A stretch of DNA of 64,000 bases. Source: Eubacteriales bacterium (GTDB lineage: Bacteria > Bacillota > Desulfotomaculia > Desulfotomaculales > Nap2-2B). The stretch covers positions 421 to 64,420 of the forward strand of contig JBAZGB010000003.1 of NCBI GenBank assembly GCA_041653135.1, given 5' to 3'. The notes under the pieces are model-generated. The model had not been told where the DNA came from. It saw only the letters and a list, made by a program, of their open reading frames with translations, and ran no database searches. Made by a program: the position numbers and the translations under genes. This document shows positions 1 to 64,000 of this stretch, piece by piece (position 1 is the first letter of the stretch; every line of letters begins with the position of its first letter).

Positions 1-191
1 ATCTTAAACTCAGCTCCCGACAAATCCGTAACATCGTTAACCTGAACAGGAACGTCAAACTCCTGGTTAAGGTTTACGTTTGCCGGTGCTGTTATTCCTA
101 TTGTGGCTGCGCTCGCCCAGGCGGGAATAGCCAGGCAAAGTATAATCAGCAATCCTAAAATGGAAAAAAGTAATGCTTTTCTCCTCAACAC
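1..191 (-). CDS. Secreted cohesin-domain protein, N-terminal part (runs off window)
   Basis: Not in the ORF track. AGGAGG (198-203) lies 6 nt before GTG at 191. Translation MLRRKALLFSILGLLIILCLAIPAWASA-ATIGITAPANVNLNQEFDVPVQVNDVTDLSGAEFK is a signal peptide plus a cohesin-like start (V..G..F.VPV.V..V.DL.GA.F). Lies directly downstream of two dockerin genes. Confidence 0.7.
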   Translation of the reverse strand, partial: MLRRKALLFSILGLLIILCLAIPAWASAATIGITAPANVNLNQEFDVPVQVNDVTDLSGAEFK

Positions 192-368
192 TAATGACCT
201 CCTTTTTCATAAAAGTCTTGCTTCATAAAGTTATTGCTTTATAGATCTTGCTTTTCAACAAGCCCTTTCCTTTATCTTTACGCACGCCCTCCTTTCAAGT
301 TAAGAGGTGTATCGTATACAACTGTTTTTCAACCGCTCATTTTTATCTCATGCGCTCCAAATCTCTTC

Positions 369-1586
369 TTACAGGCCCATGTTTTGGGCTACCCGTAGCA
401 GGTCAAAAATATCGACCTCCTCATCATTATTTACATCTGCTTTATTCGCTTCTGGATTGGTATTCGGATCCAGACCCATCCTGGCTGCCGCCCACAATAT
501 ATCAAAAATGTCTATTACGCCGTCGTCATCCATATCACCAAGGCGCAGAATCACGTCCGGGAGTTCGACAACTTCACCGTCGCCTATTGTTACCGGCCGG
601 ATTTCTTCCTTCCAGCTTCCGTCAGGCCGATCGAAAGATACATTGTAGCTGTCTGCAGACGGAGGACATACACTGTAACTGCCGTTAGAAAGTGAAACCG
701 CGCTGGCCATAATATTGTTGCCTTTCTTTACATTAACTACGGTTCCAGCGTGATCAGGTTCGGGGTCGTCAGCATAAACTTTCTCCAAAAAAACGTTTCC
801 TTTGATTATTGGGCCGCTGATTCCCATTTCTATCAAGATATCATTAAGTATTTCCTGTTCTTCATCCGTCAGTTGAATAAAGGCATTATGAAACAACTGA
901 CAGTCAAAACCAATATCTATCAAATCCTGTTCGGTAATATTGCTTACGTTTATAATATACTGTTCAACCAGGGCGTCAAATTGCGGGCACGAAATATTTC
1001 CGGCCTGGTCAATTTTAATTGTATTCAGCAGTTGCAAAAAGAACTCAATTCGCTCACATTCCCCCCAGTTCCAGGTTGAGTTCATCTCCAACCGAAAGCT
1101 TAAGGGAAGGGAATTCCGTAATGTTTCATATAACTCGGCCAGATAGGTAATATCGCGGTTTGATGGGGAAACGGCTTTGACAAACCCTTCATACCCGCCG
1201 ACGCCATCGCTCTGGTGAGTATTTACATAAATTTCAAATACCTGTGACTGAAGCAGCCCGGAATAGCTAAGACCAAACTTCGCTTCCAGCACAGTCTGCT
1301 GCTGCACGGTTAAAACAGGCTGGTTGCCGTTTATCCCTAAAAAAAGCGCCTGGTTTAAATCCTTCGATATATTTACAAGTGATTCAACTTCCTGGGCATT
1401 TAAAACAGCCAGTTTATCCCATAGAGGTGTTAAAGCCTGCACGCAGTCAATACTGTTCATCTCACTTTCTTCAGCCCGGACCGGCGGCGCACAAATAAAC
1501 AAAACGGAAATAATAAAGGCAAAAGCAAGCAGAGCCAATTTAAACCTCTGGAGAATGTCCTTCACTCTAGTACTCACTCCTTTCAT
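369..1586 (-). CDS. Secreted protein: unknown helical N-domain, carboxypeptidase-regulatory-like beta domain, C-terminal dockerin
   Basis: Signal peptide. Duplicated Ca-loop motif GDMDDDGVIDIFDIL...ADVNNDEEVDIFDLL at the C-terminus. Confidence 0.8.
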   Translation of the reverse strand: MKGVSTRVKDILQRFKLALLAFAFIISVLFICAPPVRAEESEMNSIDCVQALTPLWDKLAVLNAQEVESLVNISKDLNQALFLGINGNQPVLTVQQQTVLEAKFGLSYSGLLQSQVFEIYVNTHQSDGVGGYEGFVKAVSPSNRDITYLAELYETLRNSLPLSFRLEMNSTWNWGECERIEFFLQLLNTIKIDQAGNISCPQFDALVEQYIINVSNITEQDLIDIGFDCQLFHNAFIQLTDEEQEILNDILIEMGISGPIIKGNVFLEKVYADDPEPDHAGTVVNVKKGNNIMASAVSLSNGSYSVCPPSADSYNVSFDRPDGSWKEEIRPVTIGDGEVVELPDVILRLGDMDDDGVIDIFDILWAAARMGLDPNTNPEANKADVNNDEEVDIFDLLRVAQNMGL

Positions 1587-1653
1587 TAACCACTAAGCCT
1601 TAAGATTTCTTGTTTGAAGAAATTATTCACTTCTTAGTCTGTTCGAAACTCAT

Positions 1654-2523
1654 TTACAAGCCCATGTTTTGAGCTACCCGGAGCAGGTCAAAAATATCTA
1701 CATCCTCGTCCTTAATTATGTTCGCATACATCGCTTCCGGATCGGTATCCGGATCCAGCCCCATTCTGGCCGCTATCCACAGGAGATCAAAAATATCAAT
1801 TTCGCCGTCGTTATTCACATCGCCAAGGCGCAGAGTCACGTCCGGCAGTATGACATCACCACTTACTACGGTTACCGGCCTTTTTTCCTCCTTCCAGCTC
1901 GCGTCATCCCGGTCAAAGCATACATCGTAGCTGCCTGCGGACGGAGGAGATACACTGTAACTGCCGTCAGCAAGAGTAACCGTGCTGGCCACAATATTTT
2001 CACTTCCGCCTGTTTTTACATTAACTGCGACCCCGGCGAGACTAGGGTCGGGATCTGAAGACTGAGCCTTCTCCAACAAGACCTTCCCTTTGATTGCAGT
2101 CGGCGGCGGGATTTTAAGATCAACTTGTTCTACATCACCACTGTACCATTTAATAGTCACCGGAGTGCCGTAGTAATAAGTCTGTGCTGAGTAGAGGCAG
2201 CCGTTAACCTCAACCTTAAAAGTAACCGTTTTTCCCGCATCCGCGCTGTAACCGGTCACAGCAAGTTTTTTATGATCGTGGTCACCATAATAACCCCCGG
2301 TGAAATCAAATTCGGGGCTGCGCAGAGCGCCGTCAATATACGCCGTGACTATTCCCTCTTCTACCGTCTGCCCTTCAGTAGTCCATACACTGCCATAATA
2401 CTGGGCGGGCATTAGGGGAAGCGGATCATCGGCCGCGGCCGGGCCGGCCAAAGCTAAAAGGCAAAGAGCGGCGCTGATCAAGACCAGAATCCACTTTTGG
2501 AAAACTTTTGTTTGTCGGTTCAT
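1654..2523 (-). CDS. Secreted dockerin-domain protein
   Basis: AAGGAGGG RBS; signal peptide. GDVNNDGEIDIFDLL...ANIIKDEDVDIFDLL dockerin. C-terminal ~148 aa paralogous to 369..1586. Confidence 0.82.
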   Translation of the reverse strand: MNRQTKVFQKWILVLISAALCLLALAGPAAADDPLPLMPAQYYGSVWTTEGQTVEEGIVTAYIDGALRSPEFDFTGGYYGDHDHKKLAVTGYSADAGKTVTFKVEVNGCLYSAQTYYYGTPVTIKWYSGDVEQVDLKIPPPTAIKGKVLLEKAQSSDPDPSLAGVAVNVKTGGSENIVASTVTLADGSYSVSPPSAGSYDVCFDRDDASWKEEKRPVTVVSGDVILPDVTLRLGDVNNDGEIDIFDLLWIAARMGLDPDTDPEAMYANIIKDEDVDIFDLLRVAQNMGL

Positions 2524-2609
2524 TTCGAAGCCCTCCTTAAAATATTTTAAAGACCAGCCCTTTGCAACAACCCCCTGGATTTAAAAAACTATCCTTAGTT
2601 AAATAAAGA

Positions 2610-3917
2610 TCAAGGAACCGAAATTGCTTCCAGCAAACGTGCGATCATGGCCGCTATCTCTGCGCGGGTTACTTCTTTTTGCGGCCCGTAGGCGCCATCC
2701 GGGTAACCCTTTACAATACCTTTTTCGGCTACGATATTTACCGCCTCGCTTGCCCAAGCCGGGATTTGTTTCTGGTCGGCAAAACTTGCCTGGGGAGGTT
2801 TCTGGTCGCCAAGTTTTTGAACCAGCACCCGGCTTATAATCGCCGCCAGTTCAGCTCTGGTAAGCTGCTTTGCCGGTTGAAAAGTACTTTCCCCACCTGT
2901 TCCGATATACCCTTTCAGCAAACCTTCGTAAACAACCGCCGCGACAGAACCTTTAGCCCACTCCGGAACATCCGCCGCATCACTGAATATGGCCAGCTTC
3001 GCGTTGTTTCTGGCATCTATGCACGGGCTGCATCCTTCCATGCCGGGATCAACGGTTTCCAGTTCCAGCGCCCGGGCAATGATGGCGGAAAATTCTGCCC
3101 GGTTGATCATCTTATTCGGGCGGAAGGTTTTATCCTCATAGCCGCTGATTATCCCCTGCCCTACCAGTTTTTCAATAACCCCTGCAGCCCAGTGGCCCTG
3201 CAAATCGGTAAACTCAACAGCCTGTGCGATGGGGGCGGAAGAATCCTGGTATTTAAAAACAGCTTCCTCACTGTACAGGTTGTTTTGACATGCAACAGCT
3301 TTTACGGTGGTAGTTGTTTTAATCGTGAATTTTTCCTTGTATTCCTGTCGTGTGCCGCTCTGTTTCGGATCTGACCCGTCGGTGGTGTAATAAATAATTG
3401 CCCCCCCGGTAGGAGAAGACAAACTTATCTCCAGACTTCCGGTAAAACTCCCGGGCTCCGGCGCAGCCTCGGGCTTTTTGGGCGCCTGCTGTATGCCGCC
3501 GGTTCCACCGCCCGTCCCGCCGCCGCTAGTCGCTTGCGCCGGCACGTCGGCAGAAAGATTTACACTAAGATAGACACCCTGTTCATATTTGACTTCCGCA
3601 GGGTCAGACTGCGCAGGATATTCCGTTCCTCCAGCGGCTACTTTAAAAATAACCGTCTGGCCGAACACGCTCTGTTCACCTTCGAAACATGCGCTGAAGA
3701 CGCCTTTTTCTATGGTATCCTGAGCATACAACTTTCCTCCGATATAAACATTTACCACGCCTGTTTGGACCAATTCGCCGGTATTGTTCTTTACCGTTCC
3801 TTCGTAACAGCTCGGCACTACCGGCAAATCGGCGGCCAGAACCAACCCGCCCAGGCTCAAAGCGAAAACAAAGGTCAATAAAACTGCATATAAACGCTTC
3901 ATTTTAAATTGTCTCAC
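2610..3917 (-). CDS. SLH-domain surface protein with Fn3-like/CHB_HEX_C-type domain
   Basis: Signal peptide; G/T linker; IYYTTDGSDP motif; three SLH repeats (FTDLQGHWA, GYEDKTFRPNKMINRAEF, GYPDGAYGPQKEVTRAE). Confidence 0.88.
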   Translation of the reverse strand: MRQFKMKRLYAVLLTFVFALSLGGLVLAADLPVVPSCYEGTVKNNTGELVQTGVVNVYIGGKLYAQDTIEKGVFSACFEGEQSVFGQTVIFKVAAGGTEYPAQSDPAEVKYEQGVYLSVNLSADVPAQATSGGGTGGGTGGIQQAPKKPEAAPEPGSFTGSLEISLSSPTGGAIIYYTTDGSDPKQSGTRQEYKEKFTIKTTTTVKAVACQNNLYSEEAVFKYQDSSAPIAQAVEFTDLQGHWAAGVIEKLVGQGIISGYEDKTFRPNKMINRAEFSAIIARALELETVDPGMEGCSPCIDARNNAKLAIFSDAADVPEWAKGSVAAVVYEGLLKGYIGTGGESTFQPAKQLTRAELAAIISRVLVQKLGDQKPPQASFADQKQIPAWASEAVNIVAEKGIVKGYPDGAYGPQKEVTRAEIAAMIARLLEAISVP

Positions 3918-3973
3918 CCAGTCTGCCCTCCTTGAAATATTTAGGTAGAGTTTAAAAATGCTAAAATTATACT

Positions 3974-4996
3974 TTAAGACTCCGTCAGCGCTTTCCAGAA
4001 CCTTTCCAGTGTCACTGCCGCCTCAGCCCGCGTAACTTCTTTGAGCGGCTGGAAGGTACCGTCCGGGTAGCCTTTCAGGATACCCTTCTGGACAATTAAA
4101 TTTACCGCCTCCCCAGCCCAATCCGGGATCTGCTTCTGATCGCTGAAGCTTGCCGGAGCAACCGCCGGTGGTTGCTGGGCGCCGACCACCTGATTAAGCG
4201 CCCGGACTAAAATTGCCGCCAGCTCCGCTCTATTCAATGGCTTGTGCGGCCGGAAATAAACTTTTCCGTTCTCTTCCGGATAGCCCTTTAATATACCCGC
4301 GTATACAGACGCGGCGACAGAGCTTTGCGCCCAGGCGGGTATGTCTGCTGCGTCACTGATATTTTCCAGCACTTCCGGTTCTCCGGCGCCTAAAACCAGA
4401 ATACGCGCCATCATGGCAGAAAACTCTACGCGGGTAAGGAGGTTTTCCGGCCGGAAAGAATGATTCTCGTAACCCTTGAATAATCCCTGATCAATCGCCT
4501 GCTGGGCAGTGTCTTTTGCCCAATGCCCCTTTAAATCATCAAAGGCTGCCGGCAATGTGTCCTCAGTTACAACCGTCAGGTCTACCTGCTGCTTTGACTT
4601 GCTCTCCCAAATTACTTTAGCAAGACTCGTACGCGCAAGATACTCCCGCCCGTTAACCAAAACCTCGAATTTTACTTCTTTGCCGCTCAGGTCATCTTTA
4701 CTGTAAACAAGCAGCCGGCTTGTATAGGGGTCCCATGCCGGCACTCCATAGCACCCGTTGAAAAAAGGCAGTTTGCCGCAAAGTTTCCCATCAACAAAGG
4801 CTTTCACCTCGCCGGAAGCAACAGCTTGTCCCGCTTCGGTTTTAACCGTTCCGTAGTACAGGGCGGGAAAAGCCACCGGGGGCTGCGTGGAGGAATCCTG
4901 CTGGGCATATGCATTACCCTGTAAAAATAACAATGTTCCTAAAAAGAAAATGAACATCCAAAACTTTTGACCCAGGTTCTTATATTTTTTCTGCAT
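3974..4996 (-). CDS. SLH-domain surface protein
   Basis: Likely start ATG at 4996 (MQKKYK); signal peptide; three SLH repeats (FDDLKGHWA, GYENHSFRPENLLTRVEF, GYPDGTFQPLKEVTRAE). Confidence 0.88.
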   Translation of the reverse strand: MQKKYKNLGQKFWMFIFFLGTLLFLQGNAYAQQDSSTQPPVAFPALYYGTVKTEAGQAVASGEVKAFVDGKLCGKLPFFNGCYGVPAWDPYTSRLLVYSKDDLSGKEVKFEVLVNGREYLARTSLAKVIWESKSKQQVDLTVVTEDTLPAAFDDLKGHWAKDTAQQAIDQGLFKGYENHSFRPENLLTRVEFSAMMARILVLGAGEPEVLENISDAADIPAWAQSSVAASVYAGILKGYPEENGKVYFRPHKPLNRAELAAILVRALNQVVGAQQPPAVAPASFSDQKQIPDWAGEAVNLIVQKGILKGYPDGTFQPLKEVTRAEAAVTLERFWKALTES

Positions 4997-5066
4997 CAAT
5001 CTTTCGCCTTTAAATATTGCTTTCAAAAAATATATTTCCCTTCAGCTTCTTTATTCAAGAAAATAA

Positions 5067-5105
5067 AGCTTATCTGGTGCGGCGGGTCCGCCGCACCAGA
5101 CAGCT
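5067..5105 (-). terminator. Intrinsic terminator after the 955-aa gene
   Basis: Perfect inverted repeat tctggtgcggcgg/ccgccgcaccaga followed by TTTATTTT on the minus strand. Confidence 0.8.
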
Positions 5106-5177
5106 GTCTATCAATTATCATCCTGCATTATCTGCAAGATAACAAATCAGACGTGCAAATAATACTACTGTGGTGTT

Positions 5178-8045
5178 TTATGGGTTTTGAGTCTCTTCTT
5201 CGTACAGCAAGTCATCAAACATTGACTGGCCAACTTCGGCAGCCAGCGTCTGAGTCTTGGTCATGTATACCCAGTAGCCGTCGCCGTTGAACACCAGGTA
5301 CAGCGGGTCGAGCGCCCAGGCTTCAAGCGTACCCTGGGAAACATCGGCCGCCGTAAACCCGGCCAGGTTGGCCATCCTGTTGGGATCGCCGTCGATATTT
5401 ACGTCCTTTATTCCTGTGTTCGGATCGAGATCAACGACGATATCCAGTCCGTGGCCGCCCGGGTTATAGGTCTTCTTGCAGGCTTCGCAGGTGGTTCCGA
5501 GCATCTTGCCCAAGAACTCAGGCTGGTAAAGCTTGTCGCAAGGATAGCCTTCACAATTCGGACTGTCGCAATCCGGTACTTTGCAATTGCCGATAATATC
5601 AATCTCTATCGCCGGCGGCAAGGTCATCTCGCTCGGCATGGCTACTCCGACCAGGTTCCAGCCCTGCACCACAGTTCTGGTGGGCGGGATATCTTCACCG
5701 GGGTTGGCAACCCGGTTGAAGACGTATTTTGCCACATAGCAGTTCGGAGCTCCTTGTGTTGCTCTTTGCTTCGTCTTTACGTAGTAGGCGTAAAGCGGAT
5801 CAAGTTCCTCATCGGGGGCAAGGCTATCCCACTGATAGTCTTTATAGGTTAGAATATCGGCAAAGCTGCTCGCCGGCATCAGGGAATCCATGCCGCCGCT
5901 GCCCACCAGTTCCTGCGGAGTGGAAAGGACCTGCCAGGTCTCCGCATTCAGCACACGCTTTAAATCTACAGGATCGGCAAAGGGGCCAACTGCAACTGTG
6001 TTGGTTAGAATGACTTTTCCGGTTGTCTTGCCGACCAGCTTCGCCTGCACATAGACTACACTGCAAACACAGCTTGCGGAAGGATAGACATAGAAGTGTG
6101 ACTTCACGGTGCAGTATGGGTGAGTGTACTTATCCCAGCCATGGCACACTTTGCAAAGCAGCTCGCTGTGGTCTTCATTATAAATGTCGCCGCGGCCATC
6201 ATAGGCGCCTTTAAAGTTGAAGGTAGTATCAAGCGCCGTATCCCAGGTTGCGCAGCTGGGCGGGCAGAATTCCTTGGGGCTGGTCCCGGCCCAATTTGTA
6301 TCGTCTCCATCATCCGATCCACGCAGAGAAACAATAACGTCATAATTCTCAGTGGCATGGATATCGTTTCCTGCATCATCCTTTAGCCAGATTGCCGCAG
6401 ACAGCGGCCAACCGGCAACGGGGGCATTCTCGACAGAACCGAGTTCAATATCCTTGACCACTTTTACGGTAATATCCAACTGGGCCTGCGTTGCCTCATT
6501 GACAAATGCCTTGCATCTGGCAACAGACCTGTTAAGGTTGATTATGGAACGGCCTTCGATTGTCATTTCACCCAGTTTTTTCGGGTAGAATGTTACGCAA
6601 ATCCCCGTTTGGCCTTGCGGAATCCAAATGTGGGTGATTTCGTTGCCAGCAGCGTCTTTAAAGATACCGGTAACATTTTTGTTCGTATCGTAAGCGATAA
6701 GGTCAACCTTTAAACCGCCTGCATCCCTTACCGTTGTCAGGTTGCCGAACTTATCATAGACATCGATGCAGAAGTTGTAAGGTTTGTCAAGGGGAATCGG
6801 GCTCTCTTTCGGACAAGACCTCGGTCCGATGCAACTGGGCACACCAGGAGAAAGCGTGATGGTCCGGGGAATCGCTTCCAGCCAGGCGTGGGGCATTGTT
6901 TCAATGCACCCTGGAACGACAAAAGGACTATATAAAATGTGTGTCCCGCCAGAACTGGTTGCCCCGGCAAAGTCCTCTAAGGCCTCGGCAGCCATAAGCT
7001 GGCAATCCACAGTAAAGGGCGCAATATACTCAATCTCAGGATCTGCATTGCAGTCCTGTACTTCGATTGTACGCGCCCGGATGGTATAATCCAGGCCGTA
7101 ATCCTCACAGGCCGGCAGCTTTAGCTGGGCTGTGAAGATGGTTCTGTCTCCCAACTGCCTCGTATGCGCGACCACGGGGCAGATCGGCACGCCTGTGCAC
7201 GGTTTATAGTTCGCGGAACAATTTTCAATTATAGTTTCCCCATCTTCTATTACGAATGATCCTGGTCCACCGGCGTAAGGATCCTGCGCCGTCAGGCCTT
7301 TTTTATCCACGAGGTCAATAAGTACCGGCCAGGTGTCAAACGGCCAGGGTTTGTTGCAGGTACCCCAAACCTCTCCGCTGACCTCGATTGTAGAGCCTTT
7401 AGTGTAAGGAGCAGCGGGTAAATCAAGCGTTATTCTCTCTACAGTGCGCACTACTCTCAGCGCCATGCAGGATGAGACGCCACCGGTAAAGCACGGATGG
7501 CGCAGCGTGATGCAATAGCTTCCATCCAGGCAGGTGTTCTTCACCCTTAAGCCCTCGATTTGGAAATAATTGACTGTACCTATTTGCGGCAGGTTTTGTT
7601 TTTGAATAACAAAGGTAGCCGTGTGACTTACATTATCAATCACCGGAATTGTCTGAAGAATAGTACCAGTCATAGGATCTGAGCCACTGGTCCAGACCCG
7701 TATAGCAACAGTTCTCCCAATAGCCGGAGAAAGATCAAACTGTGTAGCATTCGGGTCGGAGATTTCCGGGAAATCAACCACTATCGGCTGATCTGCAAAT
7801 ACTCCCAGGTCAATATCGCCAAATAAGCCGGAATAGATCCCGTAATCATATGTGTGACTGCCCTTGACGACGTTCATATTCATGCCTGTATACGGGTTTA
7901 GTTGAGGATTCCCGTCAGGACCCAAAGCAATAATCCCTGTGTAATCAACCGGCGCCGCCAGTGATACTCCGGCAAACATAAAGCAACACAGAGCAACTAC
8001 AGCTAAAACAATGCTAAGTTTGCCCCATTTAGATATATGTGACAT
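5178..8045 (-). CDS. Large secreted Cys-rich surface (S-layer-like) protein with one CxxCH motif
   Basis: AAGGAGGG RBS; signal peptide; ~31 Cys in the mature chain by manual count; CKVCH at 6141-6155; two C-terminal W/GWNL...YYV/YWV repeats; own terminator and long leader. Function is an inference. Confidence 0.65.
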   Translation of the reverse strand: MSHISKWGKLSIVLAVVALCCFMFAGVSLAAPVDYTGIIALGPDGNPQLNPYTGMNMNVVKGSHTYDYGIYSGLFGDIDLGVFADQPIVVDFPEISDPNATQFDLSPAIGRTVAIRVWTSGSDPMTGTILQTIPVIDNVSHTATFVIQKQNLPQIGTVNYFQIEGLRVKNTCLDGSYCITLRHPCFTGGVSSCMALRVVRTVERITLDLPAAPYTKGSTIEVSGEVWGTCNKPWPFDTWPVLIDLVDKKGLTAQDPYAGGPGSFVIEDGETIIENCSANYKPCTGVPICPVVAHTRQLGDRTIFTAQLKLPACEDYGLDYTIRARTIEVQDCNADPEIEYIAPFTVDCQLMAAEALEDFAGATSSGGTHILYSPFVVPGCIETMPHAWLEAIPRTITLSPGVPSCIGPRSCPKESPIPLDKPYNFCIDVYDKFGNLTTVRDAGGLKVDLIAYDTNKNVTGIFKDAAGNEITHIWIPQGQTGICVTFYPKKLGEMTIEGRSIINLNRSVARCKAFVNEATQAQLDITVKVVKDIELGSVENAPVAGWPLSAAIWLKDDAGNDIHATENYDVIVSLRGSDDGDDTNWAGTSPKEFCPPSCATWDTALDTTFNFKGAYDGRGDIYNEDHSELLCKVCHGWDKYTHPYCTVKSHFYVYPSASCVCSVVYVQAKLVGKTTGKVILTNTVAVGPFADPVDLKRVLNAETWQVLSTPQELVGSGGMDSLMPASSFADILTYKDYQWDSLAPDEELDPLYAYYVKTKQRATQGAPNCYVAKYVFNRVANPGEDIPPTRTVVQGWNLVGVAMPSEMTLPPAIEIDIIGNCKVPDCDSPNCEGYPCDKLYQPEFLGKMLGTTCEACKKTYNPGGHGLDIVVDLDPNTGIKDVNIDGDPNRMANLAGFTAADVSQGTLEAWALDPLYLVFNGDGYWVYMTKTQTLAAEVGQSMFDDLLYEEETQNP

Positions 8046-8144
8046 CTAGGTGTTCCCTCCTTCGTAAATTGATTAGCCATTTAATAAGAACATATAAACC
8101 AACTATAAACTACCTCGCTTAGGTTGAATCGCCCAAGTCTTGAA

Positions 8145-8155
8145 ATCACCTCCTT
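8145..8155 (-). promoter_or_regulatory. Orphan perfect Shine-Dalgarno sequence (AAGGAGGTGAT) in the leader; possible STAB-SD
   Basis: 11-nt anti-SD complement 100 nt upstream of the ATG at 8045, followed only by a 5-codon TTG ORF. Confidence 0.45.
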
Positions 8156-8449
8156 TTCCTAAAAGGGATCCTTCCCGGCATTCCCCCTTTCTAAAAGATG
8201 ACAAGCTCTTCTCTCTTACTGAAACCTGCATTGCCAAACAATTCCTCGCGTTAAAAGCTTCCTCGAGGAAAATTATATCTGCCCGCTTAAGATCAGCCAC
8301 CCGTCTTCACTGGCTATTATATTGCATTAATAACGATAAATTACTGCCTGAAAATATATATAAGCAGACTATAACCCCAGAGCTAAGATTTTTCCTGCCC
8401 TGGAAGATTAATGGCCGGTCTTCCTTTTTTTTCTTCTAATAACTGCATA

Positions 8450-8477
8450 GTTCTACAAGATGACTTTGAAATCCTTC
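8450..8477 (-). promoter_or_regulatory. SigH-like promoter
   Basis: GAAGGATTT-N11-TGTAGAAC matches the sigmaH consensus RNAGGAWWW...GAAT with one mismatch. Confidence 0.45.
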
Positions 8478-8506
8478 TGTCCTGAAATAATTTTTACAGT
8501 GCTATT

Positions 8507-8538
8507 ATCAACAGATCCTCTACACGGAGGAAATTAAT
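8507..8538 (-). promoter_or_regulatory. Candidate bacterial SECIS element
   Basis: After the UGA at 8543-8545: lower stem AUUAAU/GUUGAU, upper stem UCCUC/GAGGA starting after an 11-nt spacer, apical loop CGUGUA. No U-tract follows. Confidence 0.5.
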
Positions 8539-8542
8539 GACT

Positions 8543-9256
8543 TCACCCGCCGCAATGAGTAGTTTTTCCGGCGCTGTCTTCCATCGGCGCCTTAATGGCC
8601 CTGTCCGCCAGCTTTGTACCGCGCCAGCCGACATCAAACCCACCTGTCATGTTTTTGACAGGCAGTCCCTGCGCTCCCAAAACACCGGCGACCAGGCCGG
8701 AGGAACTGCCGTCAGCGCAATAAACAACAATTTCATTCAGGCCTCCCCGGGCCGCGTGTTCGGCCAACAAACGCTTCAGCTCGGCAATGTTTTGTTTTTC
8801 AGCCATGTTTTCCGCCGGGGCAATCCAGACGGCGCCCGGAACATGGGCGGGATCGTAAACAGCTTTATTCCTTACGTCAACAACCAGGGGGTCGTTACCA
8901 ATCTGATCGCCGGTATTATGGCCGGTCCTGTAATCGGCCAGGGAATTGTCGTTGTCGTCATCAAGAATCTTTTTGAGTCCGGCAGGACTGATCAGGTTGT
9001 CCGCCTTGCCCAGATAAAGCTCGCCCCGCTGGTCATCAATAGTTACCGTCCCGTTTTTTTCGTCCCAGGCCACATGTGCGCCAAGCTGCTCGCTGACAAA
9101 ACGGATCGGAACATATATTCGGCCGCTTTTTAGGATGACTGAAACCCCTTCTCCGGCCTCAACTCCGCTAATTAACAGCCTGATTGCCTGCCCTGCCTGT
9201 GCCCATCCACAACCAAGCAAAAATATACAAATCAGCAGAACCGCTATCTTTTTCAA
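8543..9256 (-). CDS. Secreted copper-amine-oxidase-N-terminal (stalk) domain plus rhodanese protein; candidate C-terminal CxxU selenoprotein (would extend to 8534)
   Basis: YVPIRFVSEQLGAHVAWD stalk motif; LVVDVR...HVPGA and VVYCADGSSS rhodanese motifs; ends H-C-G-G-TGA-S-H-TAA. Confidence 0.8.
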   Translation of the reverse strand: MKKIAVLLICIFLLGCGWAQAGQAIRLLISGVEAGEGVSVILKSGRIYVPIRFVSEQLGAHVAWDEKNGTVTIDDQRGELYLGKADNLISPAGLKKILDDDNDNSLADYRTGHNTGDQIGNDPLVVDVRNKAVYDPAHVPGAVWIAPAENMAEKQNIAELKRLLAEHAARGGLNEIVVYCADGSSSGLVAGVLGAQGLPVKNMTGGFDVGWRGTKLADRAIKAPMEDSAGKTTHCGG

Positions 9257-9460
9257 TAAGATGTTATCACCCTTTTTGCTTTATTTCTGCCAATGAAAAT
9301 TCATCTGCGAAGCACTTTGAGAAACTTTCCACCTTTACCATCGATCTGCCAACTTATATTTGTTAGACACCGGCAGCAGGGAAAATGTTCCGGTTTTTCA
9401 AAAATAATTTTAGTTTTTGCTTTTAACAGTTCTGCTTCTAGTTTATTCAGCTCATTTTTT

Positions 9461-9922
9461 TTATATGGTGTCGCCGCTCACATTTTGATTTTTTTTGATG
9501 GATGGTCTTTGCGCTATTGAATCTATACACAAAAAAACCAGGGTAAGGAAGAAAAAGCCGGAAGAAGTCAGGCAAAAGACACAGAAACTTTTTAATATCT
9601 GCGACTGATAAATAATCAGGGCGGAGCAAATGAATACGCTCCAGAGGGCTAAAAGAAAGGCCAGGACCCGGCACCACTTGCTTTGCCGGGCAAAGAAGCA
9701 GAAAACAACCAGCAAGGCGGCGGCGCCCGCGCCGGCAACGGCAAAAGAAACCCTTCTTGCGATAAACAAAACCGGTTCACTGCAGCTTCTTGTGTAACAG
9801 AACAACTGTGACAAAGGCGTGAGAAAACCGTTGAAATACAGATATATTAAAAGAACGGCGTTTATAAAAGAAAGCAGCGCAGCCCACCTGGTCAAGGAAA
9901 GCAAAAACCTTTTTTCTGTAAT
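9461..9922 (-). CDS. Vitamin K epoxide reductase (VKOR) family membrane protein
   Basis: Four hydrophobic segments; loop pair C-YTRS-C (9782-9799); YQ..I...F-CVFC in the last TM (9572-9583). Start is either TTG 9904 or in-frame ATT 9922, 7 nt after AAGGAGGG. Confidence 0.72.
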   Translation of the reverse strand: MTEKRFLLSLTRWAALLSFINAVLLIYLYFNGFLTPLSQLFCYTRSCSEPVLFIARRVSFAVAGAGAAALLVVFCFFARQSKWCRVLAFLLALWSVFICSALIIYQSQILKSFCVFCLTSSGFFFLTLVFLCIDSIAQRPSIKKNQNVSGDTI

Positions 9923-9961
9923 CCCGAGTCCCTCCTTAAAATAATTTAAGCGTAGGCGTTT

Positions 9962-10453
9962 TTACTTTTTCAGAGAAACGCAGACCGGACAATAACCATT
10001 ATCGACTATGACTGTCGACCTTGGCTTATCCCAAACCACTTTGCCGCCCAAAGACTCCGCAGTCGCTTTCAGGGGCACGTAAAGCCTCCCCCTGACGATT
10101 TTTGCGCGAACAGCCAAATTAATCCGCTTACCGTTTTTAAATGCTGTTGCGCTGCCGGGGGTGAATTGAACGCTGTCTTGCTTTCTTGTTACAGTTGCGG
10201 TTCTGGCAGCGGTGTTCCATTTTACTGCAGCCCCCAGATTTTCTGCGATCGCTCTGCAGGAAACCAAAGTATGTCCATTCTCGACCAACATATCGGCGCT
10301 GTTAATACTTTCCCCATTAACCAGCACACGAATCTGGCCGGCTATCCCGGGAGTCAGAAAGAAAATGCCTTGGAAAGAAACCAGGACTACCGTCAATACC
10401 AGGAATACCTTTAATTGATCTAAAAACTTTTGCCTGTTGAAAGCGTCACTCAT
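9962..10453 (-). CDS. Secreted copper-amine-oxidase-N-terminal (stalk) domain protein with C-terminal CPVC
   Basis: Signal/anchor helix; two stalk repeats (AIAENLGAAVKWN, YVPLKATAESLGGKVVWD); YCPVC at 9980-9991. Confidence 0.8.
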   Translation of the reverse strand: MSDAFNRQKFLDQLKVFLVLTVVLVSFQGIFFLTPGIAGQIRVLVNGESINSADMLVENGHTLVSCRAIAENLGAAVKWNTAARTATVTRKQDSVQFTPGSATAFKNGKRINLAVRAKIVRGRLYVPLKATAESLGGKVVWDKPRSTVIVDNGYCPVCVSLKK

Positions 10454-10469
10454 TAAATAAAACCCCTTT

Positions 10470-10753
10470 TTGCTTTATAAAGAAAACGAGTTGTGGCCGC
10501 TGGTTGCGCACAGTTTGGTTTACACGGCTTCTGTCGCATTGTTGGCCCTGCCTGGCGGAGGGCTTTCTTACCCGGCGCAATTGTCCTGATTTTTTTAACT
10601 CACCTGCTGCTTGATAAACATTCGTTTGTAAATTTCTGGGCCTGCCGGGTTACGAAATCAAGCAGCAGTCCATGGCTCAAGATAATGATAGATCAATCAT
10701 GGCATATCATCATCTTAGCGCTTGCCACACTAATCCCATCCTCTTTGTTTTAA
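10470..10753 (+). pseudogene. DUF3307-like membrane protein remnant (5'-truncated, frameshifted near 10572)
   Basis: One frame gives LWPLVAHSLVYTASVALLALPGGGLSY; the shifted frame continues GAIVLIFLTHLLLD...WLKIMIDQSWH. The H/HxxxD/DQxxH pattern is typical of DUF3307. Confidence 0.6.
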
Positions 10754-12582
10754 GCCTCGTGTTCTTCCTCTCCGGCCTGTTTCATCAGGGCGGAGAACTC
10801 TTCAGCTTCCAACGTTTCTTTTTCTATCAAGGTATTGGCTATCAAATGCAGGGCACTGATATGCTTTTTCATAATTTCTTTGGCCCGGTCATAATTAAGT
10901 TCCACAACCCTGTGTACTTCCTTGTCGATTGCGGAAGCCACTTCTTCTCCGTAGTTGCGGTCCCGCGCCAGGTCACGTCCCAGGAAAATCGTTTCCTGCT
11001 TGTGGCCCAGGGTCAAAGGGCCAAGGTTCTCACTCATTCCGTATTCCATGATCATACGCCGGACTATCTCGGTTGAACGCTCCAAATCGTTCTGGGCGCC
11101 TGTACTGATCTCCCCCAGGACAAAATCTTCGGCGACCCTGCCGGCCAGAAGCATAGTCACCTGATCTAGAAGCATGGACTTTGTCATATAATAACGGTCT
11201 TCCTTAGGCAGAAGCAGTGTGTAACCCCCCGCGCGGCCCCTCGGGATAATCGACACCTTGTGAACCGGATCAGTATTCGGCAGCAGATATCCGACCACGG
11301 CATGCCCGGCCTCGTGATAAGAGACAAGCTTTTTTTCCTTCTCGCTGATGACCTTGGACTTTTTCTCGGGGCCTGCAATCACGCGCTCAATGGAGCTTTC
11401 CAACTCACGCATGCCAATTTCTTTTTTGCCGACGCGGGCGGCTAATAAAGCGGCCTCATTAACCAGGTTGGCCAGGTCCGCTCCTGTAAACCCGGGTGTG
11501 CGCCTGGCCAAAATGTCCAGGTCTACATCATCACCTAAGGGTTTACCCTTGGCATGGACCTTTAAAATTTCTTTGCGGCCGGTTATATCCGGTATATCCA
11601 CGGTTACTTCCCGGTCAAACCTGCCGGGACGCAGCAGGGCGGGATCCAAAATGTCAGGCCTGTTGGTAGCCGCAATAACAATAATCCCCTCATTGGGGCT
11701 GAAACCATCCATTTCCACGAGAAGCTGGTTCAAGGTCTGCTCCCTCTCGTCATGCCCTCCGCCCAAACCTGCCCCTCTCTGACGGCCCACCGCGTCAATT
11801 TCATCAATGAAGACAATACAGGGAGCATTTTTTTTGGCCTGATCGAACAGGTCCCGGACCCGTGAAGCTCCCACACCGACGAACATCTCTACAAAATCGG
11901 AACCGCTGATGCTGAAAAAAGGCACTCCCGCTTCCCCGGCAACAGCTTTGGCGAGAAGGGTTTTGCCTGTTCCCGGGGCGCCGAAGAGCAGCACCCCTCT
12001 GGGGATACGCGCTCCGAGTTCGGTAAACTTCTTGGGGGTTTTTAAGAATTCGACCAGTTCGACAAGTTCTTCTTTTGCCTCATCAGCTCCGGCAACGTCT
12101 GCAAAAGTAACTTTTTTTCTTTCGTCAGTGTGCAGCTTGGCCTTGCTTTTTCCAAACGACATTACCCTGTTTCCGCCGCCCTGTGTCTGCTGCATCATAA
12201 AAAAGAAAAGCAGGACAAAGATAAGGATCGGTAAAACGCCGGTCAGGATATTGGTCCATAAACCCGGCGGAGGCGGTTCTTCCGCTGTAATCTTGACCTT
12301 CTTCTCCACCAGCAGTGCGGTAAGATCGGCATCGTTCTTTAAGCCGGTCACTTTAAACTTGACGCCGTCCTTTTTCGTGCCGGTGATCAAATTAGTCGTG
12401 TCCTTGGCCTGGATGGTTACCTCCTGTACCTGCCCCTGATTCACATAATCAAGAAATTGATCATAACGCCATTGCTTTATGTCAACGTTTTGAGGTTGCG
12501 CATATTTAAGCAGGGCTATGATTACCAACAGGATTAGCAAATAAATACTGAGGTTCTTGAGAATCCTGTTCAATAAAGCCAC
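10750..12582 (-). CDS. ftsH: ATP-dependent zinc metalloprotease FtsH
   Basis: Two TMs, GAPGTGKT Walker A, VFIDEID Walker B, HEAGH zinc motif. Confidence 0.98.
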
Positions 12583-12628
12583 TCCTTCTTAATTTATACT
12601 GTTTTGAAAAGGTTTTCGTTTAATAAAA

Positions 12629-12657
12629 ATTGTAACATATCCCGCACTTAGTTTCAA
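12629..12657 (-). promoter_or_regulatory. SigA promoter of ftsH
   Basis: TTGAAA-N17-TACAAT with an extended -10 TG. Confidence 0.65.
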
Positions 12658-14079
12658 TTATGCCGTTGCAGCAGAACTCCCCAGGATCTGAAGATAAAGA
12701 CAGTTAACAGTCCCGCCGGTTACTTTCCAGTCCTGGGATAAACGCAGGCCGCCAACCCAGACAATATCGGCGCCGCTGACCACCAGTGGAATCCTGTCCC
12801 GTTTATAACGGGCGACTTTGCTGTCAATTAAAAACTTTTTTAGTTTAATCGTCCCGCCCAGCCCAAAAGGAGAAAAAACATCTCCTTCCAAACGTCTGCG
12901 CACAAAGAGGGGGTGTTTGATAAGATCATAATCAAGCAGGGCTTCATTCGGGGACATTTCGGAAAACGGCGGGGCATCCCTTATGTCGATAACTTCCGCT
13001 TGAATGCGAAGATCTATTTCGGGAACATAAGTCACCCCGGGTACAATTAAGGGGTGCTGGTAGGGAAGTACGGGAATTGGTTCCGCTTCCCGGAAAAACT
13101 GCAGGACATTGTTGGTCTTCAGCGCACGGATTCCCCTTGGAAGAATCATAACCCGTCCGCCGGCTTTTTTATGCAGCAACTCCGTCAGCTTTTCAACATG
13201 GTGGTAAGAAAGTTCCTTCATCTCCCCGGTTACCTCATTCCAGGCCAGGCGCAACACACGCCGGCAAAGCGGGGCGGATAAGGTACGCAGCTGATTATTA
13301 TCTAAAACAACCATACCGTTTTTTTCATTTACTTTTATTTTGTCCAGATTGATCAAGGCCAGTTCCTCAAGGTAAGAATCCTCTTCGCTGCATAGATTGC
13401 CAAGCTGCGCCAGTGTATGGACAATTTGAGGGTTGTATTCACGTTCCAGCAAAGGCAACAAATTCAAGCGGATACGATTCCTGGTATAAACGGGTTTGAG
13501 GTTTGAGCTGTCCTGCCTGACAGGCAAATTATGCTGCAGACAATATCCTTCTATTTCCTTGCGGCGTATTTCCAGGAGCGGGCGAATGAACAGGCCGCGT
13601 ATATAAGAGATACCTTTTAAACCGCTTATGCCGGCGCCGCGCAGAAGGTTGAGAAGGATCGTTTCCGCCTGATCGTCCGCATGATGTCCCAGGGCTACCC
13701 TGCGAGCGCCCAACTTGCCGGCAAGTTGTTCAAAGAAAGAAAAACGAATTTCCCTGCATGCTTCCTGTAAGGACAAACCCGAGTTTTTATGATAGCTTTT
13801 CACATCAGCTTTTTCTATATAACAGGGCAACTCCAGTTTTTCTGAAAATTCCCTAACCGAACGGGCATCCTCTTTTGCTTCCTCGCCCCGGAGTTGATGA
13901 TTCAAGTGGGCAACGACCGGAATTATCCGCAAGTCGCCCTTTAAGGTCCACAAAATATGCAGCAGGGCGATAGAATCGGATCCCCCGGAGACGCCGATTA
14001 AAACCTTGTCTCCAGGTTCTAACATTTCCAATTTTTCGATCTGTGATTTAACCTGCTTAACTAAATCAATGCCAGCCAA
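12658..14079 (-). CDS. tilS: tRNA(Ile)-lysidine synthetase
   Basis: SGGSDS PP-loop, GHHADDQAET, RNRIR motifs; synteny with ftsH. Confidence 0.96.
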   Translation of the reverse strand: MAGIDLVKQVKSQIEKLEMLEPGDKVLIGVSGGSDSIALLHILWTLKGDLRIIPVVAHLNHQLRGEEAKEDARSVREFSEKLELPCYIEKADVKSYHKNSGLSLQEACREIRFSFFEQLAGKLGARRVALGHHADDQAETILLNLLRGAGISGLKGISYIRGLFIRPLLEIRRKEIEGYCLQHNLPVRQDSSNLKPVYTRNRIRLNLLPLLEREYNPQIVHTLAQLGNLCSEEDSYLEELALINLDKIKVNEKNGMVVLDNNQLRTLSAPLCRRVLRLAWNEVTGEMKELSYHHVEKLTELLHKKAGGRVMILPRGIRALKTNNVLQFFREAEPIPVLPYQHPLIVPGVTYVPEIDLRIQAEVIDIRDAPPFSEMSPNEALLDYDLIKHPLFVRRRLEGDVFSPFGLGGTIKLKKFLIDSKVARYKRDRIPLVVSGADIVWVGGLRLSQDWKVTGGTVNCLYLQILGSSAATA

Positions 14080-14108
14080 AAATCGACACCTTAATACATA
14101 ATCTCATA

Positions 14109-16637
14109 CTATATATTTCCACACTGATATACTTTTCCCTCCATTTTTTTATCAAAGCTTCTTTTTTTAAAAAATACCGTCAGTATGGATATATCGTCGG
14201 GAATCCTGTCCACCCCTCCAGCGCTGGCGACGGCCAAATTCAGGAGAAGATCCGCAAGATCCTGGGGTTCAATCTCGCCTGCACTCTGAATTACATCCCT
14301 CAGCCAGTTTTCCTTTCCTTGCGGCCCGCTGTAAATATCCAGCATCCCATCGCTGACCATAACCACAAGATCACCCGGCGCAAGTCTTCTTGAAACAGTT
14401 GCAACATCGATATCTTTTATAATTCCCACCGGAAGAGAATTAGCCCTGACCGAATTAACTCTTTTACCCTGCTTCAAAAAACTCGGCGGGGCGCCAATTT
14501 TTATAAACTCGGCCTGACCGGTGTATAAATCGAGGGTAATCAAATCGACCGTGGCGAAACTATCCCCGGGGAACCTTAACATCATCAGGGAATTCACAGT
14601 TTTGACAGCCAGTTCCCGCCTTAATCCCGATTCCAAAAGCTTCTTCAGCAGACCCAGGGCAGTACCGCTCTCGCGCGCGGCGCTCTCTCCTGCGCCCATC
14701 CCGTCGCTCAACATGAAGGCAAACTCTCCTCCTTTTAGATGGACAAAAGCGTGACTGTCTCCGCAAACAACGTTTCCTCCCTTGCCTATTTTGGCGATGC
14801 CTACTTTGACCTGGTACTTGAGCCCGGGGTATAACCTTAAAAAACAAAGGTTTTCCCCCAGGGGACCTGTGCAGTTAACCGACGGCGCCGATAAAGATTC
14901 TTTACACAAACGGGAAAGGGCCGGAATTAACCTTGCAGAGCAATCAAGGCAATCTGAGCAGGGCAGTCTGCTTATACCCACCTCAATACCATAATCATCA
15001 TTACGGGACATTTTAACGTCGGTAACCGGAATGCCTGAATGCTTCAGCTTGTCCTTCAGATAAACTTCCCTGCCGGCAAATTCCTGAACCTCCAACTGCA
15101 ATTCGGAAGACAAATCCTCAACTATCTCCGATATGCCTTTGAGTTGCTCGGAAACGATTTCCTTGCTTTCCAGAATACGTTTGGTCCAATAGAGGTTTAG
15201 TTTATAAGTATCGTACAGACACGCTATTGTTATAGCCAATTCCCTGGCCCTCGTACAGCGTCTTTTTAAAAACTCCGGCAAATCCGAAACCGTTACCTGG
15301 CCGTACAGCTCAACTTGAGCGAAAGTATCCAACAGGCTCTGATAGGTAAGGTAAAATTCCCGTTCCCAGCAGATTTGATACACACCACAGCCGTTGCATA
15401 CCTTTTGTCCTATTTCCCTGAAGAGATCCTGAAGCGCAGGTTCGCGGCGTTCTTCCGGAGCGGCCACGCAGGTTTGCGCATACCCCATGGAAAGATCTTT
15501 CAAAACACACGCCCACTTACTCAGCCGGTTTCTAACCAGTCCCTGCAATCTGCCGCCGGTTGTGCTAAAAGCGGTATTTCCGGAAATGATCAGGGAAAAA
15601 GACTCCGCAAACTGTTCAATTTGCCGGGCTGGAAACAAAAAAAACAAAATAATTGCCAGACAGCTTTCGATAATTATGGAGACCAGATTCCCGAAATTTT
15701 TAATATAAATAAGTAAAATGAGATTGCCGGCTAAAAAACCCGCCGCAACTCCCTTTTTTCCCATACCCCTGCAGAAACCCGCCACAAATCCCGCAAAAGA
15801 GTATACTCCCGTCAAAACAGGGACAGCTACATAAGCCAGGCCCGGGATAATTCCCATCAGGGCTCCGGCAACAGCGCCCTGACCCATACCCCCTCCACAG
15901 GCAAGGACAAGGATAATAAAGCGGCTCAACAGACCCTGGAGAGAGACATCCCTGAACTCAAGCCCGCTTGTGCCTGCCAAAACACCTGACAAAAGAACCA
16001 AAACAGATAACAGCTCTTCTACTTCCAGGCCCTGTGAACTGCTTATCCGGGAGAGGGAAGGAAGGGCTTTTAAAAAGATGAAAGTAAATATACCGGCGAA
16101 AACCGCTTCAAAAGTAACACTGATGTAATCATAAGGAGAAAAATCAACAAAGGCGAGGCAGCCGATTTTTAGAATCAGGCTGAGCGCAAACACTACCGCT
16201 GGTATTACAATTAAAGGTTTTTTAACATTTCCCTGATAGGTAAGAAATATCCAGACCAGCATTACTGACGCGCATTCTATCATCAGGGAAGAACCCTTGG
16301 CTGCTGTTGCCAGCCCCAGAATGAGTCCGATGACCGACAACAATGATGAGGCAGGCATAATAAAAGTAACAGCTCCGGCAAAGGCAGCGGCAAAAGGGAC
16401 AAGCTCCCCGAACAAAAATGATCTGCCCAAAAAAAATCCTGCCGCCAGGAAAAAAAACTGCTTTCCAGAAACAGAAGTCCCTAGTTTGGCGAGCAGGTTG
16501 TTTTTGTTTGCAGGGTCTTTTTCAGATAATTCCTTTATCCGGGCAATACCGGCAGTATGCTTGACAGACTTTTTCTTTCTAATCCCCTGTTTTTTTCTCA
16601 ACCGGCGAAAGGGATAAACTTCAGATTTATTTAACAC
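14109..16637 (-). CDS. spoIIE: Stage II sporulation protein E (PP2C phosphatase)
   Basis: Multi-TM N-terminus, central domain, PP2C motifs CGD, LSDGMG, SDG, DDISI. Confidence 0.95.
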   Translation of the reverse strand: MLNKSEVYPFRRLRKKQGIRKKKSVKHTAGIARIKELSEKDPANKNNLLAKLGTSVSGKQFFFLAAGFFLGRSFLFGELVPFAAAFAGAVTFIMPASSLLSVIGLILGLATAAKGSSLMIECASVMLVWIFLTYQGNVKKPLIVIPAVVFALSLILKIGCLAFVDFSPYDYISVTFEAVFAGIFTFIFLKALPSLSRISSSQGLEVEELLSVLVLLSGVLAGTSGLEFRDVSLQGLLSRFIILVLACGGGMGQGAVAGALMGIIPGLAYVAVPVLTGVYSFAGFVAGFCRGMGKKGVAAGFLAGNLILLIYIKNFGNLVSIIIESCLAIILFFLFPARQIEQFAESFSLIISGNTAFSTTGGRLQGLVRNRLSKWACVLKDLSMGYAQTCVAAPEERREPALQDLFREIGQKVCNGCGVYQICWEREFYLTYQSLLDTFAQVELYGQVTVSDLPEFLKRRCTRARELAITIACLYDTYKLNLYWTKRILESKEIVSEQLKGISEIVEDLSSELQLEVQEFAGREVYLKDKLKHSGIPVTDVKMSRNDDYGIEVGISRLPCSDCLDCSARLIPALSRLCKESLSAPSVNCTGPLGENLCFLRLYPGLKYQVKVGIAKIGKGGNVVCGDSHAFVHLKGGEFAFMLSDGMGAGESAARESGTALGLLKKLLESGLRRELAVKTVNSLMMLRFPGDSFATVDLITLDLYTGQAEFIKIGAPPSFLKQGKRVNSVRANSLPVGIIKDIDVATVSRRLAPGDLVVMVSDGMLDIYSGPQGKENWLRDVIQSAGEIEPQDLADLLLNLAVASAGGVDRIPDDISILTVFFKKRSFDKKMEGKVYQCGNI

Positions 16638-16690
16638 CTTAGGCCCACCTCTTATACATTTAATTAAGGGCTGGCATCCCTTAACTTTAG

Positions 16691-16755
16691 ATTATAGTAT
16701 AAAAGGCAGGCATTTATTGTCATTACTGGTAACATACGTTATTTTTTTATCGACA
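16691..16755 (-). promoter_or_regulatory. Spo0A-dependent spoIIE promoter
   Basis: ATGACA-N21-TATAAT (abnormal 21-nt spacing, as in B. subtilis spoIIE) plus a 0A-box-like TGTCGAT at 16749-16755. Confidence 0.7.
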
Positions 16756-16757
16756 AA

Positions 16758-17648
16758 TTACAACTCACTGTTTGCCTCCCGAATTGCAAGGCCATACATG
16801 AGATCCGCTTCACTGACTTTCAGCCGGGGCAGATCCAAATAACCAAGGATCTGTCTGACGATCCGAACCCCTGCGATTATTATATCCGCCCGTTCCGGCT
16901 GAAGGCCGGGCAGACAGCGGCGTTTTTCAAGCGGAAGAGAGGATAACAAGGAAAGTGTTTTTTCGACCTGTCCCGCTGACAGGTCGAAACCATGCGCCAG
17001 CGAAGGATTATAAACTCGAAGGGAAAGAGATATGGCCGCAATAGTGGTTACCGTCCCGCCAACCCCGATAAGATTTACAGGAGAGATTTTCCTGATTTCT
17101 TCAAGAGTGGAAACCAGCGGGATAAGAATTTCCTCGTCAGTGAAGTTACCTTCTGTGGCGCGTACCGCACCTATCTCCTCACTCCGGCAGTATAGCCGGC
17201 CTGATGCTTTCCAGGTAAACTCGGTACTTCCGCCGCCAAGGTCCATAACAACCGCATCTTGAGTATCAATACCTGCAGGTAAGCCGCTCAGCGCTCCCTG
17301 GTAACTCAAGAGCGCTTCCTCGGCGCCGGGGAGCACTCTTACTTTAAAGCCGGTCCTTTCGAAAACAGCGCTGAGAAAATCTTCACGGTTAGCCGCGTTT
17401 CGGACTGCGCTTGTTGCTGCAATAACAACCTTTTTAACCTGCCAGTCATGAAACCTCTTTAAATAATCCTCTATTACGGACACAGTGCTTCTGATTGCCG
17501 CAGGCATAAGTCTGGCGGTTTCAATTCCCGCGCCCAACCTGGTAGTAACGAGATCGGTGTGCAGAGGTTTTATTTCTTTCCGGCTGTTTATTTCCGCGAT
17601 AAGCAGGCGGGTTGAGTTTGTACCGGCATCAATTACGGCGACTCTCAT
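16758..17648 (-). CDS. ppx: Ppx/GppA family phosphatase (short form)
   Basis: IDAGTNSTRL, ATSAVR, DLGGGSTE, GVGGT, ERADII motifs. Confidence 0.92.
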   Translation of the reverse strand: MRVAVIDAGTNSTRLLIAEINSRKEIKPLHTDLVTTRLGAGIETARLMPAAIRSTVSVIEDYLKRFHDWQVKKVVIAATSAVRNAANREDFLSAVFERTGFKVRVLPGAEEALLSYQGALSGLPAGIDTQDAVVMDLGGGSTEFTWKASGRLYCRSEEIGAVRATEGNFTDEEILIPLVSTLEEIRKISPVNLIGVGGTVTTIAAISLSLRVYNPSLAHGFDLSAGQVEKTLSLLSSLPLEKRRCLPGLQPERADIIIAGVRIVRQILGYLDLPRLKVSEADLMYGLAIREANSEL

Positions 17649-17683
17649 AAATCTTCCTTAATATATACATGCATAATATTTAA

Positions 17684-17703
17684 GGGGCATTTGCGAATGC
17701 CCC
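17684..17703 (-). terminator. Hairpin after the S1-domain gene
   Basis: ggggcatt-tgcg-aatgcccc; weak U-tract. Confidence 0.5.
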
Positions 17704-17713
17704 CCGTTTTGCT

Positions 17714-18106
17714 CTATTCTTCACGCCTTGCCGAACCACGGCCGCCACGTTTAGCTTCCGTGCTGCGCCGCAGGTGAGTCTGTTTTTCATCACTTTCTTT
17801 TAAAAATTTATTTAATTTCTCTTCAAAAGAAGCAACCAGTCTGTTTTTTTGGTAACTATTCTCCCCGCGTATAACTTCAACCTGCTTGATGGACAGGCCG
17901 ATCTTACCCCGGGGGTCGATCGAGATTACTTTAACTGCCACACGATCATTTTCTTTTAAAAAATCATTAATATCCCTTACATAGATTCTGGCAACTTCCG
18001 ATATATGAACCAAGCCTGTTTCGCCATCCGGGAGTTGAATAAAAACACCAAAATTAGTGATCCCCTTGACGATCCCTTCTAAAACACTCCCTACTGTAGC
18101 CGGCAT
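17714..18106 (-). CDS. yabR: S1 RNA-binding domain protein (YabR/YugI-like)
   Basis: GITNFGVFIQL..GETGLVHISEV; FEEKLNKFLKES; KRGGRG tail. Confidence 0.92.
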   Translation of the reverse strand: MPATVGSVLEGIVKGITNFGVFIQLPDGETGLVHISEVARIYVRDINDFLKENDRVAVKVISIDPRGKIGLSIKQVEVIRGENSYQKNRLVASFEEKLNKFLKESDEKQTHLRRSTEAKRGGRGSARREE

Positions 18107-18152
18107 AACCTTTTTTGGATATCCTCCTTGAAGCCAGAAAAGCCCTCTGTAA

Positions 18153-18182
18153 ATTATATGCAGGAAAATAAAAGGGTGTCAA
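18153..18182 (-). promoter_or_regulatory. SigA promoter
   Basis: TTGACA-N18-TATAAT upstream of yabR. Confidence 0.7.
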
Positions 18183-18191
18183 GGATCATCT

Positions 18192-18551
18192 TTATTGTTT
18201 TTTATCTGGTTGCGTGGTTATGATCCGGGATTCGCCGGACTTAACCAAACCCAATTTCTCCCTTGCCATCTGTTCAATATATTGATCTGACTGGACATGT
18301 TTTAACTGCTCGTGCATTTCAAGGTTCTTTTCCTTAAGCTCGTCCACCTTTTTTTGGACTTCCCTCATCTCGTCCTGCATTGTATAGAGCTTTTTAAACT
18401 GCAGCGTAAAGGAGGCAACCAGGTAGATCAACAGGACAATAAGTATTAAAGACGACAGTTTGCTGATCGAAAAACGAAAGGTCTTTTTCTGTTCGGAAAG
18501 GATTTTACGTGAGCTGTTTTCTCTTTTCTGCCGGCGGACGGGTGAGATCAA
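18192..18551 (-). CDS. divIC: Septum formation initiator (DivIC/FtsB family)
   Basis: Single TM, coiled coil, YIEQMAREKLGLVK.GE motif. Confidence 0.9.
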   Translation of the reverse strand: MISPVRRQKRENSSRKILSEQKKTFRFSISKLSSLILIVLLIYLVASFTLQFKKLYTMQDEMREVQKKVDELKEKNLEMHEQLKHVQSDQYIEQMAREKLGLVKSGESRIITTQPDKKQ

Positions 18552-18778
18552 GATTCCCTTTCCTCCTCATCTACACCAAAAATCCCCAGGTTTCCGTGGA
18601 TTACTATAACTACCTCATAACCCTTATTGCGGGCACGGTTAAACAATGTTGCCACTGTACTGCCGCTTAAGCGAAGTTTTTGAGCAACCTGCTCATTTGA
18701 ATGCCCCATTTCCTTCAGCACAACTACTTGCCGTTCGCGAAAACTCAGTTTCTCAACGCCCCGAATTTCTATTTGCAA
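18548..18778 (-). CDS. Small sigma-70 region-4-type HTH protein
   Basis: LSFRERQVVVLKEMGHSNEQVAQKL HTH; stop overlaps the divIC start (TTGA). Confidence 0.8.
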   Translation of the reverse strand: MQIEIRGVEKLSFRERQVVVLKEMGHSNEQVAQKLRLSGSTVATLFNRARNKGYEVVIVIHGNLGIFGVDEEERES

Positions 18779-18869
18779 AGGATATTACCCCGGCTGTCCA
18801 CAAGAATTGTACAAGTTGTTGACATTTTAATTTTATAATTCTTTATTTGATAATAAAATCCTTCTCCAA

Positions 18870-19235
18870 TTAGAAAAAATATTTACGAACCTTTTTGAAC
18901 ATTTTTACAAAATACCGGATGCCAGAAACAGGCAGTGAAAAAATTCTGCAAAACAACGCATAAAAAAAACGGCTTAAAAGCTTTGAATATAACAAAACAC
19001 CAAGGGCTAATCCCATAAGAACATAAAAGCGCACTTCACCCTGGTTCGCCAGAAGAAGAAGAGTCAGAGCCGCTGCGGTAAACAACAACCAAAAAATGAG
19101 GTCGCCTAAGAAAACAGTTCTTCTTTTAATATATAAAACCCGGCCGCAAGCCCTGTAAAAATCGTAAAGCGCTCCAGCCAGGAGGCCGATTCCAATAATA
19201 CAGGCAAAGGTGAATAAACTTTCATCCAAGGCCAT
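18870..19235 (-). CDS. yabQ: Spore cortex protein YabQ
   Basis: GLLAGALYDFYR, DLIFW, NQGEVRFY motifs; follows yabP. Confidence 0.88.
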   Translation of the reverse strand: MALDESLFTFACIIGIGLLAGALYDFYRACGRVLYIKRRTVFLGDLIFWLLFTAAALTLLLLANQGEVRFYVLMGLALGVLLYSKLLSRFFYALFCRIFSLPVSGIRYFVKMFKKVRKYFF

Positions 19236-19247
19236 TTTTTGCCACCA

Positions 19248-19532
19248 TCACTTGCTTAAGCGGCCGAATATCTTGTTCTTCCCCTGGGACCTCTGCATGG
19301 CTTTGGATTTTTCCCTGAACTGGATTACCGCAAAAAAACCCTGCGCGGTAAGTGTGCCCTTTTCAAGGTCAAGCTGGGTTATGCTTAAGCCTTCCCCTTT
19401 GAGAGACAAAATGCCCATATTGGTATCCAGCATAATCTCATCATCGTTGAACTTTTCTACATGCTGAACACCTGTAAGCGCCAGATTTTTCCGGTCTGTA
19501 AGCATCACTTTATTTCCGGCCTGTTCTTCCAT
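19248..19532 (-). CDS. yabP: Sporulation protein YabP
   Basis: LTDRKNLALTGV..VE.F.D.EI.L.T.MG.L..KG..L motif. Confidence 0.92.
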   Translation of the reverse strand: MEEQAGNKVMLTDRKNLALTGVQHVEKFNDDEIMLDTNMGILSLKGEGLSITQLDLEKGTLTAQGFFAVIQFREKSKAMQRSQGKNKIFGRLSK

Positions 19533-19594
19533 TTTAACCTTCCCCTTACCGAAATTTATATATTCTTATGCCTTAAAGAAGGGGAAATATGCGC

Positions 19595-19623
19595 AAAAAA
19601 AAAGTGGCCGTTCGGCCACTTTG
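19595..19623 (-). terminator. Intrinsic terminator
   Basis: aaagtggccg-tt-cggccacttt with a long U run on the minus strand. Confidence 0.8.
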
Positions 19624-20583
19624 TTATTCCCAGAGTTTGCGAATTTGTATATCCCTATAGTAAAAACTTACAATGTCTTCAGGTGATGAACCTTTCTCAG
19701 CCAGCTTTTTAGCCCCCCACTGACACATCCCTACCCCATGCCCGAACCCTCTTCCACTAAGGACCAACGAGCCTTCTTTAACCGCAACGCCGGTAAGTAA
19801 AGTGGAACGCATCAGATCACTGCCTACGGCAAGCCGCAGAGCAGGCGCGCTAACCGTAACGTTTCCGAGCTGCAACTGCTCAACTCTTCCGGAAGGACCC
19901 CGTTTTACGACTCTTACAGATTCAATAGCCCCGGCATCTTTCCCGGTTACTTTTTTCACCGCCCGGCGAACCTGTTCGATCGGTATCCGCTTTTCCCACA
20001 GGCGATTCTCAGGCTTTGTGATAGACAGGCAGTTATCTTTCACTCCAGCTTTTACGTAGGGAGTTGGCGTTTTAGTATAACCGAGCCCCTCGGCCGCGGA
20101 GGCTGTAACCCCTCCATCACAGGCATTAAACCAGGCTTTAATGTACTGACCATTATAAGTGACCACTTTACCGCGGGTAAGTTTCACAGCCTGGCGCACG
20201 CGATCGTTTATCCTTGAAGTATTATAGGCCTGAGATTCCTGAATATCAGTAGATACATCGGTACCGTGCAGTTGACGCACCCGACCGCTTTGGATGTTTT
20301 CCATCGTAAAGGTCCTTGCCAGGATTGCCTGAGCTGCAAGGGCATTTACCGGCCAGGCGGGTTCCATTTCCGCCGCCACTACGCCGGCTACATAATCCTC
20401 AAGCTTAATTTGTTTTTTTTGCCCTGTCTCGCTTATGTAAATCGAAATAGTTGGCTCTTTTCGCGGGGCGCCAGGAACCGGTTTACGTGAAACCTGGCGG
20501 GCACACGCCGTCACCGAAAGACAAAGTATAAAACCGACAACCAGCATCCCAGTGAACCGCTGCTTCAATTTTTTCCCCTCCAT
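19624..20583 (-). CDS. SpoIID/LytB-domain lipoprotein
   Basis: Lipobox-like VTAC; LEDYVAGVVAAEM, ALAAQAILART, GFGHGVGMCQWGA. Confidence 0.92.
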   Translation of the reverse strand: MEGKKLKQRFTGMLVVGFILCLSVTACARQVSRKPVPGAPRKEPTISIYISETGQKKQIKLEDYVAGVVAAEMEPAWPVNALAAQAILARTFTMENIQSGRVRQLHGTDVSTDIQESQAYNTSRINDRVRQAVKLTRGKVVTYNGQYIKAWFNACDGGVTASAAEGLGYTKTPTPYVKAGVKDNCLSITKPENRLWEKRIPIEQVRRAVKKVTGKDAGAIESVRVVKRGPSGRVEQLQLGNVTVSAPALRLAVGSDLMRSTLLTGVAVKEGSLVLSGRGFGHGVGMCQWGAKKLAEKGSSPEDIVSFYYRDIQIRKLWE

Positions 20584-20973
20584 ATACTAATTGAGTGTTT
20601 TTATTCTTAACCTGGCGGGAAAATAATATGTGCTCACTGGAAGGTATCTTAACACCTCCTGCCAGCTTTTTCCGCTTAAAAAGATAACCTTTCCTATTAA
20701 AATTGTCCTTCTTAAAATAGTCCTTCAAGTAAAGGACATTTTTTGGGCAAGGCGCCCTCACTTAAGGTATCTTTTTAGGGGCAATTTTAAAGACTAAACA
20801 AGCACACCATCCCTCATAACACACCACCTCCTATAATGGTATATATTGTTAATTATAGCATTAACAGGCAAGTATTGTAGTAAGCTCAGAAAGTCAATGA
20901 GTGACCTTGGACGAACAAAAAAAAAAGAAGATAACCAGATATCTTCCAATAGCTCTTAATTACTATTGAGAAC

Positions 20974-21000
20974 AATAAAAGGGGACCTTTAAAGGCCCCT
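20974..21000 (-). terminator. Intrinsic terminator
   Basis: agggg(a)ccttt/aaaggcccct plus TTTTATT. Confidence 0.7.
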
Positions 21001-21277
21001 ACAGGTAATCTTCTTGTTCGCTTCCTATTTTCCTGTCCTCAAGGACTTTGTACATTTGAAAAACCAGCTTGGCAGGCATACTTTCCGCCAACACGCAGAC
21101 TTCCACCTTAAGCCGGCGCCGTCCCAAGCTAATCTCAATGATATCACCGGGTTTAACATCGGCGCCTGCTTTTGCCGCACGCCCATTTATGCTGACCAGT
21201 CCCCGGTCACATACTTCCTTGGCTATTGTTCTTCTTTTGATCAACCGGGAAACTTTCAAGTATTTATCTACCCGCAC
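20999..21277 (-). CDS. yabO: S4-domain RNA-binding protein (YabO/RqcP)
   Basis: MRVDKYLKVSRLIKRRTIAKEVCDRG signature. Confidence 0.95.
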   Translation of the reverse strand: MRVDKYLKVSRLIKRRTIAKEVCDRGLVSINGRAAKAGADVKPGDIIEISLGRRRLKVEVCVLAESMPAKLVFQMYKVLEDRKIGSEQEDYL

Positions 21278-21322
21278 AATATCACCAAAAAAATGAAAAT
21301 GATTCTAAAAAATGTTTTTAAA

Positions 21323-21595
21323 TCAGGAAATTACTTCTCTTAACGATTTTCCAGCCTTAAACACAGGCACACGGGTAGCGGCGATGTCAATTTCCTGCCC
21401 TGTCTGAGGATTGCGGCCCTTACGGGCGGCACGCTCTCTGATCTCAAACGTCCCGAACCCTACCAGCTGAACCCTATCACCCTTTACCAGGGCTTCTTCG
21501 ACAGTTTCAATCAGGGCTGAAACTGCCTTCTCTGCATCTTTTTTAGTAAGATCCGATTTTTCAGCTACCTGTGCAATTAGTTCTGCCTTGTTCAT
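21323..21595 (-). CDS. hup: DNA-binding protein HU
   Basis: [11 protein letters not shown]...[22 protein letters not shown]; start placed at the ATG at 21595. Confidence 0.97.
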
Positions 21596-21645
21596 AAATA
21601 CCCCCCTCATTGGATTTTGGTATGTTTTATTATTCGCTATATTTA

Positions 21646-23199
21646 TTACAAGTTCCTTCCGCCAAGAAAATAATTCCTACTTTTTTTATTTTTTTCAACC
21701 TTTTTTGCTTCTTCCCACCAAACGTCCAACTCATCCAGGGAGAATTCGGAGACCTTTTTGTTGTTGATCCGGGCTTTTTCCTCAATATAATGGAAGCGGT
21801 TGATGAATCTGTTTACCGTTCCGGAAAGAGCTGTTTCCGCATCAACTCCAAGTAGGCGGGAGACATTTGTCAGGGCAAAAAACAAGTCTCCAACTTCCGC
21901 CTCCACCTCTTCAGGAACGTTTTCTGCGATTGCCAGGGTCAGTTCTTTTAATTCCTCTTTAACCTTTTTCATCGCCCCGCTGTAATCGGTCCAGTCAAAC
22001 CCGACTTTAGACGCCCTGGCTTGTACATCATCCGCCCGCAAAATAGCCGGGAGGTATTTGGGAACATCGTCTAAAATTGAATCCCGGGGGATTATTTTTT
22101 TCTCCCTGTTTTTGATCGCTTCCCAGTTCGATTCCACTTCAGAACTGTCCGCCACTATAACATTGCCAAATACATGGGGATGTCTTTCAATCATTTTTTT
22201 AATAATCCCGGCGATTACATCATTAAGATCGAAAGCGCCTTCTTCCCTGCCAAGTTGGGAATGAAAAACAATTTGCAGTAATAAGTCTCCCAGTTCCTCA
22301 CATATTTTATACACATCTTCCTGTTCTATAGCGTCAACAACCTCGTATGACTCCTCCAGGACATATTTCCGCAGACTCCTGTGTGTCTGCTCCCTGTCCC
22401 AGGGACAACCTTTCTCAGAACGCAGGATCTCCATTATTTCAACAAGCCGGTCCATCGGGTAACGGGCTTTTACCGTTCCCGAACCGGGCGGCAGATAAAT
22501 ACTGGTCAGGTGATCTATCCAGTCAAGGCGGTCTATCCTGTACAAAGGGTGTTCTTCAATCCTTTGAAGACCAGGGACTCCTGCGGCCCTGACAATAACG
22601 GCCTTGTAATCAGGCGGATAGCTTTCCATTAAAACCAGCTTGATATCTGAGGCGACAAGACGGTTGTATACCTGAAGTATTATATTTCCTATATTTGGCT
22701 GGGGGAGTTTTCCTTTGAAAGAGGAACCGTCCAGGATAAGAAGCCCTTCTGAAGGGTCAATGCCCAGGGCGGCTATTATGGCGTCAAGAAAGCTCATCGC
22801 CGGCAGAACGTCAACGTCCAGGTTTAACGAAGCCGCTTCTTTAATAATCAGCGCAACTGTTTCTTCCGCAACAAACGGGTTGCCCGGCACGGCGTAAATA
22901 ACAGCCCCCCGGCCGGCCTGCTCAAGCACACTGGAAGCTATTTGTTTATAAACATCCTGAAAGTTAGTTCCAGCTTCGTACAAGTTATCGAAAGTAGTGA
23001 AATCAATCCCCTGTTTTTTTAACCACGGCACAACAGGATGATCCCCTGTACGAAGGAGTACCCGCTCGCCCTGCTTCAAAGCCTCCCATACCATCAGGGG
23101 AATTTGCCCGGGGCTTCCGGGGCCCAATCCCACAATTGTTATTGGGACCTTTTGTTTAAATGGTGTTTGGTCCTCCCTTTGGCAAGACGCCGAAGACAT
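21646..23199 (-). CDS. mazG: Tetrapyrrole-methylase/MazG fusion protein (YabN)
   Basis: IVGLGPG methylase-like N-domain; [26 protein letters not shown]. Start is uncertain (23199 or further downstream). Confidence 0.93.
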
Positions 23200-23310
23200 T
23201 ATTCTTATTTTCTCTCCTCTGACCTCAAAAGAAGGTTTTTGGCAACATTCCTTCTCTAACATACGACTTACTTGACGGTAAGTAGTTATTTGGTCGTTTA
23301 AAATGATATT

Positions 23311-23336
23311 AAAAAGTGGCCTCCGGCCACCTTTTT
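23311..23336 (-). terminator. Intrinsic terminator after spoVT
   Basis: aaaagtggcc-tcc-ggccac(c)tttt, with A/T runs on both sides. Confidence 0.75.
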
Positions 23337-23895
23337 ATTGTTCCATTTGTTTGGCTAAAAACCCGGCTGCCGTTTCCGCCAGTTTCAGCTCCAGTTCACC
23401 CATTCTTTTCTCCGGTTCTTTTGAGGCCAGAATTACAGCCCCAATCGGATCTCCACCACAAATAATCGGCGCGATTACTTCCGAAGAATATTTGCATTCA
23501 CCATTATCTATAATCATACATTCTTTACAAAACGGATCATCTCCGGGGTTGTTAATCACCACTGTCCTGCGCCCTTCCATAGCCTTTTCAAGAGCAGGGC
23601 CAATCGGCTTGTTAAGATACTCTTTTTTAGGAGCGCCTGCAGCAGCAATTATCGTATCCCGGTCAGCGATACAGGTAATATGCCCTAAAGCTTCATAAAG
23701 TGAATCGGCATATTCTTTGGCAAAGTCCCCTAACTCTCCAATGGGTGAATATTTTTTTAGGATCACTTCACCTTCCCTGTCAACAAAAATCTCCAAAGGA
23801 TCGCCCTCACGGATACGTAAGGTTCTGCGGATTTCTTTGGGGATTACCACTCGACCCAAATCATCAATACGACGGACAATACCAGTTGCTTTCAC
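23335..23895 (-). CDS. spoVT: Stage V sporulation protein T
   Basis: MKATGIVRRIDDLGRVVIPKEIRRT AbrB domain plus GAF domain. Confidence 0.97.
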   Translation of the reverse strand: MKATGIVRRIDDLGRVVIPKEIRRTLRIREGDPLEIFVDREGEVILKKYSPIGELGDFAKEYADSLYEALGHITCIADRDTIIAAAGAPKKEYLNKPIGPALEKAMEGRRTVVINNPGDDPFCKECMIIDNGECKYSSEVIAPIICGGDPIGAVILASKEPEKRMGELELKLAETAAGFLAKQMEQ

Positions 23896-23946
23896 GGATC
23901 ACCCTCCCTCCTTGTTTTTTAAAACTGAGCAAAGATCCTTTATTGA

Positions 23947-23976
23947 TAGTATATAACAAGGGAAAGAAGGTTATTC
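23947..23976 (-). promoter_or_regulatory. SigG/SigF-type promoter of spoVT
   Basis: GAATA-N18-TATACTA; spoVT is forespore-sigma controlled in B. subtilis. Confidence 0.6.
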
Positions 23977-24110
23977 ATTTTTTACCAGTACCTACGAAAT
24001 AATTTTCAGATTTCAAAAAATCCAATATTACTTGCTTTTTCAGCTGCTGCTCATATTCTAAATTATCCCTTAAGGTCAGGCAAGCTTTTATTTGACAAGC
24101 TTTTATTCGT

Positions 24111-27100
24111 TTACAAAAGACGTCGCAGAAAGTTTTCAATAAAGGCCAGGTAACTGACAGGCTCCAAAGGAGAAATCCTCGTTTTTAACCTGATTTCAAA
24201 ATCCTCGGAGTTATTGAACTTGACCTGGTTTTGATAATGACGGACAATAGCGACCAGTTTTTCACCGCTTAAAGAGTGCTGACTGTGAAACTGCATCCGG
24301 TAACCGCCTGCATGTCCGGTAAGGGCTTTTACCCCGGCCTGACTGGCCAATACTTTAGACTTTGTGATCATTAAAAGGTTGCGCACCGGCTCCGGTTGAT
24401 CCCCGTACCGGTCAACCAACTCTTCCTCCATGTCCAGTATTTCTTCCTCCCTGCGGAAGGACGCCAGACGCCGGTAGAGATCAATTTTTTGATCGGGGTC
24501 AGGGACATAGCTGCTTGGAATATAAGCCTCTACAGGCATTTCTACGGAAGTATCAACCGCATGCTGGACAGTTTCACCTTTGGCCTCAAGGACAGCCTCT
24601 TCCAACAAACGACAGTAAAGATCAAATCCGACCGCGGCAATATGGCCGTGCTGTTCAGACCCCAGTAAATTTCCGGCGCCGCGGATTTCCAAATCCTTCA
24701 TGGCTATTTTATATCCTGAACCGAACTCGGTAAATTCACGGATCGCCGCCAGCCTTTTTTCCGCAACTTCAGAAATAATCCGGTTCCTGGGAAAAGTAAA
24801 GTAAGCATAGGCCAGTTTGTTTGACCTGCCCACTCTGCCGCGAAGCTGGTATAACTGCGCAAGGCCAAGGTTCTGCGCATCCTTGACGATCAGTGTATTT
24901 ACATTCGGTATATCCATCCCGTTTTCAATAATCGTTGTACAAACCAAAACTTCATATTCGCAATTAACGAAATCAAACATTACCTGCTCCAATTCGTCCT
25001 CACGCATCTGGCCGTGGGCAACGGTAATCCTTGCCCCGGGAACCAGGCCCTGCAGCCAATGAGCGATGCTGTCAAGGTCAACAATCCTGTTATGCACAAA
25101 ATAAACCTGGCCTTTACGCCCAATCTCCCTGCGGATCGCCTCCCTGATCAGTACGGCGTCTTCTTCAAGAACATAGGTCTGAACAGGAAAACGGTTCTCC
25201 GGCGGGGTCTGGATTAAACTTGTGTCACGCACACCAACCATTGACATATGAAGAGTACGGGGAATTGGAGTGGCTGTCAGGGTAAGCACATCAACATTTT
25301 CCTTTATTTTTTTGAGCTTTTCTTTATGAGCGACCCCAAAACGCTGTTCCTCGTCGACTACAACAAGCCCCAAATCTTTAAAAACAATGTCTTCCTGAAC
25401 CAAACGGTGGGTCCCGATTACTATATCCACCTTACCGGAGGCTAAGGCGGAAATTACCTGCCTTTGCTCCTGGGCGGAACGAAACCTGCTGAGCATTTCG
25501 ACTGAAACCGGAAAACCGTTGAAGCGCTCCGTGAATGTATTGTAGTGCTGTTGGGCAAGAATAGTCGTGGGAACCAGTACGGCAACCTGCTTTCCCTCCG
25601 TCACCGCCTTGAAAGCAGCCCTTAAAGCAACCTCTGTTTTACCGTAGCCTACGTCGCCGCACAACAATCTGTCCATCGGCCTTACCTTTTCCATATCAGC
25701 TTTAACCTCCTCAACAGTTCTCAGCTGATCGGGGGTTTCTTCGTAAGGGAAAGAAGCCTCAAATTCCCGCTGCCAGATAGTGTCCGGATTGAAAGAGTGC
25801 CCGGGCAACTTTTGGCGTGCGGCATATAAAGCCAGCAGTTCACCTGCCATTTCACGAACGGCTTCTTTTACCCTTCCCTTGACACGGGACCACTCGCTCC
25901 CTCCCAAACGCGACAGCCTGGGGGTCTCCGCCTCTGCGCCAAGATATTTTTGGACGAGGCCTACCTGATCTGTGGGCACATACAGCCTGTCTTCCCCGGC
26001 GTACTGAACAAGCAGGTACTCCTTCTGAATACCTTCTATTTCCAGGGAAACCATCCCCTGATAACGGCCGATTCCATGATTTTGATGGACTACAAAGTCG
26101 CCAACCTTCAGATCGGCAAACGGTTCCGTATGTTTTGACCGCCTGCGCCGCTCCCTTTGATTTTTCACCGGGCGGCTGAAAATTTCATTTTCAGTAATTA
26201 CAGCCAGATTGGCGGAAACAAATTCAAACCCCTCGTTTAAAGCGCCTAATGATATTACAACCTGTCCCGGTTTTAATTCCTGGTTCAGGTTTTCTGTTGT
26301 AAAGGAGTTAATTCCAGCGTCAATTAAAGATTCCTGCAGACGAAGGGCGCTCTTTTTGCCTCCAACTACCAGGACGATTAAGTAACCCGTTTTAACGAAG
26401 TATTTTATTTCCTCAAAAAGAGTTTCCAAATGCCCGTGAAAAGCTCTTCTGCTCTTTGCAGTAAAAGACACTGTATTTTGGGAGATTTCCTCCTGTGATT
26501 GTCTTTGCAGCAAAGACAGGTAAATAACCCGGAAACGGCTTAAGGCTACTTCAACATACGGCCAGTCAACATAACCGTCCTGCTTCAGGGGAAGAACTTT
26601 CCCGTTAATCATCAGCTCCGTATAGATTTGTTCCCGTTCCCTGCCGATACTTTCAACAATTTCTTTTATTCTTACGGGGTCATCCATAAAAACGGGACAA
26701 TCTTCGTGCAGATAGTCAAACAGGGTTACAGGCCCGGGATAAAAATAAGGCAGCAGCTGCTCCCATTCCAAAGAATAAAAACCTTCCTGCAGTTGTTGGA
26801 TGACTGTTTCGGCAAACTCGACAAGGTTATCGCCCATTTCGCCGGTACCGGTCCGCTTATTTTTTTTCAACTGGTTATGGTAATCAGCTTCTATTCTTTT
26901 TAACGCCGCGGCTCTGATTCCTTCATTGGATACCAATTCCCTGGCGGCAAAGAAAGTTATTTCCTGAACGTTCTCTTCCGACCTCTGCGATTCCTGATCG
27001 AAAAGCCTGATCGAATCCACTTCTTCATCAAAGAATTCTATCCGGAAAGGGCGCTCGAAGTTCAATGGAAATATATCAATGATGCCGCCCCGGCTGCTGA

Positions 27101-27620
27101 ACTGACCCCTTCCCTCAACTAAATCGACATATTCATAGCCAAAGTTTAAAAGCCCGAGTTTGAGTTCCCTCAGGTCAACCTTTTCCCCTACCCTTATGCT
27201 GGTTCTAGTTTTCAGAAAGACATCCGGCGGGGATAGCCTTCTAAGCAGGGCTTCGACAGGGGAAACAACTACCATACTTTCCCCCTTGCCTAACGATTCC
27301 AAAACCTCCAGCCTCCGGGAAGGCGCTTCCTGGTCGTGGGCCAGCACTTGAAAGGGCAGCAGTTGCCAGGTAGGGAAATAACAAATCCGGGTATCCGGCA
27401 AAAAAGCGCCCAGTTCATCAACCAGAGCAATCGCTTCGGCATCCCCGGGTGTCACGACCAGTACCTGGCCCTTCTGCCGGCAGGCAACTCCCCCAATCAG
27501 AAAACTGCGCTGGGAGCCTGACAGGCCGGTAACTGTCTGACGTTTAAGCCGCTTGTCCAGACCCAGGCTTAAACTTTTAAATTGGTTCGTTTGAATTAAA
27601 GGATGGAACAATCCCTGCAT
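24111..27620 (-). CDS. mfd: Transcription-repair coupling factor
   Basis: UvrB-like N-terminus, CarD-like domain, GDVGYGKT, DEEQRFG, QLRGRVGRS, TRCF C-terminus. Confidence 0.98.
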   Translation of the reverse strand: MQGLFHPLIQTNQFKSLSLGLDKRLKRQTVTGLSGSQRSFLIGGVACRQKGQVLVVTPGDAEAIALVDELGAFLPDTRICYFPTWQLLPFQVLAHDQEAPSRRLEVLESLGKGESMVVVSPVEALLRRLSPPDVFLKTRTSIRVGEKVDLRELKLGLLNFGYEYVDLVEGRGQFSSRGGIIDIFPLNFERPFRIEFFDEEVDSIRLFDQESQRSEENVQEITFFAARELVSNEGIRAAALKRIEADYHNQLKKNKRTGTGEMGDNLVEFAETVIQQLQEGFYSLEWEQLLPYFYPGPVTLFDYLHEDCPVFMDDPVRIKEIVESIGREREQIYTELMINGKVLPLKQDGYVDWPYVEVALSRFRVIYLSLLQRQSQEEISQNTVSFTAKSRRAFHGHLETLFEEIKYFVKTGYLIVLVVGGKKSALRLQESLIDAGINSFTTENLNQELKPGQVVISLGALNEGFEFVSANLAVITENEIFSRPVKNQRERRRRSKHTEPFADLKVGDFVVHQNHGIGRYQGMVSLEIEGIQKEYLLVQYAGEDRLYVPTDQVGLVQKYLGAEAETPRLSRLGGSEWSRVKGRVKEAVREMAGELLALYAARQKLPGHSFNPDTIWQREFEASFPYEETPDQLRTVEEVKADMEKVRPMDRLLCGDVGYGKTEVALRAAFKAVTEGKQVAVLVPTTILAQQHYNTFTERFNGFPVSVEMLSRFRSAQEQRQVISALASGKVDIVIGTHRLVQEDIVFKDLGLVVVDEEQRFGVAHKEKLKKIKENVDVLTLTATPIPRTLHMSMVGVRDTSLIQTPPENRFPVQTYVLEEDAVLIREAIRREIGRKGQVYFVHNRIVDLDSIAHWLQGLVPGARITVAHGQMREDELEQVMFDFVNCEYEVLVCTTIIENGMDIPNVNTLIVKDAQNLGLAQLYQLRGRVGRSNKLAYAYFTFPRNRIISEVAEKRLAAIREFTEFGSGYKIAMKDLEIRGAGNLLGSEQHGHIAAVGFDLYCRLLEEAVLEAKGETVQHAVDTSVEMPVEAYIPSSYVPDPDQKIDLYRRLASFRREEEILDMEEELVDRYGDQPEPVRNLLMITKSKVLASQAGVKALTGHAGGYRMQFHSQHSLSGEKLVAIVRHYQNQVKFNNSEDFEIRLKTRISPLEPVSYLAFIENFLRRLL

Positions 27621-27918
27621 TTGATTACCTTTCAGCCTAAAAAGGCATTACAAAAAGAGTTTTAACAGGCTTATCTACTAAGGCACGCGCCAAAACAAGG
27701 ACAAAGAAGTACTTATCCCTTATCTATATTATAAATTATATTACCGGCAAAATGAAAGTGAACAGAATCTTAACCAATTTTATCTTGAGCTTTACCTGCA
27801 GTCAAGACAAACGTCCTGAAACTGGCTGTTTATGGTATCCGGTTATAAACCAGGCTGTTTTAATATATTATCGGTAAAATCTCCCTGTTTTATACCGTAT
27901 TGCGTTTTACAGGCTTGT

Positions 27919-27947
27919 TTGACTTAAATAAGCGCTTCTGATACCAT
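27919..27947 (+). promoter_or_regulatory. SigA promoter of purC
   Basis: TTGACT-N17-TACCAT with an extended -10 TG. Confidence 0.6.
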
Positions 27948-27980
27948 CAGGTAATAGACTTTTTAAATGAGGTGTGAATT

Positions 27981-29003
27981 TTGGGCAGCGTAAAAGACCT
28001 TACAGTTTGCACGCCGACTGTTAGAGATCGCAGCGGCGCCGGCATTTTTTCGTTTTCAGACCGGTACTCTGTTTTTGACTGGGGGGAAATGCCGGATCAA
28101 ATTGAAAACAAAGGCGCCTCCCTTTGCCTTGCAAGCGCATATTTTTTTGAACGGCTTCAGGAAAAAGGAATTAAAACACACTATCTTGGAATTATTGAAA
28201 ATGGAGAGGCAAAAAGGTTGTCTGAACTGTCAGGTCCATCCAATTCCATGAAAGTGAGCCTGTTCAGGGTTATCGAACCCGCTGTAAAAAACAATGAATA
28301 TGATTATTCGGCCTACCGTCTGGAGGGAGCCAATTTTCTTATTCCCCTTGAAATAATCTACCGGCGTTCGCTGCCGGAAGGTTCCAGTGTATTTAAAAGA
28401 ATAAAGGAAGGCGGCTTAAAACCTGAAGACCTCGGGTTAAAGGATTCGCCCGTTCCTGGTATGGTTTTCGAAAAACCTTTTCTTGACGTTTCAACCAAGC
28501 TGGAGGTAAGCGACCGCTATATCGACTGGAACACGGCAATGAAAATTGCCGGTCTGGATGATCGGGAAATCGAAGATATAAAGAGAATAACTATTTTCGT
28601 CAGTGAACTGATCACACAAGAAGCAGGCAGGCTGGGACTGAATAACGAAGACGGAAAAATCGAAATGGGATTTGACGAGAACAGAAAATTAACTGTTGTC
28701 GACGTATTGGGCACACTGGACGAATGCCGCTTTACCTTTCAGGGAGTCCCAGTCAGCAAAGAAATAGCAAGGATTTATTACAGAAATACAGATTGGTACC
28801 GCGGCATCGAGGAAGCCAAAAAAATAAATAACATAACCTGGAAAAATGATTTTCAAGTTATGCCCCCAAAACTTCCGTCAAGGCTGAAAGATCTCATCGG
28901 ACTTTTATACTGCGCCTTCGCCAACGAAATAACGGGCAGGGAATGGTTCCCAAACGTTCCCCCCTTAAAAGAAATCGTCCGCGAAGCAAGCGAGTTTATT
29001 TAA
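27981..29003 (+). CDS. purC: SAICAR synthetase, long form
   Basis: GSVKD, FSDRYSVFDWG..PD.I..KG, IPLEIIYR, STKLE, DGKIEMG, VDVLGTLDE motifs. Confidence 0.9.
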   Translation: MGSVKDLTVCTPTVRDRSGAGIFSFSDRYSVFDWGEMPDQIENKGASLCLASAYFFERLQEKGIKTHYLGIIENGEAKRLSELSGPSNSMKVSLFRVIEPAVKNNEYDYSAYRLEGANFLIPLEIIYRRSLPEGSSVFKRIKEGGLKPEDLGLKDSPVPGMVFEKPFLDVSTKLEVSDRYIDWNTAMKIAGLDDREIEDIKRITIFVSELITQEAGRLGLNNEDGKIEMGFDENRKLTVVDVLGTLDECRFTFQGVPVSKEIARIYYRNTDWYRGIEEAKKINNITWKNDFQVMPPKLPSRLKDLIGLLYCAFANEITGREWFPNVPPLKEIVREASEFI

Positions 29004-29074
29004 AAAAAATTCAGTTCCGGACAGGCACGCTTTTAAAGCCATCTCCATATTATTAAATACATTTTAATAATATT

Positions 29075-29797
29075 ATGGGAGGTGGCATAGTGCTACCGGG
29101 CTTATGGACCTTGGCAGTTTTGTCGTTAGTAAATGGTCTTTTGCTGCTGGTATCGTACATTGCCAATAACACTTTTCCTCAGCCTCTTTCCGAGGAAGAG
29201 GAAAAAAAATGCCTGGTTCAACTTACCAAAGGAAGCGATGAAGCAAGGAATAAGCTCACTGAACATAACTTGAGGCTTGTAGCCCATATCGTAAAAAAAT
29301 ACGACAATACCGGTGAGGATTTAGACGATCTTATCTCGATTGGGACAATAGGATTGATTAAGGCGATCAACACGTTCAACCCTTTAAAGGGAACCCGTCT
29401 GGCAACCTATGCGGCGCGCTGCATCGACAATGAAATATTGATGCACTTAAGATTCATCAAAAAAACGCGCTCGGAAGTTTCGCTTTATGACCCTATAGGG
29501 CTGGATAAGGAAGGCAACGAGATTACTTTAATTGATGTACTTGGAACACACTCGGAAATCGTTGCTGAAACAGTGGAAAACCTTTTCGAGAAAAAAAGGC
29601 TGCTGGAAAAAATATGCAAGCTGAACAAAAGGGAAAAAAAAGTGCTTGAACTTCGCTTCGGCCTTGGAAGCGGCAGGCATGACACACAGCGTGAGATAGC
29701 CAAGAAACTTGGAATATCAAGATCGTATGTTTCCCGAATTGAAAAACGTGCGCTGAATAAATTGACAAAGGAGTTTAACGCCGAGGGCTGCCAGTAA
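29075..29797 (+). CDS. sigK: Sporulation sigma factor SigK (with pro-sequence, uninterrupted)
   Basis: Hydrophobic pro-peptide; [44 protein letters not shown]. The true start may be the GTG at MLPGLW. Confidence 0.95.
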
Positions 29798-29926
29798 GGC
29801 AGTCCTTTTAAATTTCATATTTCGCCGGTTTGAAGGATATATTCTCATTAAGCGGCGGAATGAAATCCGGGGCGCCGATTTAAAAAAGTAGTCCCTTGAT
29901 CTAATCGCGGCAGCGGGAAGCCTTTT

Positions 29927-31294
29927 TTACGGCACCTGAAAGCTGGTCTTTTTTTTTCTTTTTTCGTTTAAGCCGTTTGATGTCTCTCCGCCAATGGCGA
30001 CAGGAATAGTCTGCAGAATAATCTTTAAATCCAGTATTGGAGAATAGTGCCGTATGTAGTATAGGTCAAACCTTAATTTATCTTCCGCTGAAGTGGTATA
30101 CTTTCCAAAAATCTGGGCCATTCCTGTAAGACCGGGTTTTACAAGATAACGGTAATGGTAATCCGGCAACTCGTTGACAAATTGTTCAACAAAGAAAGAC
30201 CTTTCCGGTCTTGGCCCTACGATGCTCATATTTCCTTTAATAACATTAAACAGTTGGGGCAGTTCGTCCAGGCGGGTGGCTCTTAAAATTTTACCCGCGC
30301 GAGTTGTCCGGGGATCGTTTTCAGCGGACAAAACCGGGCCGGTATGTTTCTCGGCATCGTAAACCATAGTACGGAATTTGTACAGCAAAAACGGTCTCCC
30401 TTTTAAGCCTATTCGCTCCTGAATATAAAACACCGGCCCAGGAGAACTTAATGCAACAACAAAAGCGCAGGCGGCCAGAACCGGCATAAGGACAATCAGG
30501 CACGATAAAGCGAGAAATAAATCAGTCGTTCTTTTTGTTATTCCCTGTAAAAATGACAAATGTATATCCCGAACTTCTACAACAGGCAGGTCATTAAGCT
30601 GGAGCATGCTGCCATGGCTCAGCATGATATCATAGAGGTCAGGTACAACGTAAGCTTCGCGGCGTGATTCGAGACAGGTCTTTATTATGCTTGCCTTGTT
30701 CTCTCGGGGAAGCAGAGGCGAAACTAGAACTGCATCTACACTTTTCAACAGGGCAGGAAGGCTGTCGAGGTTCTCCAAAGAGAGTACCTTCCGCACTCTG
30801 AACCAACACCCCGGCGAGCCAATTAACTTTTCGAGGACTCCCGGCACTTCCAGATCATGTCCAATGACAAGCAGTTCTTGTCTTCCGTACAACCGTCTTT
30901 CAATATACCAGAATAAATACCTCCAGACGCAGATTATCAGTACCTGGATAATCATAGCCAGGATTAATACACTGCGCGGAAAGGCAAAACCGCGAAACCA
31001 AAAAGTAAGCGCCATGGTTACTATCATGACACCCACTATACCCGTAACAACACCCCTAAACACGGAGGAAGGCCCGTTTCGCCGGCCCTGATATAACCCT
31101 AGCCCTCCAAAAAGAGCCAGGGTTGCTATCCCAACCCAGGGAATAACCTGTATAAACGGCTGCCAGTTATACACCGGTACTTCAACCGGGAAACGAAAAG
31201 TAAAAGCAAGAAAATACCCCAGGAAAACAAGCAGCAAATCTCCGGCGGCCAGCAGATAAGGCAGTAAAGGTTTTAGTATTCGTAATTTAAACAT
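29927..31294 (-). CDS. Polyprenyl-phosphate sugar transferase (WcaJ/WsaP-like)
   Basis: Four N-terminal TMs; KFRTM, RLDELPQLFNV.KG.MS.VGPRPE, KPGLTGMAQ, DLYYI. Start placed at the ATG at 31294. Confidence 0.93.
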   Translation of the reverse strand: MFKLRILKPLLPYLLAAGDLLLVFLGYFLAFTFRFPVEVPVYNWQPFIQVIPWVGIATLALFGGLGLYQGRRNGPSSVFRGVVTGIVGVMIVTMALTFWFRGFAFPRSVLILAMIIQVLIICVWRYLFWYIERRLYGRQELLVIGHDLEVPGVLEKLIGSPGCWFRVRKVLSLENLDSLPALLKSVDAVLVSPLLPRENKASIIKTCLESRREAYVVPDLYDIMLSHGSMLQLNDLPVVEVRDIHLSFLQGITKRTTDLFLALSCLIVLMPVLAACAFVVALSSPGPVFYIQERIGLKGRPFLLYKFRTMVYDAEKHTGPVLSAENDPRTTRAGKILRATRLDELPQLFNVIKGNMSIVGPRPERSFFVEQFVNELPDYHYRYLVKPGLTGMAQIFGKYTTSAEDKLRFDLYYIRHYSPILDLKIILQTIPVAIGGETSNGLNEKRKKKTSFQVP

Positions 31295-31365
31295 ATTACA
31301 CCCAGAGTTAATCATAAACTCTTTTTCAGGCGGGATAAATATTCTTATAGTTCCCTACTCTTGCT

Positions 31366-31806
31366 TTATTTCTCAGCAAGGTCCTTTTTTCTAATGATCG
31401 GCCATGTCTTCTGCCCGCAGATTACTTTTTCGGGCTCATCAGCTTCCTCAAAGTAATTCGTCAGGGACCACCATGCTGATCTGGAAACACGTGTATCATC
31501 AGGCCACTTCAGGGTGATATAAGGCACATCTCCAATCAGATCTATCGGCCCGTCCGGAAGCTCAATATCCCTTCCATCGGTTAATAGAATTCTTATCGTA
31601 TCGTCCTCCGGCGCAATCTCAGCCACGACAAAAGGCGTTTCTTCAACCTCTACCGGCATGGATTCATTGCCCAGGCAGACCAGAAAACCGCCATTTTCAT
31701 CTTTTTGCAGATTATCCGCGAAAAGCATTGATATTTTGCGGTGTATTATAGGATTATAGTCAGCATACCAGGTTCCTTCCTTATCAATGCGCAGTATGGA
31801 TACCAT
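31366..31806 (-). CDS. DUF1285-like protein
   Basis: RIDKEGTWY...LFA..L......F.V......VEVEETPFV pattern. Start placed at the ATG at 31806. Confidence 0.55.
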   Translation of the reverse strand: MVSILRIDKEGTWYADYNPIIHRKISMLFADNLQKDENGGFLVCLGNESMPVEVEETPFVVAEIAPEDDTIRILLTDGRDIELPDGPIDLIGDVPYITLKWPDDTRVSRSAWWSLTNYFEEADEPEKVICGQKTWPIIRKKDLAEK

Positions 31807-31828
31807 TTTATCACCCGGTCCTTCTATA

Positions 31829-32956
31829 TTAAGAATTGTAAAGCAGTTTGTAATCCCGCACCATACGGGCAAGTGAGAAATCTCTTTTTGCCTTATGGTA
31901 CCCTGAAATGCCCAGTTGTTTGCGCAGTTCAGAGTCTCCCAACAATTTGATCATTTTTTCTAAAACCCGGCTTTTATCTCCGGGATCAACTAAAAATCCT
32001 GTTTCTCCGTCCACAACCAACTCCGGAACACCACCGGCAATACTAGCCAAAACCGGCAGTTTATTCAACATAGCCTCGATTATAGTCAGCGGCAGCCCTT
32101 CCCAGAGTGAAAACAGGCAGAACACATCAAAATCTCCCATTAAAGCGGCGGCGTCTTCCCTGCTTCCCAAAAGGAAAATACGTTTCTGCAAACGGTTTAT
32201 GTTTATATAGTCCTCACACTGCTTCCTCAATGACCCGTCTCCGATCAGGACAAAATATATGTTTGTGCTGCTGTCAACAGATAACAGCTCCGACGCCAAT
32301 TCCAGAAAATAAAGGGGGTTTTTTTGTGCGCTCAACCTGCAAACAGTCCCCACTAGAATATCATCGGCGCTCAAACCCAGTTCAGCTCTTAATGAACCCG
32401 GCTTCAAAAAGTCAACTCGGGGAACTCCATTATATATAACTGTCAGTTTGGAAGGAGCTATGCGTTTCTTAACACCCCAATCAAAATCCGCCTTTGATAC
32501 ACAGACCAGGTTTGTGCTTATAATTGCGGCCGCCTTTTCCGCCGCCGTATAAGAAAATTGTTTGAGCCTTCCTTGTTCCGGGGTAATTCCCCAACCGTGA
32601 ACAGTAAAAATTATTTTCTTTGTGCCGGCCAGAAAGGCCGCCGCCCTGCCAAGTATTCCCGCCTTCGAACTGTGGCAGTGGACTATGTCAAAACTGCCCT
32701 TTGCCATCAACCGGCTGAGCCTCCACAATGCGCTCAGATCATGCATTAAAGAAACGCTGCGTCGCAGTTGGGGAAGCTCGACAATTTTTACTGTGTCAAG
32801 CTCTTTTAACCATTTAACCAGTTCTCCGCCCGGACTGCAAGCCACTGTAATTTCAAAATTATCCTGAGAAAGACCGCTGATCAGATAAAAAAGCATCTTT
32901 TGCGCGCCGCCAAGTTCTGAAAGGGTGATAACATAAAGTATTTTGATCTTTTCCAA
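31829..32956 (-). CDS. Glycosyltransferase family 4
   Basis: GGAQ, HSSKAG, EGLPLTIIEAM, GVPELV motifs. Confidence 0.93.
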   Translation of the reverse strand: MEKIKILYVITLSELGGAQKMLFYLISGLSQDNFEITVACSPGGELVKWLKELDTVKIVELPQLRRSVSLMHDLSALWRLSRLMAKGSFDIVHCHSSKAGILGRAAAFLAGTKKIIFTVHGWGITPEQGRLKQFSYTAAEKAAAIISTNLVCVSKADFDWGVKKRIAPSKLTVIYNGVPRVDFLKPGSLRAELGLSADDILVGTVCRLSAQKNPLYFLELASELLSVDSSTNIYFVLIGDGSLRKQCEDYININRLQKRIFLLGSREDAAALMGDFDVFCLFSLWEGLPLTIIEAMLNKLPVLASIAGGVPELVVDGETGFLVDPGDKSRVLEKMIKLLGDSELRKQLGISGYHKAKRDFSLARMVRDYKLLYNS

Positions 32957-33139
32957 AAGTCCCGGCCTCCAAGACTCTCACGCCTTCCTTTAAAAACGGC
33001 ATGATTTTCACGATTACCTGTCAGGAGCCCTTAAGAAAAGCAAAATCGCACTTAAGGCATTGACCTACCTTTGTTGATTAAATTTCATCCTTATAGCCGG
33101 CGAGCTTTAAGCGGCATGGATGCCCTATTTTGCCGGTTT

Positions 33140-35668
33140 CTACGACTTTTCTATATTTACCTTGGGTCCTTCAGTCAGCGTTTTTAACTGTTGAAATGCT
33201 TGTTTGGAAGATTGATTTATCTTACTTGCTTTCTCCAGGAACTCGTTGGATTCCTGATCCTTCCCCTGTTTATCCTTAAGCAGGGCCAGCCAGATAAAAG
33301 CCGCACCCTGGGTTTGGCTGTCTGAAGCGGCCTTAAGCAAATATTTTTCAGCTTCCGGCAGGTTGCCGAGAAGCAGGTATGATTGACCCTCATACAGCTG
33401 TATACCCGGAGTAACAGACAACATGGGACCGTCTCTCCACAGCTTTTTTTCATCCGCGCTTAGGCCGGACAGCCGGCTTTTTATAAGCGAAGGCACTTTG
33501 AGGGTTTCTTGCATGTACGACCGGGCCGATTCTTTCTTGCCCTGGGAAAGTTCAGTTCTTGCATTAAGAGAACAAATCTTTACCAGATTTTCATACGCTG
33601 AAATGTCATACGGAGCAAGTTCTACCGCCTGTTTGGCATAGTTTACCGATTGTTTGAGTTCTCCTGCATACATGTACGCAGTAGACAGATCCTGTTTGCA
33701 GGAATAGCTGTAACGGCTTAATGAAGAGGCGCGGCGCGCCTCAACAAGGGCATTTTTATAATCACCCTCATTGAAATAAAAACTTGCCAGTCTTGAGCGG
33801 TATTCGGCGCTCAATGGATTCCTGACTGCGGCAAATTTCAAATACTGCAATGCTTTTTGTGTATTTTCGGTCTCTTTTATCGATTTGGAAAGATACATAT
33901 TGGCCGATGCAAGACTCATTCCCAACAAAAGAAATATTAAGCAAATAAGCGAAGAGATACTCAATATAACCGGGTTAGCGGGCTTCAAATTTCCTGATGA
34001 TGCAGCAGGCTGTTTCCCGGAATCTTTAGCTTTCCGGCGCTTCTTCTTTTTTCCTGCAGTAACTTTGGCTTCTTTATGCTCTCCATCCACCCGGCCGGAT
34101 GGCGTTGGCTGATGTTGAGCGGGTATCCTATCCGCCCCCGGTATCGATTCTAAAACCCGCAGACAGGCAAATAACGCCCATAAAACCATAGTTAAGGCGG
34201 ACAAGGAAAGATTAAAATCGATTAAGGCATGCCCCCCAACCACTACAGCGCCGGCAAGTATGGTAATAATCAGTGTCCGCCGGTTGCCTTCCGGTAATGA
34301 GTTCCGGTAAGTACGGCGCCCAAGCCAGAAAAACGCCGCCCAGATTCCCAGGACAACCAGCAACCCGATGATCCCCGTCTCGACAGCTACCTGAAAGTAG
34401 TAACTGTGCACTTCTGTGGAATTATAAAAGTAATGCTGGAAGGAATGGTAAGCCTCTTTCCAGCCGCCGCCTCCCCAACCGAGCAGGGGACGGACTTTGA
34501 TCATGTCGAGCGCATCCCGGACAAAGTGGAACCTTTCAAAAGCATTCCGCAAGTAGGTAAAAGAAACTATTTGCTTAATCAATCCCGGATGCAGAGCTGC
34601 GCTGACTGCCGCAGCCGCTATAATTATAATTCCTGTGCCTGCAGCAAGGACCCTGTTCGTCTTCAGACGGGATTTCAGCCATTCAAGCATGCCTTTGGCC
34701 AGCAAGAAGTTATATAAATACTGTAAAACAGCAAGGACAACCAACCCTGCGAAGAACCACAGCCATGCAAAACCCATCTTCTTTGCCTGGGCAAGGGCGA
34801 TAAATTTATAGATGACCGGGTAGGCTATAACACCGGAAACAATAACATTGATCAATACGGGCAGGCGTTTGGACCAGTTAAGCATCACAAGATAAAGTAT
34901 AAATATAACCGCTGCCGCCAGGAGCCCGCCGCGCGACTTGGCCCCAAAAAGAACAACCAGAAGAGTAAAATTAATTATGATGTACAGGTATCCAAAGGGC
35001 TTCATTTTTTGCAGCCATCCAGGCAATATTTGTTTAAGAAAACGATCATTGATTGTATCCGCTAATGCCATAGCGCCGTATCTTTGCCAGAAATACAAAC
35101 CCAGAAATAAGGCTACAGACAGATAACTGGAAAGGGCGTTCGGATATTGAAAAGACGAATAGATCCTGCCGTTTAAAAAACCATCCTTGATAGAAACCAG
35201 GCCGGTGGCGGTTGCCAGCCCCACCAGGGCTACGCCGAAAGCCGCCAGATAAACGGCGTTCAGTATCTGATGCAGGGATCTTTCATCTTTAATCAACTGT
35301 ACAATCAGCCAGTAAACTGAAAAGTAAAGAACATTTTTGATAAATTCGTCAAGCGCAAATCCATAGTTGGCCGCGTTGACCGCAGAAAGCAGGTAAACTA
35401 CTGGGAGGGCTGCAACTAAATAATCAAGCGGATTTGACAAAAAGGAATATTCCCTTTCCGCATATTTCCAAAGCCAGGCGAGCCAGACTAATACAGAAGC
35501 CATAATAAGGAATAACTGCTGATCTGTATTAAAAAACAGGCCTCTGAAAAAGGGCGTCAGAATAAGAATACCCGCCAATCCCCAAAAGGCAGTCTGGTGA
35601 GTCCATGGTTTGGGGATTACGGATACTGAATGAGTTTCACGTCCTGCCTTGAGCATAGCTTTTACCAT
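33140..35668 (-). CDS. O-antigen-ligase-family membrane protein with C-terminal TPRs (possible protein O-oligosaccharyltransferase)
   Basis: About 12 TMs; FQYPNA, SRGG, GWGGGGW...HSYYFQ..VETG..G Wzy_C motifs; TPR-like helical tail. Confidence 0.85.
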   Translation of the reverse strand: MVKAMLKAGRETHSVSVIPKPWTHQTAFWGLAGILILTPFFRGLFFNTDQQLFLIMASVLVWLAWLWKYAEREYSFLSNPLDYLVAALPVVYLLSAVNAANYGFALDEFIKNVLYFSVYWLIVQLIKDERSLHQILNAVYLAAFGVALVGLATATGLVSIKDGFLNGRIYSSFQYPNALSSYLSVALFLGLYFWQRYGAMALADTINDRFLKQILPGWLQKMKPFGYLYIIINFTLLVVLFGAKSRGGLLAAAVIFILYLVMLNWSKRLPVLINVIVSGVIAYPVIYKFIALAQAKKMGFAWLWFFAGLVVLAVLQYLYNFLLAKGMLEWLKSRLKTNRVLAAGTGIIIIAAAAVSAALHPGLIKQIVSFTYLRNAFERFHFVRDALDMIKVRPLLGWGGGGWKEAYHSFQHYFYNSTEVHSYYFQVAVETGIIGLLVVLGIWAAFFWLGRRTYRNSLPEGNRRTLIITILAGAVVVGGHALIDFNLSLSALTMVLWALFACLRVLESIPGADRIPAQHQPTPSGRVDGEHKEAKVTAGKKKKRRKAKDSGKQPAASSGNLKPANPVILSISSLICLIFLLLGMSLASANMYLSKSIKETENTQKALQYLKFAAVRNPLSAEYRSRLASFYFNEGDYKNALVEARRASSLSRYSYSCKQDLSTAYMYAGELKQSVNYAKQAVELAPYDISAYENLVKICSLNARTELSQGKKESARSYMQETLKVPSLIKSRLSGLSADEKKLWRDGPMLSVTPGIQLYEGQSYLLLGNLPEAEKYLLKAASDSQTQGAAFIWLALLKDKQGKDQESNEFLEKASKINQSSKQAFQQLKTLTEGPKVNIEKS

Positions 35669-35711
35669 CTACTACGATACTCCTTCGATAAATTTATTGA
35701 TTTATAAGGTT

Positions 35712-35740
35712 ATTTCTCCGGCGCCCGACGGGATTCCTGC
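35712..35740 (-). promoter_or_regulatory. SigH-like promoter
   Basis: GCAGGAAT ... GAGAAAT with plausible spacing, upstream of the ligase gene. Confidence 0.4.
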
Positions 35741-35791
35741 TGATAAAACATTTTTTTGATTTGCTATCCTGAAAATTAACTATCCGGGCAT

Positions 35792-35827
35792 AAAAAGGGG
35801 CCCTATATCTTATAAAGATAGGCCCTT
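35792..35827 (-). terminator. Intrinsic terminator
   Basis: Imperfect agggcc..atct/agat..ggccct stem followed by TTTTT. Confidence 0.65.
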
Positions 35828-35912
35828 GCATAAATTCCTTCGAAAACATGCGGAAATTGTAAGTACAAATTAAAAACGCAACCTGTTAGTTTAACAAAAA
35901 ACTCGATTTCAA

Positions 35913-37322
35913 TTACATTAAAACGTATTTTACAAACCAGTTTTTAGCCGCATATAGTTTCAAAACCATTTTAATTAAAGGAGATTTTAGTTCCTTTTGT
36001 AATCTCCTGTATTCCTCGCGTGAATTGATTAAATCCTGCTGAAGAAAACGGAGGGAATGCCCCAAATCCTCTTCGTTCCTTAGAGCTTCCTGCAAACTGT
36101 CGTTTAAGGCATCTATTTCCTCCTGCAACACAGCTTCTTTCTTGCCGGCGCCTTCCTTTGTACGTTCAAGTTTCTGGCGCAATTCAATTATTTCTGTCTG
36201 CAGCTCGGCTACTTTTGTTGTATGACGTTCTTTTAATTCAGCCAGCCGGGTTTTATACTCCCTTTCCTTCTCCTGGTACTGCTGCAGGCGTGCCTGTAAT
36301 GCCTCAATGTTTTCCTGAGCCTGAGCCAGCGCATCTTTATACTGATATTTCTCAGCTTCTTTTTCACGCGCTTTTTTTACCCAGAGCCGGCATTGGTACA
36401 AGATGCTGCTTGCTTTTGCTTCAAGGTTGTTTATATGCCCCCTGTATCTGAAAATTTCTTTCTTGCGCAGGTTAAGCAGCAGGTCTTTTTCCGCCATTTG
36501 AGTGACCATGTGTTCATGCCGGCCGATTTCTTCAGCCCTTAAAGCCAGCGCTGCAGCCGCTTCCTGATGCGCCAGGGCGATTTCATCCAATCTTTCTTTT
36601 AAAACAGATTCCCTCTTCTGCATTTGATCCCTGTATCGGGACCAGGATGCTTTTTGCCTGATTAAGACATTGATAAATTTTTTCATCAAGCTCTCATAAA
36701 CCATGCGTAAAGTTGGATTATAAGACCAGACGCCATCTGCAATTTTTTGAAAATAGGGGAATTTGTGGAGCACGTCTTCCACGTCTTTTAATCTTGTTTG
36801 ACGCCAGACAGATACAACTTCGAATATCTGCCGGGCTGACAGGCCGGCGGGATAAAGCTTCAATGACTTGATGACCATGTCTTTTAAAGAGTATAAAGCA
36901 GATTCGACTTCCCATTCCGTCAACCCCCAGTGACCGTTCTTCAGTTGAATGAAGCGGCCGTCGGAAATAAGACTGGTCTCCTCGGCAATGATTCTTTTGA
37001 AATTCTTATTCTCGTTTTTGCCGTTGCCTCCCCGCATAATTTCTTTTAAGTTCAGCGGCTGCTGCCTCTTTAAAAGAAGTGCGTAAAAGGCGTCATTTTC
37101 CCGCCTGCCTTCAAGATTCAAACGCCAGGAATTGTTTTGATCCCGAAAGAAACAAGAATGTTGGCGCAAGCACAGGATTATTTTATCTTCAGCTTTTGCC
37201 GGCTCATAATCCTGTATCATTTTTTGCTGAACATAAGGGGTTAACTCAGCCACGTTCAGGGTTTCGAAAAAAAACAGTGTTTTTTTAAGAACATCATTAA
37301 GAGAGTAAAGTTCCCCCGCCAT
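35913..37322 (-). CDS. Hypothetical protein: tandem winged-HTH-like repeats plus long coiled coil
   Basis: Three repeats ending F...(G)W.L (NNSWRL, GHWGL, GVWSY); C-terminal ~240 aa rich in E/K/Q/L heptads. Confidence 0.7.
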   Translation of the reverse strand: MAGELYSLNDVLKKTLFFFETLNVAELTPYVQQKMIQDYEPAKAEDKIILCLRQHSCFFRDQNNSWRLNLEGRRENDAFYALLLKRQQPLNLKEIMRGGNGKNENKNFKRIIAEETSLISDGRFIQLKNGHWGLTEWEVESALYSLKDMVIKSLKLYPAGLSARQIFEVVSVWRQTRLKDVEDVLHKFPYFQKIADGVWSYNPTLRMVYESLMKKFINVLIRQKASWSRYRDQMQKRESVLKERLDEIALAHQEAAAALALRAEEIGRHEHMVTQMAEKDLLLNLRKKEIFRYRGHINNLEAKASSILYQCRLWVKKAREKEAEKYQYKDALAQAQENIEALQARLQQYQEKEREYKTRLAELKERHTTKVAELQTEIIELRQKLERTKEGAGKKEAVLQEEIDALNDSLQEALRNEEDLGHSLRFLQQDLINSREEYRRLQKELKSPLIKMVLKLYAAKNWFVKYVLM

Positions 37323-37592
37323 ATATAAACCACCTTTCCAAAATCCTCTTCCAAATGAAATAATTTGATATAAAATAATTCAATTGGTAATTGCTACTTT
37401 CCTTTAAAACAACAGATAAATATTCCACTATTTACCTGCACAATCTGCAGAATAACGATCGCAATCTTTCTTATGTCCAAATATACGTCAATATAGTCGC
37501 TGCAAATAAAAAATCCAGCAGGATATTCTTTTCCGAAATATCCACACTGGATTTCCAGTATCAATGATTGAAAACTGTTATTTATATGTTCC

Positions 37593-39139
<1,547 letters not shown>

Positions 39140-39159
39140 GTTAACTAATCTTTTAATAA

Positions 39160-39522
39160 TTAAAAAGCCAGAGCTTCTTCCACATTAATTATTATTACAT
39201 GGTTGACGGCTCCCCGTTCAGCATATTCTTTTTTAAATTTATCATAAAGGGCGCCGGAAGTAACAATTTCAGCCTTGCCCCAGATGCGCCACCCTTTTCT
39301 TGTTGCAGGATCAAAAGCCGTGGCGGATATAAAAGGGTTCTCCTGCAAGTTTTTTACCGTGCGCGGTGACCTTAAGTTGACAAAAACCACGCGTTCGTCA
39401 TCAAGAAGACGCAGTGAGCCTTTCAGTGAAACATTCGGTATGCCGTTTTTATCGGCGGTCGCCACCAGAGCCGGTTTATAGTTTCCAATAGCTTTAATAA
39501 CTTCCTCTGACATTCTAGCCAT
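39160..39522 (-). CDS. Pyridoxamine 5'-phosphate oxidase-like FMN-binding protein
   Basis: VATADKNGIPNVSLKG, RTVKNLQENP, WRIWGKAEI. Confidence 0.85.
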   Translation of the reverse strand: MARMSEEVIKAIGNYKPALVATADKNGIPNVSLKGSLRLLDDERVVFVNLRSPRTVKNLQENPFISATAFDPATRKGWRIWGKAEIVTSGALYDKFKKEYAERGAVNHVIIINVEEALAF

Positions 39523-39756
39523 CCAAACTACACCTCCTTATCTAAGGATTTCGTAATACTATGAAAAAAGGATCTCCCCCCTTTAATAAATTAGCGGCCG
39601 GGCATCACCAAAGCCTGTCCGCTTAATATAAACTGGTCATTCTGATTTTTACAGGTTGTCTTTAAACGAATTCTTTTTTCCCCGGCGTCTTTTCGATAAC
39701 TTCTATAAGTATAAAGTCAGGCATTAAATAGTGTCAATGTGTAAATCCTTGAACGG

Positions 39757-40977
39757 TTAGTTCATGTATACCCTGCTCCGCCGGCGTTTCCTGCGTTTGG
39801 CGACACAATAGGCCTCCCGGGCAACGACGGTAAACAACAGGCCGGTTATTAGAAAAATCCCGCCTTTTCCCGGAAAACTTTGTACCGGCTGCATGACCAG
39901 GAGCTTAACCCTCCCAACTTCCTGCCCCTCTGATGTTAATACCAACTGCCCTACTTCCTGCCCGGCGGCCAAAGGCGCTTTAATTCCGCTGTACAATTCA
40001 ATGCTGCGCTTTATTTGTGTTTTCCGCCCGTTTAGTGAACAATAATAAAACGGGCTGCCGGTATAAACATCAACCCTTCCGATTCCGCGGCTTACGCCGA
40101 CGGTTGTAACTTTTTCCATCTTTCTGACCACTAAATCTGATACAAAGTTGTCGAAGCCATAATCCAAAATCAAACCAGCGTCTTCGTAGAGAACGCTTCC
40201 CTGATCATTCAGCAGAACAGTGATAAGTTCCCGTCCGTCCTTTTCGGCGGCAGCTACAAGACACTGCCCGGCTTCAGCCGTATAGCCTGTTTTTACACCT
40301 ATAGCCCCCTGGTACCGGCTCAGAAAGCGGTTATGGTTCCACAAATCCTCCTGCGGCGGCCCGATAGATCTATCTGCATCCGGCCTGCTGATCTTTTTTA
40401 CGCGGGTTCCCACTATTTCTCTAAAAACCGGGTTTTGCATCGCATAACGGGTGATCAGGGCAAGGTCATAGGCGGTTGTGTAATGTCCGGGATCTGTCAG
40501 GCCGTGAGGATTGATAAAATTACTATCCAGAGCGCCTACCGATCTCGCTTTTTTATTCATCAGATCTGCAAAACTCGCTATTGAACCGGACAAATGAACT
40601 GCGATACTATCAGCGGCGTCGTTTGCTGAAGCCATTATCAGCGCATAGAGGAGATCTTCAAGCGTCAATTCCTCACCTTCCTGAAGCCCTATCCTGGAAC
40701 CGTCAAGCAGGCAAGCCTCCCTCACAACAGTCACCTTGTCCGACAGGTTGCCCCTTTCCAGGGCTATAGCTGCAGTAAGGATTTTTGTAGTACTCGCGGG
40801 AAACATGTGCCTGCTCATATTTTTTTGGTAAAGAACCTGTCCGTTCCCGGCATCCATCAGGACAACCGCTTCGGCTTTTGTATCCGGCTCTTTTATGGCT
40901 GCGGCAGTCAACGGAAAAAAAACGATTCCTAAAATGGAAAGGCAAATTAAAAGAAGAAGCCGTGTCTTTCCTAACAT
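39757..40977 (-). CDS. D-alanyl-D-alanine carboxypeptidase (peptidase S11)
   Basis: PASTTK (SxxK), SAND (SxN), KTG motifs; C-terminal TM. Confidence 0.94.
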   Translation of the reverse strand: MLGKTRLLLLICLSILGIVFFPLTAAAIKEPDTKAEAVVLMDAGNGQVLYQKNMSRHMFPASTTKILTAAIALERGNLSDKVTVVREACLLDGSRIGLQEGEELTLEDLLYALIMASANDAADSIAVHLSGSIASFADLMNKKARSVGALDSNFINPHGLTDPGHYTTAYDLALITRYAMQNPVFREIVGTRVKKISRPDADRSIGPPQEDLWNHNRFLSRYQGAIGVKTGYTAEAGQCLVAAAEKDGRELITVLLNDQGSVLYEDAGLILDYGFDNFVSDLVVRKMEKVTTVGVSRGIGRVDVYTGSPFYYCSLNGRKTQIKRSIELYSGIKAPLAAGQEVGQLVLTSEGQEVGRVKLLVMQPVQSFPGKGGIFLITGLLFTVVAREAYCVAKRRKRRRSRVYMN

Positions 40978-41135
40978 ACTCTTCCCCGTTTTGAATTAAT
41001 TCCATAAAATTATATAGTTAAACGGAACAATAATCAACAAGTCGGATATAAACTCCTTAACGCGAGGAAGCTTCCAAATTTACATACCCTATTGTATAAT
41101 TTATAGGTTACTCTAATAAGACAGGTCGTTTAACT

Positions 41136-42326
41136 TTGAAATCTTTACTGTTGCTGCTGTTTTTAACGGAATTTGCCCGGGGGGCTTTCTTTTATACATT
41201 TCTCCCCATCTGGGTCGTCAATGACCTTGCCGTGTCTATTACAATTGTCGGGCTTACCGTATCGGCCCACTATTTCTCCGAAACCATCTTTAAAACGATC
41301 GCAGGCTGGGAATTTGACCGCCTGGGACGCCGGATTCTTTTAGGAGGCCTGTTGCTGTCTTTACTTTCCTTATTAGCGATCAAGTTTTGGTCTGTCCCGG
41401 CAGTATTGATCGGCGGAGCGGCACTGTTTGGCCTCGGTTTCTCCCCGGTATGGCTGGTAGTAATAAGCAGGGTTGCTCCTGTTGGAATTCCCAACAGGGC
41501 TTCACGCATCGGCTTTGTTTTTTCATCCTGGATGGCCGGCGCCGGTGGAGGAATGATCAGTATAAATTTCTTTATGTCAAAAAGCCATGAATTGATCTTC
41601 TGGCTGATTATTATCTTATGGACGCTTTCCCTGCCAATTGCCTGGTTTGCTACTTCAGGCAGAAGAAAACTGCCGAAATCCGGCGCTGAAGGTCACCGGG
41701 GAATGTCAAATACTCTTAAGCAAATGGCCTCCAATAACCTGACCAGGCTGCTGATCCCGGGAATGTTCCTGCAAACTTTGGCAGCCGGTCTCCTCCTGCC
41801 TGTTTTACCTATTTTTGCACAAAGAAATTTACTTCTTGATTATAACCAGTACGGTATCCTTTTGCTTGCGGGAGGCGCTGCTGCAGTCATTTCACTCTTG
41901 CCGATGGGTTACCTGGCAGACCGCCTGCCTTTAAAAGCGCTGCTGGCCACAGGCTTCGGGGCAAGCAGCCTGATGCTCATCCTGCTGATTCATTGTCATG
42001 GTTTCAAGGAAATTATTTGTACGGCGGTACTCCTTGGCTTTTCGTATGCCATGGTTCTTCCGGCCTGGAACTCGCTTTTAGCTAAAATTATCCCTCCGGA
42101 AAGCCAGGCGACGGGATGGGGTGTACTTGCCACAATTGAAGGTATGGGAATAACTTTCGGCCCGGCCCTGGGCGCTTTTGTAGCCGGCAGGATTGGACTT
42201 AACGCTACTTTATTTGTGGCAGCCTGTGTTTTGCTGATTGCCGCATTTTTCTATTTACTCTGCCCTTTTGAAAAGATGCTTGTTAGCAATCAACAGGGGG
42301 TATCCTTCAATGGACCTGGTTTCTGA
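41136..42326 (+). CDS. MFS transporter (LtaA-like)
   Basis: Twelve TMs; GWEFDRLGRR and GYLADR loops; LTEFARG N-terminus. Confidence 0.85.
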   Translation: MKSLLLLLFLTEFARGAFFYTFLPIWVVNDLAVSITIVGLTVSAHYFSETIFKTIAGWEFDRLGRRILLGGLLLSLLSLLAIKFWSVPAVLIGGAALFGLGFSPVWLVVISRVAPVGIPNRASRIGFVFSSWMAGAGGGMISINFFMSKSHELIFWLIIILWTLSLPIAWFATSGRRKLPKSGAEGHRGMSNTLKQMASNNLTRLLIPGMFLQTLAAGLLLPVLPIFAQRNLLLDYNQYGILLLAGGAAAVISLLPMGYLADRLPLKALLATGFGASSLMLILLIHCHGFKEIICTAVLLGFSYAMVLPAWNSLLAKIIPPESQATGWGVLATIEGMGITFGPALGAFVAGRIGLNATLFVAACVLLIAAFFYLLCPFEKMLVSNQQGVSFNGPGF

Positions 42327-43569
42327 GATATTCATTTATTTTTTGTTTGTTTATGCCTTTATGCCTACCATCCTGGCCAGGATATTCCATATCGGCACAT
42401 TTTTTCAGGGTTCTCAGAACAAAAATAAAGTATTCATAACTTTTGATGACGGTCCTGATTCCGTCTATACACCCCGTATTCTAGACATACTGAAAGAAAC
42501 TCAAACGAAAGCCTGCTTTTTTGTTCTGGGGGAAAAGGCCAGAGCACACCCGGAAATTCTTCAACGCATCCAGGCGGAGGGGCATGAAATAGAAAACCAC
42601 GGATACAATCATCAATTTCCCTGGCTTCTCGGCCCGTTGGGCACAAAAAGGGATATAATGGAGACTTCATCCATTATCGCCGAAATAACCGGCAAACCCC
42701 CTCGTTTCTACAGACCGCCCTGGGGGGTTCTTAATTTATTTTCCTGGTTTTTTCTTAAAGGCCAGCAGATCGTACTATGGTCGTTTATGAGTTGGGACTG
42801 GACCAGACGGACAACAATCAGTTCAATTGCTGAACAGGTCCTTCCAAGAATAAAAAACGGTTCGGTGCTGATTTTTCACGACAGCGACAAAACACCGGGC
42901 AGCGCTCCAAAGTCCCCGGAAGTTGTCATTAGAATCCTTCCTGCCATTATTCGAGAAATAGAAAACCGGGGTTTGCAGGCTGCCGCCCTGTCAGAACTGG
43001 TTCCTGTTCAAAGGCAGAAATTATTCTACATTTTTTTCGAAAAATGGGATCGAATATTGATTCGCCTGATGGGCGCTAAAGACTTGTACGATAAGGGCCG
43101 GCCGACAGTTCTCCGGATAGCGATGTGTAAATATAAAGGCAAACAACTGCCTTTGCCTGACGGAACACTCCTTAAAAAGGGAGACCTGGTGGTGGATTTA
43201 CACCTGAATAACAGTTTTTTTAAGCGATTTGGTGAAAAGAATGAACTTTTAATGCTCGGCCTTTTGGCAAAGAATAAAATCCTGCAGGACTTGCCGGCAG
43301 TCGCCGAATGGATAGCCGCGAACCCCCGCTGCGATGAAATAAAGGCAATAACCGGCTTGACCATTCTCAACCGCGGCAGTCAGCAGATAGGTTTCCACAA
43401 TTTTGATCTCCCGCCTTTAAGAAGCTTCCTGATCAAACTGTACGAAGGCATGCTGCTGGTTATGTTTCATCCTGCGGGATACCGCCGCATTGCACGGCAC
43501 AAAAAAAAGCTAATTCCGAAACTGCTTGTGATGAGCAAAAAAGAACTGTTCAGGAAGTACCTCACTTAA
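42310..43569 (+). CDS. Polysaccharide deacetylase fused to a YkoP-like domain
   Basis: TFDDGP, HGYNH, RPPWG, LIFHD; C-terminal LPDGT.LKKGD.V..LH.NN. Start placed at the ATG at 42310. Confidence 0.85.
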   Translation: MDLVSEIFIYFLFVYAFMPTILARIFHIGTFFQGSQNKNKVFITFDDGPDSVYTPRILDILKETQTKACFFVLGEKARAHPEILQRIQAEGHEIENHGYNHQFPWLLGPLGTKRDIMETSSIIAEITGKPPRFYRPPWGVLNLFSWFFLKGQQIVLWSFMSWDWTRRTTISSIAEQVLPRIKNGSVLIFHDSDKTPGSAPKSPEVVIRILPAIIREIENRGLQAAALSELVPVQRQKLFYIFFEKWDRILIRLMGAKDLYDKGRPTVLRIAMCKYKGKQLPLPDGTLLKKGDLVVDLHLNNSFFKRFGEKNELLMLGLLAKNKILQDLPAVAEWIAANPRCDEIKAITGLTILNRGSQQIGFHNFDLPPLRSFLIKLYEGMLLVMFHPAGYRRIARHKKKLIPKLLVMSKKELFRKYLT

Positions 43570-44179
43570 TGAAAGAAGTTATTTCTTCAAGCGGGCGGAT
43601 ATTCCTTGGCGGAGATATATAGTCGGACCATCCCAGGGCAACCAGGGCGGCCAGACTTCGGGGAGGCTTAACCTCTAAAAGCTCTTCGAGATCCGGCCGG
43701 GCAACCATCGGGCCTGTCAGCCAGCATCCGCCGTATCCTCTGGAATGCGCAGCCAGAAGAAGAGTCTGTATGGCGGCGCCGATTGTCTGCAGATCAGGAC
43801 GGCAGCGCAGCGAATCAACTTCGTATTCCGAATAGCCGGCTTTAAACAGCATCTTGTCAAGAACAGTGCGATATTTAAACGTGCTTACTGCAATAACCAC
43901 CGGAGCCCTGGAAAACCACATGACAATTTTTTTAGGGTCTGATTCAAATTCTTCGTTGACCTGCCGGGCAAGCGAGTCAATTTTTTGAGATACAAGCCGG
44001 CTCATTTTATCCCTAATTTCCTGATTTTTTATAATAATAAAATGCCACATCTGTTGATCGCCGGAACTGGGAGAGTATGAAGCAAGCTCGATCAGGCTTA
44101 ATATTTCGGAATCCGGTATGTCATCTTTTTTGTATCTTCTTATGCTGCGGCGTTCCCGCACGACTTGGTCAAATTCCAT
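43562..44179 (-). CDS. Nitroreductase family protein
   Basis: RRSIRRYK, SPSSGDQQMWHF, LLAAHSRGYGGCW. Confidence 0.92.
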   Translation of the reverse strand: MEFDQVVRERRSIRRYKKDDIPDSEILSLIELASYSPSSGDQQMWHFIIIKNQEIRDKMSRLVSQKIDSLARQVNEEFESDPKKIVMWFSRAPVVIAVSTFKYRTVLDKMLFKAGYSEYEVDSLRCRPDLQTIGAAIQTLLLAAHSRGYGGCWLTGPMVARPDLEELLEVKPPRSLAALVALGWSDYISPPRNIRPLEEITSFIK

Positions 44180-44371
44180 CCAGCCTATCTTCCCTTCGTT
44201 ATCGGTTTTTAAAGTATCTTATCCTTTATTTGACGGCTTTGTCAACGCTCACTCCAGCTCTAAAGCAAGTCGTCCGCTGTTGAAAAACATTGTGCCCTCC
44301 GGATCGATTCTACTGAAATATTTACTTTGTGATTGTTTTTTAATAGAATTATGAGTAAAATTAAGATGCTT

Positions 44372-44399
44372 GCAGGAATTTGTTAAATCATGAAGAAGT
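44372..44399 (+). promoter_or_regulatory. SigH-like promoter
   Basis: GCAGGAATT-N11-GAAGAAGT upstream of the ligase RBS. Confidence 0.45.
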
Positions 44400-44439
44400 A
44401 ATTAGGGCAAACACCGAGGCATGTCAAGGAGGTTTAAAA

Positions 44440-45969
44440 ATGAGTCTGGTATCACGGCTTACTGAAGTTGGGCGTCTTTATCCTGATAAGGAAGCCATTG
44501 TCTATAATGAAAAACGGATCACCTACGGCAGCTTAATAGAACATATAAACAGGTTTGCCAACGGGTTAAAAAATTTCGGTATTCAAAAAGGCGATCGCAT
44601 TTTAATCGCTTTAGGAAACTGTCCGCAATTCATCATTTCTTATTTCGCTATAATGCAGGCTAAAGCCGTGGTTATACCTATCAATCCTCAATATGCCTTT
44701 AACGAAATTGAAAAAATAGCCGCCGACGCTCTCCCCGTTGCTGTAATTACGGATTCTTCGATAGCTTCGAACTTTATCAAGCTGAAAGAAAGAACCGGAT
44801 TGCCGGCCAATGTAATTGTAATTCGCTCCGAAAAAGAAAATTTTAAAACAGCCATTTCATTTAAAGAGATAATGGATAATGGAGAAGAATTTTTCCCATC
44901 CGAATACGATTATCATGATAATGACGTAGTCGAACTCCTTTACACTCATGGCCCTACCGGCATGCTGAGGGGAGCTATGCTGACGAACCAGAACCTGTAC
45001 AGCAACGCAATTGCGTTCTTGGAACTCTGCCGTTTAACTTCGCAGGATCGTGCTTTACTTGTTTCCCGCGCTTACCATGCTCCCGCCCAGACATGCGCCA
45101 TGAATGCCCCGCTTATGGCCGGGGCAACCGTAGTTATGCATGATATCTGGACCAAACCGGAAACCATCTTGCGAACAATTGAAGAAGAGGGAATCACTTT
45201 CTTCTTCGGCACACCTCCGATGTATAGAATACTGCTTGATTTTCCGGAGCACAGGCGGTTTAAAACAGATACTTTGCGGGTGACCTGCACGGCTGCAGAC
45301 CCGCTTCCTCCCGAAACTTTTCAGGCGTTTGAAGAAAAATTCGGGCTGCAAATAACCGAAGCATACGGCTGTACCGAAACATCCCCGTTAATCTGCTCAA
45401 ACCCGGTTGAAGGAACCAAAAAACCGGGTTCTGTGGGACGGCCATTGCCCGGCATAAATTTAAAAATCGTCGATTATGAAGACCGGGAAGTTCCGGCAGG
45501 ACAGGTTGGTGAAATTGTCGTCAGCGGGCCAAATGTCATGAAGGGTTACTACCACCGTGAGGAAGAAACCAACTGGGTTAAGCGCAACGGATGGTTCCAT
45601 ACCGAAGACCTTGCTTATCTGGACAGTGAAGGATATGTTTTTATTGTTGACCGCAAAAAAGACCTGCTTGTCCGGGGCGGCCTTAATGTGCACCCCCGTG
45701 AAGTAGAGGATGTGCTTTATACCCACCCTGCAGTATTCGAAGTAGCTGTGATAGGAATGCCCGATCCTGTCTGGGGAGAGGAAGTAATAGCATTTGTCCA
45801 CCTGCGGGAAAATACCCAAACTGACGCAAAGGAATTACAGGAATTCTGCAAGGACAAACTGGCCGGCTATAAAATTCCGCGTGCTATACATATCGTAGAC
45901 GAGTTGCCCAAAACATCATCCGGAAAACTTTTGAAACATGAGTTAAAAAATATTATCAAAAATAGCTAA
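44440..45969 (+). CDS. Long-chain acyl-CoA synthetase-like (ANL superfamily) protein with a divergent P-loop
   Basis: AGGAGG RBS and ATG at 44440; YGCTET, DRKKD, PKTSSGK motifs; P-loop reads YTHGPTGMLRG. Confidence 0.88.
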   Translation: MSLVSRLTEVGRLYPDKEAIVYNEKRITYGSLIEHINRFANGLKNFGIQKGDRILIALGNCPQFIISYFAIMQAKAVVIPINPQYAFNEIEKIAADALPVAVITDSSIASNFIKLKERTGLPANVIVIRSEKENFKTAISFKEIMDNGEEFFPSEYDYHDNDVVELLYTHGPTGMLRGAMLTNQNLYSNAIAFLELCRLTSQDRALLVSRAYHAPAQTCAMNAPLMAGATVVMHDIWTKPETILRTIEEEGITFFFGTPPMYRILLDFPEHRRFKTDTLRVTCTAADPLPPETFQAFEEKFGLQITEAYGCTETSPLICSNPVEGTKKPGSVGRPLPGINLKIVDYEDREVPAGQVGEIVVSGPNVMKGYYHREEETNWVKRNGWFHTEDLAYLDSEGYVFIVDRKKDLLVRGGLNVHPREVEDVLYTHPAVFEVAVIGMPDPVWGEEVIAFVHLRENTQTDAKELQEFCKDKLAGYKIPRAIHIVDELPKTSSGKLLKHELKNIIKNS

Positions 45970-45982
45970 AACCAACTGAACA

Positions 45983-47140
45983 TTACAAATTGCCCGGTTT
46001 CTCAGTGACCACAATTTGTATGGTGCGAAGTTTGCTTTCCCTGTACACGGTTACCGGCACACGCTGTCCGATTTTTGATTTGCTGATCAGTTCGACCAGG
46101 GCGTCCGGCGATACAACTTCCTTTCCGTCCCATTTGGTAATAATATCTCCCTGTTTTAAACCGGCGGCAGCGGCGGGACTGCCTGAAAGAATACCCGCCA
46201 CAAGAGCGCCCTTCGTTCCCTTATAGTTAAGGTAAGCGGACGTTTCTTCATTTAAAGACTGCACCTGAACGCCCAGCCAGGGCCGGACAACCTTACCCTT
46301 ATTAATCAATTCCTGGATTACTTTGTTAGCGGTATTAGCCGGTATGGCAAAGCCTATCCCCTGTGCCTGGGCGACGGCAGTGTTTATTCCGACAACTTGA
46401 CCGGAAAGATTTAAGAGAGGCCCTCCGCTGTTCCCCGGGTTAATTGACGCATCAGTCTGTAATAAATTCTTATAACTGCGGTTTTCAATATTGACCGGGC
46501 GTCCCTTGGCGCTGATCACACCAACGGTTACAGTATGATCCAGACCGTACGGATTGCCTATGGCGATAACCCAGTTACCAACCCTGATCTTGTCGGAGTC
46601 ACCCAGTTTCAGCGGGGAAAGGCGGCTTCCCGCTTTTACTTTTAATACGGCCAGGTCCAGATCATAGTCTGACCCTACCACACTCGCCTGCAGGGGCTCT
46701 TTGAATCCTTGAATGGTAGCCGTTATCCTATTAGCGCCTTCAATAACATGTTCGTTAGTCAAAATATACCCATCGCTTGAGATAATAAAACCGGAACCCA
46801 AACCGTGCTCCTCCCGCGGTTGCGCATTGCCAAAGGGGCTGCCAAAGAACTGCCTGAAGAAAGGATCGTTAAAGAAAGGATCATGCTGACGGCCGCGAAC
46901 CGTTACAGTATCGATTTTTACTACTGCCGGGCCTGCACTGCTCACTATTTCAGCCACAGCTTCCGCGCCCACTCCGGGAGGCGTTCCGGAAGCGCCGGCA
47001 AAATTACTTACCGCAACTCCGGATTTATTTCCTGCAAGCGGGTTGAGATCACTTACCGCTACACAGCCGCCCATAAACATTACCCCTGCTATAAAAGCAG
47101 CCAGCGCAATAAAAAGCAAGTTCCGTTTTAAATTCACCAA
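45983..47140 (-). CDS. htrA: HtrA/DegP-type serine protease with one PDZ domain
   Basis: GSGFII, TNEHV, DLAVLK, TDASINPGNSGGPL; PDZ. Confidence 0.94.
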   Translation of the reverse strand: MVNLKRNLLFIALAAFIAGVMFMGGCVAVSDLNPLAGNKSGVAVSNFAGASGTPPGVGAEAVAEIVSSAGPAVVKIDTVTVRGRQHDPFFNDPFFRQFFGSPFGNAQPREEHGLGSGFIISSDGYILTNEHVIEGANRITATIQGFKEPLQASVVGSDYDLDLAVLKVKAGSRLSPLKLGDSDKIRVGNWVIAIGNPYGLDHTVTVGVISAKGRPVNIENRSYKNLLQTDASINPGNSGGPLLNLSGQVVGINTAVAQAQGIGFAIPANTANKVIQELINKGKVVRPWLGVQVQSLNEETSAYLNYKGTKGALVAGILSGSPAAAAGLKQGDIITKWDGKEVVSPDALVELISKSKIGQRVPVTVYRESKLRTIQIVVTEKPGNL

Positions 47141-47170
47141 ATTACTCCACCTACCTTTACTTGTTCTGGT

Positions 47171-49099
47171 TTATAAACCGTTGGCTGTTGTTTTTGGCTT
47201 GATCAAAAAACGCTTATCACCCACTCTTTTGGTCACCTTGATCCTGTCAAAGTATTCCAGCAAGGGCAGCGCGTATTTCCTGGAAATATTAAAAAGAGTT
47301 TTAATTTCTCCGATCGAAATTTCATTATTTTTTTCCAAATACCCGGTCAAGAGTTTTTTTGCATCTTCAATGGCAGCAGCGTGAAAATAAAGTCCTTCCG
47401 CCACTTTGACCAGCGTCCCCTGCCGCAAAAAAAGCTGCAGGACTTCCTGAGACTGTAATTCGCCAATACCTTCCCCAGCGGAAACGCTTTCCCAATCCGG
47501 CGGTTGAAAGCCGTTTTTATAAAAGATATCTTCTACTTTCTTGATAATCTCCTGCTGGCCGTCTTCAAGTTTAGGCTGAAAACCTTTTAATGCTATTGTG
47601 TTCGAACCCGGACTTAAAATATTTTCTGCTCCCATTATCTTAAGCAGCGACTGAAGCTGTCTTGTGTTAAATTGGGGAAAAAGCCTGGAACGCAGTTCCT
47701 CACGGGGGAAACCTTCCCTTAAAGGATACTGGTGATGGTATTTCTTCAGAAGTTCGGTTAATTTTTCAACCCATTGCTTGTAAATCTCCCGGGAAATAAA
47801 AAAATGGTCATGATCCGCTGTCAGGACATACACTTTATTTTCCCCGCTCAGTTCTTCAAGCGCCCGGTCAGTTTCTTCCTCTTTAATCCCGGTTGACCGG
47901 GATATATCCGATTTGCTCCTGATTGTTTTCTGGCTTTTTAAATAGCTTTCCACCTGTTCAGCAGGGAGGCCAAGTTCACGAGTAACCAATGCTTCAATTA
48001 TTTCTTCCCGCATTCGTTTATGTTTCCTGGATGCCGAATCGACTACGACACCTCCTCCCAGAGTATGAACAGGAGAATATGACCGGAACACGAAACGGTC
48101 CCCTTTTATAGCCGCAACCGGTTCCTCAAGCAGAAATTGCGCATAAGCGGTTTCTCCGGGTAAAAGTTTATCCCTGTCCAACAGGATAACCCTGCCGAGA
48201 ATTTCAGCCGTACCAAGATAAAAACGAAGACGGGTCCGGTTTTCCAACTCCTTTTGCACATTTGCAAGCAAAGAAATCCGGGCATCCAGACGGTTGGCAG
48301 ACCTTAAAAACCCCGGCTTTGCCAAAACGCTTCCCCTTTGAGCCTGTTCCACACCTACACCGGCAATATTTACAGCCACCCTCTGCCCGGCCATGGCTTC
48401 TTTTACTTTTTCTCCGTGAACCTGCAGGGAACGCACCCTGGCAACCAATCCCTGAGGCATAATCTCCAGGTTGTCTCCGGTATGAATAACTCCGCTCCAG
48501 AGCGTGCCCGTCACCACTGTGCCAAATCCCGTTACGGAAAACGCCCTGTCTATAGGCAGCCGGGCCTGCCCTGCATTATCTTTTCCTTCCACCGGAACTT
48601 CGTCGATTTTTTTCAGCAGCTCTTCCAGTCCCTGACCTGTAACCGCAGACACCTCCACAACAGGGGATTCTTTTAAAGGGGTGTCTTTCAGGAAATCATT
48701 AACATCTTCCCGGACCAATTTTAAAAATTCTTCGTCAACCAGGTCAACTTTCGTCAAAGCAACTATTCCCCGGTTGATCTGCAATAAACGGACAATATCC
48801 ATGTGCTCCCGTGTTTGGGGCATAACTCCCTCATCTGCGGCTATAACCAGTAAAACAAGATCAATTCCGGCTACCCCGGCCAACATGTTTTTAATAAACC
48901 GCTCGTGACCGGGAACATCGACAATGCCTGCCCGGCGTCCGCTGGGAAGCCGGCAAAAAGCGAATCCCAGCTCGATGGAGATCCCTCTTTCCTTCTCCAT
49001 CTTTAACCTGTCAGTGTCAATCCCCGTCAGAGCTTTAATCAGAGCTGTTTTCCCGTGATCTACATGGCCTGCCGTACCAATGATAATATTGGTCATCAC
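47171..49099 (-). CDS. selB: Selenocysteine-specific elongation factor
   Basis: GTAGHVDHGKT, DVPGHERF, TKVD; winged-helix tail ending SRKYALPLLEYFD..KVTKRVGDKR. Confidence 0.97.
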   Translation of the reverse strand: MMTNIIIGTAGHVDHGKTALIKALTGIDTDRLKMEKERGISIELGFAFCRLPSGRRAGIVDVPGHERFIKNMLAGVAGIDLVLLVIAADEGVMPQTREHMDIVRLLQINRGIVALTKVDLVDEEFLKLVREDVNDFLKDTPLKESPVVEVSAVTGQGLEELLKKIDEVPVEGKDNAGQARLPIDRAFSVTGFGTVVTGTLWSGVIHTGDNLEIMPQGLVARVRSLQVHGEKVKEAMAGQRVAVNIAGVGVEQAQRGSVLAKPGFLRSANRLDARISLLANVQKELENRTRLRFYLGTAEILGRVILLDRDKLLPGETAYAQFLLEEPVAAIKGDRFVFRSYSPVHTLGGGVVVDSASRKHKRMREEIIEALVTRELGLPAEQVESYLKSQKTIRSKSDISRSTGIKEEETDRALEELSGENKVYVLTADHDHFFISREIYKQWVEKLTELLKKYHHQYPLREGFPREELRSRLFPQFNTRQLQSLLKIMGAENILSPGSNTIALKGFQPKLEDGQQEIIKKVEDIFYKNGFQPPDWESVSAGEGIGELQSQEVLQLFLRQGTLVKVAEGLYFHAAAIEDAKKLLTGYLEKNNEISIGEIKTLFNISRKYALPLLEYFDRIKVTKRVGDKRFLIKPKTTANGL

Positions 49100-49100
49100 T

Positions 49101-50570
49101 TCACCCCTGGAATAATTCCTTTTTCTCCTCTTTTAACAAAACACCTGACAATGCATCCAGGATCATTTTTTCTTCTCCGTTTTGGATGGTTCTTAAATCT
49201 AAAAGAAAGAGGTCTTCCCGTACCCTGCCCAAAACAGCGGGTTCATGATATCTTAAAAGCTGGCTGAACCGTTCCATGCTCAGTTTAAATGGTTTAACAG
49301 CCACCGCAAAGGAAGGCAGTTCCGCCGTCGGCATAGCCCCGCCTCCTACCCGGGAAACAGAGCTTCTGACAGTTATTTCCGCTTCTCTCTGTACAGCTTC
49401 TCTCAAGCTGCAAGCCATATCTTCCGCCCTCAACCGGATATCTTCCAAATCCCCAGTAATCATCCGCAACGTTGGAATATCTTCTAGGGCCTGCTCCGGA
49501 TTCAGGTATGACCTTAAGGTGGCTTCCAGCGCCGCCAGAGTTAGTTTGTCTATCCTCAACGCACGGGCCAGGGGGTTTTTATGCATTTCCTCAATAATTT
49601 CCTTTTTGCCGGCAACAATCCCCGCCTGTGGACCGCCAAGCATTTTATCCCCGGAAAAGGTCACCACACTGATACCGGCGCCCAGCACCTGTTGGACGGT
49701 AGGCTCAGCCGGAAGATTGAAAAACCCGAGATCCGCCAGAACACCGCTGCCCAGATCGCTCATTACCGGCAGGTTAAACTCCCGTCCCAGCTTGACAAGT
49801 TCAGAAACACTTGCCTGTCTGGTAAAACCTATAATATGGTAATTGCTTGTATGGACATGCAAAATCAACGCCGTTCTCTCGGTAATCGCCGCCCGGTAAT
49901 CTTCAACATAGGTCTTGTTGGTTGTGCCCACCTCAACAAGGGTACAGCCGCTCTGTTTCATAATCTCGGGAATGCGGAAAGAACCGCCTATTTCTACGAG
50001 TTGGCCTCTTGATACAATTACTTCCTTTCCCCGGGCCAATGTGCTCAAAGCCAAAAGGACAGCCGCCGCGTTGTTATTTACGGCCAGAAAGGACTCAGCC
50101 CCGGTTAACCTGAAAAGAATGTCTTGAACGGCGGCGTGCCGTGAACCTCTCCTGCCCGTATCAAGATCAAATTCAAGATTGATGTAACTTGACGCAGCTA
50201 AAAAGACAGCCTGACAGGCGGCCGTGCTTAATAAAGAACGGCCAAGGTTTGTATGCAGGATAACTCCGGTTCCATTGATTACTTTTTTTACATTTGATCC
50301 TGCAATCCTTTTAACCGTTTCCGCAGTTTCCAGCACGACAAGACCTTTTAGCTGTTCCCTGGAAAAACTTCTTCCTGATCCCTCGTTATTTTTTAATTCG
50401 TCGCGAATGCGGTCCAATGCGCTGCGTATTATTTCAAGAACAATTTCACGAGGATAAAAACTTAATAGTTCACTGATTTGGGAAGACTGCAGAATTTCAT
50501 TTACAGCAGGCAACTTGTGCAAGATCTTTTCTCCGCCGTTTACATCCAAATTTGTTTTGCCCCCAATCAT
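49101..50570 (-). CDS. selA: L-seryl-tRNA(Sec) selenium transferase
   Basis: INGTGVILHTNLGR, NNNAAAV, SRGQLVEIGGSFR, FSGDKMLGGPQAG. Confidence 0.97.
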   Translation of the reverse strand: MIGGKTNLDVNGGEKILHKLPAVNEILQSSQISELLSFYPREIVLEIIRSALDRIRDELKNNEGSGRSFSREQLKGLVVLETAETVKRIAGSNVKKVINGTGVILHTNLGRSLLSTAACQAVFLAASSYINLEFDLDTGRRGSRHAAVQDILFRLTGAESFLAVNNNAAAVLLALSTLARGKEVIVSRGQLVEIGGSFRIPEIMKQSGCTLVEVGTTNKTYVEDYRAAITERTALILHVHTSNYHIIGFTRQASVSELVKLGREFNLPVMSDLGSGVLADLGFFNLPAEPTVQQVLGAGISVVTFSGDKMLGGPQAGIVAGKKEIIEEMHKNPLARALRIDKLTLAALEATLRSYLNPEQALEDIPTLRMITGDLEDIRLRAEDMACSLREAVQREAEITVRSSVSRVGGGAMPTAELPSFAVAVKPFKLSMERFSQLLRYHEPAVLGRVREDLFLLDLRTIQNGEEKMILDALSGVLLKEEKKELFQG

Positions 50571-51292
50571 ACTGTCCCGACATGCACCGAAACTATACCG
50601 CCTGTTAGTTCGTGGTAGTGGGCATTTTTCAGGCCGGCATCCTCAAAAAGCTGCCGGATTTTCTCCTGATGAGGAAAATCTTTCAGTGAATTCGGCAGGT
50701 AGCTGTACGGGCCGCCGACTCCCGACCAGAAACGCCCTATTGCCGGTACCAGGTTATTGAAATAAAAATAATATAACTGTTTGAACAACGGGACGCTGGG
50801 CTTGGAGAGTTCCAAAGAAACTACCCTGCCCCCTTTTTTTACTACCCGCTTCATTTCCCGGATTGTCTTTTCTATACTCGGCACATTGCGCAGGGCAAAT
50901 CCTATAGATGCGCAATCGAAGCTTTCCTCCGGAAAAGGAAGATCAACTGCGTTCCCCTGAACCAGGGTAATCACATCTGAAAACGCTGCTGCAGCTATGT
51001 TGGATTCAGCCCTGGCCAGCATATTTTCGCAAAAATCCAGCGCCGTTACTTTTCCTTCCGGCCCCACTGCCCTTGCCTGCTCAATAGCCAGCATACCGGT
51101 ACCGCAGCAAACATCAAGGCCAAATCCACCCGGCTTCAGGTTTAACTCACCTGTTGCAAAACGGCGCCAGCCTTTGTCCAAGTTAAGACTCAGTATTGAA
51201 TTAAGCAGATCGTACCTGTGAGCTATTGCGGTAAAAATTTCGTGTACGTACTGCTCTTTGCTTTTATTATAAATCCCTTTATTTACCATCAT
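50567..51292 (-). CDS. menG: Demethylmenaquinone methyltransferase
   Basis: F..IA.RYDLLN, LDVCCGTG, GFALRNV, YSYL..S motifs. Confidence 0.93.
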   Translation of the reverse strand: MMVNKGIYNKSKEQYVHEIFTAIAHRYDLLNSILSLNLDKGWRRFATGELNLKPGGFGLDVCCGTGMLAIEQARAVGPEGKVTALDFCENMLARAESNIAAAAFSDVITLVQGNAVDLPFPEESFDCASIGFALRNVPSIEKTIREMKRVVKKGGRVVSLELSKPSVPLFKQLYYFYFNNLVPAIGRFWSGVGGPYSYLPNSLKDFPHQEKIRQLFEDAGLKNAHYHELTGGIVSVHVGTV

Positions 51293-52083
51293 AGTTTTAA
51301 GCTTTGTCCATTGTTAATTGTACGGCATATATTTTCTTTCTGCAATAAACTGATAAACCGCTTCAGTAAATCCCGGGATTCCCCCTGCGGCAAGAACTCG
51401 AGACAGTTTAACGCATTTTTAAAAAAGATTTCGGCCGCTTCAGGGTCGCCGGGCATATCCTCCGCAAGACCTAAGGCCATCCCCAGGTTGAATCCCAGAT
51501 TTTCCAGATAGTTTAAACCTTCTGCGGGCGCGCCGGCCAGTTCGCCGCTGATCCGGCAGCAAGTGGCAAATACCTGTCCCGACTCTTTTTCGACAGCAGT
51601 CATATAACTATCTTTTGATTGCGGGCTTTCCTGATTTGTTTTTAACTTAAGAATACATCCTTCATTAAGCTGTCCAATCAGTTCTGCCAGAGTACCCAAA
51701 TAATTAGATAAACCGGCATCACACAGGCTCACAAAAACCTGGCTGTATAAATAATCGCCTACTAAAACGGGCAGCTGGCAGCAGTCCCGGAAGTCATCAG
51801 TCTGTTCCATCCCGCTGTCGTTTTCAAGAACAATTTTATGTATCTGTGAAGCTGTATGAATAAACTGTAAGATTGCCGCCAGAAATATAGTCTGTCTGTT
51901 TGCAGTACCATAAAGATTAGCTGCAAGCAGGATCAGTCCCGGCCTGGTCAGGTTTTCAACAGGGAAAAATTCCAGGCGCATGAGGTCTAAAAGGTTCCCC
52001 TCCCTAATTTTGAAAGCTTTGGATAAAATGCTTTGCACCTGCTCTAACTCAGTTTTAAACGGAAGCAATACCTCTTCCATCAA
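51289..52083 (-). CDS. Polyprenyl-synthetase-fold protein lacking DDxxD motifs
   Basis: RPGLILLA, VLVGDYLY and KESGQVFATCC align with trans-prenyltransferases; the Asp-rich motifs are replaced. Confidence 0.75.
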   Translation of the reverse strand: MMEEVLLPFKTELEQVQSILSKAFKIREGNLLDLMRLEFFPVENLTRPGLILLAANLYGTANRQTIFLAAILQFIHTASQIHKIVLENDSGMEQTDDFRDCCQLPVLVGDYLYSQVFVSLCDAGLSNYLGTLAELIGQLNEGCILKLKTNQESPQSKDSYMTAVEKESGQVFATCCRISGELAGAPAEGLNYLENLGFNLGMALGLAEDMPGDPEAAEIFFKNALNCLEFLPQGESRDLLKRFISLLQKENICRTINNGQSLKL

Positions 52084-52116
52084 AATACCAACCCCTTAAT
52101 AGGCAACTAAATTAAA

Positions 52117-52144
52117 ATTCTTTTAATGAACGTCAATATCCTGC
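52117..52144 (-). promoter_or_regulatory. SigH-like promoter of the prenyl-synthase-menG-selA-selB run
   Basis: GCAGGATAT-N11-AAAAGAAT. Confidence 0.55.
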
Positions 52145-52238
52145 CCAGTTTATAAAAAGCAATGAGCCTTGCAATCCTTCAAGGCAGCAAGGCTCCGCTA
52201 ATCTTCTTTTAAGCGGGTACTAATAAAAATCCCCCCTA

Positions 52239-52616
52239 TTAATCCTGACCACTGGCTAGCCCGTTTAGCGGCAAGATACCACGTTTTACTTCTTTCGCCG
52301 CCATTTCTTTGGCACAAAATTGATTTGTGAGATAATTACAGGCGCACCAAGGGTCAACCCGATCACCACAGGTGAATACATCAACCGCTGCATAACCCAG
52401 TTCCGGCCATGTATGAATAGCCAGATGGGACTCTGAAATTACCACCACGCCGCTGATCCCCTGAGGGCTGAATCTATGGAATACGCTCTCTCTAACTTCT
52501 GCTCCTACTTCCTTAGCTGCATTGACCATTATTTCCTCAACCTTTTCCCTGTTGTTCAGAATGTCAAACTTGCAGCCGTAGATCTCAGCCAAAACGTGGC
52601 GGCCTAACTGTTTCAT
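52239..52616 (-). CDS. speD: S-adenosylmethionine decarboxylase proenzyme (short type)
   Basis: [24 protein letters not shown] cleavage motif, DVFTCG. Confidence 0.96.
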
Positions 52617-52729
52617 CCTACTTATCTACCCCCTTTTTTCTTTTTTAAAAAAAAGAGTGCTGGAAAATGTCATTTACCTGACAAATCTTAATAAAACGCC
52701 AGGTTTTCTGGCCATTCCAACCAAATAAA

Positions 52730-52757
52730 ATTGTAACACAAGATCGATAGATGTCAA
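52730..52757 (-). promoter_or_regulatory. SigA promoter of speD
   Basis: TTGACA-N16-TACAAT with an extended -10 TG. Confidence 0.65.
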
Positions 52758-52770
52758 ATATAAATTTGGA

Positions 52771-55032
52771 TTACTTTTGTTCCTGCAGAACAAGATAGAC
52801 TATTGGCGGAGCTCCAAAGATCATGGTTGTTGCAGCAGCCACTATTCCCGCATCGTTGAAAATTAGAGCCACAATGCTTGCCGTAACAACACCGACAAAT
52901 CCCTTGTATAAATCGGGATGCCTTTTCCGTATCGTGGCCATAACACCCAGCGGTCTGTAGAACAAGAGAGCAAGGCTTCCCAGGCTGGCAATAAAAATCC
53001 GGGTCCAAATTGTATATCTGATCAATTTCAGGTTCATTTCAGTTTTACGTACGATTATGTTTTTTATCTCCTGCCAGCCTCCGGATAAAATCAAGGAAGC
53101 ATTCCGTCCGAAGTGCGACTGAAGCTCGGCGGGCCTGAACAGATCAATTGCCGGTATTACAGCCACTAACCCGATTATGATGATGACAAGATAAATGACA
53201 GTGCGCAGCTTGAACTTTACGTTACAGAGCAGCAAAAAGGTAGTCGCCAGTGCGGCAACCGAGACGATAGCCCCTCCCATTTTAGAGCCCAGGGCTGGTG
53301 AGGCCAATATATAGACAGTGATCAGAAAAATAATTCCCGTCAAAGCCAGCAGGGTTCTCCGGTAACGCTCAAACTTGCTCATTAAGGTTGTGCAGCCGAT
53401 AATTAAAGAACCCATTAACACTCCCATGTATTCGTTTCCTATTCCGTAGAAGCGTGCGCCGGCTATCGGATCATAGCTCATTATCGAAGTCTTCTGAAGG
53501 GGCGCCCCGATGGCTGTGTCCAGAATCAACAATCCTGCAGTGGCCAGGCTTAGAAAAATAAACGAACCAAGGTTGTGGCGGCGCTCAAACCACCAGGCCA
53601 GACAGGTAATCCAGGCCGTAAGCAGGAACAGTTCCAAAGTTAAAACAAAAAATGAGGGCTGGGGTAAAAGAGACAGCAGCAAATAAACCAGCGGGACAGC
53701 CATAACGGATAATAAAAATGGTTGAAGCAGCCGGGCAGCCTTTTTATGAATGAGGATAAAATACAGGCTGACCAGCAACAGGCCCAGTTGGCAAATACAG
53801 TATCCCTTTTGAAAGATGTTCCGTGCATTATACGTCAGAGTCAGTTGTTTATTCATATCGACCAGCTTGCTGAGCTGGTTTTCTGATTCAACCCAGAGCA
53901 TATTCTGGCCGCTCATCCATTCGGGCTTTCTCAAATTGAGAAAACCCAGGATTGTCGGGGCCAGATCGGTATTCATTATAATTCCCTGTCTTTTGGTTGT
54001 CGGTGAGAACAGAAAGCCTTCCCGCACCCCTGCTCCAACCGCTAAAATATTAGAAAGGTATTCATTCTGATTTCCGGTGGTGGTTTTTCCCGGCGTAGGG
54101 GAAATAATCAGCAGGAGGTCCCTGTCCGGATTCAGCCGGCCCATTACTCTTCCGATAAACTGATCAATCCTTTGCATTGTCCGCTTACGTTCAGCGGCCC
54201 AGACCGGATCGGACACATAATTACGAAACTCTTCCAGCCTGGACAGATCGCCTGTTTCTATTACTGTAAGAGCCGTATCGCCGGGTAAACGCTCCATCTC
54301 CTGAAGAACCCTGGCGTAATTTGTACGAAACCCGCCGGGAAAACGGTCGTCCATCTTTTCAAGCAGAGAAGCGCTGACATCACCATTGTCCACCAGCCCG
54401 TATCTGTCCATTGCAATGGACAGAATCTCCCGGCGGCGGCCGATAATTGTATCTGCATTACCAAAAACAGCTGTTTTCAAGCCCGCTTCGTGCAGACGGT
54501 CGCCTAAAGCGCCCGGTACGGCAGGATAAGGAAGTTCGCTGTTAAGCTGCCCAAACCTGGTAATATCGAGCTGGACAACCGCCGAAGAGGGAACTTTCCT
54601 GCCCAAACGCCGGTAGTATTCAAACCCTGCGGGCCCGGAATCCTGCTCTTCATCTGCATTCAAACCCATTGTATACGTCCCTGTTGCTATGATATGTGAA
54701 CCTGCCCCAATTGTGGCATAAGTATTTTCCGAAAGAAGGTTATTACCGGCGGTATTACAGTTCATCAGGCTGATCGCGCCATTTTGTATGATTTTGTGAA
54801 AATTAGCAAGCAACGGATCGCTAAAGTCTTCTAAAACCATCCGGTCGACAATTACAATGACAACCTTGTTTTCTTCCGAAGGGCTGGATGCAAAGGGGTT
54901 GGCTGCAGCATTTTTTACGCCTGGACTTACGTTTTGCATCGCCGTACCCGGCCAACCCAAGGCAGGAAAACCCGTCAGCAGGATAATAAAAATCAATAGG
55001 ATAACAACACTGTTCAGTTTACTCTTCTTCAT
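52771..55032 (-). CDS. Membrane protein with alkaline-phosphatase-superfamily-like extracellular domain and ~10 C-terminal TMs
   Basis: VVIVIVDRM, YATIGAG, GARFYGIGNEY, FNDAGI motifs; adjacent to a GT4 gene. Confidence 0.65.
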   Translation of the reverse strand: MKKSKLNSVVILLIFIILLTGFPALGWPGTAMQNVSPGVKNAAANPFASSPSEENKVVIVIVDRMVLEDFSDPLLANFHKIIQNGAISLMNCNTAGNNLLSENTYATIGAGSHIIATGTYTMGLNADEEQDSGPAGFEYYRRLGRKVPSSAVVQLDITRFGQLNSELPYPAVPGALGDRLHEAGLKTAVFGNADTIIGRRREILSIAMDRYGLVDNGDVSASLLEKMDDRFPGGFRTNYARVLQEMERLPGDTALTVIETGDLSRLEEFRNYVSDPVWAAERKRTMQRIDQFIGRVMGRLNPDRDLLLIISPTPGKTTTGNQNEYLSNILAVGAGVREGFLFSPTTKRQGIIMNTDLAPTILGFLNLRKPEWMSGQNMLWVESENQLSKLVDMNKQLTLTYNARNIFQKGYCICQLGLLLVSLYFILIHKKAARLLQPFLLSVMAVPLVYLLLSLLPQPSFFVLTLELFLLTAWITCLAWWFERRHNLGSFIFLSLATAGLLILDTAIGAPLQKTSIMSYDPIAGARFYGIGNEYMGVLMGSLIIGCTTLMSKFERYRRTLLALTGIIFLITVYILASPALGSKMGGAIVSVAALATTFLLLCNVKFKLRTVIYLVIIIIGLVAVIPAIDLFRPAELQSHFGRNASLILSGGWQEIKNIIVRKTEMNLKLIRYTIWTRIFIASLGSLALLFYRPLGVMATIRKRHPDLYKGFVGVVTASIVALIFNDAGIVAAATTMIFGAPPIVYLVLQEQK

Positions 55033-55065
55033 AAATTAAAGGTACCTTAGATCCAATTTTTCAAT

Positions 55066-56205
55066 TTAAATGAAACCCCTGTTTGAAAGCAGGTTTCTAT
55101 ACTCATCTTCAATCCTGCGAACCATAACGGCTGCCGTGAATTTTTCTTTGACCAGCGCCTTGCCCGCCTGTCCCATGGCGGCGGCTTTTTGGGGATCTGA
55201 TAATAACGAAGCCACTGCAATGGCAAGACCGGCCGGGTCGGCCGGGTCAACGAGCAGACCGTTAACATTGTCCAGAATAATTTCAGGAATGCCGCCTACC
55301 CGGGTGGCAACCACCGGACAACCGGCGGCAAGAGCCTCGAGTATAGTTAAAGGAAGCCCTTCGGTCAGCGAAGAAAGCACGAAAACGTCAAAAGCAGGCA
55401 AAAGGTATGGAATATCATGCCTTTCGCCGGTAAAAACAACCCTGTCTTTGATACCCAGCGACAATGCTTCTTCTTCCAACTGCCGGCGAAGCGGCCCATC
55501 CCCGATGACAACAAAATTTACCTTATAATCCATGGCCAGCATAGCGGCAGCCTTTAAAAAATAAGTTACCCCTTTCTGGGAAGCGAGACGGGCAACCATG
55601 CCAACAACCTGTTCTGAAGGGGGGAGATCCAGTTTTCGCAAGGTAAAACAACGCTCTACTTGTGTTTCAAACAATTCTGTTTCGATTCCGTTCCGGATTG
55701 TTACAACCTTGTCTTGATCCAACCTTTCTCTTTTGATCAGTTCACCGCGCAAGGCTTCAGAAACGGTAATTAACCGGTCAGTATATCTGTTCAGAAACCG
55801 TTCGGCAAAGGCAAATAAAGATTTTTTCCAGAAAGGCCACTCTTCATAAAAAATAGAATTATGCGCGGTCAAAAGAACAAGCGGAGTACCCGCAAGCCTC
55901 GCTGCCACACGTCCGACAAGTCCGGCTTTTGAACTGTGCGCATGCAGAATGGTAATTTTCTCATCTTTTAAAATACTGACCAGTTGCTTTACAACACGTA
56001 AATCACTTAACGGAGAAAGTTCACCCCGGATAGGCAGATCAATGGCTTTAAAATTTAAAGAAGTTAGATCTCTGGCCATGTATCCCGGACAAGCTACTAT
56101 AGGGTCAAACATTTCCCTGTCACAGTGTCTTAAAAGGGACAGCAGATGATTTTTCATTCCCCCGGCGGCTGGGCGAATTAAGTGTAAAATACGGAATTTA
56201 TTCAT
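55066..56205 (-). CDS. Glycosyltransferase family 4
   Basis: GGMK, HSSKAG, EGLPLTILEALAAG. Start placed at the ATG at 56205 after GGAGGG. Confidence 0.93.
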   Translation of the reverse strand: MNKFRILHLIRPAAGGMKNHLLSLLRHCDREMFDPIVACPGYMARDLTSLNFKAIDLPIRGELSPLSDLRVVKQLVSILKDEKITILHAHSSKAGLVGRVAARLAGTPLVLLTAHNSIFYEEWPFWKKSLFAFAERFLNRYTDRLITVSEALRGELIKRERLDQDKVVTIRNGIETELFETQVERCFTLRKLDLPPSEQVVGMVARLASQKGVTYFLKAAAMLAMDYKVNFVVIGDGPLRRQLEEEALSLGIKDRVVFTGERHDIPYLLPAFDVFVLSSLTEGLPLTILEALAAGCPVVATRVGGIPEIILDNVNGLLVDPADPAGLAIAVASLLSDPQKAAAMGQAGKALVKEKFTAAVMVRRIEDEYRNLLSNRGFI

Positions 56206-56324
56206 CCGTTCCCTCCCTGGTTTAATTGCTGCCAAATTAAAAACCAGCGGATTTATTCTTGTATTTCGCTAAAACCCGGTTTTTTACCTGCCAAAGGAAA
56301 AAATAATCGGTCATAAACTCACAG

Positions 56325-56513
56325 TTACTTTTCCAGGATAGCCTCTGTAGGGCAGTTATGCAGAGCTTCAAGAGCATCACTTTCCAATTCCGAAGGAACT
56401 TCATCAACTATAGCAAACGCTTTTTCTTCGTTATTCCAATCGAAAACCAGCGGACAAATGTCTACACAACTGCCGCAGCTAATGCATAAATCTTGAACTA
56501 CATAGACCCGCAT
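56325..56513 (-). CDS. Single-cluster ferredoxin
   Basis: CISCGSC...CP and CPTEAI. Start placed at the ATG at 56513. Confidence 0.93.
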   Translation of the reverse strand: MRVYVVQDLCISCGSCVDICPLVFDWNNEEKAFAIVDEVPSELESDALEALHNCPTEAILEK

Positions 56514-56593
56514 AATTTTTTTCTCCCTCATTTTGAAATAACGAGTTTATTATTTCATTAATACAGCATCTTATGCCGCAAATATGCAAATAT

Positions 56594-58060
56594 TTACCTT
56601 TTCTTAAGCCAGCAAACTGCCTTTTCCAGCCTTTCAACGCATTTCTCTTTACCCAGGGTAACCATTATATCAAACAGCCCCGGTCCCATTGTTTTGCCGG
56701 AAAGGGCAAGGCGCGTCGGATGAATCAGGGACCCGCCAGGGATACCGAGATTATCTATTGAGTTCCGGTAGGCCAGTTCGACACTCGGCAGATCAAAACA
56801 GGGGATCGTTTTAATTGCTTCCTTTCCTTGATCCAGCAATTCGGCCGTCCCTTCCCTGTTAAAAAACTTTTTAACTCCCTTTTCATCATAGTCATAATCA
56901 TCTATGTAAAAATAAGCGGATGCGTCAGCCAGCTCAACCAGGGTATGCACCCTGGAACGCACCACTTCGGAAACTCTTTTAATGTAGGCAAAAGTTTTTT
57001 CGTCCGGATCGTCTTTGATAAAACCCCGTGCCTGTAAATACGGAACCACTTCCCGGGCGACCCTTTCCGGTTCGAATGAGCATAGATACTGCGCATTTAA
57101 CCAGGTCAGCTTTTTGGTGTCATATATGGCCGCCGATTTAGAGATTGCTTCGAGAGAAAATAAACTGATGATTTCATTCACAGTCATCTTCTCCCTGTCA
57201 TCACCCGGCGACCACCCAAGCAGGGCCAGATAATTTACCAGAGCCTCAGGGAAATAACCGTCCAGGCGGAATTCATCAACACTTGTTGCGCCGTGCCGTT
57301 TGGAGAGCTTGGAGCGGTCAGGCGCAAGAATCATCGGCACATGCGCATAAGCAGGTTCATTAAACCCGAGCGCCCTGTAAAGCAGTATTTGCTTGGGGGT
57401 GTTGGAAAGATGCTCTTCGGCGCGGATAACGTGAGTTATGCGCATAAGGCTGTCGTCTACAACACAGGCAAAGTTATAGGTTGGAAGACCGTTTGATTTG
57501 ACTATGATAAAATCATCCATAGTCTTATTCTCAAATTCAACAGCGCCCCTGATTAAATCGTGCACTACCGTCGTGCCTTCCTGGGGCATTTTTATGCGCA
57601 GCACGTGGCTGATACCCCTGGCTTCCCGTTCCAGCTGCTCCTGCCGGCTCAGCTGGCGGCATCTTCCATCGTAGCGAGGAGCAAGGCCTTTTTTCTGCGC
57701 CTGTTCCCTCTGCCGGGCCAATTCCGACGGCGTGCAATAGCATTTATAAACTGCGCCGCTTTTCAACAGGCGGTCTGCATAGTCCCTGTATAAGTCAAAT
57801 CTCTCCGACTGTCTGTAAGGACCTGATAAACCTATTGTACCCGGCCCTTCATCCCATTTAAGGCCAAGCCATTCAAGACAGCTGAAAATACCCGCTTCAG
57901 CTTCTTCAAGGTTTCTTTCCAGGTCTGTATCCTCCAAGCGAAGAACAAAAACACCGCCGTTTTTTCTGGCAAAAAGCCAGTTGAACAGCGCTGTTCTTGC
58001 TCCCCCTATATGAAGGTTCCCAGTAGGGCTTGGCGCAAAGCGAACACGAATTTGTTCCAT
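56594..58060 (-). CDS. gltX: Glutamate-tRNA ligase
   Basis: RFAPSPTGNLHIGG, LSKR, HPTRLALSG. Confidence 0.97.
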   Translation of the reverse strand: MEQIRVRFAPSPTGNLHIGGARTALFNWLFARKNGGVFVLRLEDTDLERNLEEAEAGIFSCLEWLGLKWDEGPGTIGLSGPYRQSERFDLYRDYADRLLKSGAVYKCYCTPSELARQREQAQKKGLAPRYDGRCRQLSRQEQLEREARGISHVLRIKMPQEGTTVVHDLIRGAVEFENKTMDDFIIVKSNGLPTYNFACVVDDSLMRITHVIRAEEHLSNTPKQILLYRALGFNEPAYAHVPMILAPDRSKLSKRHGATSVDEFRLDGYFPEALVNYLALLGWSPGDDREKMTVNEIISLFSLEAISKSAAIYDTKKLTWLNAQYLCSFEPERVAREVVPYLQARGFIKDDPDEKTFAYIKRVSEVVRSRVHTLVELADASAYFYIDDYDYDEKGVKKFFNREGTAELLDQGKEAIKTIPCFDLPSVELAYRNSIDNLGIPGGSLIHPTRLALSGKTMGPGLFDIMVTLGKEKCVERLEKAVCWLKKR

Positions 58061-58121
58061 AATACAGCTCCCTTAAACATATTTGCCAGGCACAATTATA
58101 CTACCCTATTACTTAACCGTA

Positions 58122-58174
58122 AAGAAACCGCCTTAGAATACAAGGGAATACAAGGGGACGGTTCTTGTGTATTT
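58122..58174. repeat. Imperfect inverted repeat with internal direct repeat (REP-like)
   Basis: aagaaaccgcctt ... aaggggacggttctt, plus tandem gaatacaaggg x2. Confidence 0.4.
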
Positions 58175-58181
58175 ATACTCT

Positions 58182-61100
58182 TTACAGCCTGTATGATCCA
58201 GCTCCAAAAAAGTATAAATATTTTTCTTTGACAGGCAGATTCAGAACAGATTGGGCAGCCCTGGCATACATTTCAATTTGAATGCGGTAGCGAGCCGCCA
58301 GCGCTTTCATCCTTTCCCAGTTACCGGGGCTTATATAATCTGTTTTAAAATCAATAACTACAAGACCTCCCTCTTCCTCCAAAAGACAGTCAATGATTCC
58401 CTGAACCACAACCGTCTGCTCAATAAAGGCTGATGAGGTTTCCAGACTTTTTCCGGACAGGGAATTACTTTCAACGGAGCAGGAATATATTTCGTTGGCA
58501 GGCACAGCTATAAGAAAAGGGGTTTCCCGGTAAGTTTTATTTGCCGAAAGCACTCTTTCGCCAAGCGGGGATTCAAAAAAGGCAAGAAGATGATCCGGAT
58601 TTATAACACCGGCCTGGCCTTCAGTGAGAATTTCCCGTTTTTGCAGATCGGCGATTTGATCACAGATGCTTTTATTTGTTAACTTACCGCTCAGGTTCAG
58701 ATGCCGCATAATCAGGTGTACGGCGCTTCCCTTCTCCGCGCCGGTTAAAAACCTTGTTTTCTGCAAAAAATTCGGCCGCCTGGCGCTCTGACCGTGATCT
58801 GCTTTCTCCTCCGGAAAGATAAGCTGCGAATTATCCCTGTCATTGTTCAATGAATGTTCCCTTAAGCCTGTTACAGTCATTTTTGCCGGTTTGACGGAGA
58901 AACAGTTAAAAGGATAACTCCAGCCAAGCTGATGTTTAACCTTGCCTTCGTTTCCGTTCTCCCCTTCCAGTGTTTCGAGTTTTTGCACTTTTTCCAGTAT
59001 CCCGGCGGTCTGAGCAGGCAGTGCCTCTTCCACTGCCTGCATTTTATAATCATTATGGCGAATTTTCATTTCCCAGCGGGAAATATCTTCAAAGGTATTT
59101 AAATCCAGGTCAAGACCCGCAGATCGATAAAGATTTTCCGCATCACGGCGCCTGATCAGGGCAACACCCAGCAGGTCGAGAAAAGACCCGGCGGAAATCA
59201 AATGCGGTTCAAAGGGCTGCTTTTCCTTAAAATAAACAGCGTTGGACCATTTTAAGACCTCTTTTTGAAAATCGGCAACGCGGCCAACTAAGATAAGCTT
59301 TTCACGGGCCCGTGTCATAGCAACATACAGAATCCGCAGTTCCTCCGCGATGGTTTCCATTTTGAGGGCTGCTTTCAAAGCCAGTTTTGGCAGTGTAGGG
59401 TAACTGTACCTGCCGGCCGCATTGACGAGTTGCGGGCCGATGCCGAGCTTCTTATGAAGAAGAATATTCCTGTTCAAATCCTGAAAATTAAACGGTCTGT
59501 TCAGTCCCGCTATAAACACAACGGGGAACTCCAGGCCCTTGCTTTTGTGTATGCTCATTATTCTGACCACGTCTTCGTTTTCCCCGAGCACTCTTGCGGA
59601 ACCGAGGTCGCGGTTGTTCTGTTGAAGGCGCTCAATATATATAAGAAAACGGTACAACCCCCGAAAAACAGTTCCTTCATACTGGCAGGCCCTGTCATAA
59701 AGCGCCCGTAGGTTAGCCTGACGCTGGTCTCCTCCGGGCAGTCCGCCGGCATAATCGTAATACCCCGTTTTACGGTATATATCATGGATGAGATCGGGCA
59801 AACGGCACTGGCGCGACATAGTGCGCCAGTGTTCAAGCATGGATAAAAAAACAACCAGTCTACCGGTCAATTCATCGGAAGGCATTCCGGCGGCAGTCAG
59901 CACGGCATCGTAAAAATCGCCTTCTTTCTTGCACAGGCGTATTTTGGCCATTCCTTCAACCCCGATTCCGACAAGAGGGGACCTTAAAACACCGGCCAAA
60001 GGTATATCCTGCCTTGGGTTGTCTATTAAAGAAAGCAGGGAAATGATTATCTTTACTTCGGATGCCTGGAAATAACCTGTGGCAGACTCAGCATAGGCCG
60101 GAACACCCGCCGCGCTGAATTCTTCAAGAAATACTCCTGCTGCCTGGATTGTACTCCGCATTAAAACAGCAATATCCCTGTATGACAGATTATTGCCTTC
60201 CCGTCTTGCTTCAGTGATTATTTCCTTGATCCTGCCGGCAATGTATCTTGCTTCAACCTGTCTTTCTTCCATTCCCTCAAAAGATTCGCCGTCATGGCTT
60301 TCTTTAGATTCTCCAACGGGGCTTTCCCCGCTTGTTTCTGATGCATCTTCCCCATCAGGCAATTCATCGTAACCCCGATCGAAATTAAGGAGATGAAATT
60401 CTATGGCATCGTTTGAAAAAAGCGTTTTTGTCTTTGCAGGCGGGCGTGCTGCGCCAAACTTGAGCGGGTTTTTACTGTAATCAATTTCCCCGACGCCCGG
60501 CGTCATCATCAGTGTAAAAATAAAGTTCACACCGTTAATTATGTTCCTTGTACTCCGCATATTGTTTGTTAAGCAAAGGGCTATCCCCGGATCATAATTT
60601 TCTATCCGGTCAGTTTTACTCTCTAATAAAGTAAATGAATTTTGCCTGGCCTGAAAAAGCCCGGGTTCAGCCAGCCTGAACCTGTAAATGCTCTGTTTTA
60701 CATCACCGACCATAAACAGATTTGACACTTTGGCGCCCTGACGGGAGACCAGATTTAAAATTGCATCCTGAACTTCATTGATATCCTGGTACTCGTCTAC
60801 CAGCACATGATCAAAACGCTCCTGCAGCTTAAGGGCGGCTTCCGAGGGAATCAAAGCTCCCGGCTGATCCCCCCGGATGCATAATATTTGAAGCGCATAC
60901 TGCTCCAAATCGCTGAAATCAACAACGCCCTGGGCCTTTTTTACCTGCTGGTACATTTTATCGAAATCCAAAACCAGTTCAACCAGCTCGTGAACCAAAG
61001 GAGCAACAGTTTCTAGTTCGGAAAGGTATTCGTCAGGCTCCCGCGAAAAAAACTCCTCAGCCAGATTTCTTAGATTTCTTTTAATCCTTTCCCGCAAAAC

Positions 61101-62009
61101 TTGGACCTGCCTCTTCAGTTCCTCGCTGACATCCTTAGCGGCGCGGCTGAAAGGCAAAAAATGAATCTTTTGAAAAGCCTTGTGCAGTTCCCCCCAGGAA
61201 AGACTGCAGCAGCGGATAAGCTCATTAATATTTACCAAATCATCTTGCAAGGCGCTGAAATACCCGCGAGGGCCGTCAGGCTTCAAACTTAATTCAGCAG
61301 CATTTTCCGCAAGCTGGAGGATTGTTTTAAGCTGGCAGGTCAAATATTTTTTTAAAACACTTACCCAGGGAAGGTCTTCAAGAACGAAATCCTCAGAGGG
61401 ATAAAAGCTTTTTGCGGCTGATTTCAGCCACCGCTCCGGCTCGGGTGTGCTTCGGGCAAAATCATACAGGCGCAAAACCAATTCCTGAAGTTCACTGTCA
61501 TCCCGGGCGCCACCATAGCAATCAACCAGATCGGTAAAGGCTGAATTTTCCTGACAATCATAGCGCGATTCAAACAGCCCTTCGCAGGCTGCCGCCCTGA
61601 GCAGGGCGGCTTCATCCTCCCCAAGCACGCGTATTGCAGGATCAAGACCTATTTTAAAGAAGTTTTGCCTGATCAGGTCAAGACAAAACGAATGAATGGT
61701 GCCGATTGAAGATCTGTTGATCAGCTGCAGTTGGCGCTGCAGCCGCCGGGAAAAAGGCTTTCTGTCAAGCTCATCAGCCAATGCCTGGCTTATCCTGCCG
61801 CGCATCTCGGCAGCAGCGGCATTCGTAAATGTGACGACAAGCAGACGGTCCAGATCAACCGGATCCTTTTGATTGGCAATCAGGTTGATAATCCGTCCGA
61901 CCAAAACCGAAGTTTTGCCTGTTCCCGCTGAGGCTGAAACCAGTACATTGCAGCCAATCGTATTTATGGCGAGTTTTTGTTCCTCAGTCCAGTTAATGCC
62001 GGCAGTCAA
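58182..62009 (-). CDS. addA: ATP-dependent helicase/nuclease subunit A
   Basis: SASAGTGKT, LVDEYQD, VGDVKQSIYRFR, SIHKSKGLEF, YVAMTRA; nuclease QGIID...DFKTD. Confidence 0.96.
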   Translation of the reverse strand: MTAGINWTEEQKLAINTIGCNVLVSASAGTGKTSVLVGRIINLIANQKDPVDLDRLLVVTFTNAAAAEMRGRISQALADELDRKPFSRRLQRQLQLINRSSIGTIHSFCLDLIRQNFFKIGLDPAIRVLGEDEAALLRAAACEGLFESRYDCQENSAFTDLVDCYGGARDDSELQELVLRLYDFARSTPEPERWLKSAAKSFYPSEDFVLEDLPWVSVLKKYLTCQLKTILQLAENAAELSLKPDGPRGYFSALQDDLVNINELIRCCSLSWGELHKAFQKIHFLPFSRAAKDVSEELKRQVQVLRERIKRNLRNLAEEFFSREPDEYLSELETVAPLVHELVELVLDFDKMYQQVKKAQGVVDFSDLEQYALQILCIRGDQPGALIPSEAALKLQERFDHVLVDEYQDINEVQDAILNLVSRQGAKVSNLFMVGDVKQSIYRFRLAEPGLFQARQNSFTLLESKTDRIENYDPGIALCLTNNMRSTRNIINGVNFIFTLMMTPGVGEIDYSKNPLKFGAARPPAKTKTLFSNDAIEFHLLNFDRGYDELPDGEDASETSGESPVGESKESHDGESFEGMEERQVEARYIAGRIKEIITEARREGNNLSYRDIAVLMRSTIQAAGVFLEEFSAAGVPAYAESATGYFQASEVKIIISLLSLIDNPRQDIPLAGVLRSPLVGIGVEGMAKIRLCKKEGDFYDAVLTAAGMPSDELTGRLVVFLSMLEHWRTMSRQCRLPDLIHDIYRKTGYYDYAGGLPGGDQRQANLRALYDRACQYEGTVFRGLYRFLIYIERLQQNNRDLGSARVLGENEDVVRIMSIHKSKGLEFPVVFIAGLNRPFNFQDLNRNILLHKKLGIGPQLVNAAGRYSYPTLPKLALKAALKMETIAEELRILYVAMTRAREKLILVGRVADFQKEVLKWSNAVYFKEKQPFEPHLISAGSFLDLLGVALIRRRDAENLYRSAGLDLDLNTFEDISRWEMKIRHNDYKMQAVEEALPAQTAGILEKVQKLETLEGENGNEGKVKHQLGWSYPFNCFSVKPAKMTVTGLREHSLNNDRDNSQLIFPEEKADHGQSARRPNFLQKTRFLTGAEKGSAVHLIMRHLNLSGKLTNKSICDQIADLQKREILTEGQAGVINPDHLLAFFESPLGERVLSANKTYRETPFLIAVPANEIYSCSVESNSLSGKSLETSSAFIEQTVVVQGIIDCLLEEEGGLVVIDFKTDYISPGNWERMKALAARYRIQIEMYARAAQSVLNLPVKEKYLYFFGAGSYRL

Positions 62010-62030
62010 ACGGCATATCCCCTTTTACAA

Positions 62031-63029
62031 CTATTTGATGATACCTGTTAAAAAAGGCGCCAGTTCCGTACCACCGGCCAGTTCTTTAAGGAGCTTATCC
62101 TCATCATCGCTAAAGGTCACTCCGCTAGATTTATCCTTGCTCAATTCCTCTTTACTCTTCAGATCGCGAATGCGCTCCAACTTTTTATATTTGTTGTAGT
62201 AATCTATGGTATCCCGTAAAAAATCCAGCGCTGCCTTTCCGCTCTGGCCTTTGCCGTTAAGCTCGGCAATTAACTTGGCGGCCTTTTGGTCGATTTCCAG
62301 TAAGGGCTGGCCGTGATATTGCCGTTCAACTTCCAGCACAGCGTAGCTGGCGTCTTCAAAGTTATTTTGATCGGGATTCAATACGGTCAGGTTGCTGTTC
62401 AGCGACAATCCTTCACCGACCGATTTGTTAAAGCAGACAAAATAGCCGGGCTGCAGGAGTTTATGGCCCTTTTCCGGTTCCACAACTTCCAGCGTCAAAC
62501 GCTCGTCAATTATTTGATCATGGTTGTTTATGTTTTCAATCAGTTTTAAAAGAGCGGAGGACCCAAAAGAAACGGAAGCCGCATATGGCGCAAGGTGAGG
62601 AAAGGTTACGGCGACACTTTTAGACACATTGCTAACCGCTTCAATTAAACCAGGATCAACGCCGTCCATATCATAGACCTGTATTCTGATGGTTAGCATA
62701 TTTTTTTCCACATTAAAATCCCGGATCGTCAAAACAACATCGTTGAAGAAGTCTCCCTGCCAGCCCTTTTCAACATCTTTCTGTAAAAAGTGAAGGCGTT
62801 GAACAGGCGGCTCATTCCCAAACTGCGATGTAGTCACTATGGCGACGTCGTTTTTATCCCAGGGCAGCCAATCATATTTTTCCAGGATCATCACACCGCG
62901 TACCCGTACAGTCATCGGCTGGGCGTTCCCGAAAACAGAAGAACCATCAAAAAGCCGGTCAAGACGGTCTGATAAAGCCACTGATTCACCAATCCGGGAA
63001 GGAGCGCACATCCATTTAACATCTGACAT
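62031..63029 (-). CDS. Hypothetical protein
   Basis: 332-aa ORF with an AAAGGATG RBS, tightly packed between neighbouring genes; no motif recognised. Confidence 0.75.
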   Translation of the reverse strand: MSDVKWMCAPSRIGESVALSDRLDRLFDGSSVFGNAQPMTVRVRGVMILEKYDWLPWDKNDVAIVTTSQFGNEPPVQRLHFLQKDVEKGWQGDFFNDVVLTIRDFNVEKNMLTIRIQVYDMDGVDPGLIEAVSNVSKSVAVTFPHLAPYAASVSFGSSALLKLIENINNHDQIIDERLTLEVVEPEKGHKLLQPGYFVCFNKSVGEGLSLNSNLTVLNPDQNNFEDASYAVLEVERQYHGQPLLEIDQKAAKLIAELNGKGQSGKAALDFLRDTIDYYNKYKKLERIRDLKSKEELSKDKSSGVTFSDDEDKLLKELAGGTELAPFLTGIIK

Positions 63030-63051
63030 TAAAAATCATCCTTTCCTAATT

Positions 63052-64000
63052 TTATTTTAGGCTAGCGCAGCTTTGGCTGTTAGACAGTAAAAACCAGAGT
63101 CCGGCGGCCAACTTTTCAACGTAGCCCCTGCCCTTTTGTCCCTCTTCCAGATGATCCAGCCATCGTCCGGGGATTCCCTTCCTGCCGTGATACGCGCCGC
63201 TGATCGCCCCCGTCATGGCCCCGATTGTATCGGTATCACCTCCCAGGTTAACTGCTTTGACAACTGCTTTTTCAAAACTTCCGGGATTAGCTAAAAATGA
63301 ATATATGCAAGTACAAACTGATTGAATAGCTTTTACGCCATTGCCCAGTTCCCGGACAATTCTCTCAACAGCCGGTTCAATTTCAAGCAATTTTTCCACA
63401 CAATCAAGTTTTTCCCTGTATTCCCCGGCTTCGGGAGAAAGCGAACTTTTCAGGCTGCGCAAAAAACCTTTTTTATCCAGGGGATACCGGCTGTCGGCGG
63501 TCAGGGCAAGAGCGACGGCGGATGCCTGAAGCGCCGCCCCTTCTATAGCCTGGGGATGGGCATGAGTCAGGCGGGCTGATCCGGCGGCAAACTTTCTCAA
63601 TTCATCCGGACGGCCAACATAGAGACAGGCTACCGGGGCAATCCGCATTGCGGCGCCGTTGCCGTAAGACCCGCCCGGAAACACTTCTTTTACAGCCTGT
63701 TCCCAGGGTGTTCCGCTCTTGATTAACTGCAGTACCCGTGTTGTCCCGGAGCCGTATCCGCGGCGCTGATTATAATTCCTGCAGAAAGCAAGAGCCATAT
63801 GCTGATCGTTAAATGTTCCGCATTCTATTAAAGACTCGGCAATACCGATCATCATTTCCGTATCGTCCGTATAGCTGCCGGCTTTAAGGCGTCCGGGCAA
63901 AATCTCTTTAATCTCTCCATATCTTTCCGAGATTTCCCGGAAAGACCAGCCTTCAACCGGCATACCAAGCGCATCGCCTGTGAAGGCGCCCAAAATAGCG
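63052..64000 (-). CDS. ADP-ribosylglycohydrolase family protein (5' end off window)
   Basis: GDALG, YTDDTEM, GNGAAMR, GGDTDTIGAMTGAISGAYHG. The frame stays open to the window edge. Confidence 0.92.
   Translation of the reverse strand, partial: AILGAFTGDALGMPVEGWSFREISERYGEIKEILPGRLKAGSYTDDTEMMIGIAESLIECGTFNDQHMALAFCRNYNQRRGYGSGTTRVLQLIKSGTPWEQAVKEVFPGGSYGNGAAMRIAPVACLYVGRPDELRKFAAGSARLTHAHPQAIEGAALQASAVALALTADSRYPLDKKGFLRSLKSSLSPEAGEYREKLDCVEKLLEIEPAVERIVRELGNGVKAIQSVCTCIYSFLANPGSFEKAVVKAVNLGGDTDTIGAMTGAISGAYHGRKGIPGRWLDHLEEGQKGRGYVEKLAAGLWFLLSNSQSCASLK

Follow-up and report, generated by a model that had tools for sequence, protein, structure and literature searches.

The 64,000-nucleotide stretch of DNA analysed here (the window) probably holds the beginning of a conserved cluster for cell-envelope display, from a spore-forming anaerobe of the Pelotomaculum/Peptococcaceae-SCADC type. 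Judged from sequence, the cluster is likely to be a non-cellulosomal, monovalent surface-display system, the net outcome of which would be that the same head domains and a few enzymes are placed on the cell wall either directly, through SLH repeats, or interchangeably, through a cohesin socket. Its purpose would probably be to mediate adhesion or to elaborate the surface layer, perhaps together with proteolysis, and not to degrade polysaccharides.

The core of the cluster occupies positions 1-5026 of the minus strand and consists of five co-oriented genes with signal-peptide-like N-termini and intergenic gaps of 56-177 nt. The original prediction, made from the letters of this DNA, had described closely packed genes for secreted SLH, SLH, dockerin, dockerin and cohesin-like proteins, and a Pfam scan of g1-g5 bore this out, with SLH in g1 and g2, Dockerin_1 above its cut-off in g4, and Cohesin in the extended g5 product. 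The interval 1-5026 does contain the core genes, but as a unit it is too short, since the cluster runs beyond both ends: upstream it takes in a conserved gene of 955 aa, and downstream, off the contig, an SLH protein and more dockerin proteins that are placed there from relatives. This downstream half is inferred from a relative with 92% nucleotide identity (L002) because the assemblies break in a 306-bp repeat. The features are as follows.

G0, 5178-8045, minus strand: first gene of the conserved cluster; 955 aa, secreted, Cys-rich (33 Cys).
Terminator-like hairpin, 5071-5102, minus strand: in the G0/g1 intergenic region; 14-bp stem, 9 GC pairs, T-rich tail; consensus match only.
Candidate sigma-70-like promoter, 5029-5058, minus strand: just 5' of g1; TTGAAT, 18 nt, TATATT; consensus match only.
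g1, 3974-5026, minus strand: signal peptide, head domain A (nt 4565-4882, a beta-sandwich) and three SLH repeats (nt 3977-4543).
g2, 2610-3917, minus strand: signal peptide, domain A (nt 3543-3827), a CHB_HEX_C_1 Ig-like domain (nt 3255-3461) and three SLH repeats (nt 2616-3215).
g3, 1654-2523, minus strand: signal peptide, domain A (nt 2107-2424), an X-module-like beta-sandwich (nt 1828-2100) and a dockerin (nt 1657-1827).
g4, 369-1586, minus strand: signal peptide, domain B (predicted all-alpha, nt 816-1469), an X-module-like beta-sandwich (nt 543-812) and a dockerin (nt 372-542).
g5, 1-191, minus strand: 63 codons, the 5' end of a single-cohesin gene, with the signal peptide and first cohesin strands; the remainder lies off the window.

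Gene spacing, together with the consensus matches to a promoter and a terminator, makes g1-g5 a candidate operon; a search for RNA runs found none. The G0 product has no match in Pfam, NCBIfam or PDB, and homologues of it are the first cluster gene in L003/L004 (73% identity across the aligned region) and in L012, L014 and L015 (28-33%). Its identification as a cytochrome was rejected because its lone CxxCH motif varies among homologues.

The products of g1 and g2 both carry the three tandem SLH motifs that mark an SLH-anchored cell-wall protein (Pfam SLH, three stretches each, E=5e-37 and E=2e-40, respectively), and their SLH regions are 49% identical; the Ig-like domain of g2 matches CHB_HEX_C_1 at E=3e-15. 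The true start of g1 is likely the ATG at 4996, which is preceded by AAAGG and gives a product of 340 aa, the length of its counterpart in the gene call of public contig L001. The Pfam scan of window ORFs, which left out several small ones, showed no CsaB-type domain, the type connected with a pyruvylated secondary cell-wall polymer as SLH ligand. The head domains link these wall proteins to the dockerin proteins. Domain A of g1 is 34% identical to the N-terminus of g3 (E=3e-13), domain A of g2 also matches g3 (E=6e-10), and domain B of g4 matches the SLH protein encoded downstream in L002 at its N-terminus (27% identity, E=5e-19). Head A is thus common to g1, g2 and g3, head B to g4 and the downstream SLH protein, and on these sequence matches the same head domains come in SLH-fused and dockerin-fused forms.

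The C-terminal halves of g3 and g4, each comprising the beta-sandwich and the dockerin (X-Doc), are 67% identical. Dockerin_1 scores 27.7 bits in g4, which exceeds the 22.9 cut-off, and 21.5 bits in g3, just under it; the g3 orthologues P0004-P0006 carry PF00404. A dockerin was taken to have two tandem 12-residue EF-hand-like Ca2+ loops with D/N at positions 1, 3, 5, 9 and 12, each followed by a helix. Both proteins have the two segments, with loops DMDDDGVIDIFD ... DVNNDEEVDIFD in g4 and DVNNDGEIDIFD ... NIIKDEDVDIFD in g3, where the second loop, NIIKDEDVDIFD, is degenerate at positions 1 and 3. The AF2 models predict three helices, with low confidence. The g3 model has a pLDDT of about 90 in domain A, about 83 in the X-module and below 50 in the dockerin, and the g4 model is unreliable (pLDDT 44). 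In Foldseek the g3 model matches the X-Doc dyads 2b59_B and 5g5d_B (target-normalised TM 0.47-0.48, rmsd 4.4-4.8 A, about 122 columns). A profile built from eight X-Doc units and searched against PDB aligned over positions 21-145 with residues 53-177 of 4u3s_B, the X-Doc of Acetivibrio cellulolyticus ScaA (E=6.5e-12), and also matched Clostridium thermocellum CipA X-Doc 2b59_B (3e-8) and 5k39_B. The matches to 4u3s_B and 2b59_B span X module and dockerin alike, whereas isolated type I dockerins scored 6e-6 or worse. By profile and model, the conserved beta-sandwich and dockerin pair of g3 and g4 is a predicted homologue of known type II X-module-dockerin dyads.

The cohesin gene was recovered from public sequence. 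Its GTG start at 191 follows AAGGAGG by 6 nt, and L001, which is 100% identical to window positions 1-6911, lengthens the product to 175 aa, while P0001 lengthens it to 202 aa. The 175-aa product matches Pfam Cohesin PF00963 at 48.8 bits (cut-off 24.1, E=1e-12) over profile positions 10-137 of 139, in keeping with its earlier description as cohesin-like. The whole gene, as seen in relatives at 92% and 79% nucleotide identity, encodes a single cohesin and carries no CAZyme domain, as the original prediction requires. A profile of six cohesin orthologues matched solved cohesin 3l8q (E=3.6e-11) and 20 more in PDB, which indirectly supports a nine-stranded beta-sandwich (jelly-roll) fold; the profile's best matches were type II (A. 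cellulolyticus ScaB, E=3.6e-11 to 5e-8), with type I CipC at about 3e-4, a typing by score ranking only, and the g5 cohesin thus appears to resemble type II cohesins. In close relatives the cohesin is followed by one or two 102-aa FN3-like repeats (here about three or four) and then by a conserved C-terminal domain of 200 aa. This domain has no Pfam match, and no anchor is recognisable in the cohesin protein of the window lineage, so its retention at the surface is assumed.

The cluster is kept in Peptococcaceae SCADC1_2_3, Firmicutes UBA5766, Pelotomaculum MAGs and Sporotomaculum syntrophicum, with the gene order 955-aa G0, two SLH, two X-dockerin, a single cohesin with tandem FN3-like repeats, an SLH protein that also has these repeats, and further dockerin proteins, among them an M10 metalloprotease and a metallo-beta-lactamase-fold protein. 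The order from G0 to the SLH gene that follows the cohesin gene holds in L002, L003/L004 and L012, and variants of it occur in L007, L014 and L015. In relatives the SLH-anchored protein with head B and FN3-like repeats lies 19 nt 3' of the cohesin gene. In L007-L010 the cohesin is fused to Big_5 and SLH in one 570-aa protein, which links the cohesin to wall anchoring. Every complete locus (L002, L003, L005, L007, L012, L014) has exactly one cohesin. All four repeats of g3 and g4 have D-I-F-D at loop positions 9-12, with Ile-Phe at 10-11, and the same pair occupies both repeats in L001 and L002 (IF/IF), while L003-L010 and L012 have IL/IL, the pair of the SCADC and UBA5766 lineages. The Ile-Phe pair was therefore correctly read in every repeat; its reading as a recognition position follows type I logic, which is only a guide here because these modules look like members of the type II X-dockerin/cohesin class. 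Within a lineage all dockerins share one residue pair in both repeats and, with a single cohesin per complete locus, this sequence pattern fits the predicted single shared cohesin partner.

That partnership is itself predicted from sequence, and the dockerin-like tails could instead be partnerless, Ca2+-stabilised EF-hand-like modules of unrelated S-layer-associated proteins, next to a cohesin-like neighbour that is coincidental or binds another target. The g3 dockerin falls below the Pfam threshold, and many non-cellulosomal dockerin-like modules lack a known partner, as discussed in PMC9012536. Against this, cohesin and X-Doc genes adjoin in every lineage examined and are fused within one protein in Sporotomaculum syntrophicum, the dockerins of a lineage shift jointly between IF and IL, as a single common partner would be expected to select for, and the modules correspond to the two halves of a single solved complex family (4u3s). 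We consider partnerless tails quite improbable.

The preferred reading, display through a shared cohesin, would operate as follows. Every cluster product would be secreted. The g1 and g2 products would hold the cell wall non-covalently by their triple SLH repeats, each showing a small beta-sandwich head (domain A). The g3 and g4 products, with domain A and the helical domain B, would have no wall anchor and would dock by their conserved terminal X-Doc dyads onto the lone g5 cohesin in a presumably Ca2+-dependent manner. Because the same contact residues recur in both helices of all dockerins of a genome, these would compete for one socket and could probably bind it in either of two orientations. 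The cohesin would be carried on its stalk of FN3-like repeats and presumably retained at the surface; the downstream SLH protein, with domain B and FN3-like repeats, would come next, and then more dockerin proteins, including the TIG-M10 metalloprotease.

These latter proteins also suggest that the system might chiefly place extracellular hydrolases at the surface, with the non-enzymatic proteins of the window as accessories, in analogy to the C. perfringens cohesin-dockerin enzyme complexes but with protein, not glycan, as substrate. The candidate enzymes are an M10 metalloprotease (TIG-Peptidase_M10-(X)-Dockerin, kept downstream in L003 and L012), a metallo-beta-lactamase-fold enzyme (Lactamase_B-Dockerin in L007) and a caspase-like peptidase (a Peptidase_C14-containing protein beside the cluster in L003). 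However, the four cargo and anchor proteins of the window all lack a catalytic domain, L002, the closest relative, has an M10 copy with no dockerin, and none of the enzyme genes can be seen in this strain. We regard a chiefly hydrolytic role as unlikely.

As first described, no glycoside-hydrolase domain is recognisable in g1-g5, nor is there one in the remaining ORFs of the window covered by the Pfam scan (most of those of at least 200 aa) or in the extended loci of relatives; nor was any GH, CE, PL or CBM found in the scanned ORFs of the 64-kb window or, in five lineages, in up to 20 kb surrounding the cluster. Neither mark of a cellulosome is present: relatives' loci have one cohesin each in place of a multi-cohesin scaffoldin (the window's own gene is incomplete), and the scanned window ORFs and relatives' loci lack dockerin-bearing CAZymes and a CBM. 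The cluster might still be the cell-anchoring end of an ordinary cellulosome, whose X-Doc/cohesin pair tethers a polysaccharide-degrading complex whose genes lie at other genomic sites, and its modules are nearest to the type II pairs that tether cellulosomes to SLH proteins. Yet besides the enzyme and cohesin counts, X-Doc is borne by small non-enzymatic heads and a protease and not by a scaffoldin, and the relatives are syntrophic degraders of fatty acids, aromatics or alkanes (PMC4161757); we hold a cellulosome anchor to be very improbable. The predicted modular surface scaffold survives in its surface-display modules (SLH, cohesin, dockerin) but not as a multivalent one, as the cohesin protein has a single cohesin. 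The host's supposed non-cellulolytic nature is suggested by its syntrophic Peptococcaceae relatives and by the content of the locus.

The type II anchoring pairs of A. cellulolyticus ScaB-ScaA (PDB 4u3s/4wi0) and C. thermocellum SdbA/OlpB-CipA (PDB 2b59, 3kcp, 4fl4) share with the cluster an Ig-like X module directly N-terminal to a two-repeat dockerin, a cohesin of the closest sequence, near-identical dockerin repeats compatible with dual-mode binding and, for SdbA and L007, a cohesin on an SLH-anchored protein. Unlike them, the cluster places X-Doc on several small cargo proteins and not on a multi-cohesin primary scaffoldin, has a hydrophobic contact pair (IF or IL) and no plant cell-wall-degrading enzymes, and in the window lineage has a cohesin protein without SLH that ends in a 200-aa domain of no known family. 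OlpA and OlpC of C. thermocellum are single-cohesin SLH proteins for monovalent cell-wall display of dockerin proteins, with type I-like cohesins that bind enzyme dockerins. The cluster likewise has one cohesin per protein, dockerin proteins displayed singly and SLH wall attachment within the system, but its modules are type II-like and its cargo is mostly non-enzymatic.

Many genomes encode cohesin-dockerin pairs that are not part of cellulosomes, and few of these have a worked-out function. Examples include those of the Peer et al. 2009 survey and of ANME archaea (PMC9012536) and the C. perfringens glycosidase complexes (PDB 2ozn/2jnk). Like these, the cluster has hosts not known as cellulose degraders and no multi-cohesin scaffoldin, and it shares a syntrophic host lifestyle with ANME (PMC9012536). 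It differs in being bacterial, SLH-linked and tightly syntenic, with an X-Doc dyad and heads duplicated in SLH-anchored and dockerin-borne forms. No published description of this cluster was found in the literature searched.

The cluster offers a compact, conserved and testable case, with a single cohesin and X-dockerin cargo that is defined and small in number, a natural cohesin-SLH fusion in one lineage, a switch of contact pair (IF versus IL) usable for specificity tests, and a cultured relative, Sporotomaculum syntrophicum FB; the module pair could also supply orthogonal specificity for designer protein-assembly toolkits. Very tentatively, and with a low probability attached, we propose a two-route display specific to syntrophic Desulfotomaculia, in which heads A and B are fixed to the wall by SLH or plugged exchangeably via X-Doc into a single cohesin on a variable stalk (1 to about 4 FN3-like repeats), and which with G0 would form an outer layer by which cells of methanogenic hydrocarbon-degrading consortia attach to partner methanogens or to hydrophobic substrates. 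More generally, since the hosts are syntrophic Peptococcaceae that need close contact with their partners, a role of the cluster in cell-cell or cell-substrate attachment is plausible.

Five co-oriented genes for secreted proteins lie on the minus strand at 1-5026, as the original prediction held, with spacers of 56-177 nt between them, and each product (g1-g5) begins with a signal-peptide-like hydrophobic segment and an Ala-rich cleavage motif, as read from the translations. These genes do not form the whole unit; they belong to a larger conserved cluster, of which the upstream gene G0 is the first member.

Genes at the start of the window, with Pfam matches
1-191, minus strand: g5, only 63 codons inside the window
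369-1586, minus strand: g4, Dockerin_1 at 27.7 bits (cut-off 22.9)
1654-2523, minus strand: g3, Dockerin_1 at 21.5 bits, below the cut-off of 22.9
2610-3917, minus strand: g2, CHB_HEX_C_1 Ig-like domain and three stretches of the wall-binding SLH repeat, E=2e-40
3974-5026, minus strand: g1, three SLH stretches, E=5e-37
5178-8045, minus strand: G0, 955-aa secreted protein with 33 cysteines

The likelier start of g1 is the ATG at 4996, which is preceded by AAAGG. G0 is set apart from g1 by a hairpin at 5071-5102 that strongly resembles a terminator and by a promoter-like site at 5029-5058, both as consensus matches only. The 177-nt spacer between g4 and g5 holds no structured element (z = -0.8), and none of the RNA-seq runs searched for the cluster locus carries it.

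The presence of a cohesin at the start of the window was confirmed with L001, a publicly available contig assembled from groundwater metagenome data (SRR18595300), which is 100% identical to window 1-6911 and extends g5 to 175 aa. This product matches Pfam Cohesin over nearly the whole profile at 48.8 bits (E=1e-12; cut-off 24.1 bits). L001 ends 525 nt into the cohesin gene, and P0001, the 202-aa database version of g5 from a 73,728-bp contig, continues into "ATSINTTSATLNGNITNTGGENCDQRKFQ"; an exact-protein look-up of P0001 returned no record. Both ends of a 336-bp contig from the same sample as L001 overlap the terminal 30 nt of L001, and the sequencing depth of this contig is 3.4 times that of L001 (25 vs 7.3). 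The double overlap and the higher depth imply that this piece is a collapsed tandem repeat of 306 bp (102 aa), present in about 3-4 copies. The window contig ends beyond position 1 because this fibronectin-like (FN3-like) repeat, which comes after the cohesin (L001:7216-7245), breaks short-read assemblies, and the collapse likewise makes the downstream region of the sample's own strain unreadable. The last 40 residues of P0001, which fall in the FN3-like repeat, dominated an exhaustive HMMER search, and few close cohesin relatives came up (P0011 and P0012). A metagenome scan with P0001 yielded FN3-like-repeat matches only and zero new cohesin loci.

Contigs with complete downstream regions were obtained through homologues of g3 and g4. 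In L002, a close relative's contig with 92% nucleotide identity to the window, the cohesin gene carries two 306-bp copies head to tail with 95% nucleotide identity (2945-3511), and encodes a 575-aa protein composed of one cohesin, two FN3-like repeats and a C-terminal domain, with no anchor. The following gene, which starts after a gap of 19 nt, has its own signal peptide, more diverged 306-bp copies and SLH repeats at its end, and the N-terminus of its product is homologous to that of g4 (27% identity, E=5e-19). The number of FN3-like repeats per cohesin protein varies, from one (L003, L004 and L006) to two (L002 and L005) to about 3-4 in the window's sample.

Species-representative genomes scanned with g4 gave no hit; the g3 alignment hit five of them: Peptococcaceae bacterium SCADC1_2_3, Firmicutes bacterium UBA5766, Pelotomaculum sp. 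UBA1371, DTU098 and Sporotomaculum syntrophicum FB. Members of Pelotomaculum and Sporotomaculum live as syntrophs, and S. syntrophicum FB is a cultured isolate. The order of the cluster was determined by running a custom HMM for each module against all ORFs of the relatives' loci, in combination with Pfam.

Order of the conserved cluster
Gene 1: G0, about 900-1000 aa, no known domain
Gene 2: domain A and SLH
Gene 3: domain A, CHB_HEX_C and SLH
Gene 4: domain A and an X-module-dockerin unit (X-Doc)
Gene 5: domain B and X-Doc
Gene 6: cohesin, FN3-like repeats (or Big_5) and a conserved 200-aa C-terminal domain
Gene 7: domain B, FN3-like repeats, Big_5 and SLH
Eighth position: further dockerin proteins

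Identity to the SCADC proteins is 70-78% for G0, g1, g2 and g4, and 56% for g3 and the cohesin. Downstream of the cluster, two loci encode a conserved TIG-Peptidase_M10-(X)-Dockerin protein (L003:13882-16407 and L012:17540-19738); a further copy, at L002:7228-8865, stops inside the X module and lacks the dockerin. Other dockerin proteins in relatives have the architectures CHB_HEX_C-X-Doc, TIG-Doc and Lactamase_B-Doc. Consistent with the reported absence of a recognisable glycoside hydrolase, the relatives' loci contain zero glycoside hydrolases, carbohydrate-binding modules or second cohesins.

Two head domains recur within the cluster. Domain A, an N-terminal module of about 100 aa, is common to g1, g2 and g3 (34% identity between g1 and g3, E=3e-13; g2 and g3, E=6e-10). 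When g3 was modelled with AlphaFold2 from 6 sequences, domain A came out as a confident beta-sandwich (pLDDT ~90), followed by a second beta-sandwich (~83) and three helices of low confidence; in Foldseek the sandwiches resemble generic Ig-like, pilin and CNA-B folds. Domain B, the N-terminal 220 aa of g4, is predicted to be helical and has no Pfam, NCBIfam or PDB match; its model, from a 3-sequence alignment, has an unreliable pLDDT of 44, and we therefore assign it no fold.

The C-terminal unit of about 147 aa is common to g3 and g4 (67% identity), and that of g3 retrieves type II X-module-dockerin chains in Foldseek (5g5d_B, 2b59_B and 4u3s_B; target-normalised TM ~0.48). A profile of eight X-Doc units aligns with two solved X-Doc chains, those of A. 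cellulolyticus ScaA (4u3s_B, E=6.5e-12) and C. thermocellum CipA (2b59_B, E=3e-8), and in each the match runs through X module and dockerin alike; isolated type I dockerins score far worse. Similarly, the best match of a profile of six cohesin orthologues is type II, A. cellulolyticus ScaB (3l8q, E=3.6e-11), and type I CipC reaches about 3e-4. By this ranking of profile scores, the window pair is best described as a putative type II-like cohesin/X-dockerin.

The Ile-Phe pair reported for the dockerins was found at positions 10-11, within D-I-F-D at 9-12, in all four EF-hand-like loops of g3 and g4, the second loop of g3 being degenerate (NIIKDEDVDIFD). The pair is IF/IF in every dockerin of the window lineage (the window, L001 and L002; three genes) and IL/IL in every dockerin of the SCADC-type loci and UBA5766, which have as many as four such genes in one locus; the UBA1371 dockerin has LQ/IL. 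A pair shared by all dockerins of a genome and different between lineages would fit one shared partner per genome, and the near-identical repeats within each dockerin would fit a dual binding mode.

Cohesin fusions vary this arrangement. In L007-L010, cohesin, one FN3-like repeat and Big_5+SLH form one 570-aa protein (L007:3710-5422), whose diverged cohesin module indicates a distinct gene and not a mis-assembly; the fusion connects the cohesin with attachment to the wall. It adjoins a DDE transposase, and the g4 homologue is absent. The cohesin protein of Pelotomaculum UBA1371 is only 257 aa long, with a weakly dockerin-like tail (17.7 bits, below the cut-off). S. syntrophicum encodes a 441-aa protein (L015:14442-15767, NZ_LSRS01000002) of domain A, FN3-like repeat, cohesin and dockerin, in which the cohesin scores 54.9 bits as a lone segment and is absent from the whole-protein scan, and the dockerin scores 34.9 bits. 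Carrying both socket and plug, this protein could self-polymerise.

G0 is syntenic in all five lineages (28-73% identity) and has no Pfam, NCBIfam or PDB match. A multihaem cytochrome was considered and rejected, as its single CxxCH motif is not conserved. G0 could be the main surface-layer component and the partner of the domain-A proteins.

The rest of the window holds spore-former chromosomal housekeeping genes (ftsH, tilS, spoIIE, spoIID, mfd, selA/selB, IMPDH, gltX and envelope-polysaccharide genes) and no further cohesin or dockerin. A plasmid origin was rejected, given this chromosomal context (ftsH, tilS, spoIIE, mfd) and no match in PLSDB. ARAGORN found zero tRNA genes in the 64-kb window, and thus no tRNA-Sec adjoins the selenocysteine machinery genes selB and selA (47171-50570, minus strand). 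The products of two minus-strand genes between the cluster and ftsH (8543-9256 and 9962-10453) are secreted and carry copper amine oxidase N-terminal-like domains; one of them is fused to a rhodanese domain. At E<=1e-5, Pfam matches nothing in three sizeable minus-strand ORFs of 469, 753 and 332 aa (35913-37322, 52771-55032 and 62031-63029), and the first two sit among envelope-polysaccharide genes (Bac_transf, GT4, Wzy_C-TPR).

Non-cellulosomal cohesin-dockerin modules are reportedly included in a survey by Peer et al. in 2009. A full-text literature search for cohesin or dockerin with Peptococcaceae or Pelotomaculum gave nothing relevant. Peptococcaceae SCADC is described from methanogenic alkane-degrading cultures (PMC4161757), and non-cellulosomal modules of this kind have been discussed for ANME archaea (PMC9012536). 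Cohesin-dockerin modules outside cellulosomes are known in general. The predicted modular surface system stands, refined in that it has one cohesin and is monovalent, not a scaffold. Its most distinctive trait is that head domains of the same kind are both SLH-fixed and dockerin-borne. Since the cargo predicted in the window is non-enzymatic, the cluster would have a role in structure or adhesion, and with an M10 protease conserved among relatives, proteolysis may be a role as well.

What the first reader, a model, noticed from the sequence alone, without database searches (positions are those of the whole stretch)
5178..8045. 955-aa Cys-rich secreted protein with CxxCH and CxxCK motifs and no SLH
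Seen: about 31 Cys in the mature chain, none in its first ~140 aa. CKVCH at 6141-6155, CEACK at 5475-5489, and a C-x4-C-x4-C-x4-C run near the C-terminus. Two repeats of the TWQVLSTP...YAYYVK / GWNLVG...GYWVYM type. Strong RBS, long leader and own terminator, as in highly expressed S-layer genes. Known: CxxCH is the c-type haem attachment motif, and exported proteins of anaerobic Firmicutes are usually Cys-poor. Inference: a disulfide-crosslinked and possibly haem-bearing surface-layer protein, of interest for extracellular electron transfer. A single CxxCH among this many Cys could be chance.
Basis: partly seen in the sequence, partly recalled or inferred. Interest (0 to 1): 0.65.

Follow-up and report, generated by a model that had tools for sequence, protein, structure and literature searches.

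The report
Cys-rich surface protein with SLH partner
This gene encodes a large, secreted, cysteine-rich protein from an undescribed family that always sits next to a cell-wall-anchoring partner gene, so it is most likely an outer surface-coat protein of an uncultured groundwater anaerobe; it is almost certainly not a haem (cytochrome) protein.

Summary
ORF 5178..8045(-) encodes a 955-aa protein with a cleavable signal peptide and 31 Cys in the mature chain, none before residue 172. CKVCH, CEACK and the C-x4-C run lie at the stated coordinates. There is no SLH domain and no Pfam or NCBIfam hit.

The cytochrome idea fails. Only 12 of 37 family members keep the loop. The residue after the second Cys is His in 7 of those 12 and Tyr in a 70%-identical homologue. 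The AlphaFold model (pLDDT 88) is all-beta. The whole genome could not be searched for ccs/res genes.

The S-layer idea is plausible but untested. The protein is a chain of Ig-like beta-sandwiches plus a 272-aa C-terminal domain with no match in PDB or BFVD. In every locus examined, the next gene encodes a ~100-aa N-terminal domain joined to SLH repeats. This includes the distant, Cys-free homologue in Desulforudis audaxviator. A strong hairpin always separates the two genes.

Cysteine richness is a derived trait of one branch and is concentrated in variable, acidic insert loops.

Best reading: the outer subunit of a two-part, wall-tethered surface layer. No expression data could be found.

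The parts
5178..8045 (-). Gene for the 955-aa Cys-rich secreted protein (P0001). The mature chain is 925 aa, about 100.7 kDa, pI 4.5.
7956..8045 (-). Signal peptide, aa 1-30 (…ALCCFMFAGVSLA|A). A30, at the -1 cleavage position, is invariant in all 37 family members.
7536..7955 (-). Cys-free N-terminal beta-sandwich region, aa 31-170.
5997..7535 (-). Chain of Ig-like/MG-like beta-sandwich domains, aa 171-683, carrying most of the Cys.
   Evidence: AlphaFold model me5b620649187, pLDDT 88. Foldseek matches only strings of Ig/MG domains.
6141..6155 (-). CKVCH, aa 631-635, in a variable loop. The His is not conserved, and C634 co-occurs with C645 across the family.
5181..5996 (-). C-terminal 272-aa domain, aa 684-955. 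It is the best conserved part of the family, with motifs WQVLSTP…YAYYVK and GWNLVG…GDGYWVYM. It has no structural relative.
   Evidence: Model ma7c3a00161cf, pTM 0.82. No PDB or BFVD match. Invariant residues listed.
5526..5645 (-). Hypervariable, acidic, Cys-dense insert, aa 801-840, containing C-x4-C-x4-C-x4-C. In relatives it is 5-72 aa long with 0-9 Cys.
5475..5489 (-). CEACK, aa 853-857, part of LGTTCxxCKKxYNPGG. This CxxC pair is the best conserved Cys feature; the two Cys co-occur in 21 of the 23 members that have either one.
8055..8062 (-). Ribosome-binding site AAGGAGGG, 9 nt before the ATG.
   Evidence: conserved in relatives
8046..8220 (-). Conserved part of the leader/promoter region, still alignable with the relative whose protein is 70% identical. 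Sequence further upstream is not conserved.
5071..5102 (-). Intrinsic terminator or intercistronic stabilising hairpin between the gene and its SLH partner. A strong hairpin occupies the same position in five other loci folded.
3974..5026 (-). Partner gene: signal peptide, a ~100-aa unnamed N-terminal domain (PALYYGTVK…) and 3 SLH repeats. A gene of this design follows the large gene in every locus examined.
2610..3917 (-). Second protein with the same N-terminal domain, plus CHB_HEX_C and 3 SLH repeats.
1654..2523 (-). Third protein with the same N-terminal domain, here joined to a CarboxypepD_reg-like domain and a dockerin.

Best explanation
Proposed function. The gene encodes the large, anchorless outer subunit of a two-part cell-surface layer. 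After Sec export and cleavage at ALA|A, the ~100-kDa acidic chain of beta-sandwich domains stays on the cell. It has no wall-binding domain of its own. It is held by the ~100-aa N-terminal domain of the protein encoded next to it, whose C-terminal SLH repeats bind the cell-wall polymer. Two further paralogues of that N-terminal domain, one SLH-anchored and one dockerin-anchored, give additional tethers.

Role of the C-terminal domain. This conserved twin-motif domain is the likely docking or self-association module.

Role of the cysteines. They are a lineage-specific addition to an ancestrally Cys-free scaffold. They lie mostly in variable surface loops and most likely form stabilising disulfides or bind metal. 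They are not haem attachment sites.

Shown: secretion signal, fold class, family membership, conserved gene pairing, non-conservation of the His.

Inferred: physical binding to the partner, abundance, lattice formation, oxidation state of the Cys.
For: 1. Every locus examined has, directly downstream, a gene for the PxxFYGxV N-terminal domain. SLH repeats follow it wherever the whole gene is on the contig:
- window;
- L001-L003;
- L005 and L006;
- L007/L008;
- L010 and L013-L015;
- Desulfovirgula L009, where the gene is cut by the contig end;
- D. audaxviator Daud_0778/0779.
The partners are aligned in A3.

2. The AlphaFold model (pLDDT 88.2) is all-beta and multi-domain. Foldseek hits are strings of Ig/MG domains. 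They include an archaeal S-layer protein (8c8m, rank 48), but all have low TM-scores.

3. There is no catalytic or known binding domain, the mature pI is 4.5, and there is no LPXTG, lipobox or thioester motif.

4. The RBS is strong and the leader is conserved. A 13-21-bp GC-rich hairpin lies right after the gene in six loci even though its sequence differs. This fits a structural subunit made in excess of its anchors.

5. The wider family in Desulforudis, Ammonifex, Moorella, Desulfofundulus and Desulfovirgula has 0-4 Cys. In the Cys-rich branch, Cys make up 5.0% of insert columns against 2.3% of core columns, and their positions are clade-specific.
Against: - No transcript, proteome or microscopy data: no RNA runs hold the gene.
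- Codon usage is unremarkable (Nc 54), though the whole window shows little bias.
- No complex prediction was possible, so binding to the partner rests on synteny alone.
- The family is small and patchy: 42 clusters at 50% identity among 1.84 billion representatives. It is therefore not the general S-layer of this class.
- The published S-layer of Desulfotomaculum nigrificans is assigned to a different, widespread protein family (bioRxiv 10.1101/2024.05.28.596244).
- The odd Cys count in 19 of 33 members gives no sign of full intramolecular disulfide pairing.
Confidence: 0.5

Rival explanations
1. It is a wall-tethered adhesin or binding protein, not a lattice. The C-terminal twin GWNL…GYW-type domain binds an external ligand such as a partner cell, a mineral or a polymer. 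The protein is present at moderate copy number, displayed by the SLH and cohesin-dockerin scaffold.
For: - Earlier scan notes describe a very widespread, uncurated twin GWNL…GYW module as a probable binding module; these notes are leads only.
- The locus also carries dockerin and cohesin proteins without enzymes.
- The hypervariable Cys-rich insert in the C-terminal domain looks like a surface under diversifying pressure.
- Codon usage shows no bias.
Against: - There is one copy per locus, with strictly conserved pairing and an intercistronic hairpin.
- The C-terminal domain is the most conserved part of the family, whereas adhesin tips usually vary most.
- Homology to the widespread twin module could not be shown statistically.
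Confidence: 0.27
2. It is a haem-c-bearing surface protein. Haem is attached at C631/C634 with H635 as axial ligand, and the protein takes part in extracellular electron transfer.
For: - CKVCH is present.
- CxxCH is expected by chance in only 1.5% of shuffles.
- Of the 12 members that keep the loop, 7 have His after the second Cys and 6 have a true CxxCH.
Against: - The His is Tyr in a 70%-identical homologue, and W, Q or K in others; P0003 has Cx4CH.
- The loop is missing in 25 of 37 members.
- C634 co-varies with C645, which suggests a disulfide.
- There is a single motif only, lying in a coil of an all-beta model.
- The window contains no CcsA WWD motif.
Confidence: 0.04
3. It is a redox- or metal-active surface. 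The acidic Cys-dense loops bind metals or metal sulfides, or carry persulfides. They would work with the neighbouring secreted rhodanese and VKOR-like membrane protein.
For: - The inserts are Cys-dense and acidic (CCDCHDC, CCDDCCSC and CCNECQC in relatives).
- Cys counts are often odd.
- The rhodanese, VKOR-like and CxxC genes lie directly upstream here and in the 93% relative, and a rhodanese lies in the L005 cluster.
- Earlier notes e1-5052683 and e1-5052682 describe the same cassette.
Against: - The cassette is not adjacent in the 70% relative or in more distant loci.
- No Cys cluster is conserved across the family except one CxxC.
- There is no cofactor-binding fold match.
Confidence: 0.12
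4. It is a spore-surface (exosporium or coat) protein cross-linked by cysteines, like the Cys-rich outer spore proteins of Bacillus and Clostridioides.
For: - The organism is a spore-former: spoIIE and spoIID are in the window.
- Cys-rich composition is typical of outer spore layers.
- LuxR/GerE-type HTH regulators lie upstream in several relatives.
Against: - It has a Sec signal peptide with an invariant cleavage site, whereas coat and exosporium proteins are made in the mother cell without signal peptides.
- The partner carries SLH repeats that bind the cell-wall polymer.
- The regulators are 215-aa receiver-like/LuxR proteins, not the 74-aa GerE, and none is present in this window.
Confidence: 0.05

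Closest known systems
Two-component S-layers with a separate anchoring subunit (Sulfolobales SlaA/SlaB; Clostridioides difficile SlpA low- and high-molecular-weight subunits)
   Same: A large, anchorless, beta-rich outer subunit is encoded next to a smaller subunit that carries the envelope anchor. Both are exported, and the outer subunit is acidic.
   Different: - No sequence or specific fold relationship.
- The anchor here is SLH repeats on a separate gene product, not a membrane helix (SlaB) or CWB2 repeats (C. difficile).
- Three paralogous tethers and a cohesin-dockerin pair accompany it.
- Lattice formation is not shown.
SLH-anchored S-layer proteins of Bacillota (Sap and EA1 of Bacillus anthracis, SbsB of Geobacillus)
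   Same: A secreted, ~100-kDa, acidic, multi-domain beta protein with a strong RBS, a long leader and its own terminator. SLH repeats are used for wall attachment in the same locus.
   Different: The protein itself has no SLH domain. Attachment would be indirect. It carries 31 Cys, whereas classical S-layer proteins have few or none.
Uncurated twin GWNL…GYW extracellular module
   Same: - Two similar halves, each starting with GWN[LV][LIV] and ending in an aromatic YW[VI] strand.
- All-beta, C-terminal position in secreted proteins.
- No Pfam model and no solved relative.
- One note pairs it with an S-layer candidate and an anchoring partner.
   Different: - The domain here is 272 aa rather than ~140 aa because of large inserts.
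- Homology could not be demonstrated: profile searches found only this family and the two halves match only marginally.
Surface multihaem c-type cytochromes of Gram-positive metal reducers (Thermincola potens)
   Same: A secreted surface protein of an anaerobic Bacillota member with a CxxCH motif.
   Different: One motif instead of many, His not conserved, all-beta fold, no haem-maturation genes seen in the window.
Cellulosome-type SLH anchoring scaffoldins (cohesin-dockerin display, e.g. Acetivibrio/Clostridium thermocellum OlpB, SdbA)
   Same: The locus combines SLH anchors with cohesin and dockerin proteins.
   Different: The 955-aa protein has neither a cohesin nor a dockerin, and no glycoside hydrolases are present.

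Membership tests
c-type cytochrome | CxxCH haem-attachment motif with an invariant axial His, conserved among homologues | tested here: not met
   His in 7 of the 12 members that keep the loop; Y, W, Q or K in the rest. The loop is absent in 25 of 37 members.
c-type cytochrome | Haem-binding fold (helical cytochrome c domain, or multihaem packing with several CxxCH motifs) | tested here: not met
   A single motif, lying in a coil with pLDDT about 71-74 within an all-beta model. No cytochrome among the Foldseek or PDB sequence hits.
c-type cytochrome | Cytochrome c maturation system (CcsBA/ResBC or Ccm) in the genome | not testable with these tools
   Whole-genome search was shut. Within the 64-kb window there is no WWD motif and no other CxxCH-bearing ORF.
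SLH-anchored S-layer protein | SLH repeats (PF00395) in the same polypeptide | tested here: not met
   No SLH hit at E <= 1.
S-layer protein (general) | Very abundant and forms a 2-D crystalline lattice on the cell | not testable with these tools
   No RNA runs, no multimer prediction available, and codon bias is uninformative.
Two-component surface layer (outer subunit plus separate anchor subunit) | Anchorless large subunit encoded next to a subunit that carries the envelope anchor, with the pairing conserved | tested here: met
   The pairing is conserved in all loci examined, down to about 27% identity.
Two-component surface layer (outer subunit plus separate anchor subunit) | Physical binding between the two subunits | not testable with these tools
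   Only single-chain structure prediction was available.
Twin GWNL…GYW extracellular module (uncurated) | Two homologous ~70-aa halves with GWNL and GYW motifs, and detectable homology to the large family | tested here: inconclusive
   The motifs are present in both halves. hhalign of the halves gives P = 0.028. Profile and region searches reach only this family, plus two sub-threshold beta-helix proteins.
Alpha-2-macroglobulin / thioester proteins | CGEQ-type thioester motif and thioester domain | tested here: not met
   No C[GLA]EQ motif. Foldseek similarity is limited to generic MG/Ig domains with TM 0.1-0.17.
Cys-rich spore coat or exosporium proteins (CotY/ExsY, CdeC type) | Made in the mother cell without a signal peptide | tested here: not met
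   The signal peptide is conserved and A30 at the cleavage site is invariant.

The most novel reading that the evidence does not exclude
One branch of an otherwise Cys-free surface-layer family of subsurface Bacillota has turned its outer face into a thiol- and carboxylate-rich surface. Hypervariable loops such as C-x4-C-x4-C-x4-C, CCDCHDC and CCDDCCSC would bind metals or metal sulfides, or carry persulfides. In this genome they would be serviced by the adjacent secreted selenocysteine-rhodanese and VKOR-like membrane protein. The cell coat would then be chemically active: it could sequester metals, nucleate minerals or relay sulfur and electrons without haem.
Probability: 0.1. Interest if true: 0.75.

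Novelty: new variant of a known kind. Interest (0 to 1): 0.42.

Why it matters
Many uncultured Desulfotomaculia-type Bacillota from aquifers, landfills and hydrocarbon-degrading consortia have no identified envelope proteins.

This work defines an unnamed two-gene module: a large beta-sandwich protein with a fold-orphan C-terminal domain, plus a partner with an unnamed N-terminal domain and SLH repeats. The module reaches cultured species (Ammonifex degensii, Moorella mulderi, Desulfofundulus luciae) and the well-known Desulforudis audaxviator, so the idea can be tested at the bench.

The contrast between Cys-free and Cys-rich branches (11-46 Cys) of the same scaffold is a natural experiment. 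It bears on why a strict anaerobe would load an exported protein with cysteines.

The work also removes a false lead: this protein is not evidence for cytochrome-based extracellular electron transfer in this lineage.

Tried and rejected
- Pfam and NCBIfam scans of the protein found nothing. The only hit was a sub-threshold RHS_repeat at aa 430-460, taken as chance.
- A PDB sequence-profile search found nothing meaningful.
- Foldseek of the full model gave only generic Ig/MG strings, so alpha-2-macroglobulin was rejected (no thioester motif).
- Foldseek of the C-terminal domain against PDB and BFVD gave no significant match. Weak double-jelly-roll and bicupin hits had probability <= 0.11 and were not used.
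- Profile-profile comparison of the two C-terminal halves was marginal.
- A Rfam search of the gene and its flanks found no family.
- The sigma-70 scan found no convincing promoter upstream of the gene.
- RNA-seq searches with the window gene and with the SCADC homologue found no runs.
- Codon-usage analysis (Nc, PCA) gave no signal.
- Whole-genome search for cytochrome maturation genes was shut.
- Cys co-occurrence analysis for disulfide partners was dominated by phylogeny. Only C853-C856 and C634-C645 stand out.
- Literature searches for locus tags, Desulforudis S-layer and Peptococcaceae S-layer found nothing on this family.
Full report
**1. Observation**

The minus-strand ORF 5178..8045 is intact and encodes 955 aa.
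- It has 33 Cys. Two lie in the signal peptide, 31 in the mature chain, and the first mature Cys is C172.
- The mature protein is about 100.7 kDa with pI 4.5.
- No SLH domain and no significant Pfam or NCBIfam domain is present.
- AAGGAGGG lies 9 nt before the ATG.
- A 14-bp GC-rich stem followed by a T-rich tail lies at 5071-5102.
- The upstream gap is 497 nt.

The 'two repeats' are real as motifs but only marginal statistically (hhalign P = 0.028).

**2. The family**

Homologues are few:
- 7 proteins among 5.8 billion in the word-indexed search;
- 42 clusters among 1.84 billion representatives in the exhaustive search.

Named sources are Peptococcaceae bacterium SCADC1_2_3 (70% identity) and Bacillota MAGs. 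The window's own DNA is found in groundwater, landfill and hydrocarbon metagenomes.

A region search started from a distant member reached a wider branch. It includes Daud_0778 of Candidatus Desulforudis audaxviator, Adeg_0119 of Ammonifex degensii, and proteins of Desulfofundulus luciae, Moorella mulderi and Desulfovirgula thermocuniculi. All are annotated as hypothetical or by generic Ig-like names. No paper mentions these locus tags.

**3. The cytochrome idea**

In the 37-member alignment A2, the loop carrying CxxCH exists in 12 members only.
- The residue after the second Cys is His in 7 of those 12.
- It is Tyr in P0004 (70% identical), Trp in P0011, Gln in P0012 and P0020, and Lys in P0013.
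- P0003 (79% identical) has Cx4CH.
- The second Cys (C634) co-occurs with C645, including in members that lack the first Cys. This points to a disulfide, not a thioether pair.

Further points against a cytochrome:
- The AlphaFold model places the motif in a coil of moderate confidence within an all-beta protein.
- No other ORF of 80 aa or more in the window has CxxCH, and no CcsA WWD motif is present.
- None of the window ORFs scanned against Pfam is a cytochrome c maturation gene.
- Shuffling gives a CxxCH in 1.5% of trials. An unrelated CxxCH in P0017 shows that such motifs arise in this Cys-rich family.

The complete genome could not be searched. I put the haem reading at about 4%.

**4. 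Structure**

With A2 as input, AlphaFold2 gives mean pLDDT 88.2. The model has a signal helix, a Cys-free N-terminal sandwich, a series of beta-sandwich domains and a C-terminal domain.
- Foldseek against the PDB returns only strings of Ig-like or MG domains: PrgB, alpha-2-macroglobulins, complement and titin, with the Nitrosopumilus S-layer protein at rank 48. TM-scores are 0.1-0.2, so the similarity is to a fold class, not a family.
- There is no thioester motif, LPXTG or lipobox.
- The C-terminal 272 aa, modelled alone (pLDDT 81, pTM 0.82), has no significant match in PDB (best E 0.05, probability 0.06) or BFVD.
- This domain holds most of the family's invariant residues: W704, P710, Y754, G795, N861, G921 and Y924.
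- Earlier notes of this scan describe a very widespread, uncurated 'twin GWNL…GYW' extracellular module with no solved relative. The motifs fit, especially in Cys-free members (GWNVLSTP…GYFVK and GWNLLGV…DAYWVYM). I could not demonstrate homology.

**5. Genomic context**

This is the strongest evidence.
- In every locus examined, the gene directly downstream encodes a signal peptide and a ~100-aa domain of the form P-x-x-[FY]-[YS]-G-x-V … F-x-V … W.
- After optional Ig-like modules, three SLH repeats follow wherever the gene is complete.
- Loci: window 3974..5026, L001-L003, L005 and L006, L007/L008, L010 and L013-L015, Desulfovirgula L009 (gene cut by the contig end) and D. audaxviator Daud_0779.
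- The N-terminal domain has no Pfam, NCBIfam or PDB relative beyond weak hits to small beta-sandwiches.
- It recurs in three genes of the window, twice with SLH and once with a dockerin.
- Closer relatives (L013-L014) and the distant L001 and L002 also share CHB_HEX_C-SLH, dockerin and cohesin-bearing genes.
- A strong GC-rich hairpin (13-21 bp) lies between the large gene and the SLH gene in the window, L013, L002, L001, L005 and L007. Its sequence differs between them. This suggests either termination with partial read-through or 3'-end stabilisation of the upstream message, as expected for a subunit needed in excess.
- The last ~175 nt of the leader are conserved with the 70% relative; the rest is not. 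No Rfam family matches.

**6. The cysteines**
- The wider branch (Desulforudis, Ammonifex, Moorella and others) has 0-4 Cys per protein. Five distant members in A2 have 0-2 mature Cys.
- The window's branch has 11-46.
- Cys positions are largely clade-specific. Only the CxxC in LGTTCxxCKKxYNPGG is kept broadly; its two Cys co-occur in 21 of the 23 members that have either one.
- Cys make up 5.0% of residues in variable insert columns against 2.3% in core columns.
- One insert in the C-terminal domain, between GWNLVG and Q841, varies from 5 to 72 aa. It is acidic and holds up to 9 Cys, in patterns such as CCDCHDC and CCDDCCSC.
- Mature Cys counts are even in only 14 of 33 members, so complete intramolecular pairing is not indicated.
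- The VKOR-like, CxxC-protein and rhodanese genes upstream are adjacent here and in the 93% relative. A rhodanese also sits in the L005 cluster. The cassette is not adjacent in the 70% relative or in other loci. I treat the link as suggestive only.

**7. Interpretation**

The best-supported model is an anchorless outer subunit of a wall-tethered surface layer, held by SLH-bearing partners through their shared N-terminal domain. Cysteines would be a later decoration.

My estimates for each step:

| Claim | Probability |
|---|---|
| Not a cytochrome | ~0.9 |
| Surface protein tethered by the partner | ~0.65 |
| True S-layer lattice | ~0.35-0.4 |

An adhesin-type role for the same architecture is the main rival. 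Spore-surface and alpha-2-macroglobulin readings fail specific tests.

**8. Limits**
- No expression data.
- Codon bias is uninformative.
- No multimer modelling was available.

Noticed in passing
window 5071-5102; L013 ~4646-4677; L002 ~7101-7132; L001 ~6324-6355; L005 ~12620-12650; L007 ~10955-11000: A strong GC-rich hairpin sits between the large gene and its SLH partner in all six loci folded, although the sequences are unrelated in the distant ones. It is a positionally conserved intercistronic terminator or stabiliser.
   Followed up: partly
window 3974-5026, 2610-3917, 1654-2523; L016 10109-12190 (Daud_0779); L009 10135-11748: An unnamed ~100-aa N-terminal domain (PxxFYGxV…FxV…W) is shared by SLH- and dockerin-anchored proteins and is kept next to the large gene as far as Desulforudis audaxviator. 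It has no Pfam, NCBIfam or PDB relative.
   Followed up: partly
window 8046-8220 versus 8221-8542: Only the proximal ~175 nt of the 497-nt upstream region is conserved with the 70% relative. This part includes GGGGAATGCC and GGTGATTTCAAGRCTTRGGCGATTYAAYCTAA. The SigH-like site proposed earlier at 8450-8477 lies in the non-conserved part.
   Followed up: partly
window 8402-8424 (+ strand): A terminator-like hairpin followed by a T8 run is on the plus strand in the intergenic region, with no plus-strand gene upstream. On the minus strand it reads as an A8 run followed by the hairpin.
   Followed up: no
window 47171-50570: selB (642 aa) and selA (489 aa) lie in the window. The organism therefore has selenocysteine insertion machinery, which fits earlier notes on a Sec-rhodanese at 8543-9256.
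   Followed up: no
window 52771-55032 and 62031-63029: Two sizeable ORFs (753 aa and 332 aa) have no Pfam hit at E <= 1e-5. The first lies next to a GT4 glycosyltransferase (55066-56235).
   Followed up: no
L001 2168-2815, L002 3337-3981, L006 8477-9124, L007 2342-3106: A ~215-aa regulator with a receiver-like N-terminal half and a LuxR/GerE HTH lies just upstream of the large gene in several distant relatives. It is absent from this window. The Desulforudis and Desulfovirgula loci have paired XRE-type HTH genes instead.
   Followed up: partly
P0001 aa 1-30 and C-termini of family members: The signal peptide h-region (LCCFxFAGxALA) is unusually conserved across the Cys-rich branch. Many members end exactly in …LVDP, whereas the Cys-free branch ends in …AGLAMPPVQ.
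   Followed up: no
P0082, P0083: Two beta-helix (PF13229) proteins end in a similar GYWV[FY]M…TLAG motif at sub-threshold E-values. This hints that the C-terminal module also occurs in other architectures.
   Followed up: no

What the first reader, a model, noticed from the sequence alone, without database searches (positions are those of the whole stretch)
8507..8560. Candidate hidden selenoprotein: rhodanese ending C-G-G-UGA with a SECIS-like hairpin
Seen: the annotated stop of 8543..9256 is UGA in the context His-Cys-Gly-Gly-UGA-Ser-His-UAA. Read as Sec, this gives a C-terminal CxxU. Downstream RNA: UGA-AGUC[AUUAAU]U[UCCUC]CGUGUA[GAGGA]UCU[GUUGAU]. The upper stem starts after an 11-nt spacer, the apical loop starts after 16 nt and has G at its second position, and no U-tract follows. 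selA and selB are in the same window. Known: CxxU is the typical selenoprotein redox motif, and these distances fit the E. coli fdhF and general bacterial SECIS model. Inference: an exported rhodanese/CxxU selenoprotein that ordinary annotation would truncate by 3 residues.
Basis: partly seen in the sequence, partly recalled or inferred. Interest (0 to 1): 0.85.

Follow-up and report, generated by a model that had tools for sequence, protein, structure and literature searches.

The report
Unannotated surface rhodanese selenoprotein family
The "stop" codon of this secreted sulfur-transfer (rhodanese) protein is very probably read as the rare amino acid selenocysteine, revealing an overlooked selenoprotein family in anaerobic spore-forming bacteria that public annotation cuts short by a few residues.

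Summary
Gene 8543..9256 (-) encodes a signal peptide, a stalk domain and a rhodanese domain. It ends His-Cys-Gly-Gly-UGA-Ser-His-UAA, and selA and selB are in the window.

The window's hairpin folds no better than shuffled sequence, so the case rests on comparison. All 25 non-redundant homologous 3' ends (43-85% protein identity) share four features:
- They use TGA, against about 37% background use.
- They have 2-4 further sense codons, mostly Gly, written with all four GGN codons.
- They have a second in-frame stop (TAA, TAG or TGA).
- They have a covarying hairpin 9-15 nt after the UGA that meets the published bacterial SECIS criteria, give or take 1 nt of spacing in one member.

None of about 234 other long ORFs in the same DNA combines these features. 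Relatives without the tail end in TAA or TAG. The same hairpin type marks an unambiguous internal Sec codon in multihaem cytochromes encoded next to distant rhodanese relatives.

The family is absent from a 2026 catalogue of 119 selenoprotein families and from NCBIfam, and RefSeq truncates it at the UGA.

Three gaps remain. No Cys-for-Sec homologue was found, selC and selD are not in the window, and nothing has been tested experimentally. Function is inferred: a cell-surface sulfurtransferase with a C-terminal Cys-x-x-Sec redox tail.

The parts
8534..9256 (-). Proposed full coding sequence of the selenoprotein: 240 codons plus the UAA stop. It runs from the TTG start at 9254-9256, has Sec at codon 238, and ends ...H-C-G-G-U-S-H.
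   Evidence: ORF and sequence. The extension is supported by the family-wide pattern of TGA, 2-4 codons and a second stop.
8543..8545 (-). In-frame UGA, annotated as a stop and proposed to be Sec238.
   Evidence: TGA in 25 of 25 non-redundant tail-bearing homologues, against about 37% background TGA use.
8534..8536 (-). Proposed true stop codon, UAA, two codons (Ser-His) after the UGA.
   Evidence: A second in-frame stop 2-4 codons after the TGA is present in all 25 members, as TAA, TAG or TGA.
8552..8554 (-). Cys235 codon (TGC), the Cys of the C-x-x-U motif.
   Evidence: Cys sits at -3 in 51 of 69 family proteins and at -2 in 6.
8516..8531 (-). SECIS-type upper stem-loop, UCCUC-CGUGUA-GAGGA. 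It has 5 bp and a 6-nt loop with G-U at loop positions 2-3. The stem starts 11 nt after the UGA and the loop 16 nt after it.
   Evidence: Covariation in homologues. Covariance model R1 scores 24.3 bits and this is its only strong hit in the window.
8507..8541 (-). Whole predicted SECIS region, including a weak lower stem (GUCA 8538-8541 pairing with UGAU 8507-8510). MFE is -8.8 kcal/mol.
   Evidence: The lower stem is not shown to be conserved outside the closest relative.
8717..8719 (-). Rhodanese active-site Cys180 codon, in the loop C-A-D-G-S-S-S (family consensus C-Y-T-G-N-T-S).
   Evidence: Nearly invariant column C180; loop tabulation.
8633..8893 (-). Rhodanese domain, residues 122-208.
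   Evidence: PF00581 E=7e-13. AF2 model with pLDDT 84.8, matching rhodanese structures.
9023..9145 (-). Stalk domain (Cu_amine_oxidN1), residues 38-78.
   Evidence: PF07833 E=5e-11.
9185..9256 (-). Signal-peptide-like N-terminus, MKKIAVLLICIFLLGCGWAQAGQA.
   Evidence: Read directly from the sequence. The family consensus keeps a K-K / hydrophobic / A-x-A pattern. Export is inferred.
5178..8045 (-). Conserved downstream partner: a 955-aa secreted, Cys-rich protein (33 Cys) with no Pfam family.
   Evidence: A homologue lies directly downstream of the rhodanese gene in L001, L002, L003, L005, L018 and L050-L053.
47171..50570 (-). selB (47171..49099) and selA (49101..50570), the Sec-insertion machinery.
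   Evidence: Pfam SelA E=7e-157; SelB winged-helix and beta-barrel domains. SelB orthologues are named as such.

Best explanation
UGA 8543-8545 (-) is a selenocysteine codon. While the ribosome holds this UGA in its A site, the hairpin 11 nt downstream (8516-8531) acts as a bacterial SECIS. That hairpin lies entirely beyond the real UAA stop. It recruits SelB-GTP-Sec-tRNASec, both selB and selA being encoded in the window, so the protein ends ...His-Cys-Gly-Gly-Sec-Ser-His rather than ...Cys-Gly-Gly.

The product is a secreted, stalk-domain-bearing, single-domain rhodanese belonging to a cell-surface gene cluster. The cluster also holds stalk, SLH and dockerin proteins and a conserved large Cys-rich partner.

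Inferred mechanism: the rhodanese Cys180 carries sulfane sulfur as a persulfide. The short C-terminal Cys235-x-x-Sec238 tail works as a mobile selenolate/selenenylsulfide redox arm, functionally like the Gly-Cys-Sec-Gly tail of mammalian thioredoxin reductase. The arm would attack or resolve that persulfide, or a polysulfide or selenium substrate, and pass sulfur or electrons to a partner.

Shown: the recoding signature, its conservation and covariation, the domain content and the synteny. Inferred: export, the chemistry of the tail and the substrate.
For: 1. Stop codon: all 25 non-redundant tail-bearing homologues (43-85% identity) use TGA. Background TGA use in long ORFs of the same DNA is about 37%.
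2. Extension: all 25 have 2-4 more sense codons and then an in-frame TAA, TAG or TGA. The first of these codons is Gly in 17 of 25, written as GGG, GGA, GGT or GGC, which is synonymous variation typical of translated sequence.
3. Hairpin geometry: a hairpin starts 9-15 nt after the UGA (mode 11), with the loop 15-21 nt after it. The loop reads (C)G[U/G]N(G). This matches the published bSECIS consensus of G in the first two loop positions, a 3-9 nt loop, a 4-16 bp stem, 16-37 nt spacing and MFE <= -7.5 (PMC13188914). All 25 members have MFE <= -8.1.
4. Covariation, naive MAFFT alignment: 88% of cells paired against 70% in shuffles (0/500). Five of 6 pairs have double-sided changes. The score is 0.61, against at most 0.24 for slid controls.
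5. Covariation, model-fitted alignment: 92% against 76% (0/500).
6. Empirical null: 0 of about 234 other long ORFs in the same loci combine TGA, a second stop at 2-4 codons and such a hairpin. In the family, 23 of 25 do.
7. Tail-less relatives end in TAA or TAG, and L025 has an ordinary terminator.
8. The RNA model also finds the same hairpin type at an internal UGA of 11-haem cytochromes. There the frame continues, conserved, for about 375 codons, so this hairpin type does accompany real Sec codons.
9. selA and selB are in the window, and SelB is widespread in the lineages that carry the family. D. formicoaceticum carries glycine/betaine/sarcosine reductase genes, which normally encode Sec-dependent enzymes (PMC6778437).
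10. For the function: this rhodanese clade is repeatedly joined to redox modules at the same end. These are a 4-haem cytochrome fused in place of the tail (P0076), a UGSC-like Sec module (L027/L028) and an adjacent Sec-cytochrome.
Against: - No homologue with Cys in place of the putative Sec was found among about 220 inspected relatives. A Cys form is a classical supporting criterion.
- Only 2 codons follow the UGA in the window, so evidence for coding downstream is thin for this gene on its own.
- The window's hairpin taken alone is no more stable than shuffled sequence (z = -0.47), and its 6-nt loop differs from the family's commonest form.
- tRNA-Sec (selC) and selD are not in the window and could not be reached.
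- One relative, L007, has a TGA but no nearby second stop and no clear hairpin.
- The Cys at -3 is absent in some members, so a Cys-Sec couple cannot be the universal mechanism.
- In P0080 the rhodanese catalytic Cys is replaced by Gly.
- There is no experimental evidence of selenium incorporation or of any activity.
Confidence: 0.85

Rival explanations
1. The UGA is the true stop. The protein ends in a functionally important Cys-Gly-Gly-COOH, and the conserved hairpin is a 3'-UTR element such as an mRNA stabiliser, an RNase barrier or a regulatory structure, unrelated to Sec.
For: No Cys-for-Sec homologue was found. The window's hairpin alone is not significant. Public pipelines annotate the gene this way.
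Against: This reading does not explain several observations:
- TGA is used 25 times out of 25 when background use is about 37%.
- A second in-frame stop of varying identity always follows after 2-4 codons.
- The first downstream codon is Gly with synonymous third-position variation.
- The hairpin sits at SECIS distance with the SECIS loop consensus.
- The same hairpin type occurs at an internal, read-through UGA in cytochromes.
- The hairpin has no U-tract, and L060 carries a separate terminator downstream.
Confidence: 0.07
2. The site has a dual outcome. Sec insertion competes with termination, so cells make both a truncated ...CGG form and a full ...CGGU-xx form. The ratio follows selenium supply, which makes the tail a selenium-dependent switch of activity.
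For: Only 3 residues are lost on termination, and the rest of the protein is intact, so a truncated product would be stable. The Sec lies very near the C-terminus in every member. That Sec decoding is generally incomplete in bacteria is established knowledge; it was not tested here.
Against: Nothing here measures decoding efficiency. This is a refinement of the main explanation, not an alternative to it.
Confidence: 0.3
3. The CCUCC/GGAGG hairpin is an anti-Shine-Dalgarno/Shine-Dalgarno sequestration element that controls translation of a downstream ORF.
For: In the window and many relatives the stem arms read CCUCC and GGAGG, which look like anti-SD and SD sequences.
Against: Many members have UCCCC/GGGGA, AGUCCCU/AGGGACU, GCUUUC/GAAGGC or CCUGCUC/GAGCGGG stems. 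These keep the pairing but not an SD sequence. No conserved start codon or ORF follows. In the window only a 5-codon UUG ORF follows, and the next gene starts about 470 nt away.
Confidence: 0.02
4. The organism reads UGA as a standard amino acid under an alternative genetic code, so no Sec-specific recoding is involved.
For: None specific.
Against: TGA terminates a large share of long ORFs in the window and in the related loci, 109 of 255. Ordinary housekeeping genes are intact under code 11.
Confidence: 0.01

Closest known systems
Rhodanese-like selenoproteins, forms 1-5, as catalogued in PMC13188914 (UxxS; UxxG; NF041203 CxU; UxxG; TsoB NF045694 UxxxxU)
   Same: They have a rhodanese (PF00581) domain combined with Sec, are presumed to do sulfur or selenium transfer or redox chemistry, and were mostly predicted computationally.
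   Different: None of the catalogued forms has the CxxU motif. Here the rhodanese active-site Cys is retained and the Sec lies outside the domain, 3-5 residues from the C-terminus. The protein adds a signal peptide and a stalk domain. NCBIfam models NF041203 and NF045694 do not match: there is no hit at E<=1 for NF041203, and TsoB scores 11 bits against a cutoff of 805.
'UXX-star' selenoprotein families (NF041114, NF041211) and other C-terminal-Sec proteins such as SaoC, HgcB and KCU-star in the same catalogue
   Same: Sec is followed by only two or three residues and then the stop, so the SECIS must lie in the 3' untranslated region. Ordinary gene calling truncates them.
   Different: These are unrelated protein families, and there was no HMM match. 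Here the tail is appended to a rhodanese enzyme domain on a secreted protein.
Mammalian thioredoxin reductase C-terminal Gly-Cys-Sec-Gly tail (established knowledge, not tested here)
   Same: A short, flexible C-terminal tail carries a Cys/Sec redox pair next to a catalytic centre in the body of the enzyme. Loss of the last residues leaves a folded protein.
   Different: The Cys and Sec are adjacent in TrxR, whereas here they are separated by two Gly (or one). The fold, the cofactor (FAD/NADPH in TrxR), the cellular location and the SECIS type all differ. This is an analogy of mechanism only.
Bacterial SECIS consensus (bSECIS model of Zhang and Gladyshev as summarised in PMC13188914; E. coli fdhF minimal element 11 nt after the UGA, from my own knowledge)
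   Same: The loop size, stem length, G[U/G] at the start of the loop, spacing and MFE all fall within the model. The modal stem start of 11 nt equals the fdhF spacing.
   Different: The element lies wholly downstream of the real stop codon instead of inside the coding sequence. The spacing is at the short end of the range, 15-21 nt to the loop.
Sud polysulfide-sulfur transferase of Wolinella (own knowledge) and the Sec-dependent multihaem polysulfide reductase MccSep (PMC13510729)
   Same: These are extracytoplasmic sulfur-handling proteins. One is a rhodanese-type sulfur carrier, and the other is a Sec residue acting on polysulfide outside the cytoplasm.
   Different: No sequence relationship was shown beyond the rhodanese fold. 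No polysulfide reductase genes are in the window. This is a functional analogy that motivates the proposed substrate and is not evidence for it.

Membership tests
Bacterial selenoprotein gene (Sec-UGA plus bSECIS) | The in-frame UGA is conserved at the same position in homologues. | tested here: met
   25 of 25 non-redundant tail-bearing homologues have TGA there. Tail-less relatives use TAA or TAG.
Bacterial selenoprotein gene (Sec-UGA plus bSECIS) | There is evidence of translation downstream of the UGA. | tested here: met
   The extension is short (2-4 codons) but consistent. Gly is the first residue in 17 of 25, written with all four GGN codons. The second in-frame stop is always present and varies between TAA, TAG and TGA. 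The window and L050 differ by a synonymous AGT/AGC change.
Bacterial selenoprotein gene (Sec-UGA plus bSECIS) | bSECIS geometry: 3-9 nt apical loop, 4-16 bp upper stem, G in the first two loop positions, 16-37 nt from the UGA to the loop, MFE <= -7.5 kcal/mol (PMC13188914). | tested here: met
   Window: 6-nt loop CGUGUA, 5-bp stem, 16 nt, -8.8 kcal/mol. Family: loops (C)G[U/G]N(G), 15-21 nt, all 25 with MFE <= -8.1.
Bacterial selenoprotein gene (Sec-UGA plus bSECIS) | The hairpin is supported by covariation. | tested here: met
   0 of 500 shuffles reach the observed pairing or covariation score, and the slid controls are much lower.
Bacterial selenoprotein gene (Sec-UGA plus bSECIS) | Homologues exist with Cys aligned to the Sec. 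| tested here: not met
   None among the 72 word-indexed hits and the relevant hits of a 1.84-billion-protein profile search. This criterion supports a call but does not define it, and some accepted families lack Cys forms.
Bacterial selenoprotein gene (Sec-UGA plus bSECIS) | The genome encodes the Sec machinery (selA, selB, selC, selD). | tested here: inconclusive
   selA and selB are present in the window.
Bacterial selenoprotein gene (Sec-UGA plus bSECIS) | Selenium is physically incorporated at the UGA position. | not testable with these tools
   This needs 75Se labelling or MS of the C-terminal peptide.
Rhodanese-like domain (PF00581) | HMM match above the gathering score, and an active-site Cys in the loop after the central beta-strand. 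| tested here: met
   49.3 bits against a cutoff of 22.2. Cys180 is nearly invariant. The AF2 model matches rhodanese structures.
Rhodanese-like selenoprotein form 3 (NF041203, CxU) | Match to NF041203. | tested here: not met
   No hit even at E<=1 for three family members, including a ...GCG-U form.
TsoB rhodanese/DsbD fusion selenoprotein (NF045694) | Match to NF045694; UxxxxU motif; DsbD fusion. | tested here: not met
   11 bits against a cutoff of 805. There is no DsbD domain and only one Sec.
[quoted passage not shown] | Match to NF041211. | tested here: not met
   No hit. Only the Sec-X-X-stop layout is shared.

The most novel reading that the evidence does not exclude
This clade of extracytoplasmic rhodaneses is the sulfur- or selenium-binding head of a previously unrecognised cell-surface redox system in Gram-positive anaerobes and Chloroflexi. 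Its electron- or sulfur-relay module is interchangeable. It can be a 4-6-residue Cys-x-x-Sec tail, a fused UGSC-type Sec domain, a fused multihaem cytochrome, or a neighbouring Sec-containing 11-haem cytochrome. In that reading the tail turns a surface rhodanese into a selenium-dependent extracellular polysulfide/sulfane-sulfur (or selenite) reductase or transferase. It would work with the conserved Cys-rich partner in an S-layer/cohesin-dockerin-anchored complex.
Probability: 0.3. Interest if true: 0.78.

Novelty: new variant of a known kind. Interest (0 to 1): 0.62.

Why it matters
Selenoproteins are systematically missed by gene callers, and this family illustrates that well. It has dozens of members in Desulfotomaculum-, Peptococcaceae-, Dehalobacterium-, Pelotomaculum-, Syntrophomonadaceae- and Ammonifex-type genomes. 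It includes a RefSeq protein from a complete genome, and every member is truncated at the UGA.

It would add a sixth, architecturally distinct rhodanese selenoprotein to the known set. Here Sec sits outside the catalytic domain, in a tail a few residues long, on a secreted surface protein, with the SECIS lying entirely behind the true stop.

It also gives a compact, well-defined SECIS family for studying SelB recognition in Bacillota. And it points to selenium-dependent sulfur chemistry at the surface of Gram-positive anaerobes, where very little is known. Practically, a simple HMM and covariance model would let annotation pipelines correct these genes.

Tried and rejected
- Single-sequence folding of the window's element was not significant, so I did not use it as evidence.
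- Rfam (gathering thresholds) and ARAGORN on the window found no RNA family and no tRNA, including tRNA-Sec.
- NCBIfam scans of read-through proteins against known selenoprotein models found no family match.
- The search for Cys-for-Sec homologues, by word-indexed search and by a full HMM profile search, found none. The profile output was dominated by multi-domain rhodanese and stalk repeat proteins.
- PDB sequence and fold searches returned only generic rhodanese matches, with no insight into the tail.
- The attempt to reach the contig beyond the window, to look for selC and selD, failed. One protein was not on record and the other sits on a short unrelated contig.
- I considered that the 955-aa partner might be a cytochrome, because it has one CKVCH motif. 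I rejected this because the motif is absent in all five homologues.
- I considered that the 147-aa CxxC membrane protein upstream might be a conserved redox partner. I could not support this: it is conserved only in the closest relative, and the Dehalobacterium gene at that position is unrelated.
- I rejected the anti-SD/SD reading of the hairpin and the alternative genetic code reading (see the rival explanations).
Full report
**1. The observation**

On the minus strand, ORF 8543..9256 (237 codons, TTG start) ends ...ACT CAT TGC GGC GGG TGA AGT CAT TAA, that is T-H-C-G-G-UGA-S-H-UAA. The RNA after the UGA is AGUCAUUAAUU-[UCCUC]-CGUGUA-[GAGGA]-UCUGUUGAU. The 5-bp stem starts 11 nt after the UGA, and the 6-nt loop starts after 16 nt and has G-U at positions 2-3. 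A weak lower stem can form, and no U-tract follows.

Pfam finds a Rhodanese domain (residues 122-208) and a Cu_amine_oxidN1 'stalk' domain (38-78) behind a signal-peptide-like N-terminus. ORFs 49101..50570 and 47171..49099 are clear SelA and SelB.

Taken alone, however, the hairpin is not remarkable. The 71-nt region folds no better than dinucleotide shuffles (z = -0.47). Rfam and ARAGORN find nothing in the window.

**2. Comparative evidence for recoding**

A protein search returned 72 relatives, almost all about 250 aa with the same stalk-plus-rhodanese architecture. Their predicted C-termini stop at one point. Of the 69 family proteins, 51 end with Cys at -3 (39 are exactly C-G-G), 6 have Cys at -2, and 5 end in Gly without Cys.

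I fetched the DNA for relatives from the genome collection, from metagenomes and from individual contigs. In all 25 non-redundant tail-bearing members (43-85% protein identity to the window) I found the following:
- The stop is TGA.
- It is followed by 2-4 sense codons.
- A second in-frame stop follows, as TAA, TAG or TGA.
- The first codon after the TGA is Gly in 17 of 25, written as GGG, GGA, GGT or GGC. This is synonymous variation, as expected for translated sequence.
- The window and its closest relative L050 differ there by a synonymous AGT/AGC change.

Relatives without the tail end in TAA or TAG. L025 ends ...PAPAPTK and L029-L031 end ...GMGGM, and L025 has an ordinary terminator.

As an empirical null I scored all 255 ORFs of at least 200 codons in the same DNA. 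TGA terminates 109 of them, about 37% once the family is removed. The combination of TGA, a second stop at 2-4 codons and a qualifying hairpin occurs in 21, and all 21 are family members. None of the other roughly 234 ORFs has it. With the same criteria, 23 of the 25 family sequences pass.

**3. The RNA element**

In every member a hairpin starts 9-15 nt after the UGA (mode 11), with its loop 15-21 nt after it. The loops read (C)G[U/G]N(G). This is the N1-G-[G|U]-N-N2 pattern of the published bacterial SECIS consensus, which also requires a 3-9 nt loop, a 4-16 bp stem, 16-37 nt spacing and MFE <= -7.5 kcal/mol (PMC13188914). All 25 sequences have MFE between -8.1 and -20.0, and 21 of the 25 MFE folds contain the conserved hairpin.

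The stems differ while keeping their pairing: CCUCC/GGAGG, UCCCC/GGGGA, AGUCCCU/AGGGACU, GCUUUC/GAAGGC and CCUGCUC/GAGCGGG.
- On a naive MAFFT alignment, 88% of cells pair against 70% in shuffles (0/500). Five of 6 pairs show double-sided changes. The covariation score is 0.61 against 0.25 for shuffles and at most 0.24 for slid controls.
- An alignment fitted by the covariance model gives 92% against 76% (0/500).

The covariance model R1 finds only the target at a meaningful score in the 64-kb window, 24.3 bits. The hairpin is not a terminator: it has no U-tract, and L060 carries a separate terminator further downstream. It is not a conserved SD/anti-SD pair either, because many stems lack GGAGG.

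**4. Independent support from a different gene**

Scanned over 312 kb of fetched loci, R1 also hit four loci that were not used to build it: L017, L035, L036 and L039. Each hit lies on an in-frame TGA inside a secreted cytochrome c with 11 CxxCH motifs, in the context ...SEGEG-U-GGE(V/L)PP(V/L)E(A/E)WEKV.... The frame continues, conserved, for about 375 more codons that contain ten of the haem motifs. That UGA can hardly be anything but Sec. Its hairpin, GCCUCC-GGUG-GGAGGC starting 11 nt downstream, is of the same type as the family's. These cytochrome genes sit directly downstream of a secreted, LPXTG-like-anchored tandem rhodanese.

**5. Sec machinery and organisms**

The window comes from a spore-forming Bacillota, as shown by SpoIIE, SpoIID, SpoVT, TilS, FtsH and Mfd. 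Its SelB is 91% identical to SelB of Desulfotomaculum sp. MAGs. SelB is common in Desulfotomaculaceae, Peptococcaceae and Pelotomaculum, the lineages that hold this rhodanese family.

D. formicoaceticum has a complete genome that carries the gene. It is reported to have glycine/betaine/sarcosine reductase genes, which normally encode selenoenzymes (PMC6778437). selC and selD are not in the window and could not be reached. This support is therefore at lineage level and does not cover each genome.

**6. What the protein is, and its context**

An AlphaFold model built on the family alignment is confident (mean pLDDT 84.8). It shows the stalk domain, a rhodanese fold and a short beta-hairpin in the last 15 residues. 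Its structural neighbours are generic single-domain rhodaneses and the rhodanese modules of persulfide-handling enzymes. The active-site Cys180 is nearly invariant; the loop is C-Y-T-G-N-T-S in the family and C-A-D-G-S-S-S here.

The gene lies in a cell-surface cluster on the minus strand, in this order:
- a stalk protein (9962..10453);
- a 147-aa membrane protein with Cys motifs (9461..9904);
- the rhodanese;
- a 955-aa secreted Cys-rich protein (5178..8045);
- two SLH proteins, a 289-aa protein and a dockerin protein.

A homologue of the 955-aa protein follows the rhodanese gene in nine loci from several genera. In Dehalobacterium the cluster continues with dockerin and cohesin/SLH proteins.

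**7. How it most likely works**

Shown: the recoding signature and its conservation. Inferred: SelB-Sec-tRNASec is recruited by the hairpin while the UGA is in the A site, giving ...C-G-G-U-S-H. The protein is then exported and held at the surface.

For the chemistry, the best guide is that this rhodanese clade repeatedly carries a redox module at the same C-terminal position:
- the Cys-x-x-Sec tail;
- a fused 4-haem cytochrome in a tail-less member (P0076);
- a fused UGSC-like Sec module with U-G-V-C (L027/L028);
- a neighbouring Sec-cytochrome.

I therefore propose that Cys180 binds sulfane sulfur as a persulfide. The tail's selenolate, paired with Cys235 where that is present, would then resolve it or relay sulfur or electrons. 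This is analogous to the Gly-Cys-Sec-Gly arm of thioredoxin reductase, and to Sec acting on polysulfide in MccSep (PMC13510729).

The substrate is unknown; candidates are polysulfide, thiosulfate or selenium species. Members without the Cys, and one (P0080) without the rhodanese Cys, show that the Sec itself is the constant element.

**8. Comparison with what is known, and novelty**

A 2026 catalogue of 119 prokaryotic selenoprotein families lists five rhodanese forms: UxxS, UxxG, CxU/NF041203, UxxG and TsoB UxxxxU. None has a C-terminal CxxU tail or a stalk domain, and the terms 'stalk', 'copper amine' and PF07833 do not occur in it.

NCBIfam release 20 has no model that matches, even with U written as C. 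Literature searches found no description. RefSeq WP_089609410.1 and several GenBank entries are annotated as ordinary 'stalk domain-containing' or 'rhodanese-like' proteins ending at the UGA.

The layout of Sec, two residues and then a stop has precedent in the 'UXX-star' families. I therefore rate this as a new variant of a known kind. It is a sixth, architecturally distinct rhodanese selenoprotein family and does not represent a new principle.

**9. Limits**

- No Cys-for-Sec homologue was found.
- The translated extension is very short.
- selC and selD were not seen.
- L007 is an exception, with a TGA but no nearby second stop and no clear hairpin.
- L026 may carry a different tail.
- Nothing has been tested experimentally.

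I put the probability that this UGA is decoded as Sec at about 0.85. The specific chemistry proposed for the tail is much less certain.

Noticed in passing
L036:4135-5595 (UGA at 4456-4458); also L035:4485, L039:4492 and L017:5060: Secreted cytochrome c proteins of 431-517 aa with 11 CxxCH motifs carry a conserved internal in-frame UGA, in the context ...SEGEG-U-GGEVPPVEAW.... The SECIS hairpin is GCCUCC-GGUG-GGAGGC, 11 nt downstream. The gene lies next to a secreted tandem rhodanese with an LPXTG-like anchor (L036 2794..3945). No NCBIfam selenoprotein model matches; the best hit is ExtM at 34 bits against a cutoff of 800. This may be another unannotated selenoprotein family in Chloroflexi-type genomes.
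   Followed up: partly
L028:~2850-5210 (UGA at 3736-3738); L027 is identical: A secreted rhodanese of the same clade is fused to a long C-terminal region with an in-frame UGA, ...VITGNGG-U-GVCTPLE.... The frame stays open for 489 more codons and a hairpin starts 10 nt after the UGA. The region around the UGA weakly matches the UGSC family (seleno)protein model NF041046 (36 bits, below the cutoff of 125). Database proteins P0100 and P0070 of this type appear truncated.
   Followed up: partly
P0076 (399 aa, from the profile search): This tail-less stalk-rhodanese homologue carries a C-terminal extension with four CxxCH haem-binding motifs in place of the CGG-U tail. That suggests the C-terminal position hosts interchangeable redox modules.
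   Followed up: no
P0080 (241 aa): This family member keeps the ...A-C-G-G end, but the rhodanese catalytic Cys is replaced by Gly (VVYGSDGGSAG). The tail may therefore function without the rhodanese Cys.
   Followed up: no
L026:2215 onwards: A relative of the 'tail-less' type (...PYKNIPST) ends in TGA. An 8-bp hairpin starts 11 nt downstream with a G-first loop, and the 10-codon in-frame extension contains a Cys (SSITSCGTQE). This may be a different Sec tail, or chance.
   Followed up: no
L007:4742 onwards: This is the only tail-bearing member (...SCET-TGA) without a nearby second stop or a clear SECIS-type hairpin. The same MAG also has a canonical copy (L008). It may be a degenerate or rearranged paralogue.
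   Followed up: partly
window 9461..9904 (-): A 147-aa predicted multi-pass membrane protein with C-x4-C and C-x-x-C motifs lies directly upstream of the rhodanese gene. It has no Pfam or NCBIfam match. It is 91% conserved in the closest relative L050 and absent at that position in Dehalobacterium. It might be a DsbB/VKOR-like thiol oxidoreductase.
   Followed up: partly
window 9962..10453 (-): A 163-aa stalk-domain protein ends in ...G-Y-C-P-V-C-V-S-L-K-K, a C-terminal CxxC motif. It is 94% conserved in L050.
   Followed up: no
window 5178..8045 (-): A 955-aa secreted protein with 33 Cys and no recognised domain is conserved directly downstream of the rhodanese gene across several genera (776-955 aa, 18-33 Cys). 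Its single CKVCH motif is not conserved.
   Followed up: partly
window 8402..8424 (+): A terminator-like hairpin with a T-run is oriented on the plus strand, in the 500-nt gap between two minus-strand genes. No convincing plus-strand gene lies upstream of it.
   Followed up: no
window 8471..8482 (-): The motif GGACAGAAGGAU, about 35 nt downstream of the hairpin, is shared with L050 and L051 (68-85% protein identity). It could be a regulatory element for the downstream gene, or simply recent common ancestry.
   Followed up: no
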